The notes under the pieces: model-generated
Told to the model about the DNA's origin: nothing
The model's input: the letters and a program-made list of their open reading frames with translations, nothing else
Databases searched by the model: none
Position numbers and translations under genes: made by a program
Source of the DNA: a candidate division WWE3 bacterium CSP1-7
GTDB lineage: Bacteria > Patescibacteriota > WWE3 > 9FT-COMBO-53-11
Length of the DNA: 64,000 bases
Direction of reading: 5' to 3'
NCBI GenBank assembly: GCA_001443395.1
Contig: LDXK01000001.1
Span: forward strand, 153,682 to 217,681
Shown here: in pieces, positions 1 through 64,000 of the stretch
Position numbering within the stretch: position 1 is the stretch's first letter
Layout of the letters: the number at the start of each line of letters is the position of its first letter

Positions 1-1
1 A

Positions 2-379
2 GCCACCGGTCTGGATGCCAGCATTTATGCCGACAACGTTCGCTCGGCAACCACTTTCATTGCCCCGGACGGCAAAAGCCGTTTTACTGGAATCAAGGAA
101 GAGAACGAGACCGTCAAAGAGAGGGTTCTGGCTCAAGGGCAGACCTTTGAGGGATCGGTTGACATTTTGAGTGTCCCCTACTTCGCAGTTTTCTCTCCGC
201 TCAAATCCTTCGACAACAACGTCGTCGGAATGCTTTTCGTCGGCCGGCCACAGACTTCGATTCTCCAAACCGCGGCCCGCTCGATCGAACTCACTTTTTC
301 AATTTCGGCGATCCTTCTGGTTCTATCGGGGTTGCCCGCCTACTTGATCTCGAAATATATTGCCGGTCAAACGGTCTGA
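2..379 (+). CDS. Extracytoplasmic sensor (Cache-like) domain protein, C-terminal fragment ending in a TM helix; the 5' end lies outside the window
   Basis: Frame 2 is open from the window edge (ATGLDASIYADNVRSATTFIAPDGKSRF...VVGMLFVGRP). It ends with a hydrophobic helix (ISAILLVLSGLPAYLI) and then a stop. No kinase or HAMP part follows. Confidence 0.45.
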   Translation, partial: ATGLDASIYADNVRSATTFIAPDGKSRFTGIKEENETVKERVLAQGQTFEGSVDILSVPYFAVFSPLKSFDNNVVGMLFVGRPQTSILQTAARSIELTFSISAILLVLSGLPAYLISKYIAGQTV

Positions 380-431
380 TCCAAAAAGACCAACTTGCCA
401 AAAGAGAAATTTAGGTTGTATGCTGAGACAG

Positions 432-839
432 ATGGCTAAAATTCTGATCGTCGAAGACGATCCGTTGATTGCGCGACTCTATCAAAAAGCCTTCGCTTTC
501 GAGGGATACGATGTCGAGGTCGCTCATGATGGTGAGGAAGGGCTAAAGAAAACTGCGGAGGATAAGCCCGTCCTCATTCTTTTGGACATTATGATGCCCA
601 AAATGCACGGGTTTGAGGTGATGGACCGGCTCAAGGCCAACGAAGAAACCAAGAAAATTCCCGTGGTTGTCCTAACTAACTTGGCTAGCCCGCGAGATGC
701 TGAAACTGCCCTCTCCAAAGGAGCGGTCAAATACATCGTCAAAAGCGAGTACCAACCGAAACAGATTGTGGAGATGGTGAAGGAGATTTTAGCCGGATAC
801 ACCAGAGAAGAGATTCCGGCGACGGCCGGGGTAAAATAA
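432..839 (+). CDS. Single-domain response regulator (CheY-like receiver)
   Basis: MAKILIVEDDP...LLDIMMPKMHGFEV...PVVVLTNL...KGAVKYIVK has receiver-domain D/D/K signatures. The ATG at 432 was chosen inside ORF 360..839. Confidence 0.85.
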   Translation: MAKILIVEDDPLIARLYQKAFAFEGYDVEVAHDGEEGLKKTAEDKPVLILLDIMMPKMHGFEVMDRLKANEETKKIPVVVLTNLASPRDAETALSKGAVKYIVKSEYQPKQIVEMVKEILAGYTREEIPATAGVK

Positions 840-845
840 ACTCTT

Positions 846-1238
846 TCAGCCCAGCTGCGAAACAACTCGCTTGACTATTTCCGGCAACTCCAGATCGGTT
901 TTGATCAAGTAGTCCACCGCCCCCAATTTTCGAGCTTTTTCTTGAGCCTCCTTCTCGTTAATGATGGTAAGGATAATCACCCGGATGTTCTTGGTCGTCG
1001 CATCCTTTTTCAGAGCTTCTAAGACTTCATAGCCGCTCATCCCAGGCATCAGGAGATCGAGGAGAATGGCACTCGGTTTTCCTTGCCGCGCCAGAGCCAA
1101 CCCGCTTTCCCCGTCATGGGCGATCTCGACTTCCAATCCAGCCTTTTCAAAGGCACTCTGATAGAGCCCGCTCAAAAGCGGATTGTCTTCGATCAGGATA
1201 AGGATCCTTTTTTTCTTCTTTTCCACTTTGGCAACCAT
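846..1238 (-). CDS. Single-domain response regulator (receiver)
   Basis: ILILIEDNP...LLDLLMPGMSGYEVL...VIILT...LGAVDYLIK. Its start overlaps the stop of the upstream kinase by 1 nt. Confidence 0.85.
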   Translation of the reverse strand: MVAKVEKKKKRILILIEDNPLLSGLYQSAFEKAGLEVEIAHDGESGLALARQGKPSAILLDLLMPGMSGYEVLEALKKDATTKNIRVIILTIINEKEAQEKARKLGAVDYLIKTDLELPEIVKRVVSQLG

Positions 1239-3439
1239 TACTTTGGTAGTTTATCCTTTTTGGACTTTCCTTGAGCGAGAGGTAAAGAGAAGGTGAAGGT
1301 CGACCCTTCCCCTTTCACCGAACTGAACCTGATTTTCCCGCCCATTTTCTCGACAAGCATTCGAGTGATGAAAAGTCCCAAACCGGTTCCCAAAACATCT
1401 TGAGTTTCCTTCGCCCCAACCCGGAAGAATTTTTGGAAAATTTTCTTTTGGACTTCTTCCGGAATCCCGTACCCGGTGTCACGGACCTCCACAATCAGCG
1501 AATCCTCACCGGGTTGACGAAAGGCAGAAATACTAACGGTTCCCTTATCCCGGTTATATTTGATCGCGTTGGTAACCAAATTCATCAAAACCTCTTTGAG
1601 CTTTCCCGGGTCACAGAGGATCTGCGGAGCAACGGTAATATCAGCCGAGAGCTTAATCCCCCTCTCCCGAGCCATTGGAAGAACCTCATTGGCAACCTCG
1701 GCGAGGATTGGAGAAAAATCGTGAGGCTCGGTCTTAGTAACTAGATTTCCGGCCTCCTCGCGGGAAATCTCCAGAAGGTCGTTGATCAGCTGTTTGAGAT
1801 GATCGTTGGCCTGAGACATAAAATCCAGATTCTCTCGAATGTCCCTGGGAAATTTCTCCTTTGCCTCCGAAACCAGACTGAGAAACCCGCCAATGGCTGT
1901 CGCGGGGGTGCGCAACTCGTGGGTGGCGATAAAGAAGAACTCATCTTTAAGACGGGCCACATCTCGGGCCTTCTCCAGCTCTTGTTTTTGAACCTCCCTC
2001 AAGGACCTGGTCCTCTCTCTCACCTTCTCATCCAGAGAGGTGTAGAGTTTCGCGTTCTCCAAGGCAACCCCGGACTCGTGGGAAACGGCTTCCAAAAGGC
2101 TGGTGTCACGAGTGGTGTAGGGATCACCGGAGCCCTTTTCCCCAAGACAAAGGAACGCTTCTATCTTCCCACGCACGCGGATGGGGGAGCAAATGGCAAG
2201 CCCGCTGCGTTTGAGGTTTTCGATCTGCTCCACGGAGGGAGTTCTCTCGGCCATTTCCTCCGTAAGGAGAGGTCCGTCGCTTTTTTCCATCAGTTGGATG
2301 AGAACATGATCGCGCGGAAAAGTTAAGATCTCACGGTCGGAAAGAGTTTGAGCGTAGATAGGGACGAAAATATTCCTCTTTTCGTCCCACAGGAGGAAAG
2401 CGGCTTTTTTGGTTTTGAAAATTTCCGCGATGGTCCTAGTTAATTTGGTCCCAAAATCTCCGACCGAAGTCGCTCGGTTTAAGACCCCGGTAATTTTTCT
2501 TAATGTTTCTACGTAAAGGTAGGTTCCACGGAAGAAAAATCGTTCCGTAACTCGCTGAAAAATCCGGACAGCCTGAATTCCGGCCAAAAACATAACAATC
2601 ACGGTTGCGGCAACGACAAAAGGAGTTAAAGAATTGACTCTCTCAGGTGCAGCCAACTCCACTATTCGAAGGATAAAGAAGTACATTGACGGACCGGTGG
2701 CGGCGATGAGCAACATCGCAATCCCACTCTGGAGGGCGATGCGGATATCAAAAAGTCTATACCTGAGAATCGCGTATGTAACCGGAATCGTCATCAGGAT
2801 TTGGAAAGAAGAAGTTAGGGAGCGAAATCTGAAAATCTCAAATTGCGGGAGCACTACAGAAACAAAAATCCCGCTTAACGTAAATAACCCCAGTCCGATC
2901 CCCAGATATTGGAGCTGCAGTTTATCGAGACCTTTAGACTTTCGGTAAAAACTGGCGATTTTTACCAATCCCCACAGAGCCAAAGTTATAGTAAAAGCCT
3001 GCATCAACTGATAAAGAGGACCTCGCACCGGCCCAACGCCCCCACCGGAAAATTCCACACCCTCCACCGACAATGAACTCAAGGCTAATATTGTGTTTAG
3101 GACCAATAGAACGAGCAATCCGAGAAATAGTTTCTTATTCAACGAGACTCGATATTTTTCCTTCAACGAGTAAGCGAAAAGAAACAACGAACCTGATGTG
3201 AGGGCCGCGGTCGCGTTTATCATTCTCCCCCAGAAAAGAGACGGGCTTAAGGAGAGCATCAAAATAGCAAATGATATTCCTGAAGAGAAAACTACAAACA
3301 ATCCAAAGAAAATTCGGTCCAATTTTCTTCCGCTTCTCACGAGAATGTAAACACCGATAATAATATTGAGGATGAGAATTCCAATGTTAAGTGAAGAAGC
3401 AGCAGACATGTAATTGCATTGTATAAAAAAGGACAGCAA
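1238..3439 (-). CDS. Sensor histidine kinase (multi-TM N-terminus, GAF-like region, HisKA and HATPase_c)
   Basis: H-box FFFIATHELRTPATAI; N/G boxes NLVTNAIKYN and DTGYGIPEE...GTGLGLFI. About 7 N-terminal hydrophobic helices. An alternative start lies at 3409. Confidence 0.85.
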   Translation of the reverse strand: MLSFFIQCNYMSAASSLNIGILILNIIIGVYILVRSGRKLDRIFFGLFVVFSSGISFAILMLSLSPSLFWGRMINATAALTSGSLFLFAYSLKEKYRVSLNKKLFLGLLVLLVLNTILALSSLSVEGVEFSGGGVGPVRGPLYQLMQAFTITLALWGLVKIASFYRKSKGLDKLQLQYLGIGLGLFTLSGIFVSVVLPQFEIFRFRSLTSSFQILMTIPVTYAILRYRLFDIRIALQSGIAMLLIAATGPSMYFFILRIVELAAPERVNSLTPFVVAATVIVMFLAGIQAVRIFQRVTERFFFRGTYLYVETLRKITGVLNRATSVGDFGTKLTRTIAEIFKTKKAAFLLWDEKRNIFVPIYAQTLSDREILTFPRDHVLIQLMEKSDGPLLTEEMAERTPSVEQIENLKRSGLAICSPIRVRGKIEAFLCLGEKGSGDPYTTRDTSLLEAVSHESGVALENAKLYTSLDEKVRERTRSLREVQKQELEKARDVARLKDEFFFIATHELRTPATAIGGFLSLVSEAKEKFPRDIRENLDFMSQANDHLKQLINDLLEISREEAGNLVTKTEPHDFSPILAEVANEVLPMARERGIKLSADITVAPQILCDPGKLKEVLMNLVTNAIKYNRDKGTVSISAFRQPGEDSLIVEVRDTGYGIPEEVQKKIFQKFFRVGAKETQDVLGTGLGLFITRMLVEKMGGKIRFSSVKGEGSTFTFSLPLAQGKSKKDKLPK

Positions 3440-3475
3440 GAAATACAGGATATTTCTTGCTGTCAGACGAAAAAC

Positions 3476-4966
3476 TCAGGTCTTCTTCCTTATCAACTTC
3501 TTCAGCACTCCTTCGGGCCAGTCTTTCTCTTCGACAAGCACTAGACTGAGGTGTTGAGCAAGATCCCCAGGAGCAGAGACAACTACATTGAATTCAAGGT
3601 TCAGCACCCTTAACTCCTCGATAAACCCCCGCCTAAACTGCTCTTCCTCACTCTCACCTAGGCGAGTTCCTGACTTGAGACTCACCAAGGTCGGTTCGAG
3701 CTTCATGTTGCTCGGCGCACAGAAGAACTCCCCGAGCCGCTGGCCATAGACATTTTGAATTCTGGGGCTGTTGAGAACATTTCGAACCTGCTCGTGGTAG
3801 ACATTCGCCCCACAGAAAGTACCCATGTCCCCTCGCCCGTAGAGAAGCAGAATCGGCATAGGAGCGGGAGGCGGTGCACCCCTCCGCGACAGAATCATGG
3901 GAAGATCCTGCCCAACTCCCCTAAGTCGGCGTAATGCTTCTCCATAATCCAGGACAATTCCCAGATCTCCGATCGCATACCTTATGAGGTAGGGCGGTTT
4001 TGTGATCAAGAGATTCCCCTCTTCTACACCCTCGACCAGGATAGAAGGCGGAACCTGGTAGATGCCGGGATCGGCGGCGAAACCCTGACCACCAAACCAG
4101 GAACCTTCTTGAAGGTGAGGGTAGATAGCCCGAGCGATATCCCGATCCGTGTGAGCGAGTCTCCGCATGAGAAGAGTCAGTTCGGTTTCCATGGCCGTAA
4201 CTCCCGCTTCCCCGGAGCTGTACATGTTCATGACTCGGCCATGATAGGTCGCTTCAACCTTTTGCCGCCACTCTTCGTCGATTGCTTCCCCGCCCACCCA
4301 AACATGGATGGCCTTGGGAAGAACGTATTTACTCTGCGTGAGAGTATTCAGGAGAATGTCGACGAAGCCAGGCATACCTGCAAGAATCCACGCCTCGTAC
4401 TCGCCCTCCAGCGCTTTAAGGGACTTGAGACACTCTTCCAAGTTGTATCCCGGGTAGATAGGTTCAACGGGAAGATCGGGGGAAATCTCCAAGGCTTTGG
4501 TGAAAAGCTTCACCATGAAGATCCCTGCAGGGGTAATCCCCAAGTAAGCCGTGGTGACGAGCAGGGTAGGGCCCTTCAAATCAAAGAACTCTTTGAGAGG
4601 AGGGATGATCATCGGGGCGGTTTTTCCTACCCCCCCCCGGGGCAAACCGGTGGTCTTGGGGGTCCCTCCGGTTGAACCACTGCTGAAGACGATCGATTCC
4701 GGACTTTCTCCCTTGCGCATACGATCGCGTAGACGGTAATCTCTGATGTAGCTTGGAGTAATTGGAGGAACGAACTGCCGAAAGTCTTCAATACTTCGAA
4801 CAGAATCAGGGTCGATTCCGTGTCGGCGCAGGAAATCCTGGTAGGCCGAGCTTTTCCGAGCCAGTTCATGAAAGGCTTTAAGCGCGTTTCTCTCCGCAAC
4901 TCGCTGGAGAATCTTAACCTGCAAATTCTCCGGCAACATTCCCAAAACCATGTCTCGCAATGCCAT
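3476..4966 (-). CDS. Adenylate-forming enzyme, PaaK / coenzyme F390 synthetase-like family
   Basis: P-loop-like FSSGSTGGTPKT motif, about 500 aa, and overall resemblance to phenylacetate-CoA ligase-like proteins. The substrate cannot be inferred. Confidence 0.55.
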   Translation of the reverse strand: MALRDMVLGMLPENLQVKILQRVAERNALKAFHELARKSSAYQDFLRRHGIDPDSVRSIEDFRQFVPPITPSYIRDYRLRDRMRKGESPESIVFSSGSTGGTPKTTGLPRGGVGKTAPMIIPPLKEFFDLKGPTLLVTTAYLGITPAGIFMVKLFTKALEISPDLPVEPIYPGYNLEECLKSLKALEGEYEAWILAGMPGFVDILLNTLTQSKYVLPKAIHVWVGGEAIDEEWRQKVEATYHGRVMNMYSSGEAGVTAMETELTLLMRRLAHTDRDIARAIYPHLQEGSWFGGQGFAADPGIYQVPPSILVEGVEEGNLLITKPPYLIRYAIGDLGIVLDYGEALRRLRGVGQDLPMILSRRGAPPPAPMPILLLYGRGDMGTFCGANVYHEQVRNVLNSPRIQNVYGQRLGEFFCAPSNMKLEPTLVSLKSGTRLGESEEEQFRRGFIEELRVLNLEFNVVVSAPGDLAQHLSLVLVEEKDWPEGVLKKLIRKKT

Positions 4967-5075
4967 TTGAACTCTCCTCCTCTATTCGTTTGTTCGTTTG
5001 TGACTTAAATTATACAGGGCGGAAAAAACTACTTATGAATTTGACGCTGGATAATCCGGGATTGGAAAGATACGG

Positions 5076-5567
5076 CTAACCAGATTTCAACTCCTTGATC
5101 TTTTCGATCCGCTTCTCGGAATCCCCTTCTTTCTCCTCCGGCGCGCCGGAAACTTTCGAGCCGACTCCCGAAAACGCGCCCTTCACGATATAGAGAAGAA
5201 TCGCCGGCACGGCCGCCATTCCGGCGTAGGCGACGGAGAGGGTGTACTGGACCGGAACCAGCTTCACTCCAACCGCCAGCTGCTGGATCGCGTAAAGCTG
5301 GGCGAGCACCGCCGCTGCGAAAAGGAGCGTCGCTTTGAGAAAATACTGCTTCTCAATCAGCGAAGCGATCAGGAGCGTGAAGATTAGGAATCCCAGCGCC
5401 CGGACCCCGATCGCCACCGCCGTCAGTGGGTAGACCGAAAGATAAGACGGCGAGAGAAAAACGAGCTGGTTGGCGAGCTGCAGCTGCACCGGACCAGCAA
5501 AAGATTCCAGCACCGAAGAAAGGATCAAAAGCGCAATGGCGGCAACGACCCAATATTCCTTATTCAT
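5076..5567 (-). CDS. Integral membrane protein, unknown function
   Basis: 163 aa with about 4-5 hydrophobic helices and an acidic/lysine C-terminal tail. The overlapping ORF 5353..5553 is treated as a shadow. Confidence 0.55.
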   Translation of the reverse strand: MNKEYWVVAAIALLILSSVLESFAGPVQLQLANQLVFLSPSYLSVYPLTAVAIGVRALGFLIFTLLIASLIEKQYFLKATLLFAAAVLAQLYAIQQLAVGVKLVPVQYTLSVAYAGMAAVPAILLYIVKGAFSGVGSKVSGAPEEKEGDSEKRIEKIKELKSG

Positions 5568-5639
5568 TTTCGAGGAAATTATAGCGAAAATGAAGAGGAG
5601 AGGCTTTCTTATTTCTTGTTACACTCTTAATTAGGTTGC

Positions 5640-5658
5640 GTTGATTAGTCTAATCAAC
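5640..5658. promoter_or_regulatory. Perfect 9+1+9 palindrome GTTGATTAG-T-CTAATCAAC, 22 nt upstream of tatA
   Basis: Read directly from the sequence. It is a candidate operator or stem-loop between the membrane-protein gene and tatA. Confidence 0.4.
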
Positions 5659-5679
5659 CAACAAAGGTGGTGATATAAA

Positions 5680-5841
5680 TTGCTCCGAAACATAGGAACG
5701 CCAGAAATAATTCTGCTTTCCGTAGTTTTACTCCTGCTCTTTGGGTCAAGGAAGATCCCCGAGTTCGCTCGAGGCCTGGGACAATCCGTTAGAGAGATTC
5801 GTCGCAGCTTCCGCGGTACCAAAAAAGAGGAGCAAGCTTAG
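5680..5841 (+). CDS. tatA: Twin-arginine translocase subunit TatA/E (53 aa, TTG start)
   Basis: Absent from the ORF track because it is under 60 aa. Translation is LLRNIGTPEIILLSVVLLLLFGSRKIPEFARGLGQSVREIRRSFRGTKKEEQA, with the TatA hallmark TM-FG-x-K-x-P-amphipathic helix. An AAAGGTGGTGA SD lies 6 nt upstream. Confidence 0.8.
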   Translation: MLRNIGTPEIILLSVVLLLLFGSRKIPEFARGLGQSVREIRRSFRGTKKEEQA

Positions 5842-5865
5842 CTTGAAACTTGGAATCCGAAACAG

Positions 5866-7218
5866 ATGAGACATGAAACCCTGATCTCCATTGTGGGGGC
5901 TGTCCTAGTCGGCCTGGTTTTTCTGTTCCCCTCCCCGGCCAGAGCCGACGAGGTTGAGTCCCGCCGCTGCAAGACCGGGGACACCGCCTGCACCATCGGT
6001 GAATTCCTGTACGACGACAACTACGTGCCGGTTCCCCCGGCCAACGCCTCCTGCACCCTGTCCATCGTCGATCCCGCTAGTACTCCTCTAGGCGGGTCGC
6101 CGTTCGCGATGAGCGAGGCCGCCGACGGCTGGTACTTCTACAACTTCGACACCACCGCTCAGGCCGACGGGCTCTACCGCTCGAATATGTGCTGCACCGT
6201 CACCGTCCCCACCAGCCAGACCCTTTGCCTGGACAAGAGCTTCACGGTCGGGGCCTCGTTCAACTCGCTGGCCGATATCGCCATCGCCGTCTGGGGCGGC
6301 ACCAGCCGTACCCTGACCGACTTCGGCACCCTCGTCACCGACATCTGGAACAACCTCACCCGCAGTTTGACCACTCGGAACATTGGCCTCGGCGAAAATA
6401 TCGCCCGCGAGGAGGAACACTGGACGACTCGCTTCGCGGGAGACGGCGAGGTCCTCGCCGGCCAGACCTACCGAGCTACCATCTGGATTTTGAATTTCGA
6501 AACCGAGCTATCCGCCCCCGCCGTCGCGCCGACCTACACCATCTACGACTCCATGCTCAATCCAGTCAGCAGCGGAACAATGACGCTCGGCGACACCGCC
6601 GGTGTTTACAACCTCTCCTATGCCGTTTCCGGCTCCGCCACCGGCGGGCGCTGGAAAACAATCGTGAACGTGGACGTCGACGGAGGGGGCAATGATATTC
6701 AGGACGGGAGCTACTGGGAGGTAGAGAGCTCGCCGGCCCAGGTGACTATCAACGCCATCACCGACAACACGATTCCTTCCATCACCGCCAACGTCACCAT
6801 CAAAAACGAGGGCGGGAGCGGCTACGAGTACAAGTACTCCTACTGCGTGGTTAGCACCGAGAACAATCCCTGCGGCGGCGGGAACGATGTTTTCTACAAC
6901 TCGGGATCCAAGTACCTCAACGCCGGCGAGAGCTGGATCAAAAACTTCAACGCCACCGTCCCCGACCCCGGCACCTACTGGTTTAAGGTGGTCGTGCAGT
7001 GGGGAACGGAAAAATCGGGCGCGACCCAGATCTTCACCACCGGTTCGGTCGCCTGCCTGGGCGACTACAACCTCGACGGCTGGGTAAACCTAACCGATTT
7101 TTCAATCATGCTGTTCTACTGGAACCAGTACAATCCGGCCCACGATCTTTCGGGCGACGGTTATGTCAACCTAACCGACTTCTCCATCCTGCTGTTCCAC
7201 TGGGGCAAGTGCCCTTGA
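5866..7218 (+). CDS. Secreted protein with a C-terminal type-I dockerin module
   Basis: Sec-type signal (LVGLVFLFPSPARA). The C-terminus has duplicated Ca-binding repeats, DYNLDGWVNLTDFSIMLFYW and DLSGDGYVNLTDFSILLFHW. Confidence 0.8.
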   Translation: MRHETLISIVGAVLVGLVFLFPSPARADEVESRRCKTGDTACTIGEFLYDDNYVPVPPANASCTLSIVDPASTPLGGSPFAMSEAADGWYFYNFDTTAQADGLYRSNMCCTVTVPTSQTLCLDKSFTVGASFNSLADIAIAVWGGTSRTLTDFGTLVTDIWNNLTRSLTTRNIGLGENIAREEEHWTTRFAGDGEVLAGQTYRATIWILNFETELSAPAVAPTYTIYDSMLNPVSSGTMTLGDTAGVYNLSYAVSGSATGGRWKTIVNVDVDGGGNDIQDGSYWEVESSPAQVTINAITDNTIPSITANVTIKNEGGSGYEYKYSYCVVSTENNPCGGGNDVFYNSGSKYLNAGESWIKNFNATVPDPGTYWFKVVVQWGTEKSGATQIFTTGSVACLGDYNLDGWVNLTDFSIMLFYWNQYNPAHDLSGDGYVNLTDFSILLFHWGKCP

Positions 7219-7227
7219 GGCGGGCAC

Positions 7228-7255
7228 AGTGAATAGTGAATAGTGAATAGAGAAT
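7228..7255. repeat. Tandem heptamer (AGTGAAT)x3 + AGAGAAT
   Basis: Read directly from the sequence, in the 40-nt spacer between the dockerin and cohesin genes. It supplies TGA/TAG stops in more than one frame. Confidence 0.7.
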
Positions 7256-7273
7256 GGTTTGGGAACAAGAAAC

Positions 7274-8746
7274 ATGGAAAAAACCAGGAAACTAATTAAC
7301 CGATTAACTAATAAACTGGTGCTGTTTGCACTCACTATCCTATTCCTACTCCTACTAATTACTTCTACCCTCTTCGCCGCGGGCGCAAAGCTCTTCCTCT
7401 CTCCGGAAACGGGAACCCAGTACGTCGGGTCCTATCTCTCGGTGGATGTGCTGGTGAACACCGGCGGTAACCCGACCAACGCCTACCGGGCGGTCGTCAC
7501 CTACCCCGCCGCCAAGCTGGAAGCGGTCGCGGTTTCGACCGGCGGTTCCGTCTGCTCACTCTGGATCCCACCGACGCCACGGTACTCCAACGACAGCGGC
7601 ACGGCCACTTTTGAGTGCGGGGCGACAAAGGCCTACAAGGGAACTTCCGGGCGGATCGGCCGGATCGATTTCCTCGTCAAGGCGGCGGGAAAGGCGGCGG
7701 TCAGCATCTCGGCCGGCGAGGTCAAAAAGGCCGACGGCATCGGCACGGAGCTCTTGAGTTCCCGGGGCGCCGCCTCCTTTGATCTGCAGGAAACACCGGT
7801 GGGAGTACCGGTGATTTCCTCTTCCACCCACCCGAACCAGAACGCCTGGTACCGGGAAAAATCGGTCGAACTGGCTTGGACGGCGACCGAGGAAGCGGAT
7901 GGATTTTCCTATTCCCTCAACCAAAAAGCCGGCGATACTCCCGACGACATCTCGGAAGGGCCGGCGGCCACCAAAACCTACCAGAACGACGACGGCATCT
8001 GGTATTTCCATCTCAAAGCCCGGCAGACGAGCGGCTGGAGTTTCACCGGCCATTTCCGGATCCAGATCGACAACGCCCCTCCGGAGCCCTTCACGATCGT
8101 GGTTGATCCGCCCACGGAGAAAATCACCCGCGCTCCCCTTCTCTCATTTGCCACCACGGATAAGCTCTCGGGGATCGACCACTACGAGATTGCCATTGAC
8201 GGGGCGGCTCCGCTGACCACGGCTAGCCCCTACCAGTTCGACCGGATCAAGGGCGGGATCCATCCCATCACCGTCCAGGCGATCGACCGGGCCGGCAACA
8301 GCCGGGAGGCCAAGGCCACGCTGGATGTGATCGGCGTTTCTTCCCCGACGATTACCAGCCCGACGGAAGGGGAAAAGATTCCTTTCCTCTCGCCCTTGAC
8401 GACAAGAGGCACTTCCTCCCAACCGGGAACGGTTGAGCTCGCTCTCGACGGCCGGCTCATCGCCGAAGTGAACAGCGGTACCGGAGATTTTGAACACAGC
8501 TACAGAAAGATAATCCTCCCCGGCAACCGCAAGCTGGAGGCAACTCTAATCACGGCGGAAGGAATCGAGAGCGAGCCGGCGACAGTCACTTTTCAGGTGG
8601 ACCTTAGCCGGGTCTATCTGCTCGGGTTGGTTCTCCCCGGCTATCCCGTCTACGCCGTCGCTCTGTTGATTTTCGCAGGATTGGCAACTCTCTTCATCCT
8701 GAAGATAAAGCGATGGAGGAGATTGCGAAAGCCGAAACAGATTTGA
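7274..8746 (+). CDS. Cohesin-domain surface protein with Ig-like repeats and a C-terminal TM anchor (paralog 1)
   Basis: The N-terminal TM/signal is followed by a cohesin-like module (LFLSPETGTQYVGSYLSVDVLVNTGGNPTNAY...FECG...GRIDFLVKAAG). Then come THPNQNAWY, DNAPPEPF, SGIDHYEI and AIDRAGN blocks and a C-terminal helix plus KRWRRLRK. An alternative TTG start lies at 7259. Confidence 0.75.
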   Translation: MEKTRKLINRLTNKLVLFALTILFLLLLITSTLFAAGAKLFLSPETGTQYVGSYLSVDVLVNTGGNPTNAYRAVVTYPAAKLEAVAVSTGGSVCSLWIPPTPRYSNDSGTATFECGATKAYKGTSGRIGRIDFLVKAAGKAAVSISAGEVKKADGIGTELLSSRGAASFDLQETPVGVPVISSSTHPNQNAWYREKSVELAWTATEEADGFSYSLNQKAGDTPDDISEGPAATKTYQNDDGIWYFHLKARQTSGWSFTGHFRIQIDNAPPEPFTIVVDPPTEKITRAPLLSFATTDKLSGIDHYEIAIDGAAPLTTASPYQFDRIKGGIHPITVQAIDRAGNSREAKATLDVIGVSSPTITSPTEGEKIPFLSPLTTRGTSSQPGTVELALDGRLIAEVNSGTGDFEHSYRKIILPGNRKLEATLITAEGIESEPATVTFQVDLSRVYLLGLVLPGYPVYAVALLIFAGLATLFILKIKRWRRLRKPKQI

Positions 8747-8822
8747 TATAACCGAGTTGCGGATCCGTTCCAAATCATCCCCTGCCGATCGCACCCTGCC
8801 GTTTGGAGTTTGCAATATAAAA

Positions 8823-9752
8823 ATGTTCTTGAAAAAAGCCTTTAGAGCAGTTCTGGTTCTTTATAATCTAGTCTTGATTTCCCTGCTGTTGTTCACCGGA
8901 GTGGGGAACACTGGTAATCCCACCGATCGGCTGCTTCTCCTTCTTCTCTCTCCGATCGCGCTGTATTTCGCCCTCGGTTTCCTGCGGACGCTCGCCCGCC
9001 GAAAAATCCTCGCCGGACTGCACAACTTCGCCTTCACGCTGAGCCTGGCTTCCGCCAGCTTTCTTTTCTTCCTCAATGCCTGGAGCGCCACCATCTCGGC
9101 GGATTACCGCTTCGCCCTTCTGGTCCTACCGCTACCCCTCTACTTCTGGGGAACACTGCTGGGCCGTTTGATCCGAGCACTGCGGTCGCCGGAGGAAATC
9201 GGGCCCCAAAAACCAGAACCGGCGGTTTTGCAAGTACCAAAGGAGACCGCGGATTTCCACGAACACCGAACGGAACCAATTACCCTAGCCGAACCGGCGC
9301 TGGCGGAGGCGCCGGAGCCGGAGGAACAGCCGGTCGGCGATCCCAAGCGACGAGACTTTTTGAAGAAAGTCGGCGGAATCGGGCTGGGCCTCCTGACCTA
9401 CTCCCTTTTGAATCCCAAGCAGGCCGGAGCGGCCTTCTTCGGGAGCGTTCCCGGACCGGGAACGGTCGCGGTCAAGGACACCGCCGATGCCAAGATCGAT
9501 CCGGCGATCAAGGGGCTCCAGTCCGTCACGACCCAGTACGGCATCACCGAGATCGATGACGGCGACCCGGCCTACTACGGCTTCGTCAACAAGGACGGCG
9601 CCTGGTATATTTTGCAGGAAGATGAAACGACCGGAGACTACGCCTACCGCTATGCCTCTCCCACCAACAACCCCACCCTTCCGGATTTCACCGACGCGTG
9701 GGACGTCCACGACTCCACCCTCACCTACAACTACTTCGACGGCGCCTTCTAA
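8823..9752 (+). CDS. Membrane protein with an internal twin-arginine (Tat) signal-like segment and a small C-terminal extracytoplasmic domain
   Basis: About 4 N-terminal helices, a Pro/Glu-rich linker, then DPKRRDFLKKVGGIGLGLLTYSLLNPKQAGA|AFF. This matches the RRxFLK consensus plus an h-region plus AxA. The ATG at 8823 was chosen inside ORF 8757..9752. Confidence 0.6.
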   Translation: MFLKKAFRAVLVLYNLVLISLLLFTGVGNTGNPTDRLLLLLLSPIALYFALGFLRTLARRKILAGLHNFAFTLSLASASFLFFLNAWSATISADYRFALLVLPLPLYFWGTLLGRLIRALRSPEEIGPQKPEPAVLQVPKETADFHEHRTEPITLAEPALAEAPEPEEQPVGDPKRRDFLKKVGGIGLGLLTYSLLNPKQAGAAFFGSVPGPGTVAVKDTADAKIDPAIKGLQSVTTQYGITEIDDGDPAYYGFVNKDGAWYILQEDETTGDYAYRYASPTNNPTLPDFTDAWDVHDSTLTYNYFDGAF

Positions 9753-9769
9753 CCCATATTTAAACCCTA

Positions 9770-9799
9770 TTGATTTCTGCTTTCATTTTTTTCTACTAT
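9770..9799 (+). promoter_or_regulatory. Candidate sigma70-type promoter for the second tatA (TTGATT-N18-TACTAT)
   Basis: Motif spacing read from the sequence. It lies 44 nt upstream of the tatA ATG. Confidence 0.35.
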
Positions 9800-9842
9800 T
9801 AGGTTATATGCGAACAGCATACCTGAGAGGAGGTGATATGTA

Positions 9843-9986
9843 ATGTTGGGTGGAATGGGAACAACGGAATTGGTTTTCCTGTCGGCTTTCCTGTTGATTT
9901 TCTTCGGTGGTAAAAAACTTCCCGAGCTCGCGCGCGGTATTGGCGACTCGGTCCGAGAATTTCGCAGGGCCGTCAAGGAAGCCTAA
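9843..9986 (+). CDS. tatA: Twin-arginine translocase subunit TatA/E (47 aa), second copy
   Basis: Absent from the ORF track. Translation is MLGGMGTTELVFLSAFLLIFFGGKKLPELARGIGDSVREFRRAVKEA. A GAGAGGAGGTGA SD lies upstream. Confidence 0.8.
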   Translation: MLGGMGTTELVFLSAFLLIFFGGKKLPELARGIGDSVREFRRAVKEA

Positions 9987-10162
9987 GCGGAAGATCCATG
10001 AATCCGTGGAATAATTCCGCGACGGTCGCGCCCTGCCCATTGCCTTTGCCTCGAGAAAACGAAGTAAAGACAACGCGGGTTAGCCTCCAGTAAATTTCGC
10101 GCTTGAATTATTCCTAATACGTTTTCCGGAAGTCCGGTTTCGGACGGGTTTGTTGCACTCTA

Positions 10163-10196
10163 TTGGACGCTCCGATCAAAGCATCGGAGCTAACAA
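10163..10196 (+). repeat. Hairpin-core intergenic element, copy A1
   Basis: TTGGACG|CTCCGAT-caaagc-ATCGGAG|CTAACA. The 7-bp stem is perfect. Confidence 0.7.
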
Positions 10197-10212
10197 ATCT
10201 TGCCACGTTCGT

Positions 10213-10248
10213 TTGGACGGCTTCCGCCTTGAGCGGAAACCTAGTAAT
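10213..10248 (+). repeat. Hairpin-core intergenic element, copy A2 (in tandem with A1)
   Basis: TTGGACGGC|TTCCGC-cttga-GCGGAA|ACCTAGTAAT. Confidence 0.75.
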
Positions 10249-10305
10249 ATCCGCTTTGCGTCTATTGTACTGCCTCTCTCTATTAAGGTTTAATAGGGAC
10301 GGACG

Positions 10306-12117
10306 GTGAGCACATCTATGCGGACCAATTTCCTCCGGAAAATTAAAAGGGCGTTTCTGCCTTTGGTCGTTCTTGTCGCGCTGGTCCTTTCTCTCGCTCC
10401 CCTGCTGCCGGTCCTAGCCGGCAACGCCGTTCTCTACCTCTCTCCTTCGGGCGGGACTCGCTACGTCGGGTCGAGCTTTGCCGTTTCGGTTCGAATCAAC
10501 AGCGGCTCGCACACCACCAACGCCTACAAGGCGGTGGTAAAGTTTCCGACCGCCCTGCTCGCGGCCACCTCGGTTTCGGTGGGCGGTTCCATCTGCACTC
10601 TCCAGATCAGCGGCTCCCCCAGCTACTCCAACAGCAGTGGTACCGTTAATTTTGAGTGCGGTCACCCCGGCTCTTTCTCGGGAAGCGCCGGGATAATCGG
10701 GACCGTTACTTTCCTCGCCCGGGCGGCCGGCACCGCTAACCTGACCTTTACCTCCGCCTCCCAAGTGAAGGCGGCCGACGGTTTCGGCACCGAGGTCCTG
10801 GGATCCACCAGCGGCGCGATTTTCGACATCCAGCCGGCGCCGGTGAGCGGGCCGGCCGTTTCCTCCGCCACCCATCCCAACCAGGGTTCCTGGTACGCGC
10901 TCAAAGATGTCAGCCTAACTTGGAACCAACCGGCTGGTTCGGACGGCTTCTCCTACCTGCTCAATCAAAAATCCGGCACCATTCCTGATGGAGTCTCCGA
11001 AGGAACCGCAAAGGCCATCGGCTACGAGGGGCTAGCGGACGGAACCTGGTACTTCCACATCCGCGCCCACGGGGACGGCGGCTGGGGAAACACGACCCAC
11101 TTCCGGATCCGCATCGACACCACCCCGCCCGACCCCTTTGAAGTCACCTCAGAACCGCCGGCCGAGAACATCGATTCCGCACCGCTGATCATCGCCTCCG
11201 CCACCGACCGCCCCTCCGGCATTGACCACTACGAGATCTCCATCGATGGCGGCGACTTCGTCCCGGTTCCCGGAATGCCGTACCAGTACGAACGGATCCC
11301 GGAGGGAACCCACACCCTCACCGTCCGGGCGGTGGACAGGGCCGGCAACTACCGCGACAGCTCGCTGGTGATCCACGTGATTGATGTTGTAAACCCCCGC
11401 ATCACCCAACCCGCTAACGGTTCCTACCTCCCCATCCTGGAACAGCTGGTGATCAAGGGAACGGCACCGGCGGGACTGGTCGAGCTTTACCTCAACGGCG
11501 AGCTGATCGCCCAGATCGAGAGCGACGGGAACTTTGAGTTCACCCACAGCGCCTTCCTTCGACCGGGCCGGTATAAGCTTACGGCGATAGCGGTCACGGA
11601 CCGGGGCATCGTCAGCTCCCCCGCCGAAGTCCAGTTCACGGTGGATCCGCGAGCGGTTAGTCTCTTCGGCCTGAATCTCCCCGGCTGGCTGGTCTACAGC
11701 TTCCTGCTGGGGATCATCATCTTGCTCCTCATCCTCCTGATCCGCTATCTCCGCAAGGCCGCCGGCTTTGACGAGCACGTCCGCCAGGACCTGGATCGGA
11801 TCGAGGAGGAAGAGAAGAGGGACTTTGAACAGGCCGAGAAGGAAATGGAGCGGGCGGTCGAGGGAACGCTCGCCGGCCTGACCGAATCCCAGGTCCACCA
11901 GCTCGAACACGAGTTGGAGGAGAAGATCAGGGAATCCGAGGGGGAGGCTCGCGAGAAGCTGGAGGGAGAACTAGACCGGATCCGCCGCCATCACCCGCTG
12001 GCGGGGCGGAAATTCCGGTTTCCCCGGATTAAAATTCCCCGCTTCTTCCTCATCTTTTGGGAGAGGCGAAAGAAGAAAAAAGGAGAGAAAAAAAGAGGAA
12101 CCTACAGGAGATATTGA
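10306..12117 (+). CDS. Cohesin-domain surface protein (paralog 2) with a TM anchor and a charged coiled-coil cytoplasmic tail
   Basis: Collinear with 7274..8746 (cohesin-like module, THPNQGSWY, DTTPPDPF, SGIDHYEISIDG, AVDRAGN). A TM helix follows, then an E/K/R-rich tail of about 120 aa. GTG start, with an alternative ATG at 10318. Confidence 0.75.
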   Translation: MSTSMRTNFLRKIKRAFLPLVVLVALVLSLAPLLPVLAGNAVLYLSPSGGTRYVGSSFAVSVRINSGSHTTNAYKAVVKFPTALLAATSVSVGGSICTLQISGSPSYSNSSGTVNFECGHPGSFSGSAGIIGTVTFLARAAGTANLTFTSASQVKAADGFGTEVLGSTSGAIFDIQPAPVSGPAVSSATHPNQGSWYALKDVSLTWNQPAGSDGFSYLLNQKSGTIPDGVSEGTAKAIGYEGLADGTWYFHIRAHGDGGWGNTTHFRIRIDTTPPDPFEVTSEPPAENIDSAPLIIASATDRPSGIDHYEISIDGGDFVPVPGMPYQYERIPEGTHTLTVRAVDRAGNYRDSSLVIHVIDVVNPRITQPANGSYLPILEQLVIKGTAPAGLVELYLNGELIAQIESDGNFEFTHSAFLRPGRYKLTAIAVTDRGIVSSPAEVQFTVDPRAVSLFGLNLPGWLVYSFLLGIIILLLILLIRYLRKAAGFDEHVRQDLDRIEEEEKRDFEQAEKEMERAVEGTLAGLTESQVHQLEHELEEKIRESEGEAREKLEGELDRIRRHHPLAGRKFRFPRIKIPRFFLIFWERRKKKKGEKKRGTYRRY

Positions 12118-12141
12118 GAAAAGGGGGGTAGGGTTTAGGGT

Positions 12142-12180
12142 CTAGAAAGAAGGAGCCAACTCAGTTAGAAGTTGGGACAA
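12142..12180 (-). repeat. Second, divergent copy of the last 12 codons plus stop of hrcA
   Basis: The minus strand reads TTG TCC CAA CTT CTA ACT GAG TTG GCT CCT TCT TTC TAG, which is LSQLLTELAPSF*. This peptide is identical to the hrcA C-terminus. The 7 nt differences are all synonymous third-position changes. Confidence 0.85.
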
Positions 12181-12220
12181 TTGGACGGCTCGCTTCGCGA
12201 ACCTAGCATTTATCCCAACT
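12181..12220 (+). repeat. Hairpin-core intergenic element, copy A3, with a tail complementary to hrcA codons
   Basis: TTGGACGGC|TCGC-ttc-GCGA|ACCTAGCATT. Positions 12207..12220 (CATTTATCCCAACT) are the perfect reverse complement of 12247..12260. Confidence 0.8.
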
Positions 12221-12947
12221 AGAAGGATGGGGCTAATTCAGTTAGGAGTTGGGATAAATGTCTAACCTGTGGGACAACCACTGGATAGTTGAGGCGGGCC
12301 GGCCCCAAAACCGCGACCACTCCCCCTTTCTGCCCGTTGCCCCAGTGAGAAAAAACCAAACCGACCGGCTCCAGGTTCGCCACTCCCAGCTCCCTCCCAA
12401 TCAGAACCGTGACCGCTTTGGGATCGGAGGCGCGGGAAAAGAGATCCTGCAGGAGATCAAAACTGTCCAAAAGGTTCAGCGCCGCTCGGGTCACGTTGAT
12501 ATCAAAGAATTCAGGATGCTCCAAGACGTTTTTCGTGCCGGCGTGGAAAACCGTTCCTTCATGTGTGGTGACAATGCCGATGTAGCCGGCGGCTTCCGCC
12601 AGGGCCAGGGCCGCTTCCCGCAGCATCCGCCCGGAACTCTGCCGGTACTGAAAAAGGCGCTGTTTCAGCGCCACTTCCTGCAAAACCGGAATCGCCTGCT
12701 CCTGCATTAATGAGGTCAGGAAATAGCGTAGCCCCAACTCGGAGGGGCGGCGGCCGGCGGAAGAGTGTTCCTTTTCGATAAATCCCTCCCGATGCAGGAT
12801 CGCCATCTCGTTCCGCACCGTCGCCGGCGAGAAAGCAAACTGGCGCTTTTCGGTCAGATCCTCCGAACCGATCGGCTGGGCACCGGCAATAAATTCCTCA
12901 ATGATTGCTTTCAAAATGTCGACCTGTCTCGCAGTGAGTTCCGCCAT
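12219..12947 (-). CDS. hrcA: Heat-inducible transcription repressor HrcA (short form, 242 aa)
   Basis: N-terminal winged-helix signature LTARQVDILKAIIEEF...PIGSEDL...SPATVRNEMAILHREGFIEKEHSSAGRRPSELGLRYFL. Confidence 0.85.
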   Translation of the reverse strand: MAELTARQVDILKAIIEEFIAGAQPIGSEDLTEKRQFAFSPATVRNEMAILHREGFIEKEHSSAGRRPSELGLRYFLTSLMQEQAIPVLQEVALKQRLFQYRQSSGRMLREAALALAEAAGYIGIVTTHEGTVFHAGTKNVLEHPEFFDINVTRAALNLLDSFDLLQDLFSRASDPKAVTVLIGRELGVANLEPVGLVFSHWGNGQKGGVVAVLGPARLNYPVVVPQVRHLSQLLTELAPSF

Positions 12948-12951
12948 GTTG

Positions 12952-12978
12952 TTAGCATTTTAACCAAATGATTGATAA
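12952..12978. promoter_or_regulatory. Degenerate CIRCE-like inverted repeat (TTAGCATTT-N9-GATTGATAA)
   Basis: It matches the CIRCE consensus TTAGCACTC-N9-GAGTGCTAA at 14 of 18 arm positions with the exact 9-nt spacer. It lies 5 nt upstream of the hrcA start codon. Confidence 0.5.
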
Positions 12979-13030
12979 AAAAGCAAAAATAAACAAACCC
13001 GAAGGGTTAAAATCCGCAACCCTTCGGGTT
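12975..13030 (-). terminator. Rho-independent terminator of the methyltransferase gene
   Basis: AACCCGAAGGGTT...AACCCTTCGGGTT forms a 13-bp stem. On the minus strand it is followed by TGTTTATTTTTGCTTTTTT. Confidence 0.65.
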
Positions 13031-13044
13031 AGAACGCTCATTCA

Positions 13045-13635
13045 TCAACGTCGGGCAAAGAGATCCAAGAAAACGACATGGCTAGGAACTTCGGACAGAA
13101 GAAGTACTTCGAATCCGGCTTCTCGCGCCAATCGCGCCAACTCCTCAGCGTGGTAGTAGGCGGAGAAAGTCCCTTTCTCGTTGAACCCCTGCCCTTCTCC
13201 CTCCTTCACACTCAGGTAGAGGAAGCCGCCGGGAGATAGGACTCGGTGGATCTCCCGCATCGTCGCCAGTGCTTCCCGGTGCGGAATGTGCAAGAAGGAA
13301 GCACACGCCCAGGCCCCATGAAATGATCCGGCCGCAAATCCTAACCGGCGGATGTCCATCTGGACAAACCGGGCCCGCGGGACCAGGCTCTGGGCGATGT
13401 CGAGGAGTTCGGACGAGAGATCTACTCCCGTCACCTCACAACCCATCTCCCTAAAAGACTTCGCGTCCCGGCCGGGTCCGCAGCCTAGATCCAACACGCG
13501 CGTCCCGACCAAGTTCGTCGAAAAGAGCTCGCGCTGCCGAGCCATCACGGAGGAATCCAACCAATGGGAGGCGTATTCCTCGGCAGACTCGTCGTAGCGC
13601 CGGATGGTTTCAGCCACCGGATCGGACAGTGCCAT
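13045..13635 (-). CDS. Class I SAM-dependent methyltransferase
   Basis: Motif I VLDLGCGPGRDA, motif post-I VTGVDLS, 196 aa. Confidence 0.8.
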   Translation of the reverse strand: MALSDPVAETIRRYDESAEEYASHWLDSSVMARQRELFSTNLVGTRVLDLGCGPGRDAKSFREMGCEVTGVDLSSELLDIAQSLVPRARFVQMDIRRLGFAAGSFHGAWACASFLHIPHREALATMREIHRVLSPGGFLYLSVKEGEGQGFNEKGTFSAYYHAEELARLAREAGFEVLLLSEVPSHVVFLDLFARR

Positions 13636-13711
13636 GATGGTCTCCTCTCCTTCATCAAGGACAACAAATCCAGCATAGATTAGTTTCGAAAAAAAGCAAG
13701 GGAGATCGCGG

Positions 13712-14167
13712 TTAAAGTTCCCGCACCTCGTGGGAAATTAGGGTGGTGTTGTCGCGAAAAGTAAACTTTCCTTCGAAGCGCTTCCCTTCTAAAAGCAGCG
13801 GCAGCCAATGAGGATCATCTTTCCACATCGCATCGTAAGGAATCTCTTCCACGAAGAACCACCGCGGCGCCATTTCCTCGGTCTCGGCCGGTTCTCCCTC
13901 AAAGTCTTCGGCCCGAAATACATGCACGTCCCAGTCGGGAGTCTCCCCGTCCTCAAAGAAGAAGTGCAGAATCCCATGGTGAACCGGGTCCTTGAGAACA
14001 ACCCCGATCTCCTCCCGAGTCTCTCGCAGAACGGCTTCCAACGGCGACTCCCCCGCTTCGATTTTTCCCCCGTATCCATTCCACCAACCCTTCCCAAAAC
14101 TGCGCTTCTTCATCGCCAAGAGGACGCGATTATTTTTGATGATAAATCCCAAAACAGCCGGGGTCAT
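13712..14167 (-). CDS. NUDIX hydrolase (MutT-like)
   Basis: Nudix box GGKIEAGESPLEAVLRETREEIGV. Confidence 0.8.
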   Translation of the reverse strand: MTPAVLGFIIKNNRVLLAMKKRSFGKGWWNGYGGKIEAGESPLEAVLRETREEIGVVLKDPVHHGILHFFFEDGETPDWDVHVFRAEDFEGEPAETEEMAPRWFFVEEIPYDAMWKDDPHWLPLLLEGKRFEGKFTFRDNTTLISHEVREL

Positions 14168-14179
14168 AATGTATTAATT

Positions 14180-15883
14180 CTAAACCAAAAACGCCGCGGG
14201 CGGCATCTCCACTCTGCCAAATTTCGCCAACTTCTTTTTACCTTTCTTCTGCTCCTGCAGCTTTTTCATTTTCCGTTCCACGTGCCCGCCCGAGAGTTTA
14301 GCGAGAACATCCTTGCGGACGGCAGAAATATCTTCCCGCGCCAGGATTTTCCCGGCCGATCGCGCCTGAATGGCGTAGGCAAACAACTGCCGCGGCAAAA
14401 TTTCCTTCAGCTTCTTTAGTTTTTCGCGCCCCATCCGTTCCGCTTCGTCTCGGAGAACAATCTCGGTTAGGCCTTCTACCAGGTCCTCGTGGACAAGAAT
14501 ATCCAATTCAACCAGAGGAGCGGACCGGTAGTCCAAAAACTCCCAGGACAAGGAGGCATAGCCGTGCGAGATACTCTTCAATGCATCATAGAAACCGCGC
14601 ACGAATTCCAAGAGCGGCAGCTCCGCGGAAAATTTGAGCCGATTCCCCAGAGTTTCCGTCTCCCCCAACTTTCCCCGCCGCTCCGCCACCAGCCGCGCCA
14701 CTCTTGCCAGATATTCCGAAGGGGTGAGAACAGTGAGGAGGATCCAGGGCTCCTCTTCCAACCCCCGGAAAGATACTGTTGGCTTGGTCACCACCAACTC
14801 CAGCCCAAACTCCCGCGTCAGCCGCTCCCTCACGATCTCAAGATGAAAAGTCCCCAAAAACCCGATCCGAAATCCCCGGCCAAAGGCGGTGGAAGAAATT
14901 TCCTCGATCGAAATCGCCGGCTCCTCGAGCCGGAGGGTTTGGAGCGCGCGGCGGAACTCCGCAAAATCGGAATTCTTGGCAAAGAAAGAGGCAAAGACAT
15001 AAGACTGGGGCGGCTGGTAACCAGGCAACGCGGTTGTCTGGTTAGTCAAAACAACGGTGTCGCCGACCCGGACCTCTCGCGGATCACGGATTCCGGTCGC
15101 AATCGAGCCGATCTCTCCGGTCCGCAGAGCGAAAGTCGGTTTTCGGTCGGGGGAAAAATAGCCAATCTCCTTGACTTGAGCCGAGGCTTTGGTACCCAAA
15201 AACTTAACGGTCGGACGATTCGCGGACTCAATTTCTCCATCAACCACCCGTACGTAGGCGATCGTTCCCAAATGCGGATCGAAGGTAGAATCAAAAACCA
15301 GTGCCCGGAATGGTTCGATAAGCTTGCCTTGCGGCGGCGGGATTCTTTCCACCACGGCTCGCAAAACTTCATCAATTCCCTCACCCTCAAGAGCGGAGAG
15401 CCGCAGGATTTCTCCTTCGATTCCCAAATCTCGCAACTCCTTTTCGGTTTCGGGGATCCGCGCCAATGGCGAATCAATTTTGTTGATCACGCCAACCACC
15501 GCCAGCCCTAACTCGCGAGCCGTCTCCAGGTGAGAGAGCGTCTGGGCCTGAACTCCTTGAGTGGCATCCACCAACAGAAGGACTCCCTCGCAGGCCGCCA
15601 GGGAGCGGGATACCTCGTAGGAGAAATCGGCGTGGCCGGGGGTGTCAATCATGTTGAGAGAATATTTGGCGGATAGCAGCTCAAAGGGGAGGCGGACGGC
15701 TTTTAGTTTGATGGTCACTCCCCGCTCCGTTTCCAGCTCCATCCGGTCGATCCGGGGGGTTTCCGTCTCGGCCGGGGGAAGCAGGCCCGTCCTCTCCATC
15801 AACCGATCAGCCAGGGTGGACTTGCCGTGGTCAATGTGAGCGATGATCGCAAAATTGCGGATGTTAGCTGTGGACGTGCTCAT
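14180..15883 (-). CDS. lepA: Translation elongation factor 4 (LepA)
   Basis: IRNFAIIAHIDHGKSTLADRL, DTPGHADF, and the LepA C-terminal domain. Confidence 0.95.
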   Translation of the reverse strand: MSTSTANIRNFAIIAHIDHGKSTLADRLMERTGLLPPAETETPRIDRMELETERGVTIKLKAVRLPFELLSAKYSLNMIDTPGHADFSYEVSRSLAACEGVLLLVDATQGVQAQTLSHLETARELGLAVVGVINKIDSPLARIPETEKELRDLGIEGEILRLSALEGEGIDEVLRAVVERIPPPQGKLIEPFRALVFDSTFDPHLGTIAYVRVVDGEIESANRPTVKFLGTKASAQVKEIGYFSPDRKPTFALRTGEIGSIATGIRDPREVRVGDTVVLTNQTTALPGYQPPQSYVFASFFAKNSDFAEFRRALQTLRLEEPAISIEEISSTAFGRGFRIGFLGTFHLEIVRERLTREFGLELVVTKPTVSFRGLEEEPWILLTVLTPSEYLARVARLVAERRGKLGETETLGNRLKFSAELPLLEFVRGFYDALKSISHGYASLSWEFLDYRSAPLVELDILVHEDLVEGLTEIVLRDEAERMGREKLKKLKEILPRQLFAYAIQARSAGKILAREDISAVRKDVLAKLSGGHVERKMKKLQEQKKGKKKLAKFGRVEMPPAAFLV

Positions 15884-17582
15884 GCTCTTCCGCCGCGGCG
15901 GGAACGATCGGCTTCCGGAAGCGGGTGATCCGCCGCCCTATCTGGGAGAAAATGGAAAGCTCCCGAACCCCCAGCAGCCGGCAAACCAATAGGTAAACCC
16001 CCACCCCCACCGCCCCCACAAACCCGGTCAGCATTATCAGGTTCTTGGTGTAGCGAGTGTCCAAGACAAAGGCCGACCATTCATCAGGAAGAGCAAAGCT
16101 CCCCAAGAAAGAGAGACCCCGGTCCCAGGCCGAGCGGTCGAAAACCTTCAGGACGACGTACATCACCAGGCCGGAAACCAGAGCGGCCGCCCCTACCCTG
16201 AGACCGGGGAGGATAAAATCCCGGAGAGAGAAACCGTTCCGCCGCGCCAGAATCACCCCCAGCACGGCGGCTTGGATCAGCGCCGAAAAGGCGAACGAAG
16301 CGGCCAGGCCCCAAACCGGCAGTCCCAGGACCAGGATGGCGTAGGCCGAGAGGGAGATGTTCAGCACCACGTTGGTCATTTCTACCTTCATCGGAGTGAG
16401 GGTGTCGGAAAGAGCATAAAAGGCCCGAACGAAGTAGGTCGTCAGCGCCTGCCCCAGAATCCCGATGGCGAAGAGGGAGAGAGCGTAGCCGGTGAGAACG
16501 GTCGAATCCCAGGTGGATCGGGCGGCGCCGAAGGCCAGCCGGACCAACGGAATTCGCAAAACAGCGAGGGCCGCCGCCGCCGGCAGGATCAGGAAGATGA
16601 TCTGGCGGAATGTGGTGAAAAAAGTTTCCCGAAACTCTTCCCTCTTCCCGGCTCGGTGGGAGAGGGCCGGCAGGGTGGCGTCCGCCAGGGCGAAGCCGAA
16701 GAGGGAAACCGGAAGCATCCCGAGGTGAAAGGCGAAGGTCAGGTATCCGTAAGAGGGGGTGGTGATCAGCGAGGCGAGGAAGAGATCCGAGGCCTTCAGC
16801 AGCTGGTTGGAGAGCAGATCCAGCACCCGCGGAGCCGCGAGCTTGATGATCCGCCTGACCCCGGGGTGGCGGAAATCCAACGACCCCACCGGCCGGAATC
16901 CCAACTTCACCGCCAGCGGAAGCTGAATCACCAGATGCAACAGAGCGCCTATCACCGCTCCCCAGGCGGGAGCGTAGATCCCCAACGTCTTAGAAAGGAA
17001 CACGATTCCGAGAATGATTGACAGATTGTAGAAGACCGGCGCCAAGGCCGGTACCAGAAACCGCTGGTAGGACTTCAGGATTCCGGTCAGAAAGGAGGAA
17101 ATAACGAACAGCCCCTGGGTGAGCAGAAGCACCCGCGTTAGCTGAGCCATCTGTGTGATCTCGGCGGGATTGAATCCGGGGGCGACGACCGCCGAGAAAG
17201 GCCGGGCAAAAACAAAAACCAGCACCGCCAGCCCCAAAAAGAGCAGGAGGGCGAGGTTCACCGCGATCCCCGCCACCCGCCAACCCTCCGCTTCCTTCCG
17301 GCGGGAAATGTACGAGATAAAAGTGGGGATGAACGCTGAGGAGAGCGCACCCATGATCAGAACATCGAACAGGGTGTCGGGAAGGCGAAAGGCCGCGAAA
17401 TAGATGGAGATGTCGTTGCCGAAGAAGTAGTGAGCGAGGGCTCGGTCCCGAACCAGTCCCAACACCCGCGAAACCAAAATCGAGCCGCTCAGAACCACGG
17501 CCGCGGAGAGAATATCAACTTGGCGGGAAAAGAGAAAATCCCGAGCCTTACGGAATAGCCACATGCGATAAAATGCTAACAT
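15864..17582 (-). CDS. murJ: Lipid II flippase MurJ/MviN
   Basis: About 14 TM, 572 aa, with an N-terminal LGLVRDRALAHYFG...AAFRLPDTLF signature. Confidence 0.85.
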   Translation of the reverse strand: MLAFYRMWLFRKARDFLFSRQVDILSAAVVLSGSILVSRVLGLVRDRALAHYFFGNDISIYFAAFRLPDTLFDVLIMGALSSAFIPTFISYISRRKEAEGWRVAGIAVNLALLLFLGLAVLVFVFARPFSAVVAPGFNPAEITQMAQLTRVLLLTQGLFVISSFLTGILKSYQRFLVPALAPVFYNLSIILGIVFLSKTLGIYAPAWGAVIGALLHLVIQLPLAVKLGFRPVGSLDFRHPGVRRIIKLAAPRVLDLLSNQLLKASDLFLASLITTPSYGYLTFAFHLGMLPVSLFGFALADATLPALSHRAGKREEFRETFFTTFRQIIFLILPAAAALAVLRIPLVRLAFGAARSTWDSTVLTGYALSLFAIGILGQALTTYFVRAFYALSDTLTPMKVEMTNVVLNISLSAYAILVLGLPVWGLAASFAFSALIQAAVLGVILARRNGFSLRDFILPGLRVGAAALVSGLVMYVVLKVFDRSAWDRGLSFLGSFALPDEWSAFVLDTRYTKNLIMLTGFVGAVGVGVYLLVCRLLGVRELSIFSQIGRRITRFRKPIVPAAAEEHEHVHS

Positions 17583-17589
17583 AACACTG

Positions 17590-17817
17590 ATGCCACACCT
17601 GAAAAGTGCCTACAAAAACCTTCGCAAGAGCCGCCGCAAAACGGTCATCAATCTGAAGGCCAAAAATAACCTGAAGAAAGCTCTCAAGGGACCGCTGACG
17701 CTCAAAACATCCGCCGCGGTCACAAAAGCGATTGACAAGGCCGCCAAACGCGGCATTATCTCCGACAACAAAGCGGCTCGGCTGAAAAGCAATTTGAGCA
17801 AAAAGATTAAAAAATAA
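17590..17817 (+). CDS. rpsT: 30S ribosomal protein S20
   Basis: MPHLKSAYKNLRKSRRKTVINLKAKN... is a typical S20. Confidence 0.9.
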   Translation: MPHLKSAYKNLRKSRRKTVINLKAKNNLKKALKGPLTLKTSAAVTKAIDKAAKRGIISDNKAARLKSNLSKKIKK

Positions 17818-17890
17818 TGGACGGCCGCCTGCGGCGACCTAGATTCGGTGAATGGCCGAATAACGGCCGCCTGCGGCGATCTAACATTTT
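17817..17890 (+). repeat. Tandem pair of hairpin-core elements (A4a 17817..17845, A4b 17852..17890)
   Basis: A4a is ATGGACGGC|CGCC-tgc-GGCG|ACCTAGATT. A4b is ...ACGGC|CGCC-tgc-GGCG|ATCTAACATTTT. The 21-nt core repeats with a 42-nt period. Confidence 0.8.
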
Positions 17891-17901
17891 GAAGAGACAA
17901 A

Positions 17902-18462
17902 ATGGCAGAGCCAACACCCTCGACCGCCAAGGAAAGCATTGAACTCCTTCCTCCTCTAACCAAAACCGGGAAAGCCAAAGTCATCTCCTTTTGGGCGCGC
18001 ACCGCCGGCATTCCTTTGATTATTATTCTGCAGCTGACTTTTTTGGGAATTTTTTCTTTCCGGGCAAAGCTGGGAATGGATCTGTTAAAGCTCTCTACAT
18101 CGGTGGTCGAGAAAGAAAAGATCGTGGCGGATGCCGCCGATTTCGAACAAACCTTCCGCAAAACCCAGCGCAAGCTGGAACAGATCGCTCAGGTCGGGAA
18201 TGGGCTTTGCGTTTCCTGTACCATCGAAACCCTCAACAAAATCAAGCCTGCCGCCGTAATCCTGAACACCCTCAGCTTGGAAGGAGAGAAAATTCAGTTG
18301 ATTGCGGAAACGCCGCAGGGCCTGACTTTCGCCACCTTCGTTACCAACATCATTAAAGATGAAGGAATTCGCGAGGCCCTCATCACTTCAGGGAGCCTCA
18401 ACCGGGAAGGAAACTTTGTCTTCACGATGGAACTGGTTATGGACAAGGACAAGATTAAATAA
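17902..18462 (+). CDS. Single-pass membrane protein, PilN-like (tentative)
   Basis: Short cytoplasmic N-terminus, one TM (IPLIIILQLTFLGIFSF), then an alpha/beta ectodomain of about 130 aa. The architecture resembles the PilN family only; no pilM is adjacent. Confidence 0.35.
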   Translation: MAEPTPSTAKESIELLPPLTKTGKAKVISFWARTAGIPLIIILQLTFLGIFSFRAKLGMDLLKLSTSVVEKEKIVADAADFEQTFRKTQRKLEQIAQVGNGLCVSCTIETLNKIKPAAVILNTLSLEGEKIQLIAETPQGLTFATFVTNIIKDEGIREALITSGSLNREGNFVFTMELVMDKDKIK

Positions 18463-18480
18463 ATGAGATGATTGGTTACT

Positions 18481-18565
18481 TTTGCAAAGCAAAATTGCAA
18501 CCGAGCGTAGCGAGGACAGCACATTTGCAAAGCAAAATTGCAACCGAGCGTAGCGAGGACAGCAC
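18481..18565 (+). repeat. Perfect tandem duplication of a 42-nt unit (18481..18522 and 18524..18565)
   Basis: The unit is TTTGCAAAGCAAAATTGCAACCGAGCGTAGCGAGGACAGCAC, present twice and separated by one A. The pair is flanked by a perfect 15-nt direct repeat, AGATGATTGGTTACT, at 18466..18480 and 18576..18590. Confidence 0.9.
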
Positions 18566-18577
18566 TACTACTAAAAG

Positions 18578-19156
18578 ATGATTGGTTACTACTACTATTT
18601 GACAAAAATAAGGCCTTATTTCACCCAAACCGAGAAGACGGACTACACCCTAATCGCTTTCTCGCTGTTAACGGTTCTGGTTTTTGGATTTTTGGGTATC
18701 CGGCCGCTGGCGGCGGCGGCGCTGAAAGCCTACGCCCAGCTCCGGGAGGGCGAGCGCTACGAGAACGAGCTGACTGAAAAAATTATTGCCCTCAACCAGG
18801 CTGGGAATTCTTTCTTCTCTTCCGCCGAAGTCTCCCAGCTCGGAACCATTATTCCGGAAGGCCACACCCAACCCCAGATCATCCAGGCGTTGGACAACGA
18901 TGCCGTTTCGGCCGGCTTTCAGCTGAAGTCGGTGGTCTTTCGCCCCCAAGAAAAAACGGTCTCCCAGAGGGAGATTAATTTTTATGTTTTTGACTTTTTC
19001 GCCTCCGGTCCCCAAAAGTCCCTGGTCGCTTTTATCAAAGAGCTGGAGAAGGGTCAGTTGATCCAAATCGAGTTTTTCCAAACTTCGCTCCGCCGGGAAG
19101 AGGGGGGTACCTCGTTGGAGGTTGTCGGGCGGGGAAAGGCGTTCTATCTGCAATGA
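18578..19156 (+). CDS. Single-pass membrane protein, PilO-like (tentative)
   Basis: TM (LIAFSLLTVLVFGFLGI), then a coiled-coil (LKAYAQLREGERYENELTEKIIALN), then an alpha/beta domain. Architecture-level call only. Confidence 0.35.
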   Translation: MIGYYYYLTKIRPYFTQTEKTDYTLIAFSLLTVLVFGFLGIRPLAAAALKAYAQLREGERYENELTEKIIALNQAGNSFFSSAEVSQLGTIIPEGHTQPQIIQALDNDAVSAGFQLKSVVFRPQEKTVSQREINFYVFDFFASGPQKSLVAFIKELEKGQLIQIEFFQTSLRREEGGTSLEVVGRGKAFYLQ

Positions 19157-19317
19157 CCAAGGAATTGGGAATCATTTTGACCTTAACTCTGATCGCGGTC
19201 CTGTCTTGGGTCGGTTGGCTCTTTTTTGAGGGCGCCAGCGGACTGGACCAAATCGACTATTCGAAAAAGGTGATCGAACCGCTCAACCCGATCCTGCGCA
19301 CCGACATTCTTCAATAA
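19153..19317 (+). CDS. Small membrane protein (54 aa), translationally coupled to the preceding gene
   Basis: Absent from the ORF track. ATGA start/stop overlap. Translation is MTKELGIILTLTLIAVLSWVGWLFFEGASGLDQIDYSKKVIEPLNPILRTDILQ. Confidence 0.45.
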   Translation: MTKELGIILTLTLIAVLSWVGWLFFEGASGLDQIDYSKKVIEPLNPILRTDILQ

Positions 19318-19318
19318 T

Positions 19319-19978
19319 CTACCCAATAATACGGTGAATTAAGAGGTCCAGAGGCCGCTTCCTACCCTGCTTGCGGTGGCGGTCTTCCTCCAGGACGGCG
19401 GAGAGAGAACGGCGCAGTTCATCCAGACTCCAATCGCCCGTATATTTCTGAAGCTTCTGGACGACATAGGGATTGATGCCCCTCACTGCCTTGCTCTTCA
19501 CCCGCACCAGTGATCGCAGCTGCCAGACAATCATTTTCAAAATGAAATCAAAATCCTGGCCCTCCTGGAGAAGCCGCCGCGCTTGGATCATGGCGTTCTT
19601 ACGACGGCGGCCGACGATCGCATCCAAAAGCGGAAAAACGTTTTTAGGAATCTGGGGATCAAAAAAGAAGACCTTTGCGCCGGAAAATTTATCTAATTCT
19701 CCGGGCGGAAGGCGGTGCGGAAAAACCAGAGCCAGGTCCTGCACTCCCTTCTCCCATTCCGAAAGCCGGGGTTTGGAAAGTTCTTTCAAAGGCGGTTCCT
19801 CCCAGATGACAAGTTGGCGTTGATTGGATCTTTCAAAAAGGGAGGATGAAACAAGTCTCTGCGCGAGTCCTTTCGAATCTTTTTCTTCCCAGAAGAGGGC
19901 GGAACCGTACTGGTGCTTAAACCTCAACAGGTTTTCCCGAAGTACCGGCTGGTCCTCTCCGTGGAAGACAAAAATCAC
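19319..19978 (-). CDS. holA: DNA polymerase III delta subunit-like (HolA, short form)
   Basis: 219 aa. The central VFPLLDAIVGRRRKNAMIQARRLLQEGQDFDFILKMIVWQLRSL resembles the HolA domain III region. Confidence 0.5.
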   Translation of the reverse strand: MIFVFHGEDQPVLRENLLRFKHQYGSALFWEEKDSKGLAQRLVSSSLFERSNQRQLVIWEEPPLKELSKPRLSEWEKGVQDLALVFPHRLPPGELDKFSGAKVFFFDPQIPKNVFPLLDAIVGRRRKNAMIQARRLLQEGQDFDFILKMIVWQLRSLVRVKSKAVRGINPYVVQKLQKYTGDWSLDELRRSLSAVLEEDRHRKQGRKRPLDLLIHRIIG

Positions 19979-21057
19979 GGTTTGCCCCCCGAGTCGGCTC
20001 CGGAATTAGTGCCAAAGAAAAGCTTCTGCACCGCCGCTTGGATCTTGGTGTAGTAGGTTTCCCCCTCCTTGGGAACGATCACGTAACCAATTCCGTACAA
20101 TGAATTGTCGGGGTGGTAAACCAATCCCGAGTCGGGGTCGAGAACCAAGCTCTTAATCTGGGGGATCTCCCCGAGCTTGGCCCCAACTTCCAGCGCACGT
20201 TTGATCTCGCCGAAACTGGCATTGGTCCTAACGGCGGTAGTGATCTGCTGGTACAACTTGCTCAACTTGCTGGGATTAAGCAAAAGATCCAGCGACATAA
20301 CCTTTTCCTTCACGGCCACAATTACTTTCTGCTGGCGACGGGCCCGATCAAAATCGCCCAGAGCGGTGCCGTGTCGCGAACGGGCGAACTCCAGGGCTTT
20401 TTCTCCGTTCATAACCTGCGTTCCTTTTTTGAAGCTGATGCACTTGTAGCCGTAATTGGGGGTCGGGTAGGCACAATCCTTAAAAGCGGTATCCACGGTC
20501 ACGCTTATTCCTCCCAAAGTATCAATGATCTCCTTGAAACCCTCAAAGTTCACCACCACCCAGTAAGGGATCTTAATTCCTAGGACTTCCTCTATTTTTG
20601 ACTTTGAAAAATCCACTCCCTTTTGGATATCGAACTTTCCATCCTTTTTGATACCTCCGTAGTTATAGACCGTGGTTATCTTTACCCGGTTAGGAATTTT
20701 TACCATGAAGTCGCGCGGGATTGAAATCAGAGCCGGGTCACCCTCCAAGATAGAAATCGAACCCACCAAAATTGTGTCGGTCAGGCCACTGAAACCATCT
20801 GTTCTCGTGTCTAGACCCAAAACCAGCACGTTCACCCGGCCATCAACTTCGACTAGTTTCGTTGGTTCAAGCAGCTGGGCAAAAAAAGAAACCGGGGCCA
20901 GCAGGCTCTGCACAAAAGGGGTCCGGGAAAACGCCAACAGGCCTCCGCCCAGCACCAGCAGGATCGCCAGCGGGACCAGCCAGCGCTTTAGCTTTCGGCC
21001 CCGTTTCGGCCGATGGGCATCGAGATCAAGATACTTTGTCATATATTTCCTCCTCAT
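19975..21057 (-). CDS. LytR/CpsA/Psr (LCP) family cell-envelope phosphotransferase
   Basis: N-terminal TM plus VNVLVLGLDTR...LTDTILVGSI...ISIPRD plus an R-rich motif (FARSRH). Confidence 0.85.
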   Translation of the reverse strand: MRRKYMTKYLDLDAHRPKRGRKLKRWLVPLAILLVLGGGLLAFSRTPFVQSLLAPVSFFAQLLEPTKLVEVDGRVNVLVLGLDTRTDGFSGLTDTILVGSISILEGDPALISIPRDFMVKIPNRVKITTVYNYGGIKKDGKFDIQKGVDFSKSKIEEVLGIKIPYWVVVNFEGFKEIIDTLGGISVTVDTAFKDCAYPTPNYGYKCISFKKGTQVMNGEKALEFARSRHGTALGDFDRARRQQKVIVAVKEKVMSLDLLLNPSKLSKLYQQITTAVRTNASFGEIKRALEVGAKLGEIPQIKSLVLDPDSGLVYHPDNSLYGIGYVIVPKEGETYYTKIQAAVQKLFFGTNSGADSGGKP

Positions 21058-22645
21058 AGATTTGAATCATCTCTCCCAACTTTTTCCGTTCCATAATTCC
21101 TTGGGGAGAAGGGACCTTGGACAGCTTCTCGGGAATTTTAACATCTGCGGGACGAAATCCCGTCCGCCGCTGCAAAACCAGTTTCTGCCGAAAGATATCT
21201 CGGGCGATTTTCTGCAGATGTTCGTGGGAAAAATCCGCCCCCAGCGCCCGAAGGGCGGCAAAGGAAGTGGCAGGGTCCTCGAAAACCGAGGCCAGATAAC
21301 CGCAACCGACCAAGGTCTCCGCCAGAGTTTTGGGATACTGGGTTTCCATCAATCGGTGGACCAGATCGGCCGGCTCAATTTCCTGTTCCAGAAGATCCAG
21401 ATCAAGTAGGAATCCCCGGTTCTCCTCGGTGGTTGCTCCCAGTTGAAGTACTTGAGAGAGGATGGAAGCGTAACCATTGAAGTAGGGAAGGATCCCTAGA
21501 CCGGCGATCCCCAAGGATCGAGAGTGGGTCGGCACGGACTCTCGAAGATCGCGGGCCCATTGTTCGCGTCCCGCAAACAGCGCTTCGATGAGCGTCAGAT
21601 AGGTCTCTTCGTTGCCGAACTCCAAGCCCTCTTTTTCCGTCAAGTAAGCCAGAATAGTTCCTAAGCAGACCGGGTCCAGCCCCAACCCCCAAACTCTTTC
21701 GATCAAGGAAGAGATCATCCGAGGTTCGAAGATTCCCAAGAGCGGGCCCAACGCCACCACACTCTCGTAGTCGTAGGGGGTAGAATTCTGCTGGCCTTTG
21801 AGAAGGTGGATACAACCAACCGGACATCCGCCGCAGGCCACCCGACGGGCGGCGACGGTTTCCGCAAAGGCCGGGGCCAACAGCTCTTCTCCCGGCAGAT
21901 TGGATTCCGCCAAATTATTGACCGGAACAGCGGCAATTTTTTTCTCGACCGCCAGATTGCGGAGAGTTCCCAATTGAGAGAGTTCCCGGTATCCCTGCAT
22001 TTTTCGAGAGAGGGATTCGAAAACTTCTTGATAGCGGCGCTCGTCGGCGAAGCCCTCGCTTTTCTCTCCGGCGATTGTCATAATCTTGAAATTTTTCTGC
22101 GCCCAGGCCCGACCGAACCCGCCCCGAGGGAAAGAGAAGAATTCATCCAGGTAGAGAGGGGAGTAACCTATCCCCTGTTCGGCGGCCGGGCCGGTCGCCA
22201 GAACCGACTGCTTGCCGGGAACTCCCACCGAGGAAGAAACCAGCTCAAAAACTTTGGGAGTCTCCAATCCCAAAAAACGGCTGGCGTCGGCGAATTCGAT
22301 TCTGTCCTCGTCCACCGTCACCATCGTCGGCGAAGCGGCTTTCCCCAAAATCACTACGCCCTGGTAACCGGCGGCGCGCAGAAATCGAGCGAGATTACCT
22401 CCGGCGAAGGAGGTCGCGAGAAACCCCGTCTGGGGAGAGCGAAAAACCGCCACCGTTTTCGAAACGCCGGGAAAAATCGCGCTCAGCGGACCTCCTGCCA
22501 ACACGATCGGCTCTTCCTCGAAAAACTGCTCGTAGAGCGCCAGCGCCCAACCCAGCCCCCCTACCAGAGGAATAAGCTCTTGATATGATTTGACCTCAAA
22601 GGTGCGGGAGGTGAGATTTATCTGCAAAAAAGTTGGTGCGACCAT
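21026..22645 (-). CDS. Aldehyde:ferredoxin oxidoreductase (AOR) family protein
   Basis: N-terminal AOR domain (LQINLTSRTFEV...GGLGWALALY...GPLSAIFPGVSKTVAVFRSPQTG) and a Cys cluster (CGGCPVGC). The start was moved to the ATG at 22645, 5 nt after the ferredoxin stop. Confidence 0.7.
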   Translation of the reverse strand: MVAPTFLQINLTSRTFEVKSYQELIPLVGGLGWALALYEQFFEEEPIVLAGGPLSAIFPGVSKTVAVFRSPQTGFLATSFAGGNLARFLRAAGYQGVVILGKAASPTMVTVDEDRIEFADASRFLGLETPKVFELVSSSVGVPGKQSVLATGPAAEQGIGYSPLYLDEFFSFPRGGFGRAWAQKNFKIMTIAGEKSEGFADERRYQEVFESLSRKMQGYRELSQLGTLRNLAVEKKIAAVPVNNLAESNLPGEELLAPAFAETVAARRVACGGCPVGCIHLLKGQQNSTPYDYESVVALGPLLGIFEPRMISSLIERVWGLGLDPVCLGTILAYLTEKEGLEFGNEETYLTLIEALFAGREQWARDLRESVPTHSRSLGIAGLGILPYFNGYASILSQVLQLGATTEENRGFLLDLDLLEQEIEPADLVHRLMETQYPKTLAETLVGCGYLASVFEDPATSFAALRALGADFSHEHLQKIARDIFRQKLVLQRRTGFRPADVKIPEKLSKVPSPQGIMERKKLGEMIQIYEEEIYDKVS

Positions 22646-22650
22646 TGGAT

Positions 22651-22890
22651 TTACTCGCTGATCTCGTAGCAATTTTCCGGACAGACGTCGCGAATTTCGG
22701 GATAGTCGGTTTTTTGGCCGTAGTCAATCACCGCCCGAAAATAAGGCTGGCCCGCGGAAACCTTCCGGATCTGCAGAAAAGAGGCGGCGTAGGAGAGTTT
22801 TTTCTTAGTGATTCTGGCCGCCAGAAGTTCACAGAGCCCGCAACCGGTGCAGCGCTCCATCCGCGTCGGCTTAAGTATTTTAGTCATCAA
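22651..22890 (-). CDS. Small Cys-rich ferredoxin-like protein
   Basis: 79 aa with C-x2-C-x2-C (CTGCGLC) and a distal C-P (VCPENC). It lies directly upstream of AOR. Confidence 0.6.
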   Translation of the reverse strand: MMTKILKPTRMERCTGCGLCELLAARITKKKLSYAASFLQIRKVSAGQPYFRAVIDYGQKTDYPEIRDVCPENCYEISE

Positions 22891-23044
22891 GGGTAAGTAT
22901 AGGGTAAAAGGTAGAAGGTATAAAGATTAAGAGGCACGCAGGGAAGTAGTTTTGAGGAACATCCCGCAGGTCCGACGGGAGGAGGGCGAAGCGACCTGTT
23001 AAGCAGACAGGGACGCTGTTTCCGAAAAAATGCGACCCGAGTGC

Positions 23045-24043
23045 CTAATATCCAAGTGCTTTGAGGCCGGGGAGTTCTTTGCCGGCGAGAAATTCCAGCA
23101 TCGCTCCCCCGCCCATCGAAACGTACCCCATTTTTTCAAGCAGGCCGAAGGCCGAAAGTGCCGCAATCGTGTCCCCTCCGCCGACAATCGTCTTGCCAGG
23201 ATGCTCGGCCAAGGACTTCGCCACCGCTCTCGTTCCCGCGGCATACTTATCATCCTCCCACTTACCCATTGGTCCGTTCCAAACCACCGTCTTTGCGTTC
23301 TTGACTATTTCGGTAAACTTCTTCTCGGTTTCCGGCCCGATATCAAAAGTCTCAACGGCGTCTACCGGGAAAACGGCCCGGGTGATTTTTCTCAAACTCT
23401 GGTCAAACATCAGGAGACCCCCGAGGAGAACAGAATCGGCCACTTCCGCAAAGTTGGAAACCAGCGGCGCTTTCGTCTCGGTTTTTGCCCCTCCCAGGAT
23501 AAAAACCAGCGGCCGTTCCGGATTTTCCAGCACTCCGCCAAGTTCTTTTACTTCTTCCGCCAACCGCAAACCGGCATAGGCCGGAAGGTGCTGCGGAACG
23601 CCGGCGATCGAGGCGTGAGCGCGATGAGAAGCGGCAAAGGAATCATTGACGTAAAGGTCGCCCAGCTCCGCCAATTCCTGGGCAAATTTCGGATCGTTTT
23701 CTTCCTCGCCCTCCCAAAAACGCAAGTTCTCCAAAACCGATGCCCGATTCTCCGATTCTCCAATTCTCAAATCCTCAAAAAACCCCACCTTTTCCCCAAG
23801 TTCTTTTGAAAACCAATCCGCAATCGGTTTTAAAGACAGGGCGGGATTAAGCTTCCCCTCGGGGCGTCCGGCGTGGCCAATGATCAAAACCTGCGCTCGA
23901 TTCTCCAACAAATAATTGAGAGTAGGAACAAGGGCTTTGATACGATAATCCTCTCCCACCTCCCCGTCTTTGATCGGTACGTCAAGATCACCTCGCAGCA
24001 GAACCCGCTTTCCCGAAAGTTCCGCCTCTTTAAGGATTTTCAT
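23045..24043 (-). CDS. pgk: Phosphoglycerate kinase
   Basis: MKILKEAELSGKRVLLRGDLDVP..., GGAKTETK, GGGD. The start was set at the internal ATG at 24043, because the ORF track's N-terminal 18 aa overlap the upstream gene. Confidence 0.95.
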   Translation of the reverse strand: MKILKEAELSGKRVLLRGDLDVPIKDGEVGEDYRIKALVPTLNYLLENRAQVLIIGHAGRPEGKLNPALSLKPIADWFSKELGEKVGFFEDLRIGESENRASVLENLRFWEGEEENDPKFAQELAELGDLYVNDSFAASHRAHASIAGVPQHLPAYAGLRLAEEVKELGGVLENPERPLVFILGGAKTETKAPLVSNFAEVADSVLLGGLLMFDQSLRKITRAVFPVDAVETFDIGPETEKKFTEIVKNAKTVVWNGPMGKWEDDKYAAGTRAVAKSLAEHPGKTIVGGGDTIAALSAFGLLEKMGYVSMGGGAMLEFLAGKELPGLKALGY

Positions 24044-24674
24044 TTCCTTCCTGATTTTCCTCGGTAATAAATCGCAGACTCTTTCCCATTTCTTCAAAGA
24101 TCACCGCGTAATCCGCTTCGCCGTATTTATTCCAAGCCAGTGTGAAATCATTCTCTCCTTTTGCAAAGAAGATGATTTCTTTTTCAGGAGTGGTAATTCG
24201 TTCACCATAGATATCGTTGGCAAAGAAACTGCAGGCGGATTGGTCGCTCTCGCAGGCGGTTTTACCGCGAGCGGCGTTGGAGGACACGGACAGGCTGACA
24301 TAGTCTTTCGGCAAGATCTCGCCTTCCTGTTGAGCTTTCGGTTGAAAAGTTATCAAAGAGGTATTGGCTTCGGTTGCCTCCCAATTATCAGGGTAGCGAA
24401 GGCCCAGACCGTGAGTTTCGCTGCGGTACACCAACCAGTTTTCGTAGGGATTGGGACCGGCTAGGAAAGAGGCAGGAACATAGCGCTGCCAGAGCACCAC
24501 CGCCAGATAGCCGGCGGAAAAAACCACCGCGGTTGCCAGGATGAAAAGGAGGGCAAGGCCAGCCCTTCGCCAAGTAACTCGGCGTTTGGGCTTGGTCTCA
24601 ATCTCTTTTGATTCGTAAGACCTCTTGACGGAATCGGTAGCTTTTTCCTCCTCGCCAGAGATTTCGGAATCCAC
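24030..24674 (-). CDS. Membrane-anchored hypothetical protein
   Basis: Acidic N-terminus, one TM (LALLFILATAVVFSAGYLAVVLW), and an ectodomain of about 140 aa. GTG start. It lies between gap and pgk. Confidence 0.55.
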   Translation of the reverse strand: MDSEISGEEEKATDSVKRSYESKEIETKPKRRVTWRRAGLALLFILATAVVFSAGYLAVVLWQRYVPASFLAGPNPYENWLVYRSETHGLGLRYPDNWEATEANTSLITFQPKAQQEGEILPKDYVSLSVSSNAARGKTACESDQSACSFFANDIYGERITTPEKEIIFFAKGENDFTLAWNKYGEADYAVIFEEMGKSLRFITEENQEGNENP

Positions 24675-24830
24675 AAAAATAGAGTAGCATTTAGAGTGTG
24701 TTTAAATTCGTCCGCGAATCGGGATTGGTGCAGCTGATACTGTTGATCGCAATCGGAGTGATTCTCTATTACAACTGGCCCAAAATCTGGGAGGGAGTGA
24801 TCGTAATTCTCAATAATCTGCAGACGAGAT

Positions 24831-24878
24831 TTAAGCTTTAATCAGACTTCCGACCCGGATCACGTGCTCGACTAGCGC
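24831..24878 (-). repeat. Second, divergent copy of the 3' terminal codons of gap
   Basis: The minus strand reads GCG CTA GTC GAG CAC GTG ATC CGG GTC GGA AGT CTG ATT AAA GCT TAA, which is ALVEHVIRVGSLIKA*. The gap C-terminus is ALVEHVVRVGNLISK*. Of 10 differences in the 13 aligned codons, 8 are synonymous third-position changes. Confidence 0.85.
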
Positions 24879-24882
24879 GTTT

Positions 24883-24940
24883 GAGGACGGCTTGCCTGCG
24901 GCAAACCTAGCTCCGCTGAATTTTGGATACCAAACTAAAC
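24883..24940 (+). repeat. Hairpin-core intergenic element, copy A5, with a long tail abutting the gap stop codon
   Basis: GAGGACGGC|TTGCC-tgc-GGCAA|ACCTAGCTCCGCTGAATTTTGGATACCAAACTAAAC. The tail is about 70% identical to 50052..50090. Confidence 0.8.
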
Positions 24941-25954
24941 CTACTTGGAGATTAGATTTCCAACCCGGACGACGTGTTCAACCAGTGCAGCGGAGTAGCC
25001 CCACTCATTATCGTACCAAGCAAGAACTTTAACCAAATCGCCGTCCACCACCCGCGTCATTGCCAGATCGACAATTGAGGCGTGCGGATCTTTGATGATA
25101 TCCGAGGAAACGATCGGATCTTCCGTCACTGCCAGGACCTTTTCCCAGCGGGGGTCTTGGGAGGCATCCTTAAGGATCTTGTTGACCTCCACCACGGAGG
25201 TCTTGCGTTTGGCCAAAAATGTAAAGTCCACAATCGAACCGCAGACCACCGGGACTCGCAGCGCAATTCCATCGAAGAGGCCCTCCAAACCATTGAGAGA
25301 CTTGACGACCGACTCCGCCGCTCCGGTGGAAGATGGAACAATGTTCATCGCCGCTGCCCTTCCCCGCCGGGGATCTTTGGTGGCCGGCCCATCCACCAAA
25401 CTCTGCGTCGCAGTGTAACCGTGGGCGGTGTTAAGCATTCCCTTGATCACGCCGATTTTTTCCATCATCACCGCCGCCACGGGAACGGCCGCGTTGGTGG
25501 TGCAGGAAGCGTTGCAGGTCACCAGCGGAAGATCGCCTGTGAAGAGCGCATCGTTGGCGCCAATGAGGGCGTAGGGCACATTCCCCTTGGCCGGAGCGGT
25601 GATGACCACCCGCTTGGCGCCGGCCTTGATATGCTTTTCGGCCTCTTCAAGTTCATCGAACCGGCCGGTGGATTCAACGACAACATCAATATCCATCTCT
25701 TTCCAAGGCAAAAGTCCGGGGTCTTTTTCGGAAAGGATTTTGATCTTTTTGCCACCGACTACCAAGCTTCCGTCAGAGATCTTAACTTCCTTGTCGTAGC
25801 GCCCGTAAACAGTGTCGTAGCGCAGAAGGTAGGCCAGTGTCTCCGGCTCGCCCAGGTCGTTGATCGCCACAAATTCAAGCTCCGGCCGCTCAAAGGCAAT
25901 TTTGAAAAAGGCCCGACCGATCCGGCCGAAGCCGTTAATCGCAACTCGGGTCAC
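24941..25954 (-). CDS. gap: Type I glyceraldehyde-3-phosphate dehydrogenase
   Basis: RVAINGFGRIGR, SCTTN active site, WYDNEWGYS. The GTG start at 25954 forms a GTGA overlap with the trx stop. Confidence 0.95.
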   Translation of the reverse strand: MTRVAINGFGRIGRAFFKIAFERPELEFVAINDLGEPETLAYLLRYDTVYGRYDKEVKISDGSLVVGGKKIKILSEKDPGLLPWKEMDIDVVVESTGRFDELEEAEKHIKAGAKRVVITAPAKGNVPYALIGANDALFTGDLPLVTCNASCTTNAAVPVAAVMMEKIGVIKGMLNTAHGYTATQSLVDGPATKDPRRGRAAAMNIVPSSTGAAESVVKSLNGLEGLFDGIALRVPVVCGSIVDFTFLAKRKTSVVEVNKILKDASQDPRWEKVLAVTEDPIVSSDIIKDPHASIVDLAMTRVVDGDLVKVLAWYDNEWGYSAALVEHVVRVGNLISK

Positions 25955-26217
25955 AGCTGTTCCTCCACCCACCGTTTGAACTCCTCTTTAGGACGGGCGC
26001 CGGTGGTTCGCGCCACTTCCTTGCCATCTTTTTCAATCACGTAGGTGGGGATCGACATCACGCCGTACTTTTGGGCCATCTCACCCTGAGCATCCACATC
26101 GTATGCCACAAATTCCGCCTTGCCGGCGAGTTCTTTTTCCAGCTCCTCAATCGTGGGTTTCATCACATTGCAGGGTGGACACCAAGTCGCCCAAAAATCC
26201 AAAACTTTAACCGCCAT
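25951..26217 (-). CDS. trxA: Thioredoxin-fold protein with a WCPPC active site (88 aa)
   Basis: MAVKVLDFWATWCPPCNVMKP...MSIPTYVIEKDGKEV. The start is set at the internal ATG at 26217. Confidence 0.8.
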   Translation of the reverse strand: MAVKVLDFWATWCPPCNVMKPTIEELEKELAGKAEFVAYDVDAQGEMAQKYGVMSIPTYVIEKDGKEVARTTGARPKEEFKRWVEEQL

Positions 26218-26289
26218 TTCAACTTTAAGATAGCAAAAATAGCCAATAGGAATGCTGTCCGAGCGCAAAACCTGTGTTACGATAATCGC

Positions 26290-28122
26290 GTGGAAGCTCT
26301 TCTCTCCTCCCTAAATCCGCAACAACAGGCCGCCGTCCGCTGCGCCGACGGCCCCTCGCTAATCGTCGCCGGGCCGGGGTCGGGAAAGACCCGCGTCCTC
26401 ACTCACAAAATCGCCCACCTGATTCGAAACGAAGGAATTCCCTCCCACCAAATCCTCGCCGTTACTTTCACCAACAAAGCCGCCGACGAGATGCGCGAGA
26501 GGGTGGAAAAACTACTGAGCGACTCAACGGAGGGACGGCCGGAGTCGTTAATTCCATGGATGGGAACCTTTCATTCCATCTGCGCCCGCATCCTGCGACG
26601 GGAAGGAACGGAGATCGGTATCCCGGCCAGCTTTATCATCTACGACGAAAACGACCAGCGCGATCTCATCAAAGATATTCTTAAATTGATCGGCCGCGGT
26701 GAAGAGCGTTTCTCGCCGGGAGGGGTCTCGGCCGCCATCTCCCAAGCCAAGAACGAAATGATCAGTCCCGAAACATATCAAGAGATGGCGGAAGGAAACT
26801 TTCAACAGGCGGTGGCGGAAATCTATCCCCGCTACCAAGAAAGGGTCAAAAAGGCCGGGGGGCTTGATTTTGACGACCTGCTGCTGGAAACAGCCCGGCT
26901 TTTCCAAGAGCGCCCGGCGATCCTGGCGCGCTGGCAGAAATCTTTCCGACACGTTCTAGTGGATGAATACCAAGACACCAATCGCGTCCAGTACCTGCTG
27001 GTGCGGCTTCTCTCCAAGACCCACCACAACCTTACCGTCGTGGGCGACATGTCCCAAGCAATTTATTCCTGGCGGGGAGCAGACTTCCGGAACCTCCTCC
27101 GCTTTCAACAAGATTATCCCCAAGCGCAGATTTTTCACCTCGCCCAAAACTACCGCTCCACCAAGCGAATTCTCTTGGCGGCGCGCTCGCTAATCGAGCA
27201 CAACCGCACCCACATTCCGCTGGAACTCTGGACCGATAATGAGGAAGGGCTCCCGGTCGTGCTCTACGCCGCGGACAACGAGCTCGACGAAGCCTTCTAT
27301 CTCTCCACGCAAATCTCCGCTCTGCTTTCAAATGGGAACGCCAGGAACTTCACCGACTTCGCCGTCCTCTACCGCACCAACGCCCAATCGCGGGTCCTGG
27401 AAGAAGTTTTTATGCGCGGCGGAATTCCCTACCTCCTGATCGGCGGCACCAAATTCTATGAGAGAAAAGAAGTCAAGGACATTCTGGCTTATCTCCGTCT
27501 CCTGCTAAATCCGCAGGACCAGCTGAGTCGGGAGCGGGCCGAAAAAGTCGGCAAAAGGCGACTCGCTGGCCTGAACGCCTCCGACCGGGACGAGCTGGTG
27601 GCGCTTCCTCCCGCTCAGATGATTCAAAAAATTCTTCAACTCACCGAATACTTGGGATACCTGGATGACGGTTCGGAGGAAGGCCAATCACGGGTCGAGA
27701 ACGTCAAGGAGCTCTCATCGGTCGCCGCTTCCTTTGGGTCCCTGCCGGAGTTCCTTCAGCACGTGGCGCTGGTCCAACCCACCGACGCCCTTTCCCGCCG
27801 GATCCGGCGGGACTCGGTCTCGCTGATGACGCTCCACTCCGCCAAAGGGTTGGAATTTCCCTACGTCTTCATCACGGGGTTGGAGGAGGGATTGCTCCCC
27901 CACGCCCGCAGCTTGGGCAGCACCGAAGAAATCGAGGAGGAACGCCGGCTCTGCTACGTCGGAGTAACTCGAGCGAAAAAACAGCTCCATCTCTGCTTTG
28001 CGCGCGAGCGCCTGCTCTTCGGGTCCCGTTCCGAGAACCTGCCGTCCCGTTTTCTCAATGAGATCGGCGAGGAAAACATGTTGATGCATCTCTCTCAAGG
28101 AGGACTGGCCGATGAGTTTTAA
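26290..28122 (+). CDS. pcrA: ATP-dependent DNA helicase, UvrD/PcrA/Rep family
   Basis: LNPQQQAAV, AGPGSGKTRVL, VDEYQDTN, TLHSAKGLEFPYVF, VGVTRAK. A GTG start at 26290 was chosen; upstream of it the ORF overlaps trx antisense. Confidence 0.9.
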   Translation: MEALLSSLNPQQQAAVRCADGPSLIVAGPGSGKTRVLTHKIAHLIRNEGIPSHQILAVTFTNKAADEMRERVEKLLSDSTEGRPESLIPWMGTFHSICARILRREGTEIGIPASFIIYDENDQRDLIKDILKLIGRGEERFSPGGVSAAISQAKNEMISPETYQEMAEGNFQQAVAEIYPRYQERVKKAGGLDFDDLLLETARLFQERPAILARWQKSFRHVLVDEYQDTNRVQYLLVRLLSKTHHNLTVVGDMSQAIYSWRGADFRNLLRFQQDYPQAQIFHLAQNYRSTKRILLAARSLIEHNRTHIPLELWTDNEEGLPVVLYAADNELDEAFYLSTQISALLSNGNARNFTDFAVLYRTNAQSRVLEEVFMRGGIPYLLIGGTKFYERKEVKDILAYLRLLLNPQDQLSRERAEKVGKRRLAGLNASDRDELVALPPAQMIQKILQLTEYLGYLDDGSEEGQSRVENVKELSSVAASFGSLPEFLQHVALVQPTDALSRRIRRDSVSLMTLHSAKGLEFPYVFITGLEEGLLPHARSLGSTEEIEEERRLCYVGVTRAKKQLHLCFARERLLFGSRSENLPSRFLNEIGEENMLMHLSQGGLADEF

Positions 28123-28639
28123 CCCCCAAATTAGAGAGGGGGTGGCGGCCGCCGCCGTCCACTCGGTGCTGATCCTTCTCCTCGCGGGAGGAGTGGGTTA
28201 TCTTTTCAGCCAATTTGAGCAAATTGAAAAGCAAAACATTCCGGTCTTGGCGACGGCGACCAATTGCCCCGGGAAAAAATCGAATTATCCCCTCGTTTAT
28301 AAAGAAAAACTTCCCAATGGAAAAACGGTTTCCTTCCGCTACAACTGTGTCCAATCCGGTTTTCTGGCCACTTCTTACGACGGCAACTGCAAAGGATGTA
28401 GCGGCCGAACCCGCCTTACCAACGAGTCGGTCACCTGGGGAGTTTGCGCCGTGGACACCGACGTGATCCGCCCCTACAAGGACACCCGCTCCAAGTTTTA
28501 CGTCCCCGGCTACGGCCCTTGCAAGGCGGCGGATACGGGAGGAGCAGTTAAAGGAAAAATGATTGATTTGGGATTTGAAGATATTTCTAAAGGCTGGTGG
28601 AGCCGAAGATACACAGACATATACACTTTTGTCGAGTAA
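28112..28639 (+). CDS. 3D-domain (MltA/RlpA-like double-psi barrel) cell-wall protein with an N-terminal anchor
   Basis: CAVDTDVIRPY...VPGYGPCKAADTGGAVKGKMIDLGF is the three-Asp 3D-domain pattern. Confidence 0.65.
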   Translation: MSFNPQIREGVAAAAVHSVLILLLAGGVGYLFSQFEQIEKQNIPVLATATNCPGKKSNYPLVYKEKLPNGKTVSFRYNCVQSGFLATSYDGNCKGCSGRTRLTNESVTWGVCAVDTDVIRPYKDTRSKFYVPGYGPCKAADTGGAVKGKMIDLGFEDISKGWWSRRYTDIYTFVE

Positions 28640-28683
28640 CATATACCCGGCTCTATCATAGTATACTATATATAGTATAACCT

Positions 28684-28721
28684 TACCAAATGAAAAGAGG
28701 CGGTGTGGGAAGGCACCGCCT
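28684..28721 (-). terminator. Stem-loop plus U-tract downstream of the 28734..29150 gene
   Basis: AGGCGGTG-n8-CACCGCCT. On the minus strand it is followed by CTCTTTTCATTT. Confidence 0.5.
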
Positions 28722-28733
28722 AGTAGTTCAGTG

Positions 28734-29150
28734 TTAAGAACTGAAATTTTTGCGCTGAATTGTAATGTCCGCGTCGAACTTGGCCCCCAGCTTCCCCAAG
28801 AGTTTTGAGAGCTCCCGCTCTTCCTCTTGATTCGGCTTAAGCCAATAGAAGACCCGGAGGACGCGTTCGGCTTCGAGCAATGTTCCCCCCAATGTCAGCA
28901 TCCTTGCATTGTTCTTTTTCCGCCAGATCTTGATCGATCGATACAACTCGTTGTCCAGGAGCGGAAAGAGCTGATTCCGGGCGGCGAAGATGCGGTGCTC
29001 GAGAAGATCCCGCTCATCTGAGAGTCGGTTGAAACGCACCGCCATGCTTACCAACAGCACCATTGCGAGCACGAAGAGCCCGAACCAAATCCAAGCAGCC
29101 ACGACTTTCTCTCCTTGCCAGCCGGCGTTGCCTTGTTCCTTTCTTCCCAA
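28734..29150 (-). CDS. Single-pass membrane hypothetical protein
   Basis: 138 aa, TM (AAWIWFGLFVLAMVLLVSMAV), helical C-terminal part. Confidence 0.5.
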   Translation of the reverse strand: MGRKEQGNAGWQGEKVVAAWIWFGLFVLAMVLLVSMAVRFNRLSDERDLLEHRIFAARNQLFPLLDNELYRSIKIWRKKNNARMLTLGGTLLEAERVLRVFYWLKPNQEEERELSKLLGKLGAKFDADITIQRKNFSS

Positions 29151-29256
29151 AGGAACGTTGCCTTGCCGGAGGCGTTGAGCTGAATGCGCCGGGTGCGCAA
29201 TCGTTTTAATTATATCTCGCTATAGGACTAAGTCAAAGAAGCTATAATTTGGACGG

Positions 29257-30048
29257 ATGGCAAAAAAGTCTCTTGGCCAAAATTTCTTGGTTGATCAGAG
29301 AGCTGTTCAAGACCTAGTGGAGACGGCCGGGGTTAGAAAAGATGACGCCGTTCTGGAGGTTGGAGCCGGAACCGGCGTGGTTACCTTAGAACTTGCAAAA
29401 CGGGGCGGCAAAATTATCGCCGTCGAGTTTGATCGCGATCTAATCCCCACTCTCCGCGAAAACCTGAAAGAATTCCAGAACGTTGAGATCATCAACGCTG
29501 ATATTCTCTCCCTAGACCTTATACCCTATACCCTATCCCCTAGCTTTAAGATCGTCGGCGCCATTCCCTACCAAATCACTTCTCCACTGATTCACAAGAT
29601 TTTGCACTCTCCCCACCGGCCGAAATCGATTACCTTTATAGTTCAAAAGGAGGTGGCCGAAAAGATAGCGGCGGCGGCGCCTGATGCCACCTATCTCTCC
29701 AATTTTGTCGCCAATTTCGGCGAAGCGCAGGTTGTCAAGACCATCAAACCGGGGGCCTTCTCTCCCCAACCGAAAGTGGACTCCGCAATTATTCATATCG
29801 AACTCTATCCCAAACCAAAAATCGGGGATGCGGTGAAGCTGGAGAAATTCCTTCACCACGGTTTTGCCCAACCGCGCAAGATGCTGCACCATCGGTTCGA
29901 AGCCGGAATATTGGCGGGATCAAAAATACCGCTACAGGCCCGGCCGGCTCACCTATCAAGGGAGGACTGGCGCAATCTCTATCGGGAACTTTCGATGACG
30001 AGGGAGCGTAGCAAAACCCGTCGCGGCGACGGAACCTGGCGAAGTTAG
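29257..30048 (+). CDS. rsmA: 16S rRNA (adenine1518/1519-N6)-dimethyltransferase RsmA/KsgA
   Basis: KSLGQNFLVD...VLEVGAGTGVVTLELA...IVGAIPYQITSP. A TATAAT box lies 8 nt before the ATG. Confidence 0.9.
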   Translation: MAKKSLGQNFLVDQRAVQDLVETAGVRKDDAVLEVGAGTGVVTLELAKRGGKIIAVEFDRDLIPTLRENLKEFQNVEIINADILSLDLIPYTLSPSFKIVGAIPYQITSPLIHKILHSPHRPKSITFIVQKEVAEKIAAAAPDATYLSNFVANFGEAQVVKTIKPGAFSPQPKVDSAIIHIELYPKPKIGDAVKLEKFLHHGFAQPRKMLHHRFEAGILAGSKIPLQARPAHLSREDWRNLYRELSMTRERSKTRRGDGTWRS

Positions 30049-30083
30049 TGCTGCCCTTCGCTAACGCTCAGGTTGCAATAATT
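30047..30083 (-). repeat. Degenerate copy of the 42-nt unit (reverse orientation), overlapping the last 2 nt of the rsmA stop codon
   Basis: Compare AGTGCTGCCCTTCGCTAACGCTCAGGTTGCAATAATT with the reverse complement of the 18481 unit, AGTGCTGTCCTCGCTACGCTCGGTTGCAATTTT. Confidence 0.6.
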
Positions 30084-30102
30084 ACTCGCTGGCGCTGCGT
30101 CA

Positions 30103-31116
30103 TTAGTACCTCCTAACTAATCGACGAATCTTTTCAGCTCCAAAAACCGCCCAATACTTGGGGGTAAGCGGGTAATCCCAGACACCGGTGTAATCCACCT
30201 GATAGCCGCCGAATCCCTTCTTGAATAAGGAATAGTCGTACCAAGGGTGGCGGGGATCATCGTTCGGGGCAATTCCCCAAAAATCAAAGTAGCGGTAGCC
30301 ATCCTTTTTCGCCTCCTTGATAATCTCCCAGAGAAGGAAGTATGAGATTGGAACGTTCGATCGAACGGATGCGTCGTGAACATAAGTAACCGTGTCCCCG
30401 TACGAAAAAGTGATTGCGGCGGAAAGGACATCCCCCTGGTAATTCGCCCAAACCAGCTCGGCTATCCCGCGAGGAGCAAGAGTTTCGAATTGGGCTTGCA
30501 GGTACCGGCGGGCTTGTGGCACAAAATTTTGCCGGCGTTTTGCAACACCCATCAGCCGGTGGAATTCCTCCATCTTCCGCGGATCGGCGCTGCGGTGGAT
30601 CTCCATCCCCAGGCCCTCGGCGCTTCTCACCAGATAGCGCGTGGTCTTGCGCATCTGCGCCAAAAGGTCTTCTTCCGAAAGGGAAAGGTCCAAAAGTAGC
30701 GATACGCCCCCGGCCTGGCTGGTCACCACCTGCGCCCGGCGGTAACCTTCTTCCCGAAAAAGTTCCTCAATATCCAGATTGGCTTCCCAGTGCGGCTCAA
30801 CCCTCAGGTAATCCACCTTTTCTCCCGCGGCAAAATTCCGGAGATACTTCAGAGTCTCTTGGGCGCGCCCGCTCTCGAAAGATTTTAAGATCGGTCCCCG
30901 CGGCACGTAAACAAAACTCCCCAGCTTCCGCCGGCCAACCAGCGCCTGGCAAATCCCATCTAACGCCCCGCCCTGGTAAGTCCCAAAACGGTGGTGGGAA
31001 AGCCCCAGCTTGTCTTGGAATTCTCCCCAGGCCCAAGATTGCAGAAAAGAGGTGTGTGGCTGACGGGTTAAAAATTCTTCCCAAGACCTCTCCTCGAGTA
31101 TTTCTTTAATCTCCAT
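30103..31116 (-). CDS. FemAB-family peptidoglycan interpeptide aminoacyltransferase
   Basis: SFLQSWAWGEF..., 337 aa, GNAT-like duplicated fold typical of FemX/FemAB. Confidence 0.75.
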   Translation of the reverse strand: MEIKEILEERSWEEFLTRQPHTSFLQSWAWGEFQDKLGLSHHRFGTYQGGALDGICQALVGRRKLGSFVYVPRGPILKSFESGRAQETLKYLRNFAAGEKVDYLRVEPHWEANLDIEELFREEGYRRAQVVTSQAGGVSLLLDLSLSEEDLLAQMRKTTRYLVRSAEGLGMEIHRSADPRKMEEFHRLMGVAKRRQNFVPQARRYLQAQFETLAPRGIAELVWANYQGDVLSAAITFSYGDTVTYVHDASVRSNVPISYFLLWEIIKEAKKDGYRYFDFWGIAPNDDPRHPWYDYSLFKKGFGGYQVDYTGVWDYPLTPKYWAVFGAEKIRRLVRRY

Positions 31117-31124
31117 CAGCTACA

Positions 31125-32021
31125 ATGCTAACAGAGATGGAACAAGACCTTCGACAGAGCGACGGCTGGGCGGAATACTTGGAATCGCAGGGGTGGTTGG
31201 TGGAAAAACTTGGAGGCACAAAGGTCTTTATCAGAAAAATCCCGCCCTTCGGCGCAGTCGCCAAGATCCAGCGGCCGGCCAAAATTCCGGTCGTCGCAGA
31301 AATCGATCGAATCGCTCGTGAGAATCACGCCCTGTTCGTAAAGATTGAACCTCTATCGACCGCTAGTAATTTTGAACTATTAACTAATCACGGTTTTGTC
31401 CGTGATTCTAGCCCCAATCTCGCGACCAAAACAGTTATTCTCGATCTCACTAAAAGCGAGGATGAACTCTGGAAAGATCTCTCCCAAGACGCCCGGCAGA
31501 GCGTACGCAAGGCACAGAACAACCACTTACAGGCGGTGGGCTTCAAGCTGGGAGAACCGGGATTTGATAAAGCGCTGATCGAGTTTCACCAACTCTTGAA
31601 AGAAACCGGCCGGCGGGGAAAGTTTTGGACCCCCACTTTTGACCAACTCCGAAAAAAGGCCGAAATCTTCGGAACGGACGCCGCTCTCTTCCTGGCCTAC
31701 TCTCAATCCCATACCCCCCTGGCGGGTACCTTCGTCCTGCTGGATGACGGAACCCACTCCGCCTCATCCCAGGAAGGCCAAGACCTCTACGCTTCCTATT
31801 TCCTGCTCTGGGAAACAATCAAAGGACTAAAGGCCCGGAAAGTAACGCGCTTGGATCTCGCCGGCGTCTACGACCCGCGCTTCCACCGCGCCACCCAGAG
31901 TTGGCGGGGATTCACGGCGTTCAAGAAAAAGTTCGGGGGAAAAGAAGTAGAATACCCTCGACCGCTAATTAAGTACTATCATCCCTTCGTTAAATTTATT
32001 TTCAAAATCGCGGGAGCATAG
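31125..32021 (+). CDS. FemAB-family / GNAT-fold peptidoglycan bridge-formation protein (second, divergent copy)
   Basis: LRQSDGWAEYLESQGW...; the C-terminal WRGFTAFKKKFGG motif resembles FemAB. An alternative ATG lies at 31137. Confidence 0.6.
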   Translation: MLTEMEQDLRQSDGWAEYLESQGWLVEKLGGTKVFIRKIPPFGAVAKIQRPAKIPVVAEIDRIARENHALFVKIEPLSTASNFELLTNHGFVRDSSPNLATKTVILDLTKSEDELWKDLSQDARQSVRKAQNNHLQAVGFKLGEPGFDKALIEFHQLLKETGRRGKFWTPTFDQLRKKAEIFGTDAALFLAYSQSHTPLAGTFVLLDDGTHSASSQEGQDLYASYFLLWETIKGLKARKVTRLDLAGVYDPRFHRATQSWRGFTAFKKKFGGKEVEYPRPLIKYYHPFVKFIFKIAGA

Positions 32022-32036
32022 TTGCACTATTGATTA

Positions 32037-32069
32037 TTGGACGGCCGCCTTAGGAGGGCTAAGGATAAT
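32037..32069 (+). repeat. Hairpin-core intergenic element, copy A6
   Basis: TTGGACGGCCG|CCTTAG-gaggg-CTAAGG|ATAAT. Two more hairpins follow at 32072..32095 and 32095..32127; the second contains CCTCGCTACGCTGCGG, which is related to the 42-nt unit core. Confidence 0.65.
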
Positions 32070-32125
32070 CATTGTTTAAAGCTTCGCTTTAACAAATAAG
32101 CTCCTCGCTACGCTGCGGGTGCTTA

Positions 32126-32155
32126 TTGACATATACCCCCCGGGGGTATTATATT
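32126..32155 (+). promoter_or_regulatory. Sigma70-type promoter (TTGACA-N17-TTATAT) with an embedded CsoR-type operator, ATACCCCC-C-GGGGGTAT (32133..32149)
   Basis: A perfect GC-rich 8+1+8 palindrome fills the -35/-10 spacer. It resembles known CsoR operators (ATACCC...GGGTAT type). Confidence 0.75.
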
Positions 32156-32164
32156 AATGAAGAA

Positions 32165-32209
32165 ATGGACGGCTCGATCAAGCGAGCCTAGCATTTTGAA
32201 AGAACCAAA
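32165..32209 (+). repeat. Hairpin-core intergenic element, copy A7, inside the csoR 5' leader
   Basis: ATGGACGGC|TCG-atcaag-CGA|GCCTAGCATTTTGAAAGAACCAAA. It ends at the csoR ATG. Confidence 0.8.
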
Positions 32210-32473
32210 ATGAAAGCCTCCAAAGAAAGCGTTAAGCGCCGGCTCCAAATCCTCAAGGGACAGCTTGGGGGATTGGAAAAGATGGTCGATGAGGACCGGT
32301 ATTGCATGGATGTTCTTACCCTATCTCTGGCAATCCAGCGGGCGATGAAAGAGATGGACCACTTGATCATGGAAGAGCACATGAACAGCTGTGTCCAGGA
32401 GGGGGTTCGATCCGGCAAATCTAAGGAAGTTACCAAGGAGTTGATGGATCTCTTTGAGGTAATCCGCAAATGA
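32210..32473 (+). CDS. csoR: CsoR-family Cu(I)-sensing transcriptional repressor
   Basis: 87 aa with the LKGQLGGLEKMV motif and the C...H-x3-C ligand pattern (RYCMD...EEHMNSC). Confidence 0.85.
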   Translation: MKASKESVKRRLQILKGQLGGLEKMVDEDRYCMDVLTLSLAIQRAMKEMDHLIMEEHMNSCVQEGVRSGKSKEVTKELMDLFEVIRK

Positions 32474-33009
32474 AAAAAGACTGCTGCGAGGAACCAACAA
32501 AAGAAAAATCCCGCACCTTTAGGATCCCCCTCGCCGGATTGCTCATCGGCGCCTTTACCATTCTCACCCTGATAGGTGGATTCCTCCTGGCCACCGGTTC
32601 CGGACCGGCAAAGCTGGGAGGAGGAGACGGCCAGGTCTACACCGACCACACTTCTTTCGAGTGGGGCGAGATCAACATCAACGGCGGCAACGCCACTCAC
32701 GAATTTGCGATTGAGAACCGCGGCACCGGCGAGCTGGAGTTGGCCAACATCCTCACCTCCTGCGCCTGCACCAGCGCTCAAATTACGATTGAGGGGGTCG
32801 TTAGTCCTTACTTCGGAATGCATTCCACTTCTTCTTGGGTTGGAAAAGTGGCACCCGGAAAAACGGCGACCGTGTCGGTCATCTTTGACCCGCTCTTTCA
32901 CGGGCCGACTGCCACCGGACCGATCGAGAGGTTGATCTCGGTTAAAACCAACGATCCGAAAAATGAGAACATGGAGTTTAATCTCACCGGAAATGTCATT
33001 AAGAAATAG
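32470..33009 (+). CDS. DUF1573-like membrane-anchored protein with a CxC motif
   Basis: TM, then FEWGEININGGNATHEFAIENRGTGELELANILTSCACT.... Confidence 0.6.
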   Translation: MKKDCCEEPTKEKSRTFRIPLAGLLIGAFTILTLIGGFLLATGSGPAKLGGGDGQVYTDHTSFEWGEININGGNATHEFAIENRGTGELELANILTSCACTSAQITIEGVVSPYFGMHSTSSWVGKVAPGKTATVSVIFDPLFHGPTATGPIERLISVKTNDPKNENMEFNLTGNVIKK

Positions 33010-33937
33010 GCTTGGAAAAAAGCGCAAAATCCTCGCGGTGACACTCAAAAAATTCCTCCGCACCCCCTTACCGCTCTACCTGGCGCTCCTGCTGGCGATT
33101 AACGTGGGAATCCTTACTGCCGCCGGCGGTTATCTCCTCTTAACCCGCGGTTCTTCAACTCAAGATCCGGAAAATCTGGTTAAGGATCTCAAGGCGGAGG
33201 TCCTGCCGGCGGCAGGCTACATCACTTCAATCACCTGGGGAGACACCGGTAAAAAACTAATTGAGGTTGGCGCCATCGACGAGAAACAATACCAACAGCT
33301 CTTCAACTCCCCCACCAACGGCATGGATGAGTTAGACATTCTTAAGGGCGGGTCAACCAAACCGATCGGGATCAATGAAAATAATTCCCAATTCGTGGTT
33401 GATACCCTCTGGGCTTTCGGATTGACCCAAAAGAGCAAAGTGCTGGATGAGGGCCCGATGAAAAACAGCGGTACCGATCTGGGAAACTTCGCTTCCACCG
33501 GCGGGTGGACCTTGGGAAAAGAATCCGCCACCAAACTCTATAGCAGCCAAGAGCTGGTCCAGCTGAACGATTTCCAACAGGACCTGGTGAAGAAAATCGC
33601 CGAAAGCATCTACCGCCCTTGCTGCGACAACCCCACCTCTTTTCCCGACTGCAATCACGGAATGGCGGCGCTTGGTTTAATCGAATTGGAAGTCGCCGCG
33701 GGACTTTCGGAGGAACAGATCTATCGCGACGTCCTGGCTTTTAACTCTTTCTGGTTCCCTCAAACCTACTTGGAGATTGCGGTCTACTTTAGCCAACAGG
33801 GCAAGGGATGGGGCGAGCTTGACCCCAAAACGATTCTCGGCTCCGAATACTCCTCTGCTTCCGGTTCGGCGGTGATCAGCAGCCAAGTTAAGGACGTCCC
33901 TGGCCTGGACTCCGGCGGTGGCAGCTGCGGCGTATGA
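32993..33937 (+). CDS. Membrane-anchored Cys-rich hypothetical protein
   Basis: TM (LPLYLALLLAINVGILTAAGGYLLL). The ectodomain carries YRPCCDNPTSFPDCNHGMAALG. The ATG at 32993 was chosen. Confidence 0.5.
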   Translation: MSLRNRLGKKRKILAVTLKKFLRTPLPLYLALLLAINVGILTAAGGYLLLTRGSSTQDPENLVKDLKAEVLPAAGYITSITWGDTGKKLIEVGAIDEKQYQQLFNSPTNGMDELDILKGGSTKPIGINENNSQFVVDTLWAFGLTQKSKVLDEGPMKNSGTDLGNFASTGGWTLGKESATKLYSSQELVQLNDFQQDLVKKIAESIYRPCCDNPTSFPDCNHGMAALGLIELEVAAGLSEEQIYRDVLAFNSFWFPQTYLEIAVYFSQQGKGWGELDPKTILGSEYSSASGSAVISSQVKDVPGLDSGGGSCGV

Positions 33938-34782
33938 ACGAAACCATCATCTACGCCTCGCTCATCAGCGCTTTTATCGCTGGGATGATCGCACTCTTTG
34001 CCCCCTGCTGTGTGACTTATCTTTTACCGGCCTATCTGGGAAACATCTTCCGCGAACGAAAGAAGGTGCTCCTGATGACTTTTGTTTTTTCGCTCGGGAT
34101 TTTCGTGGTGCTTCTCCCCGCAGTCTTGGGGGTTCAGGCGCTCTCCGTCTTTGTTTTTCGCTATCACGACCAGATCTATCTGACTGGGGGGTTGCTGATG
34201 ATCCTATTCGGGGTGTTGGCGTTCCTAGGGATCAAGCTACCGATGCCGCGCTTGAGCCAACCCAACATTGAACAGCCGGATTTCGCTTCCATCTTCACTC
34301 TGGGAGTTGTCTCCGGAATTACGAGCGCCTGCTGCGCCCCGGTTCTCGCCGGGGTTCTCACTCTCAGTTTCCTCGCTCCTTCATTCTGGTTGGCAATCTT
34401 AATCGGGGCTTTCTATGTCCTGGGGATGGTCTTCCCGCTCTATGTGATGTCCTATTTCATTGATAGCAAGAGGGTGCTCAACGGGAACTGGCTCAAGAAA
34501 CCAATTATGCAGTTGGAACTCGGCGGGAAAAATTTCCCGATCCTGCGAAGCAACTTGATCTCTTCATTAATTTTCCTGGTAATGGGTACTCTCGTCATTT
34601 ACCTGACGCTCGCCACCGATTTCTCAATGGCGGAGAGCGCTCAAAAGCTCACCGCGCTTGTCTCCCAGCTCCAGCAGACCATGGGACAAATTCCTTACAT
34701 CAATGTGCTGTTCGGAGCCGCGGTGCTTGCCATTTTTGGGTTTCTCTGGTACCAAACCTTCCGCGGCAAGAACGATCGATAG
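33934..34782 (+). CDS. CcdA/DsbD-family thiol:disulfide electron-transfer membrane protein
   Basis: About 6-8 TM with two intramembrane Cys pairs (LFAPCCVTYLLP and ITSACCAPVLAG). Confidence 0.65.
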   Translation: MNETIIYASLISAFIAGMIALFAPCCVTYLLPAYLGNIFRERKKVLLMTFVFSLGIFVVLLPAVLGVQALSVFVFRYHDQIYLTGGLLMILFGVLAFLGIKLPMPRLSQPNIEQPDFASIFTLGVVSGITSACCAPVLAGVLTLSFLAPSFWLAILIGAFYVLGMVFPLYVMSYFIDSKRVLNGNWLKKPIMQLELGGKNFPILRSNLISSLIFLVMGTLVIYLTLATDFSMAESAQKLTALVSQLQQTMGQIPYINVLFGAAVLAIFGFLWYQTFRGKNDR

Positions 34783-34825
34783 AGTTCTTGCTCCAAAGAA
34801 CCCGATTGTGCTAGCCTGACCTCTA

Positions 34826-35584
34826 ATGAAAAGATTGATCGGCGTCTCTGCCATCCTCACCGTCCTCCTGTTCTGGGGATCGGTGGTTCTCGCCCAGCCC
34901 GGAAAGGATTTCAGGCTCCCCTCTTCGGCCGTTAAAATCTCCGATGGCCTTTACTATCTCGGCCGCAGTGTTAGCGGCGCCCAGGGGTATGCGATTCTTC
35001 GCTACGCTACCGGATTTGCCAAGCCTGGAGGAAGCGGAGCCGCCCGCGCCCCCAAGTGCTACGGCTTCCTTTCCAAGGGGGCCCGCTGGAAAAACACCGA
35101 GCACTACGTCACCGACATCAACGATCCAGCCACGGAGAATTCGCTGGAAACCTGGGATTCTCGAGTCTCTTTTGACGTCTTTGGTTCACGGGATCCTTCC
35201 GGGTTAGTGGACGGGACCGACACCGCCGCCCCCGACGACAAAAACGAGCTCTACTTCGGCCAGATTGAAGAATCGGGGGTTATCGGCGTCACCACCGTCT
35301 GGGGATACTTCTACGGTCCCACCTTCGCCCGCGAGTTGATCGAATGGGACATGGTCCTGGACAACACGGATTTCGACTGGAGCTTTACCGCAACACCCGA
35401 CCCCACCAAGATGGACTACCAGAACATCCTCACCCACGAGCTGGGGCACGCCGCCGGGTTGAACGACCAATACGACACGACCTGTTCCGAAGCAACCATG
35501 TACGGTTATGGAACCGAGGGTGAAACCAAGAAGCGCGACCTCGCCGCCCCCGATATCACCGGCATCCAAGAACTTTACCGGTAG
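34826..35584 (+). CDS. Secreted matrixin-like zinc metalloprotease
   Basis: Signal peptide, HELGHAAGLND zinc motif, and a downstream Met-turn region (ATMYGY). Confidence 0.7.
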   Translation: MKRLIGVSAILTVLLFWGSVVLAQPGKDFRLPSSAVKISDGLYYLGRSVSGAQGYAILRYATGFAKPGGSGAARAPKCYGFLSKGARWKNTEHYVTDINDPATENSLETWDSRVSFDVFGSRDPSGLVDGTDTAAPDDKNELYFGQIEESGVIGVTTVWGYFYGPTFARELIEWDMVLDNTDFDWSFTATPDPTKMDYQNILTHELGHAAGLNDQYDTTCSEATMYGYGTEGETKKRDLAAPDITGIQELYR

Positions 35585-38427
35585 CGGTCCGCTTCCGAAA
35601 ACTCGCAGATCTGGTTAAAAGGGCACCAGACGCATTGGGGCCCGGGAGTTGCTTCGAAATCACCGCGAGAGATCTTCCGGATCCGTTCCTCAATCTCGGC
35701 CGTTCTTTTCTCAATCTCCTTCTCGCTAAAATTGGCTTCTATCAATTTTCCACCGTCCAAATAAAACAGCGCCACCGACTTGGGAGTAATTCCGAGCGCC
35801 TCTTTCGCCGCCAGGGTGTAGAGGAAAAGCTGGTCATCCTTCTGCGCCTTTTTGAGAAGGTCCCCTTCTTCCTTCTGGGAGGTTTCTCCGCCCTTAAAGT
35901 CGATCAGTTCGAACTCGCCCTTGGCATTTTTGCCAATTCGGTCGATCCGCCCCGCCAGCGTTTTTCCTCCCAGCTTGATCTCAAATCCCTTCTCCACCAT
36001 AAAGGGCGGAAACAGCTTTTGTTGATGTTTCTGGTAGAAATCAGTTAGTAGCTTCTGGCCTCGCTGGAAGTAAGCTTCTTTTTCCTTCCGTTCGCGGTAG
36101 CCTCCGCTGAGAAAATGCTCCCGGTACATTTTCAAGAATTGGCCCAAGGAAACTGCTTCTCCATTGATCCGCCGCATCTCGAACTCCCGCAGAGTCTCAT
36201 GTAGGGAAATACCGAAACTCGTGGGAGGGGTGGGCGGAGCCGGCAGCCGCAACACGTATTTGTAGCGATATCGCCACGGACAGGTCTCGTAGTCGCTGAG
36301 TTGGGAGTAAGAAAGCTTTTCGGGAATCAGGAGCTTGAGATCCGGCTCCCTCTTGGCGGATTCCCTGACCGCGGGGATCTCTGCCTGAATTCCGGCCACC
36401 CGTTCGATTCCACTCAGGGCGGGGACTTCCACTCCCAATTCCAGGATAAAGGGTGAGGGCCGCTTCTCTTGGACGCCGCCGTAGCTCTTGGCGTAGGAAA
36501 GAAAAAGCCGCTCCGAAGCCCGGGTGGCACCCACGTAAAAGAGGCGCCGCTCCTCCTGCTGATGCCCCGCCTTCGCCAGGGCTTCGACGGGCAAGTCCTT
36601 TCGGCTCCGACTGAGATATCTAAACTCTTTGACGAAGTGTTCGGGAAGTTCCAGGGCGACAGAGCGTTGGCGAGTCGGGAAACGGTCGGCCGTGAGCGAA
36701 ACCATAAAAACCACCGAAAACTCCAAACCCTTAGCGGCGTGGGTCGTCATCAAATTGATCGTGTCCACATCCTCGATCACCGCCTGTGCCGGCGATTCCC
36801 CCGCTTCGATCAAAAGATCCAGATAGTCCACCAGCTCAGGGACATTGGGCTCCTTAACCTCCGTCTCAAACTGCTGAATTTTTTGGAAGAATAGGGCAAT
36901 GTTTTCAATCTTGAGCTGGTTTTCGAGGGTGGGCGGTTCTTCCAGGTTCTTGATGTAGCCGCTCTTTCGCACGAAATCAAAAAGGAGGTGCGAGGGGGAA
37001 ACTTTAAACGCATCCTTCGCCAAATCGCGAATTACGTCCAGGGCTTTGATTTTCTCGCGCGTTAAGATCTCAACAAACGGGGTACTTTCTTTTTGAGAGG
37101 TTGCCAAAAGTTGGAGGGTTCGTTCGGGCGAGATTTTGAAGGCCGGAATGTTTAAAACCTTGTACCACGAGATGTTGTCGGCGGGATCTTTGATCACGCG
37201 CAGGACCGCCAAAAGAGCGGCCACCTCCTCTTGCTCAAAGAGCCCGCGATTACCGACGATTTGGAAAGGAAGTTCGTGCCTCTTGAGCGCCGCCACAAAC
37301 GGGTCGAGATGGGCGTTGGCGCGCGCTAAAATCGCAAAATCGGAGAAGTTTTTTCCCTCGGTGTTCACCAACTCCACAATTTTTCTCAAAACTAACTCGG
37401 TTTCCTCTTCCGCCGATCTCGCGTATAGTAAAACGGGGTCGGGTCCGGTCTTGAGAGTTTTGAGATTTTTTGAGATATTTTTGAGACTTACTTCCAGACG
37501 ATCGGGGTTGTTGTTCTTTATCATCTGGTGCGATTTTTGCGCCAGTGTATCGGTAAGACGATAGGATGTGTTGAGAACCGATGTTCGGCAATCGGGGTAG
37601 GCTTTCTTGAACTCCAGGATGTTGGAAACGCTCGCTCCGCGCCACTTGTAGATCGCCTGGTCATCGTCGCCCACGACGGTCAAGTTACTTAGGTTACTTG
37701 AGTTACTTTTGTTACGAGATGGGACAAGAAGTTTGATGAGGGAGAACTGGGCGGAGTTGGTGTCTTGGAACTCATCCACGAAAATGTGAGTGAACTGATC
37801 TCGGTAGCGCTTGAGGATGCTCGGCCTATCATTGAATAATTTTATTGTCCATATAATGAGGTCGCCAAAATCCAAGTAAGAGTTCTTTAAAAGCAGTCTC
37901 TGGAACGCTTCATAGACTCGAGCAAGCTCAACCTGCTTTCGCATTTCTTCTTTTTCCTCTTTACTGCTCGCTGTGTGCCTTAAGCCGTTCACCCACTGCA
38001 AATAATTTTGCGGTGTCACCTCTTCATCCTTGGCACGGGAGAAAAGATTGAGCAGAGCGCTCAAGAATTTGGTCGGATTTCCCAGCGGGCGGTAGTAATC
38101 AAGGGGAAGATCGTAGAGGTGTCGCCGCAGGAGCAACCAGGCTTCCGGTTCGGAAAGGATTTTGTAAGCCGGGTCCATTCCAATCTCCAAACCTTCCTGG
38201 CGGAGAACCCGATCGCAGAAAGAGTGGAAGGTGGAAACCCATGGCGGTTCATAACCAAGCGGCATCGCCTCATCCAATCGTCCCAGCATCTCTTGGGACG
38301 CTTTATCGGTAAAAGTTAAAGCCAGAATACGAGAGGGATCGATCCCCTTCTCCAAGAGCCGGCGGATCTCGCTGGTGATGAAGGTAGTTTTTCCTGTCCC
38401 CGGTCCGGCAACGACAAGTCTAATCAT
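35575..38427 (-). CDS. UvrD-type helicase fused to a C-terminal PD-(D/E)XK (Cas4/AddB-like, 4-Cys) nuclease
   Basis: VAGPGTGKTTF, VDEFQDTN, TTHAAKGLEFSVVF, VGATRA. The C-terminus has CPWRYRYKY...D..IDFK...CVWCPFNQIC. Confidence 0.8.
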   Translation of the reverse strand: MIRLVVAGPGTGKTTFITSEIRRLLEKGIDPSRILALTFTDKASQEMLGRLDEAMPLGYEPPWVSTFHSFCDRVLRQEGLEIGMDPAYKILSEPEAWLLLRRHLYDLPLDYYRPLGNPTKFLSALLNLFSRAKDEEVTPQNYLQWVNGLRHTASSKEEKEEMRKQVELARVYEAFQRLLLKNSYLDFGDLIIWTIKLFNDRPSILKRYRDQFTHIFVDEFQDTNSAQFSLIKLLVPSRNKSNSSNLSNLTVVGDDDQAIYKWRGASVSNILEFKKAYPDCRTSVLNTSYRLTDTLAQKSHQMIKNNNPDRLEVSLKNISKNLKTLKTGPDPVLLYARSAEEETELVLRKIVELVNTEGKNFSDFAILARANAHLDPFVAALKRHELPFQIVGNRGLFEQEEVAALLAVLRVIKDPADNISWYKVLNIPAFKISPERTLQLLATSQKESTPFVEILTREKIKALDVIRDLAKDAFKVSPSHLLFDFVRKSGYIKNLEEPPTLENQLKIENIALFFQKIQQFETEVKEPNVPELVDYLDLLIEAGESPAQAVIEDVDTINLMTTHAAKGLEFSVVFMVSLTADRFPTRQRSVALELPEHFVKEFRYLSRSRKDLPVEALAKAGHQQEERRLFYVGATRASERLFLSYAKSYGGVQEKRPSPFILELGVEVPALSGIERVAGIQAEIPAVRESAKREPDLKLLIPEKLSYSQLSDYETCPWRYRYKYVLRLPAPPTPPTSFGISLHETLREFEMRRINGEAVSLGQFLKMYREHFLSGGYRERKEKEAYFQRGQKLLTDFYQKHQQKLFPPFMVEKGFEIKLGGKTLAGRIDRIGKNAKGEFELIDFKGGETSQKEEGDLLKKAQKDDQLFLYTLAAKEALGITPKSVALFYLDGGKLIEANFSEKEIEKRTAEIEERIRKISRGDFEATPGPQCVWCPFNQICEFSEADRYR

Positions 38428-39371
38428 TCAATCTTCAAAACCGATACTTCCCGCGGTTCTTGCTCGAAAGAGGCGAACTTCAGGGCCACTATGATCCGAT
38501 AGACCAGGGCAAAAAAGCCGACGGAGGTCCAAGAAAAGACCGGGGTCAAGAAGAGAAGCGAGAGCGCCACTCCAACCGTGGTTGCGAGGGGAAGGAAAGG
38601 AATGTAGGGCTCAAGCATGTCTTCCAGATCACTGGTGAGTTGGGCAGTGAGGGGCTGGCGCAAACTCTCGGCGAGCTTCTTGGGCGTGGAGATATCCTGC
38701 GGATTTAGCAAAATCCCATACTGCCGCTCCAGAATTTCGAGCACGCCGCTCTTCTCCAGCTCGGTGAGAAACTGCTGTTCGGTGAATTGTTCGTTCCCCA
38801 GCTGACTTTGAACTTGATTGATCACCTGATTGACCACCAGATTCAAGGCCGGTGCCAGAACTCCCTCCGGAATATTGAAGCGCGTTGGGAGTGGAAGCTG
38901 GGAAGAAAAATAGACCAGAATCCCAACGGAGAAAACAAAAATCTGGAAAAAACGACCAAAGGAGTTAGGAAACATCCGCGCCAGGAAAATCGAATGAGTT
39001 GCCACGGTTCTCTTCGCCGTATAGTCCAAGATCAGTAAAGCCGCCGCATAGACCAGCGACACCAGGAAAACAAACTCGAGAGGAATATCTACCGGGATGG
39101 GAGGGAGGAGAAACGGGATGCCAAAAGCGAACGCGCCGGCCACCACCGCTGCCATCCGGACGGTCGTCTTGGTCGTGAGAGCAAGAACTACAAAGAAAGA
39201 GCTGGAGAGGAAGAACGCCAGAAACAACGGCACCAAACGCACTCCAAGAGAAGATGCTAACCCCGGACCTCTGGCGAAAATTGCCGCTAAGGAAAATCCC
39301 AACCCAAGACTTCCCAAAATCACCAGCAACAGGAGAAAGGCAATTCTAATGCGGACGGGAATTTTATCCAT
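38424..39371 (-). CDS. Polytopic membrane hypothetical protein
   Basis: 315 aa with about 8 hydrophobic helices. ATGA-type overlap with the downstream helicase gene. Confidence 0.55.
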   Translation of the reverse strand: MDKIPVRIRIAFLLLLVILGSLGLGFSLAAIFARGPGLASSLGVRLVPLFLAFFLSSSFFVVLALTTKTTVRMAAVVAGAFAFGIPFLLPPIPVDIPLEFVFLVSLVYAAALLILDYTAKRTVATHSIFLARMFPNSFGRFFQIFVFSVGILVYFSSQLPLPTRFNIPEGVLAPALNLVVNQVINQVQSQLGNEQFTEQQFLTELEKSGVLEILERQYGILLNPQDISTPKKLAESLRQPLTAQLTSDLEDMLEPYIPFLPLATTVGVALSLLFLTPVFSWTSVGFFALVYRIIVALKFASFEQEPREVSVLKIE

Positions 39372-40294
39372 TACTTCTTCGGCTTCGCCTCCAGATCCTT
39401 AAGTTGATTCAGCTTGCCCAGAAGGGTCGAGAAAGAATTTAGCAAGCGGTCCATATTCGCCTTAGCATCTGAGAGTTGGGAAGAGGCCCGCCGCAGAAGT
39501 TCGTCAAAATCAAGGGCGTCTTTGGCGACCGCGTGCAGCATTTTTAAAATGTCCTCGGCCTGGTCGGCGAAACGTTCTCGTTGCAATCCCAAAAGGATCG
39601 ATTGAATCGTCACCAAGAAGGTCTGGGGAGAGGTGAAGAAAACGCGCTTCTCCAGGGTATAGCGCATCAGCTCCCCATCCGAAACAACCTCTTGAAAGAT
39701 CGGTTCGAAAGGGATGTACATCAGCGCAAAAGGAACCGTTCCCTCCTGCGGCAGGATGTAGCCGGCGGTTTCGTCCATTTTCTGTTTCACATTTCTAACA
39801 AATGTCTTCCAGATACTCGCCCTCGCCGCCTCATCCTTTTCGGCGGCGAATTTTTGGAAATCTTCGACCGGGAATTTGGAATCGACCGGAATTGAACCCT
39901 GGCGGGTTTTGATGAGGGCGTCCACTCGCGCTCCGGTCTGGAAAGTAAACTGCCGCTCATAGGCCGCCTGCGGCAAGACCTGATGAAGCAGGTCCTCCAA
40001 CACCATCTCCCCGACGTTGCCCCGCAGCTTTTGGGAACGGAGAGAAGCCTGAAACTCTTGAAGTTGGTTGGTAACCTCTTTTACGCCGCCAATCTCGGTC
40101 GTAACCGAGTGCAGGCGCTCGTCCAGGGAACGCAGACTCGCCCCAAGTTCACCCTTGTGCAGCTCCAATCGCTGCAAAATCTCCTCTCCGCGCAGAGAAG
40201 ATTCCAATTGGCGGAGGTGTTGGAACAGGAAAATTAGGACTCCCAAAACCGCCAGAACCAGAAAAACAATTAAAACAGTCAGGAAAATCTCCAC
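39371..40294 (-). CDS. rmuC: DNA recombination protein RmuC
   Basis: N-terminal TM plus coiled-coil, and C-terminal VDSKFPVEDF...FALMYIPFEPIF, typical of RmuC. Confidence 0.8.
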   Translation of the reverse strand: MEIFLTVLIVFLVLAVLGVLIFLFQHLRQLESSLRGEEILQRLELHKGELGASLRSLDERLHSVTTEIGGVKEVTNQLQEFQASLRSQKLRGNVGEMVLEDLLHQVLPQAAYERQFTFQTGARVDALIKTRQGSIPVDSKFPVEDFQKFAAEKDEAARASIWKTFVRNVKQKMDETAGYILPQEGTVPFALMYIPFEPIFQEVVSDGELMRYTLEKRVFFTSPQTFLVTIQSILLGLQRERFADQAEDILKMLHAVAKDALDFDELLRRASSQLSDAKANMDRLLNSFSTLLGKLNQLKDLEAKPKK

Positions 40295-40339
40295 AACCCG
40301 AGTTTATCAGAACAGGACGAGATACAGGAACGTACTTTC

Positions 40340-40501
40340 TCAAAAAATCAAAAAGTAGGCGGAAACGAGGATTCCACCCAATATTGAGCCAACAATAATC
40401 GCGAAGGTGAGCTGGACCCAACTGGAGTGGGGATGGTAAGAAAAGCGCGGAACTAACATATCAACGTAGAAGGGCAACTTGTGATCGAAGCGGTCTTCCA
40501 T
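40340..40501 (-). CDS. Possible small tail-anchored membrane protein (53 aa)
   Basis: MEDRFDHKLPFYVDMLVPRFSYHPHSSWVQLTFAIIVGSILGGILVSAYFLIF. There is no obvious SD. The longer ORF-track version overlaps the divergent gene's start. Confidence 0.25.
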   Translation of the reverse strand: MEDRFDHKLPFYVDMLVPRFSYHPHSSWVQLTFAIIVGSILGGILVSAYFLIF

Positions 40502-40532
40502 CCTAGAAACAGGGTAACATAAAGGAAGGAAA

Positions 40533-40928
40533 ATGCGCAAAACATTATCCAGAAGGAAAATAAATCGCGACACGTCCCCTAAGATAATCTATCTGATCGG
40601 ATTTTTGGCCTACGCGGCCTGGGGCGCTTGGGCCTATCTTCTCTTCAATCGAGATCCGAACGAACTCGCCAATCGAATCTTTTTTGTCCTAGCCATCGCG
40701 GCGGCGTTCTTCTTCACGGCGCTGTTCCTCTTCTATCAGATGGGAAAAATCACGACCGGAAAGGCAGCGGAGGTAGTTTTTTACCCGGCCGCTCGGCGGG
40801 CTCTCTTCATCAGCCTTTTCTTTCTTGCAACCGCTTTAATGCGGCTGATCGGGATCTTCAGTTGGATGAATGCCGGGCTCCTGGCACTGATCCTGATTCT
40901 GACGGAAATCTGGAAATCGACCCGGTAG
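40533..40928 (+). CDS. Small 4-TM membrane protein
   Basis: 131 aa. An AAGGAAGGA SD precedes the ATG. Confidence 0.55.
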   Translation: MRKTLSRRKINRDTSPKIIYLIGFLAYAAWGAWAYLLFNRDPNELANRIFFVLAIAAAFFFTALFLFYQMGKITTGKAAEVVFYPAARRALFISLFFLATALMRLIGIFSWMNAGLLALILILTEIWKSTR

Positions 40929-40956
40929 ATTTGGAGAGAAAGGATATCATTAGTTT

Positions 40957-42372
40957 ATGCCGAAAAATCGTTTTTACGTGACAACCGCTATACCGTACGT
41001 CAACGCCGCTCCTCACATCGGTTTTGCCCTCGAAATCGTCCAGGCGGATGTTCTCGCCCGCTATCATCGGTTGATCGGTGACGACACCTTTTTCCTAACC
41101 GGAACCGACGAGAACGCTCTTAAAAACGTCCAGTCGGCTGAAAAAGCCGGCGTGCCGGTTAAGGAGTTTGTAGATGATAATTCCCAAAGGTTCGAAGACC
41201 TCAAGGGGGCGCTTAATATCTCTTTCGACGACTTTATTCGCACGACCGAGGAACGGCACGTTAAAGGTGCGCAGAAACTCTGGCAGGCTTGCGACCCGGA
41301 CGACATCTATCAGAAAAAGTATCGGGGTCTGTACTGCGTGGGATGTGAACAGTTCTATACCGAAAAAGAGCTAGTTGACGGCAAATGCCCGGAGCACGGT
41401 ACCGTTCCGGAAACCGTTGAAGAAGAGAATTATTTCTTTAAACTTTCCAAATACCAAAAACAGTTGGAGAAACTGATCGAATCAGATGAACTCAAGATTG
41501 TCCCCGAATCGCGCAAGAACGAAGTCCTTTCCTTCATTAAGAGTGGTCTTGAGGACTTTTCGATCTCTCGTTTCAAGGCCCGGGCGAAAGGTTGGGGCAT
41601 TCCCGTTCCCGGCGATGAGAACCAAGTAATTTACGTTTGGTTCGACGCCCTTTCCAATTACATTAACGCTCTAGATTACGCCGATGACGGCGAAAAATTT
41701 AAGAAGTACTGGCTAGAAAATCCCAACCGCACCCATGTGATCGGAAAGGGAATCCTGCGATTCCACGCCGTTTACTGGCCGGCGATGCTCCTCTCCGCCG
41801 GTCTTCCCCTTCCAACCGAAATCTTCGTCCACGGCTATCTCACTGTCGAAGGCCAAAAAATTAGCAAATCGCTGGGGAACGTAATCGATCCATTCGAGCT
41901 CGTCGAGAAATACGGCGCCGATCCCTTGCGCTACTATCTTTTGGCAAAATTTTCGCCATTCGAGGACGGCGATTTTTCGGAAGCGAAGCTTAGAGAAACG
42001 TATAACTCCGATCTTGCAAACGGGCTGGGAAACCTCGTCTCCAGAATCGCCAAACTCGCGGAAGGGAAGGAAGTGTTTGGCCACTCGGTACTGGTAACTA
42101 AGGCTGGGGAATTTAAAGAGAACCACCGTTTCGACCAAGCGCTAGATATTTTGCGGTCAAAGATTTCGGAATTAGATAAGTATGTCAACGACCAAAGACC
42201 TTGGGAGAAGTCTGGAGACGCGTTGGAAAAAAATCTCGACCACTTGGTCTCCAGTCTCTTGAATCTAACCTTTGCCTTAGAGCCCTTCCTCCCCGAGACC
42301 GCGGAGAAGATTAGGAAGCAATTTTCCGGAAAAATTAAACCCGCCAGTCCCCTGTTTCCCCGCCTAAGGTAG
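40957..42372 (+). CDS. metG: Methionyl-tRNA synthetase (short form)
   Basis: TTAIPYVNAAPHIGF (HIGH), KISKSLGN (KMSKS), and a CxxC knuckle (CVGCEQF...CPEHG). Confidence 0.95.
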   Translation: MPKNRFYVTTAIPYVNAAPHIGFALEIVQADVLARYHRLIGDDTFFLTGTDENALKNVQSAEKAGVPVKEFVDDNSQRFEDLKGALNISFDDFIRTTEERHVKGAQKLWQACDPDDIYQKKYRGLYCVGCEQFYTEKELVDGKCPEHGTVPETVEEENYFFKLSKYQKQLEKLIESDELKIVPESRKNEVLSFIKSGLEDFSISRFKARAKGWGIPVPGDENQVIYVWFDALSNYINALDYADDGEKFKKYWLENPNRTHVIGKGILRFHAVYWPAMLLSAGLPLPTEIFVHGYLTVEGQKISKSLGNVIDPFELVEKYGADPLRYYLLAKFSPFEDGDFSEAKLRETYNSDLANGLGNLVSRIAKLAEGKEVFGHSVLVTKAGEFKENHRFDQALDILRSKISELDKYVNDQRPWEKSGDALEKNLDHLVSSLLNLTFALEPFLPETAEKIRKQFSGKIKPASPLFPRLR

Positions 42373-42392
42373 AATAGGTAGCGAAAACCAAA

Positions 42393-43901
42393 ATGAAAAA
42401 GTTTGTCGAGGAACACGATCGGTTTTTCCAACGCTTGTTCGAAATTACTCCCGGGGTAATCACCTGGGCTGTTTTGCTTTCTCCGATCTGGTTGGGAAGA
42501 ATCGCCCCGTTGGCGGTGGCTTTCTTTATCACCTTTTTGGTGGTCTACTGGGTTTATCGCGCCGTCATTCACCTGATCGGAGTCGCCGTGGGGTACCGCC
42601 GCTACCAAAACGAGCTCAAGATCAACTGGTCCAAGAAGTCCCCCGATCTCTGGGGATACGATCGGCTCAAACACCTTATTGTCATCCCCAGCGTTAACGA
42701 GCCCTATGAAGTATTAGAAGAATCGTTCGCTTCCCTCGCCGCCCAAAAGTTCCCCAGAGACCGGGTTTACATCTCCTTCTCGGCAGAGGAGAAATACTCC
42801 GAGCGCGTTCTCGAGGATATCGAAAGAATCAAGAAAAAATTTAGGGGGAAGTTGGGAACGGTCTGGACCACCGCTCACCCCTACGGCCTCCCCGGAGAAG
42901 CCGTCGGCGCCGCCGCCAACCGGACCTGGGCGGCCAAACACGCTCTCAGAGAGATCAAAAAGCTCGGCTTGGAAATCGACGACTTTGTCGTTACTACCCT
43001 GGATGCGGATATGCGCCTCCATCCCCAGTATCTACCGCGCTTATCCTACGCCTTCCTCACCGAACCAAACCGGCTCAACAAGTTTTTCCAAACAGCAGCC
43101 TACCTCTTCGACAACAATCTCTGGGAGGTGCCCCTGCTGATGCGCATCCAGGCAAACTCAATCTCTCTGGCGGTGCTCGCCTCGTGGGTTGTCGAGCCCC
43201 AGCACAAAGATACCTGGTCCTGTTATTCGGTTGCCCTTCCCACCCTGATTGAGGCCGGATTCTGGAACCCGGCGATCGGGGTAGACGACACCACTTTCTA
43301 CTGGAATGCCTTTCTCAAAAAGAAAGGTCGTTTCGAGGGGTCCCATTTCTACATCCCCGTTTACGCAGATGCGGTTCAAGACGAGGGGCTTCTCAAAACC
43401 CATGTCGCCCAATACAAGCAACTCCTGCGCTGGGGCTGGGGAATCATCATCTTTCCCATCGCGATGAAAGGATTCCTCACGACCAAGATCCCGTTGAGCC
43501 TAAAACTCTCCAAAACCTACAACCTGATTGAAAAATTCGCAATTTGGTACACCCTCGTGTTCTCAGTTACCTTTGGGTTCCCTCTGCTTTCCGCAATTAA
43601 TCCCGATATCAAACTCACAACGCTGGGGTACCTCTTGCCCAGAATCTCAGGCGCGGTGCTGACCTCGGCCGTTATTCTGCTTCTGCCACTGACTATTTAC
43701 CGTATCAAAATTACTCTCCCCCCGCCCCGCGAGTGGCCCTGGTGGAAAAAAATGATTGTCTGGCTGGAGGGACCGCTGATCATCGTGAATCTTATGTTTT
43801 ACAATTTCCTGCCATACCTGGATGCCCAAACCCGCTTGATGTTTGGGAAGAGGCTGGAATTCTGGCCAACTCCTAAGATACGGGCCAAAAATGTCGCTTA
43901 A
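42393..43901 (+). CDS. Family 2 glycosyltransferase, membrane-embedded (processive synthase-like)
   Basis: VIPSVNEPYEVL, TLDADM, QLLRWGWG (QxxRW-like), N- and C-terminal TM bundles. Confidence 0.75.
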   Translation: MKKFVEEHDRFFQRLFEITPGVITWAVLLSPIWLGRIAPLAVAFFITFLVVYWVYRAVIHLIGVAVGYRRYQNELKINWSKKSPDLWGYDRLKHLIVIPSVNEPYEVLEESFASLAAQKFPRDRVYISFSAEEKYSERVLEDIERIKKKFRGKLGTVWTTAHPYGLPGEAVGAAANRTWAAKHALREIKKLGLEIDDFVVTTLDADMRLHPQYLPRLSYAFLTEPNRLNKFFQTAAYLFDNNLWEVPLLMRIQANSISLAVLASWVVEPQHKDTWSCYSVALPTLIEAGFWNPAIGVDDTTFYWNAFLKKKGRFEGSHFYIPVYADAVQDEGLLKTHVAQYKQLLRWGWGIIIFPIAMKGFLTTKIPLSLKLSKTYNLIEKFAIWYTLVFSVTFGFPLLSAINPDIKLTTLGYLLPRISGAVLTSAVILLLPLTIYRIKITLPPPREWPWWKKMIVWLEGPLIIVNLMFYNFLPYLDAQTRLMFGKRLEFWPTPKIRAKNVA

Positions 43902-45318
43902 AAATTGGCTTTCCGAGAAAAATCTGGTTCTCCCCACCAAACCTCTCTTTTCGGTTTTTTGGGGGGTCGCTACTTTTCTGGTGGCGGTGGGAACATTTGC
44001 GCTCATCTTTTCTTACCAAGCACTACCTCCGCAAATCCCTCTTCTCTTTACCGCCGAAAAAGGACTCGCCAGTAAAGTTCTGCTTTCGATCGTTCCCATC
44101 TTGGCAATTTTCTTCTTAATCGTGAACGCTGCCGTTTCCGAATTTTTATTGAGAAGGCGCGAGGAAGCCGCCGCTCTTTTCCCCGCCTTTCTGGCGGTTC
44201 TGGTTTCGGCCCTCTTGACAGGTTCTTTGATCAGGATCATTCGCATCTTTCCCATTCCCAGCACTCCGCTGGAGGAAATCCTCTATCCGCTACTCTTGCC
44301 ATTCGGCGGAGCGGTCGTTTTGGGAATTGTTGGCACACTGGTAGCACTGTTTCTGGCCCGCCGCCTGAAACTCTTTGACCGACCCCATGGCCCTTACCCA
44401 AGGGTTCGCCCAATTCCCCGGTTAGGAACAATTCCGCTCTTTTTCGCCTTCAGCGCGGTTGCTTTTATCTTCTTCCCTCTCAACCCGGCCCTCAAAGGGT
44501 TGCTTTTGGGCGGGGGGATCATCACTCTCGTCCAGATCATTGATGATCTCCATCCTCTTCCGTTCTGGGTGCAGGGTTTGGGACACCTCTTGGCCGCCGG
44601 CGCCGCCGTGGTCTGGGGAGGAATAAAGATCGACTACATCGGCAATCCGGTCTGGCCCTATCTCTCTCCCCGGTATCTACAGTTTGAGGCCATCCCCTAC
44701 CTTAGTGAGCTGATTACCATCGGCTGGATTTTTGCACTCATTAACGTTGTCGACTGGCTTGATGGTCTCGACGGCTTGGCCGCCGGGATCGGAACGATTG
44801 CCTCCGTTACCATTTTGGTCACCTCCATCGTTCTAGGCACACCGGCCACCGCCTTATTGGGAATAATTCTGGCCGGAGCGCTGCTGGGATTTTTGCCCTT
44901 CAACTACTATCCCGCGAAGATCTATCTGGGAGGCGGGGCCTTTCTTCTCGGTTACTTTTTGGCGGTGCTCTCAGTATTTTCCGGGGCCAAAACCGGAACG
45001 GCGATGCTGGTTCTGGCAATCCCCATAATCGATTCTTTTTTGGTGATCTTATCGCGCTTGCGGGCGGGAAAATCTCCGTTCTTGGGAGATCAAGGGCATC
45101 TGCACCATCGTCTGATGCAGGCCGGAATCAGTCACCCGAAGATTGTTCTCTTGGAATGGGCGATTGTGGCGGCGCTGGCGGTGGCCGCGGTTTTCCTTAG
45201 AGGATCCGCCAAATTTGCGGCAGTTGGACTAGTATTTCTTGCCGCGCTATTAGTAAACCGACAACTATTGCGAAGATCTGGATCGAAAGACCGAACGCCA
45301 TCGGCGCTCTTGAATTAA
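43891..45318 (+). CDS. Polyprenyl-phosphate sugar-1-phosphate transferase (MraY/WecA, GT4 family)
   Basis: NVVDWLDGLDGLAAG, PAKIYLGGGAFLLGY, GDQGHLHHRL. The ATG at 43891 was chosen. Confidence 0.8.
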   Translation: MSLKNWLSEKNLVLPTKPLFSVFWGVATFLVAVGTFALIFSYQALPPQIPLLFTAEKGLASKVLLSIVPILAIFFLIVNAAVSEFLLRRREEAAALFPAFLAVLVSALLTGSLIRIIRIFPIPSTPLEEILYPLLLPFGGAVVLGIVGTLVALFLARRLKLFDRPHGPYPRVRPIPRLGTIPLFFAFSAVAFIFFPLNPALKGLLLGGGIITLVQIIDDLHPLPFWVQGLGHLLAAGAAVVWGGIKIDYIGNPVWPYLSPRYLQFEAIPYLSELITIGWIFALINVVDWLDGLDGLAAGIGTIASVTILVTSIVLGTPATALLGIILAGALLGFLPFNYYPAKIYLGGGAFLLGYFLAVLSVFSGAKTGTAMLVLAIPIIDSFLVILSRLRAGKSPFLGDQGHLHHRLMQAGISHPKIVLLEWAIVAALAVAAVFLRGSAKFAAVGLVFLAALLVNRQLLRRSGSKDRTPSALLN

Positions 45319-45706
45319 CCTGCACCTTCGCCTGTAATCGGGCCAGCCAGACCACCCACCCCCACCTTTTTCGGCTGAAAATCAAAGGTAAGTAGAAGAG
45401 GTCCGGCAACGCTGCCGCGGCGGCGCAAGCCGCAATCGTCATTCCCACCCCGTAGTCGGGCATTGCCCAATAGAGGAAGAAAAGAAGCAAGGAGAGTGAG
45501 AGCAGACCGTCCAGCAGAACCAGCTGAAAGGAATGATTTTTGAGCGGCCGAGAAATATCCTTAAAGTCCCCCAACCCCAGATCGTCCCAGTGCGGAACCA
45601 TGTCGAGTGCGAAATGGGAAAGAAAGGCCAAGGGAACTGAAATAACAGGGTTGGGTAGAGCCGCACCCAGAGCGATCCCAACAGCAACATGAGGAGTTAA
45701 CAGCAC
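45197..45706 (-). CDS. Membrane protein, possibly DUF457/YdjM-like metal-dependent hydrolase
   Basis: MLLTPHVAVGIALG...SHFALDMVPHWDD. Its 3' end overlaps the convergent GT4 gene by 122 nt. Confidence 0.4.
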   Translation of the reverse strand: MLLTPHVAVGIALGAALPNPVISVPLAFLSHFALDMVPHWDDLGLGDFKDISRPLKNHSFQLVLLDGLLSLSLLLFFLYWAMPDYGVGMTIAACAAAAALPDLFYLPLIFSRKRWGWVVWLARLQAKVQVNSRAPMAFGLSIQIFAIVVGLLIARQEILVQLPQIWRIL

Positions 45707-45753
45707 GGGAGTATTATAATGTTAAAGACGCCTGCCAAACAAGGGTAAAAAAG

Positions 45754-46674
45754 ATGCTTTATCGTTTTCTCAGAAATGTGATTGAAAGTGCCCGCCCTCG
45801 GCAGTGGCTTAAGAACCTCGCTCTCTTTGCGGCTCCCTTCTTCGGGGCGGAAATTCTGAACGCCGGAGTCCTGCCGCGGCTGCTCACCGCCTTTGTAGTC
45901 TTCTCCCTCCTTTCTTCGTCCGCTTACATTTTCAATGATGTGATCGATGTCGAAAAAGATCGCCGGCATCCGATCAAGAAGAATCGGCCGATCGCCTCCG
46001 GCCGCTTCTCGCCCTTGGCGGCCCGCACCACGGCGGCGGTCCTTGCGATCGCCACTCTCTTCTTCGTCGCCGCAAACTTCAATCAATACTTCCTGGGAAC
46101 CGCAATTGCTTTCGTTGCCCTCCAGCTAAGCTACAGTCTCTGGATTAGAGATGTCATTATTGTCGATGCGCTCTTGGTGGCGGCGGCCTTTGTCCTCCGG
46201 GTCTACGCCGGCGCTTTTGTTCTGCCTACTTCAATTTCCGCTTGGCTGGTGCTGTCAACCATCGGACTCTCCCTGCTGTTGGCTTTCGGGAAAAGAAGAA
46301 GCGAGCGCACCCTGCTTTCCAAGCTCCATCAACGCCTGCTCACCCGCGCCACTCTTCGCCACTACCCCGACACGCTCTTGGATTCGATGATTGCGATGTC
46401 GGCGACCTACACCACGCTGGCCTACTCGATTTTCACTTTCGGAACGGCTGGATCGAAGTTTCTCACCGATCTTCTGCCGGAAACTCTTTCTTCGCCGAAA
46501 TGGGCCCTCCTGACGGTTCCTCTGGTGATCTACGGAGTCGCCCGCTACCTCTATATTATCTACGAGAAGAAGGAGGGAGAATCACCGGAAAAAGTAATCC
46601 TGACGGATACACCGATCCTGGGAACGGTGGTCGCCTGGGTCCTCGCCAGTTTTGTCATCCTCTACCTAATCTAG
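45754..46674 (+). CDS. UbiA-family prenyltransferase (decaprenyl-phosphate phosphoribosyltransferase-like)
   Basis: RPRQWLKNLALFAAPFF and NDVIDVEKDRRHPIKKNRPIASG. Confidence 0.8.
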   Translation: MLYRFLRNVIESARPRQWLKNLALFAAPFFGAEILNAGVLPRLLTAFVVFSLLSSSAYIFNDVIDVEKDRRHPIKKNRPIASGRFSPLAARTTAAVLAIATLFFVAANFNQYFLGTAIAFVALQLSYSLWIRDVIIVDALLVAAAFVLRVYAGAFVLPTSISAWLVLSTIGLSLLLAFGKRRSERTLLSKLHQRLLTRATLRHYPDTLLDSMIAMSATYTTLAYSIFTFGTAGSKFLTDLLPETLSSPKWALLTVPLVIYGVARYLYIIYEKKEGESPEKVILTDTPILGTVVAWVLASFVILYLI

Positions 46675-47738
46675 AGCTTCCGGGCGTAATCTGTTGACAC
46701 CCATCCCTCTTTACCTTGGAAGTCGATTTTGTACCAACCACTCTGTTCGCCAAGATAGGTGTACTTGCTTCCGACGTTTGCCTGACCAATTTGGCTGTAG
46801 TTTTTTCCCGGGCCCGAGCGCACTTTGAGATAGCCGATTCCGGTATCCAAAATCAGCACCTTGGGCGCCGCCGGATAGAGCCGGGCGGAAAGGGAGGCCA
46901 GGGAGGAAGAAGCCGCGGAACTCAGCGAACCGGGTACTTCCCCCAGGTAGCCCAGCGTCCGCTTTTCGGAAATCTGAGAAAGAGAGCTCAGCGAAACCTC
47001 CGAACCGGTGGAGTCGTAGAGTTTACCTTCCGCCGTGAGGAAGAAATTGTAGGTGGTGGGATCATCCCCCCGCGCCATCCAAAAAACCGCTCCCGCCACC
47101 CAAGAAACCGGGTCGGCTGCCAACAATGAGGAAGAGGAAGAAAGATCCAAAACCGTCAGATTGGGATTGGGAGAGGGTAATTTCTTTGGATCCGCCGGAA
47201 AAGGGTCGATCGCCAGATTAACGGAAACATTCAGCCGAAAGCCTTCTTTGACCGCAACCTTGATTTTTCGAGAAAAGTAGCCTTCCTTCTTGAGCTCCAG
47301 ATCGTACTCCCCTTCGGAAAGCGGTTTCGAGAGGGGGGAATCTCCCAGGGATTCGCCGTTCAGAAAAACCTCCGCCACCGGCCGAGTGATCACCACTAGC
47401 TCACTCCCGGTTGAAGATTCCGAAAACCAGGCCACCTGTCCGGCCGAAAAAGTTTCCGATGGACCCAGAATCCAATCCACGACCGTGAGAGCTCCGGCGG
47501 TGAGGCGGATCTTTTGGGTGAAATTGCCGAAATTCAAAACCGGGTTTCCGTCTTCCATCTGGTCGGAAAGGTAAGGAGTTGTCCCCACTTCCTGGTTATC
47601 AAGAAGAACCTTTTGGCCGGCCGGGTCGGAGGAAACCGAGAGGGCAGCTTTCTTGCCAACCGCGCCGCTCAGGAAAACGGCGAAAACCAGGACCGCGACG
47701 ATCCCGAAAATAATCAGACCACGTAATTTCCTCAGCAC
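46671..47738 (-). CDS. PEGA-domain protein with a C-terminal SH3b domain
   Basis: Two PEGA-like modules (VLLDNQEVGTTPY; VFLNGESLGDSPL...GEYDLELKKEGY). C-terminal YLKVRSGPGKNYSQIG...GWYKIDFQGKEGWV. GTG start. Confidence 0.7.
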   Translation of the reverse strand: MLRKLRGLIIFGIVAVLVFAVFLSGAVGKKAALSVSSDPAGQKVLLDNQEVGTTPYLSDQMEDGNPVLNFGNFTQKIRLTAGALTVVDWILGPSETFSAGQVAWFSESSTGSELVVITRPVAEVFLNGESLGDSPLSKPLSEGEYDLELKKEGYFSRKIKVAVKEGFRLNVSVNLAIDPFPADPKKLPSPNPNLTVLDLSSSSSLLAADPVSWVAGAVFWMARGDDPTTYNFFLTAEGKLYDSTGSEVSLSSLSQISEKRTLGYLGEVPGSLSSAASSSLASLSARLYPAAPKVLILDTGIGYLKVRSGPGKNYSQIGQANVGSKYTYLGEQSGWYKIDFQGKEGWVSTDYARKL

Positions 47739-47791
47739 GGCTTAAGTTTAACAAACGGAGTTTGCTAGATCGCTGAAGGCGGTCGTCCAAA
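47739..47791 (-). repeat. Hairpin-core intergenic element, copy A8 (minus orientation), with its tail ending at the PEGA gene start codon
   Basis: The minus strand reads TTGGACGAC|CGC-cttca-GCG|ATCTAGCAAACTCCGTTTGTTAAACTTAAGCC, followed by GTG. Confidence 0.7.
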
Positions 47792-47972
47792 GAACTGTAG
47801 AGCCTTCGATGTTAAAATATGTAAAGAGTGAAGGATCGACAAAAGCGAAGTCGAGCAGTGTTTGAGCCAATCTCCCCTTAGAAACTGGAAGAAGCAGGGA
47901 AAGGAAACTCTTTGCTCCCGTTTTGAAGATTGGCGAGTTTGCGAAACGAGTGTTGTTGATCCCGAACGACCG

Positions 47973-48046
47973 GGTGCGATGGCCGAACGGTTAGGCAGGC
48001 GCCTGCAGAGCGTCTCAAGGGGGTTCGACTCCCCCTCGCACCTCCA
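47973..48046 (+). tRNA. tRNA-Cys (GCA)
   Basis: Manual cloverleaf. Acceptor GGTGCGA/TCGCACC; D arm GCC-GAACGGTTA-GGC; anticodon arm GGCGC-CTGCAGA-GCGTC; T arm GGGGG-TTCGACT-CCCCC; U73 discriminator; encoded CCA. Confidence 0.9.
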
Positions 48047-48062
48047 TGAGAGGGGGTGAAAC

Positions 48063-48476
48063 ATGGCTAACTACGATTTCGATTTACCATCAATTTTTCG
48101 GCTCTTCGGCTACGGCGGCGAGGAAGATTTGCCGCGGGCCTCTTCGGCCGGCCTCAGCATCTACGAAACCAAGGGTGAATTAGTGGTCGAAGCTCCCGTT
48201 CCGGGAGTAAAGAAAGATGAGGTCACCGTGGAGGTCGCCGATGGCATGATCAAGATCGATGCCGTTCACCAGGAGACGGAGGAGGATAAAAAAGAGAAAA
48301 CCGCAGTCTATCGCGCCCAGCGAATGACCGAATTCCACTACTCCACAACCCTTCCCAAGGAGGTCGAAGAAAAACAAGCTCGAGCGAAAATGGAAGACGG
48401 AATCCTCAAGGTCCGCGTTCCGCTCAAAGCGGGAGCAAAGGAAAAGAAATCCACCGTTCCGGTGGAGGGGGAGTGA
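48063..48476 (+). CDS. Hsp20/alpha-crystallin small heat-shock protein
   Basis: LVVEAPVPGVKKDEVTVEVADGMIKIDA...F.YSTTLP...AKMEDGILKVRVP. Confidence 0.85.
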   Translation: MANYDFDLPSIFRLFGYGGEEDLPRASSAGLSIYETKGELVVEAPVPGVKKDEVTVEVADGMIKIDAVHQETEEDKKEKTAVYRAQRMTEFHYSTTLPKEVEEKQARAKMEDGILKVRVPLKAGAKEKKSTVPVEGE

Positions 48477-48480
48477 AGAG

Positions 48481-48503
48481 CTAGGTCGGCGGCGGCCGCC
48501 CTA
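48481..48503 (-). repeat. Degenerate hairpin-core element in a 24-nt convergent gap
   Basis: Compare the minus strand TTAGGGCGGCCGCCGCCGACCTAG with copy A4a, ATGGACGGCCGCCTGCGGCGACCTAG. It overlaps the stop codon of the 48501 gene. Confidence 0.45.
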
Positions 48504-49118
48504 ATCCCGGTAATTCTGGGCGTTCTCCAACCGCTCCATAAACCAGTTTATTGATTTGTTCCATCCGGTTCCGTTCGCGACCGAAACGGGGGCGTATTTC
48601 ATCATGATCTGCTCCACCGTCACCAAACCCTGATCAATGTAATTTCTTTTTATCCCCCGCGCGACCGCGGTAATCCCCTCTTCCCAGTTAGAGAAACAAA
48701 GGGTTCCGCGAGAGTGGATTCCCCAACCCCAAGCGTTATAGCAATCGGGCGGAGTAACCCGGCCAAACAGGGATTCGTTGCCGGAGATTGCGGTCAAAAG
48801 CCGCCAATCTAATCGGTACTTTTCCGAAACTTCCAAAATAAAATTCGTGTAGGGCACCAGCGGGGAGTGGTAGGAAGCAAGGAACCTCCGCAAGATAATC
48901 GGGCGAGCTCCCTCCGCGACCACGCTTTCCCCCAGCACAATCCCCTCCGGCGGCGGGCTGGTGAAAATAGCCGAACCGGCCGTTGGCAATTCAATAAATT
49001 TATCGGGAGAGGAAGAAACTAAAATAGCGGCGGTCGAAAAAAGAGCTACGAGAGAACTGCTCGCAAAAAACAAAAGAGGTAGTGCTATAAGTATCGCTCC
49101 CCTAGGCAGGGATTTCAT
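48501..49118 (-). CDS. Secreted/anchored putative peptidoglycan hydrolase (lytic-transglycosylase-like)
   Basis: N-terminal TM. RLDWRLLTAISGNESLFG resembles the catalytic E-S region of an SLT domain. Weak call. Confidence 0.35.
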   Translation of the reverse strand: MKSLPRGAILIALPLLFFASSSLVALFSTAAILVSSSPDKFIELPTAGSAIFTSPPPEGIVLGESVVAEGARPIILRRFLASYHSPLVPYTNFILEVSEKYRLDWRLLTAISGNESLFGRVTPPDCYNAWGWGIHSRGTLCFSNWEEGITAVARGIKRNYIDQGLVTVEQIMMKYAPVSVANGTGWNKSINWFMERLENAQNYRD

Positions 49119-49245
49119 TGGCAGGCCAGGGAGAGTTTCACTCCCTGCTAGGGAGATAGCGATCCAGAAATCGCATCCTCCCGATGGGGCAGCATTTCTA
49201 CCGTACCAAAAATGTAATCAGGATTGCAAGTCGGCGTTGGGCGGG

Positions 49246-50043
49246 CTAGACGCGTTTAAACCAGAGGATCCCGGAAATCGGGGCGTCCCGGCGCTGATGG
49301 ACTAGTGCAAATCCTTGCCGGAGAAGGAAATCCGTCAAATCTTCCTGATTGGTGCGCTTCCCCGGGAGCACGTGGTACTCGAGACGAATTTCCTTGATCT
49401 TTTTTAAAATATCGGCTGGGGTTCGGTAGAGAATCTCGTACTCGGCGCCCTCGCAATCAAGTTTTAAAAGATCGATTGCCTTGAGGTGATTTTCCTCAAA
49501 AATATCTTGGAGAGTCACACACGTCACCGCAATCTTATCGCCGTGGCGGGAAAAGAAAGAGCTCAACGGAGAGAAACGCGTTAAGAAAAATGTTCGCTTC
49601 CCCGCCCGCCCGGCTACCCCCAACTCAAATGGCTCGATTTTGCCCTCTAACCTGTTGACTCTAATATTTTGAGACAGGAGATAGAAAGAATAAGTCGCGG
49701 GTTCATAGGCCAAAACTTTAGCCCCCTGCTGAGCGGCATAAAGCGAAAATGATCCCAAACTCGCCCCGACGTCCACCACGACCGAACCCTTTGATACCTT
49801 ACCGTAATCTCTGCGGACAAAGGTTCCGATGATCTCCTCTATCTCAACCCACTGCGCGTAACGCATGGCCAACCCGTTGCGGAAAATAAAAAGTCCTTCG
49901 GTTTCAGATCGGGTTATAAACCGCCAAAGAACTTTCGGCCAATTCTTAAGCAGAAAAATTAGACCGAGAGTGTATCGAAGTCTTTTCGTCAAATCTTTCA
50001 CTTTGCGAGAGCAAATTGCAACCGAGCGTAGCGAGGACAGCAC
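49246..50043 (-). CDS. FkbM-family SAM-dependent methyltransferase
   Basis: VVDVGASLGSFSLYAAQQGAKVLAYEP...FELGVAG. The first 14 codons of the ORF-track version lie inside the repeat at 50001..50043. An in-frame GTG at 50001 is an alternative start. Confidence 0.75.
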   Translation of the reverse strand: MLSSLRSVAICSRKVKDLTKRLRYTLGLIFLLKNWPKVLWRFITRSETEGLFIFRNGLAMRYAQWVEIEEIIGTFVRRDYGKVSKGSVVVDVGASLGSFSLYAAQQGAKVLAYEPATYSFYLLSQNIRVNRLEGKIEPFELGVAGRAGKRTFFLTRFSPLSSFFSRHGDKIAVTCVTLQDIFEENHLKAIDLLKLDCEGAEYEILYRTPADILKKIKEIRLEYHVLPGKRTNQEDLTDFLLRQGFALVHQRRDAPISGILWFKRV

Positions 50044-50090
50044 TCTTCCAGATTAGCACGCTGAAATTGGTAATCTAAACTAGATTAACC
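50001..50090 (+). repeat. 42-nt-unit-type head (50001..50043) plus the shared tail (50044..50090) ending at the ASCH gene ATG
   Basis: The head is CTTTGCGAGAGCAAATTGCAACCGAGCGTAGCGAGGACAGCAC. The tail ...TTAGCACGCTGAAATTGGTAATCTAAACTAGATTAACC aligns with the tail of copy A5 (24907..24940). Confidence 0.75.
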
Positions 50091-50411
50091 ATGAAAGCTA
50101 TTTCCCTAAAGCAGCCTTGGGCGAATTATATTGCTTCCGGACGAAAGACAATCGAGACCAGGAAATGGACCACTAGGTACCGCGGGAAAATTCTCATTGT
50201 CTCTTCCAAATCTCCAAACATCCCCCCGGCCGGCTATGCCGTGGCCGTGGCGGAGATCGTTGATTGTCGGCCGATGGTTAAAACCGATGAGAAAGCGGCA
50301 ATGTGTGAAGTTTATCCTAAGGCCCATTCTTGGGTGTTAAAAAATATTCGCAGGATAGCGCCTTTCCCCGTTAAAGGTCAGCTGAGCCTTTACGAAGTGG
50401 ATTATGAATAA
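50091..50411 (+). CDS. ASCH-domain protein
   Basis: MKAISLKQPWANYIASGRKTIETRKW... is the characteristic ASCH N-terminus. Confidence 0.7.
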   Translation: MKAISLKQPWANYIASGRKTIETRKWTTRYRGKILIVSSKSPNIPPAGYAVAVAEIVDCRPMVKTDEKAAMCEVYPKAHSWVLKNIRRIAPFPVKGQLSLYEVDYE

Positions 50412-50940
50412 TTTGGAAACCGCAACTTTTGCCGGCGGGTGCTTTTGGTGCGCGGACGCCGTTTTCCGCATGCTGAAGGGAGTAAAAAGTATCACCGCGG
50501 GTTACGCCGGCGGGGAAAAAGAGAATCCGACCTATGAAGAGGTTTCATCTGGGCAAACCGGGCACGTTGAGGCTGTTCAGATCGAATTCGCTCCCTCCGA
50601 AATTTCTTATCGGGAACTTTTGGAAGTCTTTTGGCACACCCACAACCCCACCGAGGTAAACCGCCAGGGGCCGGATGCGGGACCGCAATACCAGGCAGCT
50701 ATCTTCTACCACGACGAGGAGCAGAAAAAGCTCGCCGAAGAATCCAAGACTAGGATCGCCGGGGAGCTAAACCAATCGGTTATGACCCGGATTATTCCCT
50801 TCAAAAATTTCTTCCCGGCCGATGAGAACCATCAGGACTATTTCGCAAAAAATCCCCATGTCCCCTATTGCCAGATCGTGATTAAGCCCAAGGTTGAAAA
50901 AGTAGAGAAACTCTTTCATGAAAAACTTAAAAACGCCTAG
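50404..50940 (+). CDS. msrA: Peptide-methionine (S)-S-oxide reductase MsrA
   Basis: [15 protein letters not shown] active-site motif. Confidence 0.95.
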
Positions 50941-51322
50941 GAACGAGAAAGGATGGCAAGAAAAACTGACGCCAGAGCAGTACGCCGTTCTCCGCCAAGG
51001 CGGAACCGAAGCGCCTTTTTCGGGTGAATACGTTTATACCAAAGACAAGGGGATGTATCGCTGTCGCGCTTGCGGCAACGAGATATTCTCCTCCGGAACC
51101 AAGTTTGATTCCGGCACCGGCTGGCCCAGCTTTTACGATGCGGTTTCGGGAGCGGTCAAGCTACGGGAAGACCGAAGTTTGGGAATGGTCCGAACCGAGG
51201 TGCTCTGCGCCAAATGCGGCGGCCACCTGGGTCACGTATTTGACGACGGTCCCCAACCGACAGGAAAAAGGTACTGCATCAACTGCGTTTCTTTAAACCT
51301 GGAAAAATTAGCTCAAAAATAG
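50918..51322 (+). CDS. msrB: Peptide-methionine (R)-S-oxide reductase MsrB
   Basis: Two CxxC zinc motifs ([19 protein letters not shown]) and catalytic RYCINC. Confidence 0.95.
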
Positions 51323-51643
51323 ACGGTCCACCTTCGCGGCGAAGACGAAATCGGCCTCGTGAAGGCCGTTAATTTTGTGGGTATAGATTTGAACCTCGGC
51401 AAAGCCCCAGCCAAAGGAAATGTCGGGGTGGTGTCCAACCTCCTCGGCAATTTCCCCCACTCTGTTGACGAACACGAGCGCGGTTTCGAAATCCGGGAAT
51501 TTGAAGCGCTTTTTCAGGTGGTGTTCTTCCACCACTTCCCAATCATTGCCGAGCCTTTCAAACCAGGTATTCAACTCCGCACCCTTCAGCGGTGGGACGC
51601 CGCCCTGGCAGGGAACGCACTGTAGATTGGCGAGATCGCTCAT
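51308..51643 (-). CDS. Pterin-4-alpha-carbinolamine dehydratase (PCD/DCoH)
   Basis: [28 protein letters not shown] is a PCD signature. Confidence 0.85.

Positions 51644-64000: not shown

Follow-up and report, generated by a model that had tools for sequence, protein, structure and literature searches.

Hairpin cassettes at gene boundaries form a candidate family of small palindromic insertion elements in a WWE3-like bacterium of the Patescibacteria

The window analyzed here, a 64-kb stretch of DNA from a candidate division WWE3 bacterium, carries at its gene boundaries a series of hairpin units which, judged from the sequence, are a previously undescribed and lineage-specific family in a WWE3-like (Patescibacteria) bacterium. 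We lean, with a little more confidence than doubt, toward reading the copies as small palindromic insertion cassettes of the REP/MITE kind, which would be recognized in folded form and co-transcribed as hairpins at mRNA ends. The evidence comes from the anatomy of the units, the covariation of their helices, and the gain and loss of units between related genomes.

That the hairpins belong to a dispersed repeat family had been claimed in the initial annotation, which proposed building a covariance model and scanning further sequence. The model (R1), built from 39 related copies and run with filters off, recovers seven window copies at E < 0.05, plus copy A5 at E = 0.33, and finds 207 matches in 749 kb of WWE3-like contigs, which confirms the claim. 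There is no R1 match below E = 0.9 in 172 kb from more distant loci. A relaxed scan for box, hairpin and box gives 6 matches in the window, where 30 shuffles give about 0.7. Copies occur roughly every 8 kb in the window and every 4 kb or so in the related contigs, the latter having been fetched by hooking on the element itself; since the hook pattern required CATTT, start-type copies are enriched among the related loci. In Rfam, no family overlaps any hairpin unit at the gathering threshold or at E ≤ 5, and only tRNA-Cys reaches the gathering score. No description of repeats like these from WWE3 or CPR was found in the literature searched. As to viral carriage, the one IMG/VR match is a single copy located at a contig end and is uninformative.

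A unit is about 40–60 nt in size and consists of X, GAC, a GC-rich inner hairpin (GGC...ACC, with a conserved C.A), TAG, X', a loop, and X again. X' can pair with the left X to make a long hairpin with a conserved 3 × 3 internal loop, GAC/TAG; alternatively, it can pair with the right-hand X to make a second, A/U-rich hairpin. In the main subfamily, the local translation-start context (A-rich sequence plus ATG, sometimes TTG) serves as X, and the unit is placed exactly 3' of an existing start codon; its purine-rich, Shine–Dalgarno (SD)-like loop is followed by a new ATG that continues the gene. The right-hand X terminates in the start codon of the downstream gene in most copies and is absent in several (A3 and A5). 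In other subfamilies, X is (GC)AAAAG with a U-rich X', or another short word, and the units lie 3' of stop codons in either orientation. The left flank is NTG in 88 of 123 copies, with GTG-GAC rare (2 of the 88). The outer helix, the second hairpin with its start codon, and insertion at precisely the ATG had been missed earlier.

The invariant parts are confined to GGAC and (C)TA(G). The flanks had been described as conserved, which holds for these two words, while the TT/AT before GGAC and the CATTT after TAG turn out to belong to the covarying outer helix. The stems, whose sequences all stand as first written, had been called hypervariable; instead, a few classes recur among 87 unique contexts, with TCGC/GCGA and CGCC/GGCG dominant and GCTCTG/CAGAGC, GCGATC/GATCGC and GGTCGCC/GGCGACC as recurrent minor classes. 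The conserved C.A mismatch is real. It is present in 26 of 39 copies, its place being taken in the others by U-A (7), C-G (4), G-C (1) or U-G (1), so the site is a position of the helix. The distance from TAG to ATG is fixed at 17–21 nt. That from GGAC to TAG is 15–23 nt, with a mode of 17–18 nt, and reaches 36 nt in locus L065, whose loop contains a nested hairpin; a span that varies in this way with the flanks intact argues for recognition of the folded form.

Three helices exceed their controls for complementarity. As first supposed, the hairpin is a real structure maintained between conserved flanks. Pairing reaches 88.6% in the inner helix, where 6 of 7 pairs have changed on both sides, and 80.8% in the outer helix, which played no part in ascertainment and where 4 of 6 pairs show double changes. 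Covariation scores 0.478, compared with 0.167 in shuffles (0 of 500 reach 0.478) and at most 0.093 with slid partners. Permuting the partners of the outer helix gave no excess over the control, because its consensus flanks already complement each other; covariation tested column by column did support this helix. The second hairpin was anchored on the ORF start alone. Its first five positions outward from CAU:AUG are 96–100% Watson–Crick, its paired cells number 154 of 184 against 136.8 ± 2.8 with permuted partners, and UUG starts are matched by CAA.

All the window copies are intergenic, seven on the plus strand and one on the minus strand, and both the tandem pairs and the placement at gene boundaries were confirmed. 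Eight of the copies first listed stand (A1, A2, A3, A4a, A4b, A5, A7 and A8). A1 (10159..10215, plus strand; E = 0.046) has the core TTG-GAC-GCTCCGAT-CAAAGC-ATCGGAGC-TAA at 10163–10193, preceded by the left flank repeat TCTATTG (10159–10165) and followed by a second hairpin CAAA...TTTG (10194–10215), whose TTG doubles as the left flank of A2. A2 (10213..10267, plus strand; E = 0.005) has the core TTG-GAC-GGC TTCCGC CTTGA GCGGAA ACC-TAG at 10213–10244 and a second hairpin TAATA...TATTG at 10245–10267. Its 3' end is again TCTATTG, the 7-mer that also precedes A1, so the pair is flanked by a direct repeat. The ortholog of A2 in L008 has a different stem.

A3 (12171..12219, plus strand, core 12181–12206; E = 1e-7) is a bipartite hairpin, GTTGGGACAATTG-GAC-(GGCTCGC TTC GCGAACC)-TAG-CATTTATCCCAAC, in a convergent gap, and it ends at the stop codon of hrcA (12219–12947, minus strand). 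It folds at −19.2 kcal/mol on the plus strand and at −28.0 kcal/mol (z = −6.4) on the hrcA strand. Its core, with the sequence right beside it (TTGGACGG...CCTAGCATTT), is unchanged in L008 and L009, where the MurJ proteins are 76% and 63% identical. Complete conservation at that protein distance looks like purifying selection on a function, not selfish turnover.

The A4a core (17817..17842, plus strand; E = 3e-7) is ATG-GAC-GGC CGCC TGC GGCG ACC-TAG, and its ATG is overlapped by the TAA stop of rpsT (S20), as TAATG. A connecting hairpin, ATTCGG-TGAATGG-CCGAAT (17843..17861, plus strand), leads to A4b (17862..17904, plus strand; E = 0.001), with the core AAC-GGC CGCC TGC GGCG ATC-TAA at 17862–17884 and a second hairpin CATTTT-GAAGAGAC-AAAATG at 17885–17904, the ATG at 17902 being the start of a 186-aa gene. 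This three-hairpin layout recurs with other inner stems in L009, L022, L042 and L130. The A5 core (24883..24910, plus strand) is GAG-GAC-GGC TTGCC TGC GGCAA ACC-TAG, without a second hairpin; it lies 30 nt past the point where the minus-strand GAPDH gene stops, and an uncalled plus-strand ORF of 38 aa ends 42 nt before it.

A7 (32165..32212, plus strand; E = 7e-5) has the core ATG-GAC-GGCTCG ATCAAG CGAGCC-TAG at 32165–32191 and a second hairpin CATTTTG-AAAGAAC-CAAAATG at 32192–32212, and the ATG at 32210 starts a csoR-like gene. Outside the element, a canonical promoter TTGACA-18-TATATT (32126..32155, plus strand) contains a CsoR-type operator, ATACCCCCCGGGGGTAT, at 32133–32149. The promoter ends 9 nt before the ATG-GAC, so A7 should form the 5' end of the transcript. 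A8, on the minus strand (47752..47790; E = 0.007), has the core TTG-GAC-GAC CGC CTTCA GCG ATC-TAG at 47790..47765 and a second hairpin CAAAC-TCC-GTTTG at 47764..47752; it occupies a divergent gap 5' of a PEGA/SH3 gene (46671–47738, minus strand). The remaining entries of the first list fared less well. A6 (32037..32074, plus strand) is a degenerate relative, GATTATTG-GAC-GGC-CG-CCTTAG GAGGG CTAAGG-ATAATC-ATTG, that keeps the 5' half alone (X, GAC, GGC, hairpin and X'), lacks ACC-TAG and has no R1 match at E < 10. The minus-strand sequence at 48481..48501, GGGC-GGC CGCC GCCG ACC-TAG, is possibly a remnant of the CGCC/GGCG type with its loop deleted; it overlaps the stop of a 205-aa minus-strand gene and gives no R1 match. 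The stretch 49118–49152 is not a member.

Orthologous sites with and without a unit were best compared by anchoring on the downstream CDS; automated flank BLAST gave mostly tandem-unit artefacts. Such comparisons find one or two units inserted exactly 3' of the ancestral ATG. Upstream of rpsS, the site is empty in L033, filled in L059 and L088, and holds about 1.5 units in L053, with three different inner stems. The tuf site is empty in L107 and has two units directly 3' of the ATG in L045. Between mraZ and rsmH there are two different insertions, in L069 and L094; between rpsD and rpoA, L024 is empty and L042 filled, in antisense. The rpsT locus has 0, 1 or 2 units among relatives, and tandem arrays differ in number between samples, with 3 units in L054 against 2 in L085. 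Three unrelated loci share an identical 43-nt unit, and one 47-nt pair shows a 1-nt difference. With lengths of 3–21 nt, the flanking direct repeats do not resemble a fixed target-site duplication. An SD motif stands upstream of 23% of relic ATGs, 22% of real starts and 14% of random NTGs, which is not decisive. The REP/BIME-like reading offered in the initial annotation is supported by the extragenic position, the two orientations, the tandem arrays with changing copy number, the presence and absence between relatives and the identical units at unrelated loci.

How an insertion cassette of the REP/MITE kind might work can be sketched as follows. The conserved GAC/TAG internal loop, set on a helix of any sequence, would be read by a protein that recognizes the folded single strand, and the unit would spread by copy-and-paste beside a word complementary to X'. 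The pasting might be guide-like, as at IS200/IS605 ends with a trans-acting HUH enzyme, or it might proceed by microhomology-mediated template switching. Once inserted and co-transcribed, the unit would provide a stable 5'- or 3'-terminal mRNA hairpin and a standardized ribosome-loading loop, and so could alter the expression of the flanked genes. Only tentatively, and thinking it on balance improbable, do we carry the guide-like route further to a new kind of mini-transposon in ultra-small CPR genomes, in which X' base-pairs with a 5–7-nt target, mostly A-rich sequence plus ATG, and a trans enzyme reading the GAC/TAG loop pastes the unit after the start codon. X covaries with X' and insertion is directly 3' of X, as a guide–target relation would have it; a helix with a purely structural role would produce this too. 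If the guide-directed mini-transposon were real, the hairpin, purine-rich loop and ATG of the unit would replace the translation-initiation region of the gene, and leaderless or stop–start-coupled genes, including tuf and ribosomal-protein genes, would become hairpin-led. It would amount to a mobile, self-healing ribosome-binding-site (RBS) cassette that rewires expression genome-wide.

A mobilizing enzyme was sought in the window and beyond. The initial annotation had seen no transposase, RAYT or integrase gene in the window, and this holds for about 58 ORFs scanned against Pfam, none of which has a transposase, integrase or Y1 match at E ≤ 1e-5; about 10 housekeeping ORFs in 13–25 kb took their precomputed Pfam labels from the near-identical locus L001 in place of a direct scan. 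A tblastn search of about 1.1 Mb of related loci with an E. coli RayT query, which is a weak test, found no match. The ORFs between inverted copies are ordinary genes. Orientation relative to the local GC skew is 45 versus 44 copies, giving no bias such as transposition of lagging-strand ssDNA would lead one to expect, although this comparison is confounded by gene strand. Against the insertion reading stand the lack of a mobilizing enzyme in the scanned window ORFs, the variable length of the flanking repeats, the lack of strand bias in this comparison, the complete conservation of A3, the rarity of GTG flanks and the missing right-hand X of several copies.

The copies lie within transcribed sequence. 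Canonical −35/−10 promoters end 8–12 nt 5' of TGGAC in at least six cases, and copies are found between rpsM and rpsK, in rplP-rpmC-rpsQ and directly after tRNAs; the copies are certainly transcribed. The units might be host cis-regulatory RNA modules that are not mobile at all, a tenable though doubtful explanation under which the hairpin with its GAC/UAG loop would be bound by an RNA-binding protein or would direct an endoribonuclease, possibly in RNase Y-like cleavage beside a structure. In detail, and with the same doubt, polycistronic RNA would be punctuated with its new 5' and 3' ends protected, and alternative pairings of X', to the left X or to the X of the start codon, would gate translation initiation. 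The start codon inside the second hairpin with SD-like purines in the loop would suit such a role, as would the predicted folds, in which the first and second hairpins together are the minimum-energy structure (z-scores −2.3 to −4.4), the transcription starts put just before the element by the canonical promoters, and the unchanged A3 in diverged genomes. So would the excess of sense copies in co-directional gaps (45 versus 19 antisense, approximate counts that derive from a home-made codon-bias gene caller) and of G.U over A.C in the outer helix on the sense strand (19 versus 8). The window also encodes an RNA-binding protein of the RRM type (57063–57365), though nothing ties it to the hairpin units. 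A regulatory RNA is harder to reconcile with antisense copies within essential operons and tRNA clusters, with close relatives that differ in presence or absence even at tuf and ribosomal-protein genes, and with identical units at unrelated loci. Also against it, G.U is nearly absent from the inner helix (2 of 234 cells outside the C.A position), and the conserved C.A reads as G.U on the opposite strand. A role as RNA module is compatible with the insertion-cassette reading if it is secondary and domesticated.

It is unlikely that the units are conserved, partly bidirectional intrinsic terminators or attenuators, in which a GC hairpin after a stop ends transcription and the next RBS region lies directly 3'. 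Many copies do begin 0–20 nt past a stop codon, antisense copies about 12 nt past an opposite-strand stop, and A3, with about 20 paired positions, is directly after hrcA. The AAAAG subfamily even reads as A-tract, hairpin, UAG and U6–7. But it alone has this, and in the main type no U tract follows the hairpin directly, UAGCA separating the stem from the U run; the antisense RNA reads GUCCAA after the stem. Ordinary terminators with adjacent U tracts are present in the same DNA (52652–52683 and 13030..12986), and efficient termination would be harmful for copies right after promoters in 5' leaders and between ribosomal-protein cistrons.

A sigma-70-type promoter with an incidental palindrome is more improbable again. 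It would comprise a −35 of TGGACG, a spacer of 16–17, a −10 of TAGCAT, an A-rich upstream tract and a short leader; the modal GGAC-to-TAG spacing, the fit of TAGCAT to TAnnnT, the fixed distance from TAG to ATG and the divergent-gap copies that point toward a gene (A8) speak for it. However, the required hexamers at 17 ± 1 bp with A2/T6 in the −10 are not kept, since spacing ranges over 15–36 nt with flanks intact and the supposed −10 varies with the outer helix (TAGTTT, TAGATT, TATCTA, TAACAA, TAGCAA), its CAT covarying with the start codon. tRNA and several protein genes of the same organisms use TATAAT or TAAAAT as −10, some with a TTGACA −35, and canonical promoters lie directly 5' of the element. 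Copies run antisense into hrcA, GAPDH and rpsD, and three covarying helices would be left unexplained.

Conserved flanks around a variable, structure-keeping palindrome between ORFs had suggested integron attC-like recombination sites separating gene cassettes, an analogy now hardly credible in view of neighbors that are syntenic housekeeping genes (rpsT, murJ, lepA, gap, pgk, hrcA, ribosomal-protein operons), units of about 25–45 nt without R''/L''–L'/R' boxes, tandem units without ORFs between them, and no tyrosine recombinase or other integrase among the window ORFs scanned. Several other candidates were set aside. The boxes of sigma-54, ECF, sigma-32 and CIRCE motifs misfit by inspection. 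A mini-ORF or uORF (ATG GAC GGC ... TAG) has no conserved reading frame, the inner length being 11–14 nt and many flanks being TTG or AAG. For a K-turn with tandem sheared G.A, the loop is symmetric GAC/UAG and the GA/AG tandem is absent.

Genomes of CPR/Patescibacteria, about 1 Mb in size, are regarded as streamlined, with few repeats and regulators. A dense family at the starts of core genes (EF-Tu, S19, S11, L29) would be a major overlooked determinant of mRNA ends and translation starts in organisms that are uncultured. To our knowledge, insertion at a start codon with regeneration of an RBS and ATG is undescribed for REP- or MITE-type elements. If X' does act as a guide, it would offer a simple and testable rule of target selection. 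The covariance model can serve as a lineage marker, and gene callers should be warned that an ATG before GAC is a relic start.

Among known systems, the units most invite comparison with REP/BIME. Both are short, GC-rich, imperfect extragenic palindromes in many copies, in both orientations and in clusters; both have a short conserved word beside a palindrome whose sequence differs between subfamilies, and both are co-transcribed with flanking genes, just past stops and between cistrons. REPs have a conserved GT(A/G)G tetranucleotide head, and the gene for their RAYT (Y1 transposase) is usually flanked by inverted REPs. The WWE3-like units instead flank the stem with GGAC (5') and CTAG (3'), and the head on the reverse strand is CTAG, not GTAG. 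Their clusters are mostly direct tandems (A1+A2, A4a+A4b, L054, L131) with few tail-to-tail pairs (L069, L079, L112), not alternating inverted pairs. They add a second hairpin with SD-like loop and start codon and insert exactly at the ATG, and no RAYT was found among the window ORFs scanned by Pfam or in the weak tblastn of 1.1 Mb.

With the ends of IS200/IS605 elements and gene-less PATEs, the units share a hairpin with a conserved irregularity, seamless empty sites, and a short word at the hairpin foot complementary to a flanking word, the target or cleavage word in those elements, with insertion just 3'. They differ in that the 40–60-nt unit has a single GC hairpin, the same X at both ends, variable repeat length and no strand bias detected, and neither the window Pfam scans nor the weak RayT tblastn found a TnpA. 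Correia elements (NEMIS) of Neisseria and similar MITEs are likewise small non-autonomous repeats at gene boundaries, strain-variable in presence and co-transcribed as RNA hairpins. They change promoters, mRNA processing and the stability of adjacent genes. They are, however, 100–155 bp long, carry terminal inverted repeats and a TA duplication, are not targeted to start codons and supply no RBS or ATG. The mycobacterial TRIT motif and the paired DNA-uptake sequences of Neisseria are also recurring, sequence-conserved hairpins downstream of genes in one lineage; the main type here, in contrast, has no adjacent U tract, occurs in 5' leaders too, and varies its stems while conserving its internal loop. 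Finally, the Tas-associated TIGR arrays are published as alternating 8–12-nt edge and loop repeats with 9-nt spacers beside a Nop-domain gene (PMC12045711), a description that sets them apart from hairpin units dispersed at gene boundaries whose variable parts are self-complementary.

The hairpin repeats that the initial annotation placed in the window are real, and the sequences at their sites agree with its description. GGAC and (C)TA(G) are the family's only invariant words. Between GGAC and TAG lies a hairpin (hp1) of 15-23 nt (mode 17-18) with the base GGC...ACC. Its third pair is C.A in 26 of 39 copies, U-A in 7 and C-G in 4, and the site is taken as a helix position because U-A or C-G replaces C.A in those other copies. 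The stems had been called hypervariable, which is not borne out, as a few stem classes recur. One related contig (L065:2813-2871, minus strand) carries another GC hairpin inside the first one's loop, so that its flanks, both intact, stand 36 nt apart. An outer helix, which played no part in finding copies, is formed by a word X before GAC (usually AAATG) and its complement X' after TAG (usually CATTT). Pairing in this helix reaches 80.8%, and 4 of its 6 pairs show double-sided changes; variants are AAAUG:CAUUU, GCAAAAG:UUUUUGC, CAAUAG:CUAUUG and GGAAUG:CAUUCC. Covariation over the whole structure scores 0.478, compared to 0.167 when shuffled (0 of 500 shuffles reach 0.478) and at most 0.093 with slid partners. 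With both helices supported, the conserved nucleotides are a 3x3 internal loop, GAC opposite UAG, lying between two helices of arbitrary sequence.

A box-hairpin-box scan of the window gave 6 matches versus about 0.7 in shuffles. A covariance model trained on 39 unique copies (R1) detects copies A3, A4a, A7, A4b, A2, A8 and A1 at E<0.05 in the window, and A5 at E=0.33. A6, also claimed as a copy, retains the 5' half, but the rest of the unit is absent; of two degenerate copies proposed, 48481-48501 is remnant-like, but 49118-49152 is not a family member. Rfam has no match at the element sites at the gathering threshold nor at E<=5, and our literature search found no description of the family. 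The host, an uncultured member of the Patescibacteria (CPR), is close to candidate division WWE3, and its MurJ is 83% identical to that of a Patescibacteria MAG (L007), 76% to WWE3 RBG_19FT_COMBO_53_11 (L008) and 63% to another MAG (L009). Aquifer and sediment metagenomes contain contigs near-identical to the window. A metagenome scan with the hook TGGACGGC-N9-14-ACCTAGCATTT matched at least 112 contigs, among which start-type copies are over-represented since the hook demands CATTT, the window being the less biased sample. Further copies abound, with 207 R1 matches in 749 kb (hooked contigs, L007-L009 and the window). The family is lineage-specific, because R1 scored nothing below E=0.9 in 172 kb of loci from more distant Patescibacteria and Chloroflexi.

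X' also pairs with a second X downstream, CATTTT and AAAATG enclosing a loop that is GAAGAAAC or contains AGGAGG (hp2). The terminal ATG (or TTG) of the unit is the start of the downstream ORF in 45 of 87 unique copies. Anchored on the ORF start alone, hp2 is 96-100% Watson-Crick at the first five positions outward from CAU:AUG, and 154 of 184 cells are paired, compared to 136.8 +/- 2.8 with permuted partners. At UUG starts, CAAUC pairs with GAUUG. The RNAfold minimum-energy fold of start-type units is hp1 plus hp2; A3 folds as one long hairpin, more stable on the hrcA strand (-28.0 vs. -19.2 kcal/mol).

Sense copies begin 0-20 nt past the upstream stop codon, often at a TAATG/GAC or TGATG/GAC junction, and the next gene starts 17-21 nt on, at the end of the unit. 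Antisense copies lie about 12 nt past the stop of an opposite-strand gene, as do A3 at hrcA and A5 at gap. A 264-nt gap between two minus-strand genes holds an uncalled 38-aa hydrophobic ORF, (M)VQLILLIAIGVILYYNWPKIWEGVIVILNNLQTRFKL (24725-24841, plus strand); if it is real, A5 would be a sense-oriented 3' copy. By our approximate gene calls, co-directional gaps hold 45 sense and 19 antisense copies. Left flanks of 123 copies are ATG in 66, TTG in 20 and AAG in 16. Ribosomal-protein operons carry copies at rpsM-rpsK and rplP-rpmC-rpsQ, and an antisense copy between rpsD and rpoA. Other copies lie 9-10 nt past tRNAs, and one tRNA cluster has copies inside it in both orientations.

Orthologous sites on related contigs show units coming and going. 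At rpsS, the empty site of L033 reads ...GAAGAAACG ATG AGT; in L059 and L088 the equivalent ATG is directly followed by a 42-nt unit, and in L053 by about 1.5 units. These three filled genomes have three different inner stems and a coding flank 88-99% identical. At tuf, the empty L107 reads TTGACA-17-TAAGAT-13-ATG, and in L045 that ATG is followed by two units and then a new ATG. Comparing L107:9540-9650 with L045:5830-6020, the L107 EF-Tu promoter is just 13 nt from the ATG with no SD, which suggests that the very abundant EF-Tu may be translated near-leaderless in this lineage. Between mraZ and rsmH, L094 has a unit directly after the ancestral ATG, the start still used by L069, which itself has a different unit past the mraZ stop with G(T/C)TAACAG repeats on both sides. 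In L094 (5830-6000), the mraZ stop has mutated from TAA to CAA, and the ORF crosses the element hairpin to stop at its conserved TAG. In L024, rpsD and rpoA overlap as TAATG; in L042 an antisense double unit with (C)TCAAG on either side separates the two genes. At rpsT, four genomes carry 0, 1 or 2 units; L008, where the site is empty, reads GAAATAATG GCA versus ATAATG/GAC...AAAATG GCA in the window. A three-hairpin layout after rpsT (17817-17904: unit, ATTCGG..CCGAAT hairpin, unit) recurs in L009, L022, L042 and L130. Its inner stems vary between genomes, and both units of one genome share a stem, so the units evolve in concert. The structure favoured by RNAfold is long-range, pairing the 5' arm of the first unit with the 3' arm of the second (-39 kcal/mol, z=-4.4). 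TCTATTG stands at both ends of the A1+A2 pair, array unit number varies by sample (3 in L054 vs. 2 in L085), and three unrelated loci share an identical 43-nt unit. Some units are accompanied by duplication of adjoining coding sequence: 92 nt in tandem including 13 codons of the glycyl-tRNA synthetase gene (L069:6780-7040, minus strand), 21 nt of the rplP 5' end (L059:1880-1950) and 18 nt of the rpsI 3' end (L024:5660-5740).

As to how the units spread, the GAC/UAG loop, whatever the sequence or length of its helix, would be a recognition site, its factor seeing a folded single strand. X' may be a guide that picks out X beside the unit, in the manner of IS200/IS605 ends, or may simply form a helix. 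Alternatively, they might spread by microhomology-mediated template switching, which would fit the variable repeat lengths, 3-21 nt. As the initial annotation had said of transposase, RAYT and integrase genes, no HUH/Y1 or any transposase gene is among the window ORFs scanned. A tblastn search of about 1.1 Mb of related loci, a weak test with an approximate RayT query, found none either, and no replication-strand bias of copies is detectable. Window genes are housekeeping (rpsT, murJ, lepA, gap, pgk, hrcA, groES/EL, metG, helicases). An AddA-like UvrD + PD-(D/E)XK helicase-nuclease, an unannotated 315-aa ORF and RmuC are consecutive at 35575-40294 (minus strand), and a second UvrD/PcrA gene lies at 26071-28122. 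The sole obvious RNA-binding candidate in the window is a 100-aa RRM_1 (RNP-type) protein (57063-57365, plus strand; E=1e-25), which nothing connects to the elements. An ARAGORN 'tRNA-???' with a 2-nt anticodon (54751-54824, plus strand, within ORF 54743-55192) is probably spurious; Rfam gives a weak tRNA-Sec-like score only (24.8 bits vs. a 47-bit threshold).

In RNA, the units would supply hairpins at transcript ends, along with a standard loop for loading ribosomes. Canonical promoters end 8-12 nt ahead of the element's TGGAC in at least six independent cases, so these elements should form the extreme 5' end of those mRNAs. The A7 promoter (32126-32155, TTGACA-18-TATATT) has a CsoR-type operator, ATACCCCCCGGGGGTAT (32133-32149), as its spacer and precedes a csoR-like repressor gene (32210-32473) and a DUF1573 gene. 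The tuf promoter of L045 (TTGACA-17-TAACAT) is likewise upstream of the element; other cases are L036, L034, L090, L112/L095 and L052/L058. A3 is perfectly conserved across diverged genomes, which argues for purifying selection on at least some copies, and hence part of the family is likely to have been domesticated for a role in RNA. The elements look terminator-like in the AAAAG subfamily only; an ordinary terminator is rejected for the main type, where UAGCA precedes the U run. The window has canonical terminators, GC hairpins with adjacent U tracts, at 52652-52683 (plus strand) and 13030..12986 (minus strand), so the organism does not depend on the family for termination. The element is not itself a promoter, given those canonical promoters just ahead of it, the TATAAT/TAAAAT -10 boxes of tRNA genes on the same contigs, the variable spacing, a '-10' covarying with the outer helix and start codon, and the antisense copies.

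The family consists of structured repeats that sit at gene boundaries, are polymorphic for insertion and are transcribed with the adjacent genes. An integron attC, which the initial annotation had entertained, and a TIGR array are rejected. Another suggestion of that annotation, a REP/BIME-like substrate, holds for the mode of working, which comes closest to that of REP/BIME or of small MITEs (Correia elements, for example), but the GTAG head of REPs is absent. Start-codon-targeted insertion that regenerates the RBS is the family's unusual feature.

Follow-up and report, generated by a model that had tools for sequence, protein, structure and literature searches.

What allows a short repeat to sit at the very end of a highly conserved gene without harming it, and why should that end occur twice, in versions that differ only at synonymous positions? 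The hrcA gene of the candidate division WWE3 bacterium CSP1-7 raises both questions. The window considered here is a stretch of 64,000 nt of contig LDXK01000001.1 (GCA_001443395.1, positions 153,682-217,681). We regard it as probable that a small, non-coding mobile element with two hairpins inserted itself at the hrcA locus, a foreign gene end displacing the resident one, and that this arrangement was spread by recombination. A family of such elements populates this WWE3 (Patescibacteria) genome. On this explanation hrcA, like the gap gene described below, is undamaged because the inserted DNA carries a foreign copy of the end of the gene and pushes the resident end downstream.

The hrcA coding sequence lies on the minus strand (12219..12947, 242 aa; Pfam HrcA, E = 1e-16) and closes with the gene end in its proximal, translated copy (12219..12257), which belongs to the inserted DNA and supplies a functional C-terminus, LSQLLTELAPSF, and a stop. 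This copy reads TTA TCC CAA CTC CTA ACT GAA TTA GCC CCA TCC TTC TAG (12257..12219). The distal, displaced copy on the same strand (12142..12180) is an untranslated mosaic that encodes the same peptide and stop and reads TTG TCC CAA CTT CTA ACT GAG TTG GCT CCT TCT TTC TAG (12180..12142). Seven of the 39 nucleotides differ, every one at a third position and synonymously, and six of the seven are transitions (from proximal to distal, three A>G, three C>T and one A>T). Similarity reaches one codon further upstream, where CAT is matched with CAA; this eighth third-position difference is non-synonymous (H to Q) and coincides with the conserved end of the hairpin element, CGTC followed by CA.

Read on the hrcA sense strand, the locus has the layout X–A1–B1–A1'–[CTAG–GC hairpin–CGTC]–A2–B2, where A1–B1 is the translated gene end and A2–B2 the displaced resident end. 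A1 (CATTTATCCCAACT, 12247..12260) comprises the opening 14 nt of the duplicated block and is the 5' arm of hairpin 1; its 3' arm, A1' (AGTTGGGATAAATG, 12207..12220), is a perfect inverted copy of A1 (14/14) that shares 2 nt with the stop codon and lies directly against CTAG. Next come the hairpin-2 core (CTAG-GTTCGC-GAA-GCGAGC-CGTC, 12184..12206), whose flanks are conserved and whose stem is variable and covarying, and A2 (CAATTGTCCCAACT, 12170..12183), a direct repeat of A1 that opens the displaced copy; all four parts are on the minus strand. The 5' arm and loop of hairpin 1 hold the complete foreign last 13 codons of hrcA and the stop, so that translation comes to a normal stop within it. 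The resident end now lies 77 nt downstream, one repeat period away, and there is no ORF in the insert. The distal copy is not part of another translated ORF, its frame being open for only ~31 codons between convergent genes. An initial annotation of this DNA had reported the doubled gene end with its third-position differences and the 14-nt inverted repeat (12207-12220 / 12247-12260), both of which we confirmed from the sequence. It had also placed a member of a repeated element in the 38-nt insert, and the conserved flanks do recur at seven other listed sites in the window.

Relatives reveal which part of the locus is the newcomer. Relative L012 has an empty site, with a single hrcA end followed by the same flank (ACCCTAAACCC) that follows the distal copy in the window, and the site of L033 is likewise empty, with a single end and a different flank. 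The insertion is also missing in the more distant relatives L014-16, L036, L041 and L088-90. Secondary deletion between direct repeats could conceivably have emptied the L012 site, but absence in all of the more distant relatives argues against this. The empty sites show that the proximal copy together with the hairpin is the inserted part. The two hrcA copies are, at the level of sequence comparison, shown to be orthologous gene ends of different lineages. Native ends of L012 and L033 differ from each other at 10 positions, the proximal end of the window from the distal end of strain L006 at 14, and the proximal from the distal end of L013 at 12, in each case only synonymously. The C-terminal peptide of HrcA is kept down to ~75% overall identity, and none of 72 homologues is an in-frame hrcA insertion allele. 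Orthology of the two ends, each from its own lineage, together with very strong purifying selection on the peptide thus explains why the copies differ only at synonymous positions.

The proximal end belongs to a module, which we call alpha (CAT TTA TCC CAA CTC CTA ACT GAA TTA GCY CCW TCC TTY), that the window and L013 have in proximal position and L011 has in distal position. Its three versions are only 2-4 nt apart, while their flanking DNA is 20-30% diverged; measured against the other ends compared, distal or native, the module differs at 11-14 of 42 nt, the distal copy of the window being the one exception. Native alpha-like hrcA ends exist in L088 and L089. The hairpin-2 core shows 100% identity across three lineages with unalignable intergenic flanks (the window, L011 and L013) and differs by 1 nt in L035. 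Three distinct matched A1/A1' pairs accompany this one hairpin 2, which requires repeated births or re-templating of A1'. Mosaics also occur among close relatives. The window and L006 differ only in a ~50-nt patch within 3.8 kb that is otherwise ~100% identical, and the hairpin-2 core is replaced in L006 by a different hairpin. In the distal copy of the window, the first 27 nt are alpha-like and the last 15 nt, with the downstream flank, match the distal copy of L006; in L013 an A1' of the 12-codon type occurs together with a distal copy of 23 codons. Three inferences of the initial annotation are upheld by these comparisons: that the copies diverged under coding constraint in different lineages, that a hairpin element travels with a copy of a gene 3' end, and that gene ends are being replaced, the single end of L012 being contiguous with the sequence downstream of the distal copy in the window.

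A second gene in the window is built in the same way. A scan of the window and loci L001-L073 for ORFs with their final 12 residues repeated no more than 260 nt downstream recovered only hrcA and gap, both flanking the element. The gap (GAPDH) coding sequence occupies 24941..25972 of the minus strand (Pfam Gp_dh_N and Gp_dh_C), and its last 17 codons and stop (24941-24994, SAALVEHVVRVGNLISK and a stop) form the proximal foreign end. The insert on that strand (24886..24940) consists of a spacer (24919-24940), then A1' (CAGCGGAG, 24911-24918), an inverted copy of CTCCGCTG at 24988-24995, and then the hairpin-2 core (CTAGGTTTGCCGCAGGCAAGCCGTC, 24886-24910). Beyond it lies the displaced end (24831..24884, minus strand; SNALVEHVIRVGSLIKA and a stop), whose peptide is exactly the C-terminus of the gap allele P0001 on contig L079. 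This allele is 97% identical, insertion-free and 110 nt shorter than that of the window; relative to it the insertion spans 24882-24991 and contains no ORF. The proximal end, closing with ISK and a stop, resembles that of the distant lineage L083, and close relatives end with IKA and a stop. Starting 10 nt within the distal copy, a 518-nt block matches L079 without a mismatch, and the gene body is ~3.5% diverged. The direction of this recombination tract is ambiguous, as the imported part could be either the gene body or the downstream block. The breakpoints of recombination fall within the distal copies.

The wider family has the consensus (A/T)TG, then CTAG(GT), a variable GC hairpin, (GC)CGTC and finally CA. 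In gene sense, an element runs from hairpin 1 (a 5' arm opening with CAWW, a loop, and a 3' arm closing with WWTG) through CTAG(GT) and hairpin 2 to (GC)CGTC, and is followed on its 3' side by a direct repeat of the opening nucleotides of hairpin 1. Per 64 kb there are 10 or more copies of CTAG with a GC hairpin; some family copies are intragenic, and stem sequence is not conserved: 17 cores have 15 distinct stems (two occur in two copies each), all of which fold. Of 22 cores, 18 have a hairpin-1 arm (5 nt or longer) directly next to CTAG; at random positions the figure is 17%. Complementarity of A1 and A1' is perfect in every independent module (14/14, 11/11 and 8/8), and A1' co-varies with A1 in other lineages; pairing of A2 with A1' is poor in some cases (4/8 in gap, 5/8 in L011). 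The direct repeats that flank the copies vary in length from ~5 to 70 nt, and the conserved ends TGCTAGG and CCGTCCA are weakly inverted. Nine of the 10 copies in the window are on one strand, with uniform GC skew, and the cores fold more strongly on the CTAG-to-CGTC strand (summed MFE -194 vs -158 kcal/mol). Searched as a whole, the 40-nt hrcA insert is unique in the window, and the family was recognised only through the conserved flanks.

Besides hrcA, family copies in the window start at 10165, 10215, 17819, 17861, 24885 (the gap copy), 32167 and 47765. Two minus-strand copies stand in tandem between tatA and an Ig-like gene (10165-10193 and 10215-10244), and two more between two plus-strand genes (17819-17842 and 17861-17884); hairpin 1 of the latter copy includes the complement of the downstream start codon. 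The copy at 32167..32191 (minus strand; hairpin 1 CATTTTG/CAAAATG) also includes the complement of a plus-strand start codon. The only copy in opposite orientation (47765..47788, plus strand) lies just upstream of the start of a minus-strand gene. The 10215 copy is absent from strain L006 and varies in presence within the species. Its whole double hairpin (~55 nt) is held in common with a copy in infB of L013, an unrelated locus, where the element is in-frame in an intact ORF of 510 aa and adds 16 residues that are missing in L036 and L016. L089 provides a third case of duplication, the 16-nt overlap of two genes being repeated around an element at a junction that is empty in four relatives. 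In a viral collection, 46 pattern matches were found, none with the hairpin architecture.

From the mosaics we infer how the arrangement might spread. The two sides of the cassette would be conserved coding sequence of one gene, with the gene body on the left and the displaced end on the right. Since both sides are homologous, DNA taken up from another lineage could enter a cassette-free hrcA or gap through ordinary homologous recombination, with A1–B1–A1'–hairpin 2 looping in and the right-hand crossover falling within the displaced copy. Birth of the cassette is also inferred and is the least certain step. The hairpin unit may transpose to non-homologous sites as a folded single strand, and fold-back or template-switch synthesis upon insertion may have produced the A1' beside CTAG; A1' may instead be a guide that pairs with a cleavage or target sequence, as in IS200/IS605-type ends. 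Inside genes, only insertions whose duplicated segment reaches the stop codon would survive. True mobility of the hairpin unit is inferred from the double hairpin common to the 10215 and infB copies and from the presence/absence of the 10215 copy. The loci examined include no newborn insertion whose proximal and distal copies are identical, and the proximal copy may have been foreign already at birth or may have become so only after later transfer.

Other readings of the duplication have to be weighed against this one. That the locus is an artefact or another known system, such as a two-strain assembly chimera, a DGR (TR/VR) or an invertible, phase-variable segment, might be suspected from the strain mixture in the sample, in which hrcA variants L001, L006, L007 and L008 co-occur, from the DGR accessory gene bAvd in relative L088, and from the position of the repeat at a gene 3' end, like a VR. 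It is refuted. At least 22 public contigs, taken from JGI, ENA and Logan assemblies of different samples, encode the exact HrcA protein, and all 10 of the contigs inspected, which were independently assembled from different samples, carry the duplication with small variants; mis-assembly is thus excluded. Opposite to what a DGR leaves behind, the changes are not confined to adenines and spare codon positions one and two; the window yielded no reverse transcriptase, and no contig inspected has an inverted variant of the 26-nt segment. Local duplication, through a long target-site duplication upon hairpin insertion, slippage or flap ligation, followed by divergence in place, is disfavoured as the source of the hrcA differences and strikes us as improbable. 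It would account for the variable 5-70-nt duplications flanking many copies and for the extra, nearly identical 41-nt tandem duplication that L007 carries at the same place in hrcA. Template switching, or quasipalindrome correction, can moreover make a perfect inverted copy of neighbouring sequence in a single event (PMC10710096), just as A1' is a perfect inverted copy of neighbouring A1. Template switching alone, however, imports neither a hairpin core nor a foreign gene end, and the WWE3 inverted copy invariably adjoins the element on its CTAG side. An untranslated copy should change at all codon positions, but the 14 differences between the window and L006 and the 12 in L013 are all synonymous; with only the proximal copy constrained, seven of seven third-position changes has P ~0.01. 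Nor would local duplication yield a distal gap copy identical to a living allele, or one proximal module in three diverged lineages. There is similarly little to favour a functional RNA device, in which alternative folds terminate, stabilise or attenuate hrcA and gap transcripts and selection keeps the duplication. The hrcA region does fold strongly compared with shuffles (z = -4.0, as RNA and as DNA), with two competing folds, A1:A1' vs A1':A2 with the core; in the latter, which is the MFE fold, A1' and A2 may form an alternative long hairpin with the core at its tip. The displaced copy contains a terminator-like hairpin followed by a T-rich run (CCAACTT-CTAACT-GAGTTGG, 12156..12175, minus strand) that also appears in the folds, hairpin-2 stems covary, and copies lie at gene boundaries. 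Against such a device, an Rfam scan of 11800-12600 gave only chance-level matches (E > 2), hairpin 2 has no following U tract, copies are present or absent among close relatives and strains, one copy lies within infB, and A1':A2 pairing is not conserved. It would also leave the foreign origin of the proximal copy unexplained, though a function besides mobility may exist.

A harder case is guide-directed single-strand transposition as the sole mechanism, which we hold to be unlikely but cannot set aside. Here an HUH/Y1-type enzyme, IS200/IS605 or REP-RAYT-like, moves the cassette and homologous recombination plays a minor part; A1' sets the left cut by pairing with A1 and the target by pairing with A of a naive gene, and the gene end was captured once, when the guide came to pair within the gene. 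IS200/IS605 elements, their MITE derivatives and REP/RAYT systems depend on hairpins with conserved flanks. In the IS200/IS605 family a short stretch on the 5' side of the hairpin foot is paired to a site upstream, there is strand bias and no classical fixed TSD, and REPs have a conserved GTAG 5' of a GC hairpin. The WWE3 element bears a partial likeness to them, judged from sequence alone, in its CTAG 5' of a GC hairpin, its potential for upstream pairing, its strand bias and its lack of a fixed TSD. The order A1–linker–A1', set immediately before a conserved hairpin foot, recalls the layout of IS608 left ends, and the perfect A1:A1' complementarity, insertion always at the position homologous to A1, the sharp left boundary of foreign DNA at A1, the 9:1 strand bias with G·T pairs on one strand, and transposition of the unit between non-homologous loci are all as this reading would have it. 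Its stems, however, vary widely between copies, unlike those of amplified REP families, its direct repeats are of variable length, the paired segment measures 5-14 nt, not 4 nt, and the supposed guides, at 8-14 nt, far exceed the 4-nt guides known for IS608. Donor-type sequence runs 13-27 nt beyond the supposed right end into the distal copy, A2/A1' pairing is poor in gap and L011, and the L013 hybrid and the L006 patch require recombination anyway. Within the window, which is only 64 kb of the genome and whose ORFs were covered from ~2 to 64 kb, we found no transposase, recombinase, HUH/Y1 protein, RAYT or reverse transcriptase; the only enzyme candidates there are an AddA-like helicase-nuclease and RmuC.

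A broader form of the guide idea, that this is a non-autonomous, sequence-guided single-strand element in which base pairing of A1' programs both excision and insertion sites, remains speculative, and we doubt it. It is equally doubtful whether a changed guide captures a gene end or start and then homes harmlessly in other lineages, and whether an unidentified hairpin-specific enzyme drives the process in trans. Were the inverted arm a guide, it would represent a new kind of programmable DNA insertion system, and a miniature programmable "gene-end cassette" system in CPR bacteria is accordingly a thought we offer with much reserve.

Insertion of a hairpin element with a substitute gene end, the explanation we prefer, has parallels. 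The initial annotation knew of no standard mobile-element mechanism giving this pattern; a claim that no known mechanism does so fails in view of prophage e14 and mitochondrial mORFs. Prophage e14 (and phage 21) integrates in icd of E. coli with DNA that brings a foreign, mostly synonymously different 3' end (PMC13626634, citing Hill et al. 1989). Because e14 carries this substitute end, the gene stays intact and the resident end is left beyond the insert as the untranslated icdC fragment (PMC13626634). The WWE3 insert likewise has a foreign proximal end and a resident end displaced beyond it. The systems differ in that e14 measures 15 kb and has its own integrase and a defined att core, whereas the WWE3 element is 38-111 nt long, non-coding, composed of two hairpins and found in several genes. 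In the mitochondrial mORFs (Allomyces atp6; Glomus atp6, atp9, cox2 and nad3) the order is gene core, foreign C-terminus, mobile element and native C-terminus; the native copy matches close relatives and the inserted one is diverged and horizontally acquired, and the authors note 3' end reshuffling (PMC3630166). The mORFs encode a homing endonuclease and reside in organelles, whereas the WWE3 element has no ORF and belongs to a CPR bacterium. The principle of a mobile element with a substitute gene end is thus known; doing so with a 38-111-nt non-coding double hairpin appears to be new. Rickettsia palindromic elements (RPEs) and other intragenic MITEs are short palindromic repeats tolerated in-frame within protein-coding genes. 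The infB copy of L013, in-frame in an intact conserved gene, is comparable, by analogy only, since there is no sequence relationship and the taxa differ. We know of no RPE that brings a replacement gene end or leaves a displaced one. Mitochondrial double-hairpin elements (DHE) have a double-hairpin build, as does the WWE3 element.

If our preferred explanation holds, a non-coding repeat some dozens of bases long can settle in essential and strongly conserved genes (hrcA, gap and infB) within the very compact genomes of Patescibacteria, where it is tolerated by bringing a replacement for what it interrupts. The displaced gene end is a built-in homology on both sides that can carry the element between diverged lineages via DNA uptake and recombination, a simple route of spread for selfish DNA where classical transposons are scarce. 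Gene 3' ends beside such elements are chimeric; they mark recombination breakpoints and can mislead phylogenies and dN/dS estimates.

Several further candidates were rejected. The hrcA copy is not an integron attC site, as the core sites are in reverse order, with GTTGGGA before TCCCAAC on both strands; this attC-like motif is specific to hrcA and absent from gap and the other copies. Hairpin 2 is not an intrinsic terminator, as it continues into CCGTCCAATT with no U tract directly after it, and only the secondary hairpin inside the distal hrcA copy has a terminator-like score. Flanking repeats of ~5 to 70 nt without a fixed short TSD, and ends that are only weakly inverted, do not fit a classical IS-derived MITE. 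An IS608-like model with a cut 3' of A1 was rejected for gap because A1 itself is foreign there. A snap-back, self-primed origin of A1' explains the order of the parts and conflicts with the loop GACGCRAAGCG common to the 10215 and infB copies. L006 is not the exact pre-insertion site of the 10215 copy, the flanks differing by a further 7 nt, and is not a clean excision product. A mini-ORF (ATG GAC GG...) is conserved in neither frame nor length. A promoter on the opposite strand (TTGGAC-N17/18-TAGCAT, often just 5' of gene starts) is unproven; a consensus scan of 9700-13200 found no sigma-70-like site, and the promoter-like spacers of several family copies are 22-23 nt long.

The hrcA gene (12947..12219, minus strand; Pfam HrcA) ends ...CAT TTA TCC CAA CTC CTA ACT GAA TTA GCC CCA TCC TTC TAG, and 38 nt past its stop a distal copy (12180..12142) reads TTG TCC CAA CTT CTA ACT GAG TTG GCT CCT TCT TTC TAG. 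As the initial annotation had claimed, both encode the same peptide (LSQLLTELAPSF, then a stop) and differ at 7 of 39 nt, all seven being synonymous third-position changes. One codon further upstream is also similar (CAT/CAA), this non-synonymous difference falling where the inserted element has its conserved end. The reported 14-nt inverted repeat is likewise present, 12207-12220 being the perfect reverse complement of 12247-12260. Folding of the region is far above shuffled controls as RNA or DNA (z = -4.0), and the dominant folds comprise a 7-bp GC hairpin and a stem between A1, the first part of the proximal translated end (A1-B1), and its inverted copy, A1'. At least 22 contigs, drawn from unrelated assemblies, encode exactly this HrcA protein, and each of the ten inspected has the duplication, which excludes a mis-assembly. 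In strain contig L007 (6252-6360) a tandem duplication of 41 nt adds a third, incomplete copy: it takes in the 3' half of the core hairpin (hairpin 2) together with the distal copy's first 30 nt, and its two units differ at the two SNPs segregating among other contigs; it may reflect unequal crossing-over or two haplotypes threaded by the assembler.

Among the candidate division WWE3 contigs compared, only one gene end is present in relative L012 (92% HrcA identity), and after it comes ACCCTAAACCC, as it does 3' of the window's distal copy; the hrcA site is also empty in L033 and all more distant relatives retrieved. These comparisons identify the proximal copy with its hairpins as inserted DNA and the distal copy as the resident end. 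The divergence is purely synonymous because the HrcA C-terminus (VVPQVR-H/Y-x-x-QLLTEL-x-x-SF) is kept down to ~75% overall identity and the two copies behave as any two orthologues. Between lineages, native ends show 7-14 differences over 42 nt, purely synonymous where the peptide is the same (10 differences between L012 and L033) and otherwise with changes in at most two codons, in support of the earlier suggestion that the copies diverged under coding constraint in different lineages. The window's proximal end type (alpha module) groups with the L013 proximal and L011 distal copies (2-4 differences) and is similar to the native ends of L088 and L089; the L006 and L035 distal copies group with the L012 native end. 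The alpha module common to the window, L013 and L011 bears out the idea that the element travels with the 3' end of its host gene, and the empty sites show that the result is a gene-end replacement. Decay of a duplicate cannot yield 12-14 differences that are all synonymous.

In gene sense, the hrcA locus reads X - A1 - B1 - A1' - [CTAG-GTTCGC-GAA-GCGAGC-CGTC] - A2 - B2, where X is the upstream gene body and A2-B2 the displaced end. Hairpin 1 is A1-B1-A1', with the translated gene end as 5' arm and loop. The bracketed core, hairpin 2, belongs to a repeat family in which the flanks, ...(A/T)TG-CTAG(GT) and (GC)CGTC-CA..., are conserved while the GC-rich stem varies; in the window it occurs at 10165, 10215, 12183, 17819, 17861, 24885, 32167 and 47765. 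All 17 copies from the window and relatives fold, despite 15 different stem sequences (two stems occur in two copies each). The CTAG-to-CGTC strand, on which the G·T pairs lie, folds better (summed MFE -194 vs -158 kcal/mol over the 17 copies); orientation is the same in nine of ten window copies, and GC skew is uniform. Another hairpin, the hairpin 1 of each copy, adjoins the CTAG side in almost all copies: in 18 of 22 cores a perfect arm of 5 nt or more runs up to CTAG, versus 17% of random positions, and the stretch past CGTC usually repeats the start of the hairpin-1 5' arm. An Rfam search gave no match, and the element was absent from IMG/VR. Its opposite strand (12181-12209, plus strand, and other copies) resembles TTGGAC-N17/18-TAGCAT, and at least five copies precede a gene start by 14-45 nt; at hrcA this would point antisense into the gene, where an antisense ORF of 150 aa begins at 12258. 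A consensus promoter scan gave no support for this motif as a promoter.

A scan of window ORFs for last 12 residues recurring within 260 nt downstream returned only hrcA and gap, the latter again beside a family copy. The gap gene (25972..24941) ends SAALVEHVVRVGNLISK and a stop, followed by a 22-nt spacer, CAGCGGAG (which is CTCCGCTG, the beginning of the duplicated block, in inverted orientation), the family core, and SNALVEHVIRVGSLIKA with a stop. The C-terminus of a 97% identical GAPDH allele (P0001) is exactly the SNALVEHVIRVGSLIKA peptide, and its contig, L079, lacks 110 nt present at the window gap. In L089 an element lies within the 8-nt overlap of two genes with ~16 nt duplicated, the proximal copy supplying the end of the upstream gene and the distal copy the start of the downstream one; four relatives are empty here. 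The nusA start codon and leader are duplicated likewise in L013 and L089, with empty sites in L036 and L016. L013 also carries a copy in-frame within the IF2 G domain of infB (5279-5345), which gives the otherwise intact 510-aa ORF 16 extra residues (REAFNARSAESGSSVR) and is missing from L036 (5082-5180) and L016 (3210-3308). The entire double hairpin (~55 nt) of this copy is common to the 10215 copy at an unrelated locus, and strain L006 lacks the latter, which indicates that the unit itself is genuinely mobile beyond passive carriage by homologous exchange.

Several observations point to spread by recombination. The window, L011 and L013 share one hairpin 2 sequence, from which L035 departs at 1 nt; intergenic flanks are unalignable among them. 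The window's distal hrcA copy resembles the alpha module over 27 nt and from there on is identical to that of L006. Over 3.8 kb L006 matches the window at ~100%, apart from a ~50-nt patch in which hairpin 2 and eight codons at the start of the distal copy are replaced. L013 joins a 12-codon-type A1' to a 23-codon distal copy, implying crossover within the shared core. The distal gap copy differs from L079 in its first 13 nt (including TCA vs AGC for Ser), beyond which 518 nt are without mismatch; the gene body is ~3.5% diverged. Nearby, the N-terminal part of pgk (23650-24070) is far more diverged from L079 than its neighbors, which include the 518-nt block, indicating intense recombinational mosaicism in this population. 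Since conserved coding sequence of one gene flanks the cassette on both sides, we infer that DNA uptake followed by ordinary homologous recombination would bring it into naive alleles, and that the right crossover would be forced into the short displaced copy.

How the cassette is born is inferred only, and insertion chemistry remains the decisive open question. A1' matches proximal A1 in every module tabulated (alpha, 14/14; gamma, from L035, 11/11; gap, 8/8; beta, from L011, 13/15), and the left edge of the duplication is always A1. At IS200/IS605-type ends a guide pairs with the cleavage or target site, and by analogy A1' may be such a guide. The window yielded no candidate transposase or HUH enzyme, nor any recombinase or reverse transcriptase. 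The data also fit A1' being made by fold-back or template-switch synthesis on insertion of the hairpin unit, one-step creation of perfect hairpins by template switching being documented (PMC10710096). Neither birth is shown. We infer that selection is the reason intragenic insertions always duplicate to the stop codon.

The finding is thus real and the initial interpretation essentially right, except that the claim of no known mechanism does not hold. In-frame palindromic repeats within genes are known in Rickettsia. Mobile elements that substitute a foreign gene end for the resident one are established: prophage e14 does so in icd, where the displaced end persists as the icdC fragment (PMC13626634), and foreign C-termini are carried by mitochondrial endonuclease ORFs (PMC3630166); here too the element supplies a foreign end and the resident one is displaced. 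What sets the WWE3 insert apart is that it is 38-111 nt, non-coding, with two hairpins and an inverted copy of the junction, and recurs at gene ends, starts and junctions in a CPR bacterium. Our literature search found no description of such a double-hairpin gene-end element.

Short telomere-like heptamer repeats (ACCCTAA / CCCTAAA; GGGTATA-type on the other strand) lie just past the displaced hrcA end (12118-12141) and, in L004, L012 and L089, on the 3' side of hrcA or the 5' side of nusA; copy number varies among strains, L004 having one unit more. The interval between a methyltransferase gene and the hrcA start holds a strong terminator-like hairpin of 14 bp, with a T-rich run after it (12996-13030, minus strand). 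Paralogous Ig-like / cohesin-dockerin-type surface protein genes (7259-8746 and 10306-12117) have several common 50-80-nt stretches of 73-79% identity, ~3047 nt apart, and in L088 a bAvd (DGR accessory) gene lies among their homologues. A second repeat family has a 43-nt unit, ...TTTGCAAAGCAAAATTGCAACCGAGCGTAGCGAGGACAGC, at 18478-18563 (tandem at 18478) and 49999-50041, with a related motif near 32110 and at L035:5810-5835; its CGAGCGTAGCGAGG motif also adjoins some hairpin-element copies.

Follow-up and report, generated by a model that had tools for sequence, protein, structure and literature searches.

A short dispersed hairpin repeat of WWE3 bacteria and a split duplication at the 5' end of a pilO-like gene

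The array between pilN and pilO

The window analysed here, a stretch of 64,000 nucleotides from the candidate division WWE3 bacterium CSP1-7 (assembly GCA_001443395.1, contig LDXK01000001.1, positions 153,682 to 217,681), carries a PilN-like and a PilO-like gene on its plus strand, and the junction between them (18463-18590) is occupied by a short tandem array with duplicated flanks. The features of the locus are listed below.

17902..18462, plus strand: PilN-like gene, stop codon TAA at 18460-18462 (from the ORF list)
18463..18471, plus strand: mini-ORF ATG AGA TGA between the pilN stop and the putative ancestral pilO ATG, which its TGA overlaps
18466..18480, plus strand: upstream 15-mer AGATGATTGGTTACT, the putative ancestral pilO start (ATG at 18468) with codons 2-4, broken at TTAC^T by the insertion
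18468..18581, plus strand: upstream ORF (uORF) of 37 codons, beginning at the putative ancestral ATG; its TGA overlaps the real ATG (ATGA)
18481..18522, plus strand: element unit 1, with hairpin 1 (TTTTGC-AAA-GCAAAA) at 18480-18494 and TTGCAACC at 18495-18502
18501..18522, plus strand: right part of unit 1, with hairpin 2 (CCGAGC-GTA-GCGAGG) at 18501-18515 and the tail ACAGCAC at 18516-18522
18524..18565, plus strand: element unit 2, identical to unit 1, with hairpin 1 at 18524-18536 and hairpin 2 at 18544-18558
18566..18575, plus strand: remnant TACTACTA (18566-18573), the part of the upstream pilO 5' end that lies beyond the interruption, and a 2-nt linker AA
18576..18590, plus strand: downstream 15-mer AGATGATTGGTTACT, carrying the predicted functional ATG at 18578
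18578..19156, plus strand: PilO-like gene of 192 aa, with an N-terminal helix, a coiled coil and an alpha/beta core

The PilN-like gene is syntenic in all related loci, and its match to Pfam PilN was below threshold (17.3 bits where 22.8 are required; E 0.0049). The PilO-like protein gave no Pfam or NCBIfam match. When its AlphaFold model (pLDDT 72) was searched with Foldseek, PilO was the best hit (3jc8_Oa, E 5.5e-7), followed by 2rjz and 5uvr; the modelled fold and the position after PilN point to PilO as the gene downstream of the array. The N-terminus MIGYYYYLTKIRPYF is conserved in the 21 full-length homologues retrieved, which share 46-100% identity with the window protein, indicating that the full-length protein starts at 18578.

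By direct reading, the 42-nt unit TTTGCAAAGCAAAATTGCAACCGAGCGTAGCGAGGACAGCAC occupies 18481-18522 and again 18524-18565, and one A (18523) separates the two copies. Tandem Repeats Finder reported the same block (18481-18565) with a period of 43, 2.0 copies, 100% matches and a score of 170, and a search with the unit pattern at up to 3 mismatches returned exactly the two matches at the pilO junction and 0 in shuffles. The 15-mer AGATGATTGGTTACT has exactly 2 occurrences, those flanking the array, with 0.04 expected at up to 2 mismatches. In unit 1, the last two bases of TTGCAACC are shared with hairpin 2. The uORF reads through both units in two frames, giving the product MIGYFCKAKLQPSVARTAHLQSKIATERSEDSTTTKR, and its TGA overlaps the ATG at 18578. 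The tandem repeat with one A between its copies, the identical 15-nt flanks, the hairpin at the 5' side of the unit and the 37-codon ORF with its overlapping stop had all been pointed out in an earlier note on this DNA, and all four descriptions are correct. The duplication of TACTACTA and two further copies of the unit in the window (50002-50043 and, diverged, 30048-30105) had been missed there.

By direct reading, the remnant TACTACTA matches codons 5-7 of the real pilO ORF. The duplicated target is about 23 nt long (AGATGATTGGTTACT plus TACTACTA); it begins 2 nt before the ATG and extends to codon 7. Its upstream copy is the one split by the array, the break following TTAC^T in codon 4/5. 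In the window, both parts of the interrupted copy match the ORF of the same locus completely (15/15 nt before the array and 8/8 nt after it). The same split anatomy, with lineage-specific sequence, recurs at the related loci L015, L017, L108, L023, L107 and L055, and L107 shows two nested rounds of it. The remnants contain the codons of their own lineages, namely TTATTACCT in L015, TATTACT in L017 and TATTACC in L108, and likewise in L023 and L107. As the synonymous codon variants in the second copy are those of the host lineage itself, it was duplicated locally and not imported. The flanking identity derives from the target. Donor-flank transduction as the origin of TACTACTAAA was ruled out, since the remnant fits the synonymous codons of each lineage.

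The upstream ATG (18468) is probably the ancestral start, and the downstream copy would be the intact one that heads the full-length ORF. The earlier note had regarded the 15-mer as a simple target-site duplication (TSD) and the insertion as having landed exactly on the start codon. Neither reading stood, as about 23 nt are duplicated with the array lying within the upstream copy, this architecture recurs in other lineages, and the insertion landed 12-13 nt inside the ORF. Judged from the sequence, the 15-mer appears to be the longer half of a split duplication and no TSD made by a transposase.

The pilN-pilO junction is empty, with a spacing of -4 to +3 nt between the genes, in seven lineages (L011, L012-14, L105, L106, L109, L110 and L111), including the sister lineage of the window, L011. 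It is filled in the window, L015, L017/L045, L023/27/92, L108, L107 and L055. The comparison with relatives that had been called for thus confirmed that the block is an insertion, and the strain-level variation in copy number that had been proposed as a check was also found: in independent assemblies, two SNP backgrounds within the window's own population each include alleles of 2 and alleles of 3 units. The insertion had further been called recent, which holds at best for the window lineage and not beyond it, as filled alleles with homologous flanks are common to deeply diverged lineages. An NJ tree would fit repeated gains as well as one old gain with repeated precise losses. In the 2-copy window alleles, in L015 and in L108, the end of the uORF coincides with the real ATG; in the 3-copy alleles a TAG in unit 3 terminates it 24 nt ahead of the ATG, and in L017 and the L023-type alleles its stop is far upstream of the ATG. 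Between the pilN stop and the upstream ATG there are 5 nt, a distance similar to that at empty junctions.

A family of short hairpin repeats

The two further copies in the window are the following.

50002..50043, plus strand: third copy, with the hairpin TTTGC-GAGA-GCAAA and the same right module as at 18495-18522; AC stands before the copy and T after it
30048..30105, minus strand: fourth copy, diverged, with an alternative left module (TAATGACGCAGCGCCAGCGAGTAATT plus ATTGCAACCTGAGCGTTAGCGAAGGGCAGCAC)

The third copy lies between an FkbM-type methyltransferase gene (minus strand, divergent) and an ASCH gene (50091, plus strand). The fourth is wedged between convergent genes; it begins with the TAA stop (3 nt) of a FemAB-like gene (30103-31116, minus strand), and its last base overlaps the TAG stop of a KsgA-like gene (29257-30048, plus strand). 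The window therefore holds three near-identical units and one diverged unit at three sites. A genome scan yielded 6 matches, all in three Patescibacteria/WWE3 MAGs, and a metagenome scan yielded 127 matches in 81 loci, corresponding to about 60 distinct sites in related contigs. These scans established the membership of the unit in a dispersed family, as the earlier note had proposed, and the family was found here to be confined to WWE3/Patescibacteria genomes. The proposed link to the TGGACGGC "hairpin-core" family had to be given up; that family consists of the box, then a variable hairpin, then CCTAG, and shares with the unit just GGAC.GC, a short imperfect match. With 0 matches to the element in viral contigs, a phage origin was rejected. 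The literature searched contained no description of REP- or MITE-type repeats in CPR/Patescibacteria.

The element is 38-51 nt long, most often 40-44 nt. Its right module is conserved and consists of ATTGCAACC, the hairpin CCGAGC-loop-GCGAGG with two central G.A/A.G mismatches, and ACAGCAC. Most copies outside pilO were found with a pattern built from this module, so that their conservation is partly ascertainment. The left part is variable and usually contains a hairpin of 4-8 bp with compensatory changes in the arms. For this hairpin 1, for which 20 different arm sequences were counted, a perfect stem of at least 4 bp was present in 75% of 61 unique copies, compared to 14% of shuffles, and one of at least 5 bp in 56%, compared to 3.6%. 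Hairpin 2, whose four outer pairs the search pattern already prescribed, is weakly suggested by the alignment, in which the G.A/A.G mismatches became Watson-Crick pairs in just 2 of 43 copies; L039 and L049 were added by direct reading.

The right end is sharp between ...GCAC and a following T at about 60 sites, with the information content at background 2 nt past ...CAGCA(C). Of 38 sites, 25 have a left flank ending in AC and 16 one ending in TAC; the copies usually start at the T after ...(T)AC, and this AC may belong to the target or to the element. Direct reading showed the 5' end (TTTTGCAAAGC...) to be unlike the reverse complement of the 3' end (GTGCTGTCCTCG...), indicating that there are no terminal inverted repeats (TIRs), and an inverted-repeat search detected no pair at the element ends.

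Relative to the flanking genes, the element (E) was arranged as +E+ in 24 cases (the pilO site being counted several times), -E- in 12, -E+ in 9 and +E- in 6. Copies adjoin tRNAs, starts and stops, and in L023 they supply the start of LepA and the stop of MurJ. Seven ORFs read in frame through the element (an eighth case, in L099, is probably a chance match), and L069 has further in-ORF copies. Examples of translated copies are RMY-FAKQIATEQSEDST in L081/L024, a protein in L029 that was read as PriA-like, and a pilin leader and PilD in L069. The in-ORF site filled in L081 is empty in L062 and L103. Pilus genes carry several copies, at pilO here and at the pilin leader, another pilin and PilD in L069/L022. 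Direct tandem clusters were observed in the window, L004, L017, L044 and L064. In L037 and L069, inverted copies about 2 kb apart lie on either side of housekeeping and pilin genes; encoded at these two loci are pilins, sigma-70, a transporter and a glycosyl hydrolase. A CRISPR-like array was rejected as a description of the clusters, since the "spacers" are the 13-20 nt hairpin 1, identical within arrays.

Repeats shared by the two flanks were enriched, with a mean longest common substring of 5.18 nt compared to 4.42 nt in permuted pairings and with at least 7 nt in common at 6 of 38 sites where 1.2 were expected. They are variable in length, often imperfect and absent at many sites. A search for a TSD of fixed length (k = 5, 7 and 9; four offsets) gave weak and inconsistent signals, with no consistent offset or length, and a TSD of characteristic length as a feature of the family was not borne out. 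No transposase, reverse transcriptase or integrase was detected in Pfam scans of about 56 of the larger ORFs of the window, tblastn with IS200 and IS608 TnpA sequences gave no Y1 TnpA match in about 0.75 Mb of related DNA, and two loci with inverted copies contained no transposase on inspection. A long autonomous parent with the same ends was also sought in the 0.75 Mb; there was none, and the distance from left module B to a recognisable right module was always 14-50 nt.

Origin of the array and rival explanations

We consider it probable that the unit is one copy of a small repeat, dispersed and non-autonomous, in the genomes of WWE3, a group of ultra-small CPR bacteria, and that it was inserted in pilO after codon 4 and amplified, with the start of the gene being duplicated. 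The direct observations behind this are the family membership, the polymorphism in presence and copy number, the split duplication with its recurrence, and the conservation of the hairpin. A copy would have inserted behind codon 4 of the PilO-like gene (GGT TAC^T), and slippage or unequal exchange would then have amplified it locally to 2-3 tandem copies. pilO would have stayed intact since about 23 nt are present twice: the interrupted upstream copy, with the ancestral start, would now head the uORF through the array, and the downstream copy would head the full-length ORF. Mobility would have been provided in trans, with a hairpin-dependent route through single-stranded DNA (HUH/Y1-like) or copying by template switching as candidates. 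The duplication may have arisen in one step by template switching, or by insertion followed by selection for a tandem duplication that rescued the gene. The uORF may relay ribosomes from pilN to pilO, and precise loss through the direct repeats would leave the empty allele TAAATGAGATGATTGGTTACTACTACTATTTG.

A simpler event, in which the two units with 10 nt were inserted once and recently at a 15-bp staggered cut, leaving the 15-mers as a TSD, would account for the exact identity of both 15-mers and for the empty junction in the sister lineage, and the units at pilO have their arms and GTA loop in common with the copy at 50002. We nevertheless regard it as very improbable. What separates the array from the second 15-mer, 10 nt in all, is TACTACTA (codons 5-7) plus AA, with no element sequence; the right boundary of the element is sharp at about 60 sites; the split anatomy occurs in other lineages with different break points; the family has no common TSD length and many of its sites have no flank repeat; and 14-16 bp duplications abutting both element ends are largely absent at the other sites surveyed. 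A mis-assembly of the repeated element, which could have created the tandem copy, the flanking duplication or both, is scarcely credible. Short-read metagenome assemblies can mis-join dispersed repeats, but the same structure was found in 24 contigs from independent JGI and ENA assemblies, the array with its flanks (125-168 nt) would be about as long as one read or read pair at the presumed read lengths, and the alleles are internally consistent, L008 being L005 minus one unit.

A cis-element of the host, such as a protein-binding site or a structured RNA that is kept by selection and copied where it is useful, would agree with the compensatory changes of hairpin 1, the several copies at pilus genes, the coincidence of the uORF stop with the real ATG in three lineages, and the strong conservation of the right module, also at the orthologous pilO site across deep divergence. 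At that site, the right module remains closely similar in lineages with a PilO only about 60% identical to the window protein (L017a and L108 show 3 differences in about 43 nt), which could mean selection for function and not selfish spread. We still hold a host function of this kind to be unlikely, given that strand bias relative to transcription is absent, that copies are found within ORFs (in two different frames), where convergent genes end and beside tRNAs, and that the operon is intact in the seven related lineages with an empty pilO site. A known RNA family was rejected, as the Rfam 15 scan of the window at the gathering score gave only a tRNA and the scan of 18400-18650 at E up to 10 nothing relevant. 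No promoter or intrinsic terminator was detected in the unit on the plus strand, and the whole block did not fold better as RNA than shuffles did (plus strand, z = -0.24; minus strand, z = -1.59).

The array could also be a contingency (phase-variation) locus, in which the 43-nt period, not a multiple of 3, would shift the frame of the uORF, with pilO coupling on at 2 units (ATGA) and off at 3 (stop 24 nt upstream). The period and the copy-number polymorphism at the 5' end of the gene agree with this, as do the coexistence of both alleles on each SNP background, the difference between their uORF end points, which is as predicted, and the spacing at empty junctions, which is typical of translational coupling. 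On the other side, the uORFs of L017 and the L023-type alleles terminate far ahead of the ATG, no more than two states were observed, copy number is variable in tandem repeats of any kind, and SD-like motifs are rare at the predicted starts in the window (13 of 46, many of these starts being merely the first in-frame start codon). We consider such a switch quite improbable. The missing Shine-Dalgarno sequence at pilO is uninformative as a sign of coupling at that frequency of SD-like motifs.

Insertion of a dispersed repeat followed by local amplification, the reading that we prefer, has a bolder extension in which the spread of the element spares genes. Each insertion at a gene end would, through template switching at the hairpins for instance, also copy 20-46 nt of the end itself and so give the interrupted gene an intact start again, possibly along with a frame switch of PilO coupling between 2 and 3 copies through the uORF. 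We think this rather unlikely; if true, it would explain the repeated split duplication of pilO, the nested rounds in L107, and the starts and stops supplied elsewhere (LepA and MurJ in L023; 30048-30105).

Relation to known repeats and implications

The family looks like selfish DNA of the REP/MITE/RPE kind, where each single property has a precedent, and not like a new class of system. Rickettsia palindromic elements (RPE) were reportedly described by Ogata et al. in 2000. Like RPE, which are short palindromic selfish repeats of a small genome that lie between and inside genes and are translated in frame as an extra peptide, the WWE3 element is found in frame in unrelated proteins and is absent from orthologues (filled in L081, empty in L062 and L103). 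This likeness suggests a functional resemblance. RPE are about 100-150 bp long, whereas the WWE3 element has 38-51 nt, is presumably unrelated to them in sequence, also forms direct tandem arrays, supplies start and stop codons at gene boundaries, and resides in a CPR bacterium, not in Rickettsia. A passage of PMC10969869 summarises RPE.

The element resembles REP and IS200/IS605 elements in its size class (about 35-45 nt), its hairpins, the lack of TIRs and of a fixed TSD, and the sharp end beside a short conserved motif. With hairpins near its ends, no TIR and no fixed TSD, it has the features expected of an element that moves as single-stranded DNA. The apparent junction preference (..TAC followed by T) is reminiscent of the insertion of IS608 3' of TTAC, but the two hairpins of the WWE3 element are dissimilar, whereas those at the left and right ends of IS608 are alike. 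REP and BIME sequences are mobilised by RAYT transposases (TnpA-REP, HUH Y1), whose genes often have the repeats on both sides, and REPs are extragenic and typically clustered as inverted pairs. In contrast, WWE3 copies are also intragenic, their clusters are direct tandems, and no Y1 transposase was found in the DNA searched (Pfam in the window; tblastn in about 0.75 Mb).

MITEs, such as Correia/CREE of Neisseria, descend from an autonomous IS that shares their ends. They have TIRs, a fixed TSD (e.g., TA) and a length of 50-500 bp, none of which applies to the WWE3 element. Like Correia/CREE and Chunjie of Geobacter (a bacterial MITE given as reference 11 in PMC10969869), the element is non-autonomous, dispersed and polymorphic between strains, and can sit in an operon without destroying it. 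At pilO, the interrupted gene would stay functional since the disrupted end exists twice, truncated and intact, as with integrative elements at gene ends. Phages and islands that integrate at tRNA 3' ends carry the replacement gene end themselves (attP), whereas at pilO the second copy was duplicated locally.

Genomes of CPR/Patescibacteria are about 1 Mb in size and densely coded, and are usually held to be poor in repeats and mobile DNA. The present findings describe a very small hairpin-repeat family in such genomes, and its activity on the time scale of strains is indicated by alleles of 2 and 3 copies and by filled and empty junctions between sister lineages. The family colonises gene boundaries as well as the coding sequence of conserved genes, among them a pilin leader, a prepilin peptidase, a PriA-like protein and the ends of LepA and MurJ. 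For annotation, the element is a source of false or decoy start codons, uORFs and apparent N-terminal extensions, and its copies are usable as strain markers in groundwater metagenomes. It offers a tractable case for the persistence of selfish DNA in streamlined genomes and for the regeneration of an interrupted gene start.

The array and the duplicated start at the pilN-pilO junction

The earlier note had described a tandem repeat between the PilN-like and PilO-like genes, an identical 15-nt stretch (the 15-mer) on both sides of it, and a 37-codon decoy ORF (uORF), all of which were confirmed by direct reading of positions 18200-18900, TRF, and ORF calls. The array has a period of 43, 2.0 copies, and 100% identity, and the unit and the 15-mer each occur far above chance level. 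The uORF starts at 18468, and its terminal TGA overlaps the ATG at 18578. The features, including element copies elsewhere in the window, are as follows.

18460-18462, plus: TAA stop of the PilN-like gene, then ATGAG
18466-18480, plus: upstream 15-mer, AGATGATTGGTTACT
18481-18522, plus: unit 1, with a single A before unit 2
18524-18565, plus: unit 2
18566-18575, plus: TACTACTA and AA, between the array and the downstream 15-mer
18576-18590, plus: downstream 15-mer, AGATGATTGGTTACT, then ACTACTATTTG...
30048-30105, minus: diverged copy of subfamily B (left module TAATGACGCAGCGCCAGCGAGTAATT), occupying the entire gap between convergent genes
50002-50043: copy whose right 29 nt are identical to the pilO-site unit (hairpin TTTGC-GAGA-GCAAA versus TTTGC-AAA-GCAAA)

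The protein encoded at 18578-19156 has an identical counterpart, a hypothetical protein of candidate division WWE3 bacterium CSP1-7, and gave no Pfam or NCBIfam match. With its AlphaFold model (pLDDT 72), PilO structures ranked first (3jc8_Oa, E 5.5e-7; 2rjz; 5uvr), which justifies the name PilO-like. The 21 full-length homologues that were retrieved, 46-100% identical to the window protein, all start with M(I/V)GYY.Y, which makes 18578 the real start. The spacing of the upstream ATG to the pilN stop is roughly that of empty sites, indicating that this ATG is the ancestral start. A three-codon mini-ORF (ATG AGA TGA, 18463-18471) follows the pilN stop and overlaps the ancestral ATG with its TGA; by its sequence, ATGAG/ATGAT, this stretch looks like a further tiny start duplication.

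The window is ordinary chromosomal DNA, with genes for LepA, MurJ, ribosomal protein S20, holA, LytR, and a weak PilN match (Pfam; S20 from gene calls), as well as for glycolysis, UvrD/AddAB-type helicases, MetRS, GroEL, and others; Pfam revealed no transposase, integrase, or reverse transcriptase among the window genes scanned. Two paralogous Ig-domain (Big_7/Big_13) surface-protein genes (7259-8746 and 10306-12117, about 3 kb apart) have several DNA segments in common that are 73-79% identical (repeat families D2, D3, D7, D8, D11, and D16). An SD-like motif was found at 13 of the 46 predicted starts, many of which are just the first in-frame start codon; translation in this organism may often begin on leaderless mRNAs or without an SD. 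At some genes, TATAAT-like hexamers stand only 7-10 nt 5′ of the predicted ATG (29257, gctataatttggacggATG; 5567, cgctataatttcctcgaaaATG).

The junction was then compared across related loci from other metagenome contigs and genomes (handles L001 and so on).

The pilN-pilO junction with (filled) and without (empty) the element, and the end of the uORF relative to the real ATG
L001-3, L007-9 (window protein): filled, two units; TGA overlapping the ATG
L004-6, L010 (window protein): filled, three units; 24 nt upstream
L015: filled, one unit; TAA abutting the ATG
L017/L045: filled, two diverged units; 22 nt upstream (L017)
L108: filled, one unit; TGA overlapping the ATG
L023/27/92: filled, one long unit
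L055: filled, two units
L107: filled, two nested insertions
L011: empty, CCG between taa and atg
L012-14: empty, AA between taa and atg
L105, L106, L111: empty, 0 nt
L109: empty, 1 nt
L110: empty, ATGA overlap

All 10 places listed for strains with the window protein (from 24 contigs) retain both 15-mers. Because two SNP backgrounds each carry both the two-unit and the three-unit state, and removing one unit from L005 gives L008, the copy-number variation among strains is a real polymorphism. To judge from their spacing, the empty junctions look translationally coupled; a relay by the uORF and a frame switch for pilO between two and three copies are possible, if speculative.

A dispersed family of two-hairpin elements

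The unit is one member of a family dispersed over many sites. A strict pattern gave six matches in 185,579 species genomes, all within three Patescibacteria/WWE3 MAGs, and a looser one gave 127 matches at 81 metagenome loci, mostly from aquifer-type JGI samples (about 60 distinct sites); the pattern search found none in viral contigs. Elements are 38-51 nt long and break off sharply on the right at ...ACAGCA(C)/T. Their conserved module consists of ATTGCAACC, CCGAGC-(3-4 nt variable loop)-GCGAGG, and ACAGCAC, and in most copies a hairpin forms the left part, adjoining or overlapping the module's A(T)TG. Of 38 left flanks, 25 end in AC (16 in TAC), and T comes next.

Hairpin 1 had a perfect stem of 4 bp or more in 75% of unique copies, compared to 14% of shuffles, with 20 distinct arm sequences (including tttgc, ttcgc, tcgc, ttatc, taaacgc, and tttgt); it is the structure that is conserved, not the sequence. 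The outer pairs of hairpin 2 were fixed by the search pattern, so that their conservation carries no weight. At its two central G.A/A.G oppositions, some few copies have Watson-Crick pairs instead (L017b, TG/CA; L057, TA/TA; L039/L049, TC/GA, the last by direct reading). Subfamily B has (T/A)AATGACGCAGCGCCAGCGAGTAATT in place of hairpin 1, and left modules are exchanged at one site (L018 versus L040/L050). Long variants carry additional internal hairpins (L023, L055, L107, and L051), partial copies occur in L021 (second unit) and L107 (second insert), and L044 has three units of 43 nt in another phase.

A second short repeat family, termed hairpin-core, lies on the window plus strand at 10214, 12182, 17818, ~17860, 32038, and 32166. 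Its copies comprise (A/T)TGGACGG, a GC-rich hairpin whose sequence varies, and CCTAG(C/T), usually directly after a gene end; two copies lie 3′ of rpsT (17815-17885), and TGGACGGC occurs 8 times versus 2.65 expected. The link that had been claimed between the element and this family found no support, and the architecture differs. A hairpin-core-like motif adjoins an element copy in L086.

A split duplication and possible routes of spread

In every filled allele, the pilO start (ATG and about four codons) stands left of the element; to its right the pilO ORF continues for 7-9 nt, followed by a few nt, often with a stop, and then a complete start.

Layouts of filled junctions
Window: ...AGATGATTGGTTAC T(units)TACTACTA AA AGATGATTGGTTACTACTACTATTTG
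L015: ATGATTGGCTTAT(unit)TTATTACC TAA ATGATTGGATACTATTATTACCTC
L017: ATGATCGGATTTA(units)TATTACT TAA ATGATCGGTTACTATTACTATTTG
L108: ATGATTGGTATTTA(unit)TATTACC TAG ATGATTGGTTACTAC...

As read from these layouts, the pilO 5′ end, about 22-25 nt, is tandemly duplicated, and the element interrupts the upstream copy. L107 has a second pseudo-start of 46 nt, ending in ...TATTTAC, and then a partial element; on this reading, the process occurred twice there. The remnants after the element show each lineage's own synonymous variants (TAC TAC TA; T TAT TAC CT; TAT TAC T), indicating that they were copied locally and not brought in with the element. Across the family, flank repeats are enriched (mean LCS 5.18 versus 4.42 permuted, exceeded in 0 of 1000 permutations; 6 of 38 sites with repeats of 7 nt or more versus 1.2 expected), and some sites have clean 7-8-mers (L022, TGTCTAC; L069, TATGAAC; L102, TTGCAAC). 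These repeats are constant in neither length nor register, and many sites lack them. Given this and the split layout, the 15-mer is the longer half of a target-derived duplication, not the 15-nt target-site duplication (TSD) of the earlier note, whose finding is real and whose reading was right only in part.

Short site-specific tandem repeats stand on both flanks in L022, L029, L043, L085, and L090, partly within coding sequence (L029, LYSLFST). Many copies (also L026/L028 and L030) have such 7-9-mers on one or both flanks, for example TCTCTAT three times, CAGTAACxx four times, or CAACCAAA in several copies. Candidate origins are footprints of repeated insertion and excision, hairpin slippage, or a preference for such tracts as targets.

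In a neighbor-joining tree of PilN and PilO (outgroup L110), filled and empty lineages are interleaved: the window clade groups with the empty L011 (bootstrap 94), the filled L108 with the empty L109 (98), the empty L105 and L012 together (92), and the filled L045, L017, L023, and L015 together (98), while the PilO variants of L107 (filled) and L111 (empty) are closely similar. This calls either for a minimum of three to four gains or for a single old gain with a minimum of four to five precise losses. Such losses could proceed through the direct repeats of 9-15 nt at filled alleles; this would account for sites that are cleanly empty. The identical upstream copy (ATGATTGGTATTTA) in L045, L023, and L108 and the nearly identical units of L017 and L108 point to an old filled allele, shared by common descent or exchange. 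The perfect duplication copies of the window (15/15 and 8/8), whose units resemble the 50002 copy, point to a younger event or conversion.

IS200/IS605 and REP/RAYT are single-strand, hairpin-guided elements. A comparable mobilisation might have spread the present element, which resembles them in its ends (..AC/T...GCAC/T), its hairpins, and the lack of TIRs and of a fixed TSD; against this route, its two hairpins are dissimilar to each other, and the DNA searched (window Pfam scans and related loci) yielded no Y1 transposase. Microhomology-mediated template switching would fit about as well because the flank duplications are variable, copies can be partial, and left modules were swappable at one site; we consider the two routes roughly equally likely. 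Tandem arrays likely arise by local slippage or unequal exchange. The duplication could have formed in one step (exit at TTAC, copying of the element, switch back, and a back-slip of ~23 nt) or in two, with an insertion disrupting the gene and selection for a rescuing tandem duplication; formally, the outcome is also what would be expected had a circle (start-element-remnant) integrated in the Campbell manner at an intact start.

Insertion contexts and the nature of the element

Element copies adjoin tRNA ends (L019, L058, L094, and L080) and start or stop codons (L018, L035, L101, and L102). The first three bases of the 30048-30105 copy are the TAA stop of a FemAB-like gene (30103-31116, minus strand), and its last base is overlapped by the TAG stop of a KsgA-like gene (29257-30048, plus strand); the same AC/TAATGA... 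arrangement provides the upstream gene's stop in L018/L040/L050 and L023. In L023 (4520-4620, minus strand), a long subfamily-B copy provides the MurJ stop (GAACAC/TAATGA), and LepA starts at an ATG within the hairpin-2 loop (MSEDSTKFIRNF...). At ~15863-15887 of the window (minus strand) lies GAGCATGAGCACGTCCACAGCTAAC, which resembles a degraded right module; it encodes LepA MSTSTANIRNF and overlaps the end of MurJ. L008 has TTAATGACGCAGCG (left module B) within the LepA N-terminus (MNINDAAVIRNF). The MurJ-stop/LepA-start junction appears, from these resemblances, to be assembled from decayed element sequence.

Seven ORFs of related contigs read through the element in either of two frames (...IATE.SEDST or ...LQPS.ARTA), that in L029 being PriA-like by reading; an eighth, L099, is probably a chance match. 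In L081/L024, a beta-propeller-like repeat protein has the element in frame after RMY(F), and the L024 protein contains a second, older element-derived segment (RKIATEQSEDNTS). This site is empty in L062 and L103. The insert measures 41 nt, and empty alleles are shorter by 39 nt; directly 3′ of the insert the reading frame is shifted briefly, and it seems to be recovered through a change of 2 nt some codons further on. A pilin/pseudopilin cluster (L069 5600-9300; L022) has several copies: in frame within a prepilin leader peptide (MNFSESEIATERKRGQHYELRTKRKGFTLLELL; L069 ORF 7964-8446, minus strand), inside the prepilin peptidase ORF (...RFSELQPSAARTAL...; 8456-9283, minus strand), and 5′ of another pilin, flanked by (CTGTCTA)x3 and TGTCTAC. 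Together with pilO, this cluster hints at a possible excess at pilus genes.

A reading as an RNA signal is unlikely, given the in-ORF copies, the mixed orientation to flanking genes (+E+ 24, a figure in which the pilO site enters more than once; -E- 12; -E+ 9; +E- 6), the lack of a relevant Rfam match in scans of the window and the locus and of a promoter or terminator pattern on the plus strand of the unit, and a folding of the region no better than shuffles. In the literature searched, such repeats were not described for CPR bacteria. Like REPs, the element is small, has a hairpin, and lacks TIR and TSD, and like MITEs it spares the operon; unlike REP/BIME, it fails their organisation test, and unlike classical MITEs, their defining tests. 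Its in-frame insertions are tolerated, like those of Rickettsia palindromic elements, selfish repeats that also lie within coding genes (PMC10969869). The element behaves as a selfish or mobile sequence at the DNA level.

Follow-up and report, generated by a model that had tools for sequence, protein, structure and literature searches.

An insertion polymorphism combining a replacement gene end and a hairpin at the gap locus of a WWE3 bacterium

INTRODUCTION

In the stretch of DNA analyzed here (64,000 nucleotides from candidate division WWE3 bacterium CSP1-7; referred to as the window), the essential glycolytic gene gap is followed by a hairpin and then by a second, largely synonymous version of its own last codons. 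Which of the two ends is the original one, how did the other come to lie next to it, and why does the untranslated copy look like coding sequence? A first-pass annotation of the window had noticed that the same architecture occurs at hrcA and took this as a sign of a mechanism rather than an accident. Here, we address these questions by comparing the locus with its counterparts in related contigs and with other members of the hairpin family to which it belongs.

RESULTS

The gap gene is followed by a second version of its 3' end

The gap locus is composed of the following features (positions in the window).

24941..25972, minus strand: CDS of gap (type I GAPDH) as now translated, with Pfam domains Gp_dh_N and Gp_dh_C
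24885..24994, minus strand: the 110 nt by which the filled allele exceeds the empty one, comprising proximal gene end, spacer, tail, and core hairpin; missing in L001
24988..24995, minus strand: left arm X', reading CTCCGCTG in gene orientation, located at the insertion's left edge and pairing with the tail
24941..24994, minus strand: proximal block, the imported translated end SAALVEHVVRVGNLISK plus stop, with the last 42 nt shared with L218
24919..24940, minus strand: spacer with a decayed canonical left hairpin (TTTGG at 24930..24934, TAT, CCAAA at 24922..24926)
24911..24918, minus strand: guide-like tail X (CAGCGGAG), directly 5' of the core
24885..24910, minus strand: core hairpin CTAGG-TTTGCC-GCA-GGCAAG-CCGTCC, 26 nt, with stem covariation across the family
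24831..24884, minus strand: distal block, relic of the recipient's native end SNALVEHVIRVGSLIKA plus stop, now untranslated, matching P0001/L001
24698..24841, plus strand: convergent conserved 47-aa ORF (tblastn, 81-87% amino acid identity in L095, L221, and L090)

The gap peptide ends in ...ALVEHVVRVGNLISK with a TAG stop codon at 24943..24941 (minus strand), and the protein is identical on six contigs. The second copy, at 24878..24831, reads ALVEHVIRVGSLIKA followed by a stop, just as first described, and its 13 aligned codons carry the 10 differences reported, namely, eight at third positions plus the V/I and N/S replacements. While this 13-codon alignment holds, the repeat is in fact longer, with 18 codons on each side (24941..24994 and 24831..24884) and 21 nt differences, 13 of them at third positions. 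A statistical check on codon positions supports the pattern at both gap and hrcA, and at gap it far exceeds chance: when the same substitutions were placed at random, the amino acid identity of the gap copies was never reached in 20,000 trials (see below for hrcA).

The spacer between the gap stop codon and the distal copy, which is in frame, amounts to 58 nt including the CTAGG-stem-CCGTCC hairpin. Directly after the imported stop codon, it contains a remnant of the left hairpin that is typical of canonical family members, and it is similar to the canonical module CATTTTGGTTTACCAAAATG of L103. The tail that follows is the complement of the first 8 nt of the 110-nt unit, and the pairing proposed in the first-pass annotation, CTCCGCTG (24911..24918, plus strand) with CAGCGGAG (24988..24995), is indeed perfect. 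That annotation had also considered that the small plus-strand ORF downstream might cause the periodicity. This ORF is a conserved gene (47 aa, 24698..24841, with no Pfam match), but it shares no more than its final 11 nt with the native (distal) gap end, and the explanation is rejected because the overlap is so short.

Empty and filled alleles identify the distal block as the native gene end

Related contigs include the empty allele that the first-pass annotation had suggested looking for. In a sister strain (P0001/L001), gap runs directly into the ALVEHVIRVGSLIKA end with no element and is without exactly 110 nt (24885..24994), carrying TAGCAATG where the left arm X' sits in the window. The two gap genes are 95.4% identical, with 0 mismatches over 517 nt starting 4 codons past the hairpin. 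Since gap of the empty strain continues directly into the distal sequence, the distal end is the native one, and the translated proximal end arrived together with the hairpin. The comparison of alleles thus shows the 110 nt at 24885..24994 to be an insertion polymorphism, made up of 18 codons that replace the gap 3' end (stop included), a decayed AT-rich mini-hairpin, the 8-nt tail, and the 26-nt hairpin. By the same comparison, what follows the hairpin is the gap end that the recipient had originally; it now lies outside the reading frame and is not selected in place. This corrects the earlier reading, which took the translated copy for the real end; likewise, the 58-nt element of that reading stands as the hairpin spacer, but the mobile unit is the 110 nt that include the proximal gene end. 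The synonymous look of the two copies follows from their separate histories, since each served as a functional gene end in a strain of its own while it evolved.

A second filled lineage (L218-L221) contains the same gap unit at the same position with 2 differences in ~98 nt, even though its gap CDS is only 85.6% identical to that of the window. In particular, the 3' part of the proximal block (the last 42 nt, from GTT GAA onward) equals the L218 sequence except for the stop codon (TAG/TAA). L218 has an empty sibling, L097, to which it is 99.3% identical, and the L218 distal copy is of the L097 native end type. Its proximal and distal copies differ at 10 of 54 nt despite this close relationship, indicating that the 3' part of the proximal copy came from elsewhere and is no fresh duplication. 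Gene ends of the ISK type are native in distant lineages only, e.g., L087, and six or more different gap C termini are found among proteins that are at least 90% identical overall.

Several details complicate this picture. The first 23 nt of the L218 proximal copy are of the recipient type, and its gap tail has one mismatch to its partner, so that covariation is not seen there. In the window, the distal block equals the functional gap end of P0001/L001 from codon 5 on, while the 4 junction codons (TCA AAC GCG CTA) match neither L001 nor the window's own proximal copy. A progenitor state, with the gene end and the element and no distal copy, was not seen among the alleles compared.

Given that the data are metagenomic, with several strain variants co-occurring, one could imagine that an assembler had joined two strain variants of the gap end. 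However, the filled structure is found, identical, in at least 8 contigs that were independently assembled from different samples (ENA and JGI), and the family comprises 137 sites, with the same layout at other genes. We therefore regard an assembly artefact, which the first-pass annotation had named as a concern, as having a negligible probability.

The same architecture recurs at hrcA, metK, and a fourth gene

At hrcA, the corresponding features are the following.

12219..12947, minus strand: CDS of hrcA (Pfam HrcA), with the last 13 codons (12219..12257) forming the proximal copy
12247..12260, minus strand: left arm X', CATTTATCCCAACT
12207..12220, minus strand: tail X, AGTTGGGATAAATG, a 14-nt perfect complement of X' that covaries with it in L099
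12183..12206, minus strand: core hairpin CTAGGTTCGCGAAGCGAGCCGTCC, identical in L099 and L114
12142..12180, minus strand: distal block LSQLLTELAPSF plus stop (relic end)

The two 13-codon copies encode an identical peptide, and all 7 of their 7 differences are synonymous third-position changes (p about 5e-4). The tail covaries with its partner between the window and L099, and the right junction falls between GTC and CAATT in the window, L099, and L114, though the distal copy begins at different codons. L114 carries a 24-codon duplication with 20 differences, none of them nonsynonymous, and its tail pairs with the inside of the repeat and not with its start. No duplication is present in the hrcA relatives L092, L093, and L094. 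Altogether, composite members, i.e., those with a duplicated gene end, were found at gap in two lineages, at hrcA in three variants, at metK (for which there was no empty allele among the loci compared), and at one unnamed 201-aa ORF. This recurrence at several genes sustains the original argument for a mechanism, and the one architecture seen at two unrelated essential genes extends to four loci. The nine gene-end pairs show 106 differences, which are distributed 19/14/73 over the three codon positions.

One alternative is that the distal copy is still used and that both copies are under protein-level selection, either through precise excision, i.e., reversible end switching, or through splicing or ribosome bypass. 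In agreement with this notion, 9/9 distal copies keep their frame and have the stop at the same position, the hrcA distal copies of the window and L099 differ at third positions only (6/6), and precise excision is established as normal for IS200/IS605-type elements (PMC3201880). The exact match of distal copies to the native ends of empty strains, however, accounts for their coding-like look without selection in place, and a nonsynonymous AAC -> ACC change in the distal block of L005 also speaks against their use. Furthermore, no Rfam ribozyme or intron matched at E <=1, read-through is not needed because the proximal copy has its own stop codon, and the repeat periods of 110 and 77 nt imply that there is no frame relation. 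Continued use of the distal copy is thus highly improbable.

Most members of the hairpin family sit at start codons

In about 1 Mb of related contigs, the family to which the gap and hrcA hairpins belong occupies at least 137 distinct sites. Its members, which have no protein-coding capacity, have been gained and lost among the strains of a single WWE3 clade. Further members in the window are as follows.

10165..10244, minus strand: two family hairpins upstream of the plus-strand gene at 10306
17819..17883, minus strand: two copies in tandem, one of them degenerate, with left hairpin CATTTTG..CAAAATG; they directly adjoin the start codon (ATG) of the plus-strand gene at 17902
32035..32061, minus strand: degenerate family hairpin after a FemAB-family gene
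32167..32212, minus strand: canonical copy composed of left hairpin CATTTTGGTTCTTTCAAAATG and core, directly adjoining the ATG of the csoR-like gene 32210..32473
47765..47788, plus strand: family hairpin upstream of the minus-strand gene starting at 47738, with tail GTTTG and flank CAAAG
62239..62260, minus strand: member of the AAAAG-tail subfamily, with left hairpin CTTTTTAGC..GCTAAAAAG

Most family members are not located at gene 3' ends. Canonical members of ~45 nt consist of an AT-rich left hairpin and the core, lie exactly at start codons, and come with no long duplications: an antisense ATG that starts an ORF of 60 codons or more directly adjoins 60 of the 77 canonical copies, compared with 129 of 385 control CAT sites. 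The core has an invariant CTAG 5' of the stem and an invariant CGTC 3' of it, and in its GC-rich stem of 5-9 bp, the third pair is T.G for 30 of 38 cores. Double-sided changes in the stem number 27, versus 9.0 in shuffles (0/500), for a set of cores that were preselected for having a stem. Between the left site and the hairpin there are 13 to about 75 nt, a stretch spanned by a second hairpin. As a rule, members occur as a singlet with a left hairpin or in direct tandem arrays; a single inverted doublet was seen, in L095, where a 58-nt doublet has been gained. The repeated flank ranges from 3-5 nt to 75 nt, and there are no element-constant terminal inverted repeats.

An in-frame mini-ORF leading from the old ATG through the core to TAG was considered and dismissed, as core lengths are not enriched for multiples of 3. 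A search of viral contigs for the element yielded four chance matches, all of them without hairpins, and in a genome scan with a GAPDH alignment (patterns WYDNEWG and NIVPSTGA, universal) the best locus was just 60% identical.

In four filled/empty pairs at start codons, the insertion measures 43-49 nt and has only CAT(T) on both sides, where flanks that are 92-95% identical leave the boundaries uncertain by a few nucleotides. These pairs bear on the possibility that insertion is coupled to a long target-site duplication, i.e., that the reaction copies 15-75 nt of the target, leaving the gene intact, and that the copies then diverge in place. A perfect 19-nt direct repeat in L175/L176, the perfect 24-nt repeat with which both L218 copies begin, and the fact that duplications always extend through the stop codon would all fit such a reaction. 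Yet the canonical pairs repeat CAT(T) only, and on these grounds the generic form of this idea is rejected. For gap it is contradicted by L218, where the insertion is very recent but the remaining parts of the copies show 10 differences, with a proximal part that equals the window unit. In addition, the 73 third-position changes among 106, together with the 0/20 nonsynonymous changes in L114, are incompatible with one copy drifting neutrally, and the L114 tail pairs inside the repeat rather than at its start. Overall, long target duplication is very unlikely.

The tail is guide-like, and no matching enzyme was detected

Among 50 sites with tails other than AAATG, 32 have a perfect 6-nt complement upstream (control mean, 3.1), and 17 have tails complementary to the bases after GTC (control mean, 3.6). 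Tail subfamilies each have their own tail/flank pair, and the complementarity reaches 8 nt at gap and 14 nt at hrcA. At the sequence level, the tail is thus guide-like, being complementary both to the upstream site and to the bases after the core. Since a short motif is repeated at both ends, the cleavage positions cannot be fixed from the sequence.

None of about 45 window ORFs had a transposase Pfam domain, the gene tables of about 150 kb of relatives listed no transposase of the Y1/HUH, RAYT, or any other type, and no reverse transcriptase was found in the window. A tblastn search of 1.05 Mb of related contigs for TnpA/RAYT gave no match at E <=1, although this was a weak search with approximate IS608/IS200/RAYT queries. 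Rfam models matched only a tRNA at the gathering threshold and nothing at E <=1 in 24780..25040. Regarding strand preference, 16 sites have a G-rich and 31 a C-rich CTAG-sense strand (p = 0.04), but GC skew is a proxy for the replication strand, and the direction of this skew is the one expected merely from the antisense-to-gene placement. By this proxy, a clear replication-strand orientation bias was not seen.

DISCUSSION

A probable mobile hairpin with a spare gene end

Taken as a whole, an explanation in which a mobile hairpin carries a spare gene end, combining the insertion documented above with a guide-type mechanism that we infer, appears probable to us. According to this model, canonical members would insert beside a short tail-complementary site, usually CAT(TT), the antisense start codon, and only that motif would be repeated, a logic that formally equals that of the IS200/IS605 single-strand ("peel and paste") elements. 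If an element sits immediately 3' of a gene, it might then be mobilized from a guide-matching site upstream in that gene, giving rise to a composite unit that includes the last codons. Such a unit would survive only where the end it carries restores the gene, i.e., at the same gene position in another strain, which it could reach through homologous recombination, through tail-target pairing extended to 8-14 nt, or through both. The mosaics around the junctions may have arisen when filled and empty alleles recombined later on. Two details, the first 23 nt of the L218 proximal copy and the 4 junction codons of the window, lie outside pure transposition, so that extra recombination events must be assumed, and the model gives no account of how the gene-specific tails of 8-14 nt arose. 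Two candidate routes were discarded: a Campbell-type single crossover of a circle with one gene end, whose predicted reciprocal chimeras are absent in the window and in L218, and fold-back priming as the origin of the tail, which needs microhomologies that are absent at hrcA.

A rival explanation is recombination alone. Here, a passive REP-like repeat located downstream of gap, hrcA, or metK in the donor would have been brought in by a homologous left joint and an illegitimate or homeologous right joint, with the tail complementarity having another cause, e.g., mRNA 3' structure. The gap locus is a strong recombination mosaic, the left junction of L218 lies inside an 11-nt identity block (GTTGAACACGT), the distal copy of the window turns 100% identical to L001 after 4 codons, and a transposase was not found, all of which favors this view. 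Illegitimate joints should scatter, however, whereas the right junction falls on the same nucleotide after GTC(C) in two gap lineages, with distal alleles that differ from the first base, and between GTC and CAATT in three hrcA variants. The occurrence of one architecture at four genes, the family-wide and subfamily-specific tail complementarity, and the clean presence or absence of canonical copies at start codons likewise argue against recombination as the only process, and we consider it unlikely.

A bolder version of the mobile-hairpin model is that of a natural DNA-guided insertion system, in which one hairpin with a tail of 5-14 nt would set both the ends and the target by pairing, served by a putative CPR enzyme. 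Variants with tails rewritten to gene-specific sequences would then carry a spare terminus and home to one and the same codon of gap, hrcA, or metK in different strains, and canonical copies would replace translation-start regions. We offer this as a tentative idea that is somewhat doubtful at present. If it were true, the system would be a natural counterpart of long-guide IS608 (PMC5934647) and a new route by which a selfish element can occupy essential genes harmlessly. More generally, if the tail is a guide, this would be natural, reprogrammed, long-guide insertion of single-strand DNA, a principle that so far has only been engineered.

The puzzle of the synonymous second gene end can be traced to a concrete and testable process, and the last ~17 codons of an essential glycolytic gene emerge as a hotspot of recombination and insertion in a CPR lineage. 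In WWE3 bacteria, the hairpins constitute an abundant family of ~45-nt elements that had not been described before. Because of their exact position at start codons, many genes receive their translation-start region from these elements, a point relevant to gene calling and expression in CPR genomes. Relics of gene ends, in turn, may mislead annotation, dN/dS scans, and strain-resolved assembly.

Comparison with known systems

Several known classes do not fit the element. A DDE-type MITE is excluded because there are no constant terminal inverted repeats and no fixed-length target duplication and because the tail varies with the flank. A diversity-generating retroelement (TR/VR) is at odds with substitutions that are of every type, mostly synonymous, and not adenine-specific, and no reverse transcriptase occurs in the window. 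A self-splicing intron or known ribozyme was discounted, with no Rfam match at E <=1 in 24780..25040, as was an integrase-type element with an attP gene end, since the 110-nt insert encodes no recombinase.

The latter class nonetheless offers an instructive parallel. Phages and genomic islands that integrate at the 3' ends of tRNA or protein genes supply a replacement end in attP. Similarly, the insert keeps its target gene intact by means of a diverged 3' end copy, and the original end forms a direct repeat on the far side, with repeats that differ as alleles do. Unlike integrative elements, the insert is only 110 nt long, with no ORF, no integrase, and no cargo, and its junction is set by a hairpin and a complementary tail rather than by a recombinase core site. 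Homing of the intron or intein type is accompanied by co-conversion of flanking exon sequence. The insert resembles homing introns and inteins in that one unit occupies the identical gene position in diverged lineages with near-identical empty siblings, and in the clusters of substitutions beside the junction; it differs from them in having no endonuclease ORF or ribozyme and in staying in the message, where it ends the gene with its own stop codon.

Among repeats, REPs have a tetranucleotide GTAG before the palindrome, and E. coli REPs contain a bulge as a conserved mismatch (PMC8266576). The family shares with the REP/REPIN-RAYT system short GC-rich imperfect palindromes that follow a conserved tetranucleotide (CTAG in the family and GTAG in REPs), a conserved mismatch (T.G in the family and the bulge in E. 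coli REPs; PMC8266576), and a high copy number of noncoding, mostly intergenic copies with occasional inverted doublets (L095 in the family). In contrast to the inverted doublets of REPINs (PMC3116915), family members are mostly singlets or direct tandem arrays. They also depart from REP/REPIN in their precise position at start codons, their variable guide-like tail, and the location of some copies in former coding sequence, and a RAYT gene flanked by REPs was not found in 1.05 Mb of related contigs with approximate tblastn queries.

Other close counterparts are the single-strand transposons of the IS200/IS605 family and their ORF-less derivatives, the palindrome-associated transposable elements. 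In IS200/IS605, both the cleavage site and the target site form base pairs with a guide that lies 5' of the foot of the hairpin (PMC3201880). The family differs in that its one core hairpin seems to serve both ends, in that no TnpA was found with approximate queries in 1.05 Mb of related contigs and no clear lagging-strand bias was seen, in that the distance between left site and hairpin is variable and bridged by a second hairpin, and in that the composites carry host gene ends. What the two have in common is an imperfect hairpin in subterminal position, a short sequence directly 5' of its foot whose complement occurs at the boundaries and the insertion site (at the level of sequence for the family), insertion beside a fixed short motif without a real target duplication, and subfamilies in which tail and flank change together. 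Moreover, engineered IS608 with extended guide-target pairing selects 12/17-nt targets in vitro (PMC5934647). This specificity parallels the 8-14-nt tails of the family and makes the principle that we infer physically plausible.

A hairpin-bearing insertion at the 3' end of gap

The gap gene ends in ...GYSAALVEHVVRVGNLISK (stop TAG at 24943..24941) and is followed by a hairpin unit and a second, in-frame gene end. We refer to the translated end before the hairpin as proximal and to the copy after it as distal, and to alleles with and without the unit as filled and empty, respectively.

24941..25972, minus strand: gap (Pfam Gp_dh_N and Gp_dh_C)
24919..24940, minus strand: spacer of the gap unit, 22 nt
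24911..24918, minus strand: tail of the gap unit, CAGCGGAG
24885..24910, minus strand: core hairpin of the gap unit, CTAGG-TTTGCC-GCA-GGCAAG-CCGTCC
24831..24884, minus strand: distal block, in frame, SNALVEHVIRVGSLIKA and stop
24698..24841, plus strand: convergent ORF of 47 amino acids, a real conserved gene

The first-pass annotation had counted 10 differences between the copies over 13 central codons (8 at third positions, plus V/I and N/S), and these counts are exact. The full repeat covers 18 codons with 21 differences, 13 of them at third positions, and the amino acid identity of the copies was equalled in 0 of 20,000 random placements of the same substitutions. The convergent ORF was rejected as the cause of this synonymous appearance, given that it overlaps the distal block by only 11 nt. 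The tail (X) is perfectly complementary to CTCCGCTG (24988..24995), the first 8 nt of the repeated block, and the predicted single-strand fold of the unit comprises an 8-bp stem between X and this left arm (X'), a small TTTGG/CCAAA hairpin, and the core, with a modest z of -1.9. Two population variants were seen at this locus: ATAGG for the otherwise invariant CTAGG in contig L002 (~4063, window equivalent 24910) and an N-to-T replacement (AAC to ACC) in contig L005 (~1115, window equivalent 24880), within the distal block.

In the protein collection, the best GAPDH match is P0001 (97% identity), whose C terminus, ...GYSNALVEHVIRVGSLIKA, equals the distal peptide. Exactly 110 nt (24885..24994) are missing from the contig that encodes it, L001, so that gap joins the distal sequence directly. 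The two gap genes are 95.4% identical; directly beyond the hairpin, 4 codons contain 4 mismatches (TCA AAC GCG CTA in the window versus AGC AAT GCT TTA in L001, both encoding SNAL), and the next 517 nt contain 0. This comparison indicates that the 110 nt are an insertion and that the distal copy is the native gene end. Given that 6 contigs encoding a protein identical to the window's have the filled structure, an assembly artifact is ruled out. Three further contigs (L095, L097, and L090) are also empty, each with a native end of its own, and the cluster of GAPDHs at least 90% identical includes six or more versions of the last ~17 residues. The 5' part of pgk (window 23800-24050 versus L001 1934-2168) is only ~69% identical; together with 95% in gap and 100% in the 517 nt after the hairpin, the alignments with L001 describe a sharp recombination mosaic within 2.7 kb.

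The gap unit in a diverged lineage

Contigs L218 to L221 (protein P0251) are filled at the same gap nucleotide as the window. From GTT GAA CAC GT through the stop, spacer, and tail to the end of the core (~98 nt), they show 2 differences from the window (TAG/TAA and one G/A in the spacer), and their gap coding sequence is only 85.6% identical. The type of end found in their distal copy, SSALVEHVVRVGNLIKA, is native to the empty contig L097, and the gap coding sequences of L097 and L218 are 99.3% identical. Each filled lineage thus has a near-identical empty sibling, and the distal block goes with the host lineage, unlike the unit. A fresh in-place duplication in L218 is excluded because its two copies differ at 10 of 54 nt. 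Covariation of the gap tail with its partner is absent in L218. In L218, L220, and L221 (~4130-4215 in L218 coordinates), the distal gap end is separated from the small convergent ORF by an extra ~90-nt insert (TTTCCTCGCTCCGCTCGG...CACAAAGTAAAC) that is missing in the window, L001, and L097.

Synonymous divergence of duplicated gene ends

The layout seen at gap recurs at a second gene.

12219..12947, minus strand: hrcA (Pfam HrcA)

In the window, the proximal hrcA end, LSQLLTELAPSF, is accompanied by a 14-nt tail, AGTTGGGATAAATG, complementary to CATTTATCCCAACT, and the core CTAGGTTCGCGAAGCGAGCCGTCC; the distal copy encodes the identical peptide with 7 differences, all 7 synonymous. Tail and partner covary, reading CATTTATCCCAACT/AGTTGGGATAAATG in the window and CATTTGGC/GCCAAATG in contig L099. 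The window, L099, and contig L114 share the right junction GTC|CAATT, although in L114 the distal copy begins 11 codons earlier; there, 24 hrcA codons are duplicated, both copies reading NYAVVVPQVRHLSQLLTELAPSF with 20 differences and 0 nonsynonymous ones. Across 9 proximal/distal pairs (two of gap, three of hrcA, three of metK, and a 201-amino-acid ORF), the 106 differences distribute as 19/14/73 by codon position. Many replacement changes would be expected if one copy were constrained and the other drifting; the pattern therefore indicates that the two blocks were real gene ends, at work in different strains, when they diverged. This origin is directly visible at gap, where the distal blocks are the native ends of the empty alleles.

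A mobile hairpin family with a guide-like tail

A pattern scan of metagenome contigs and contigs of relatives (about 1.05 Mb) yielded 137 distinct sites, in which CTAG and CGTC are invariant around a 5- to 9-bp stem. The inner pairs covary (95% of cells paired; 27 double-sided changes versus 9.0 ± 2.2 in shuffled sets, 0/500), in cores that had been picked for possessing a stem, and a T.G at the third stem pair is kept in 30 of 38 cores. The canonical element measures ~45 nt, [CATTTTG-TTTCTT-CAAAATG][core] followed by CATT(T). In 60 of 77 cases, its left CAT is the reverse complement of the ATG that opens an ORF of 60 codons or more; among control CAT sites, this holds for 129 of 385. The window copies at 10.2, 17.8, 32.1, and 47.7 kb belong to this start-codon type. 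In four filled/empty pairs, an insertion of 43 to 49 nt sits at the start codon, and CAT(T) alone is repeated. Gain and loss are also seen in tandem arrays (L136, L217, and L212) and in an inverted doublet in L095.

The direct arrays in L136 (10800-10874 region), L217, L212, and L163 consist of two or three full units, each a left hairpin with its core, at a period of 43-44 nt, and copy number varies between otherwise identical contigs (for example, L136 versus L168 and L217 versus L137). The 58-nt doublet (GGAC..CTAG-CAATGGA-TAG..GTCC; L095 ~3170-3230, window ~32100) is missing in the window, and L091 lacks every hairpin in the matching spacer. In L175/L176 (~2330-2420), an element lies between perfect 19-nt direct repeats, CATTTTTCCAGATTTCTTT, antisense to a gene's ribosome-binding region and ATG; from its sequence, this looks like an apparently recent 5'-end counterpart of the gene-end duplications.

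The bases directly 5' of CTAG have two complements: an upstream site, with which they form the left hairpin, and the sequence after GTC. Among the 50 sites with a tail other than AAATG, 32 have a perfect 6-nt upstream complement (control mean, 3.1; maximum, 9) and 17 a complementary right flank (control mean, 3.6; maximum, 9). Tail and flank are matched by subfamily (AAATG/CATTT, GATTG/CAAT, AAAAG/CTTT, GAAAG/CTTTC, and AATAG/CTAT). In these complementarities, the tail resembles a guide.

How the composite units may have arisen

A decayed left hairpin of the canonical kind, TTTGG-TAT-CCAAAAT (cf. CATTTTGGTTTACCAAAATG in L103), can be recognized in the spacer behind the imported gap stop, suggesting that a canonical copy once lay directly 3' of an ISK-type gap. 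This copy may have been mobilized from an upstream guide-matching site within the gene, giving a unit that carries the gene's last codons; the gene would stay functional only if the unit landed at the same site of the same gene. Later recombination with empty and filled alleles could then have produced three mosaic features: the window distal block turns L001 identical after 4 codons, the L218 proximal block is recipient type for 23 nt, and the native end of L097 is a hybrid. A history of recombination only is an unlikely source of the composite units, since it leaves both their exact, recurrent right junctions and the family-wide tail rule unexplained. For the proposed mobilization, no progenitor state (gene end and element without distal copy) was found among the contigs examined, and no transposase in the window ORFs (Pfam), the relatives' gene tables, or related contigs (tblastn with approximate queries).

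Other features of the window and its relatives

A second repeat family comprises two tandem 43-nt units, ACTTTTGCAAAGCAAAATTGCAACCGAGCGTAGCGAGGACAGC, at 18478-18563 and a third copy 31 kb away (49999-50041), with a similar motif near 32.07 kb and the related GCAACCGAACGGAGCGAGGACAGC directly 3' of hrcA in L094 (~800-850). Paralogous Ig/Big-domain surface-protein genes (Pfam) at 7259-8746 and 10306-12117 share blocks 73 to 79% identical at an offset of ~3047 nt; in L092, a bAvd-like gene beside genes of this kind hints, by sequence, at a diversity-generating retroelement in the clade. A tRNA-like gene with a 2-nt anticodon (54751-54824), whose anticodon identity ARAGORN did not assign, was unreported by the Rfam tRNA model at the gathering threshold. 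A csoR-like repressor gene (32210-32473; Pfam Trns_repr_metal) probably has its operator in ATACCCCCCGGGGGTAT (~32125-32141), a perfect GC-rich palindrome that lies upstream of it and is conserved in L095 and L091. The long minus-strand ORFs 32188-33063 and 17610-18173 are probably spurious: they are antisense to the csoR/DUF1573 genes and a PilN-like gene, with hairpin copies read through, and the former stops at the TAG of a CTAG core.

Comparison with known systems

IS200/IS605 elements recognize their cleavage and target sites by base pairing with a guide that lies 5' of the hairpin foot (PMC3201880), and a specificity of 12/17 nt is reached when the pairing is lengthened artificially (PMC5934647). 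The family tail follows the same formal guide logic, and by analogy its elements may work like IS200/IS605-derived or REP-like hairpin elements. However, no TnpA or RAYT was seen in the sequence searched, REPIN doublets are not the rule, and, in contrast to IS200/IS605, there is no replication-strand bias beyond the antisense position to genes. The literature searched describes neither such elements in WWE3/CPR nor any small element that brings a replacement gene end. Although the gap unit is only 110 nt and lacks a recombinase, it resembles integrase-type islands at the 3' ends of tRNA and protein genes in bringing in a spare end that leaves the target gene intact.
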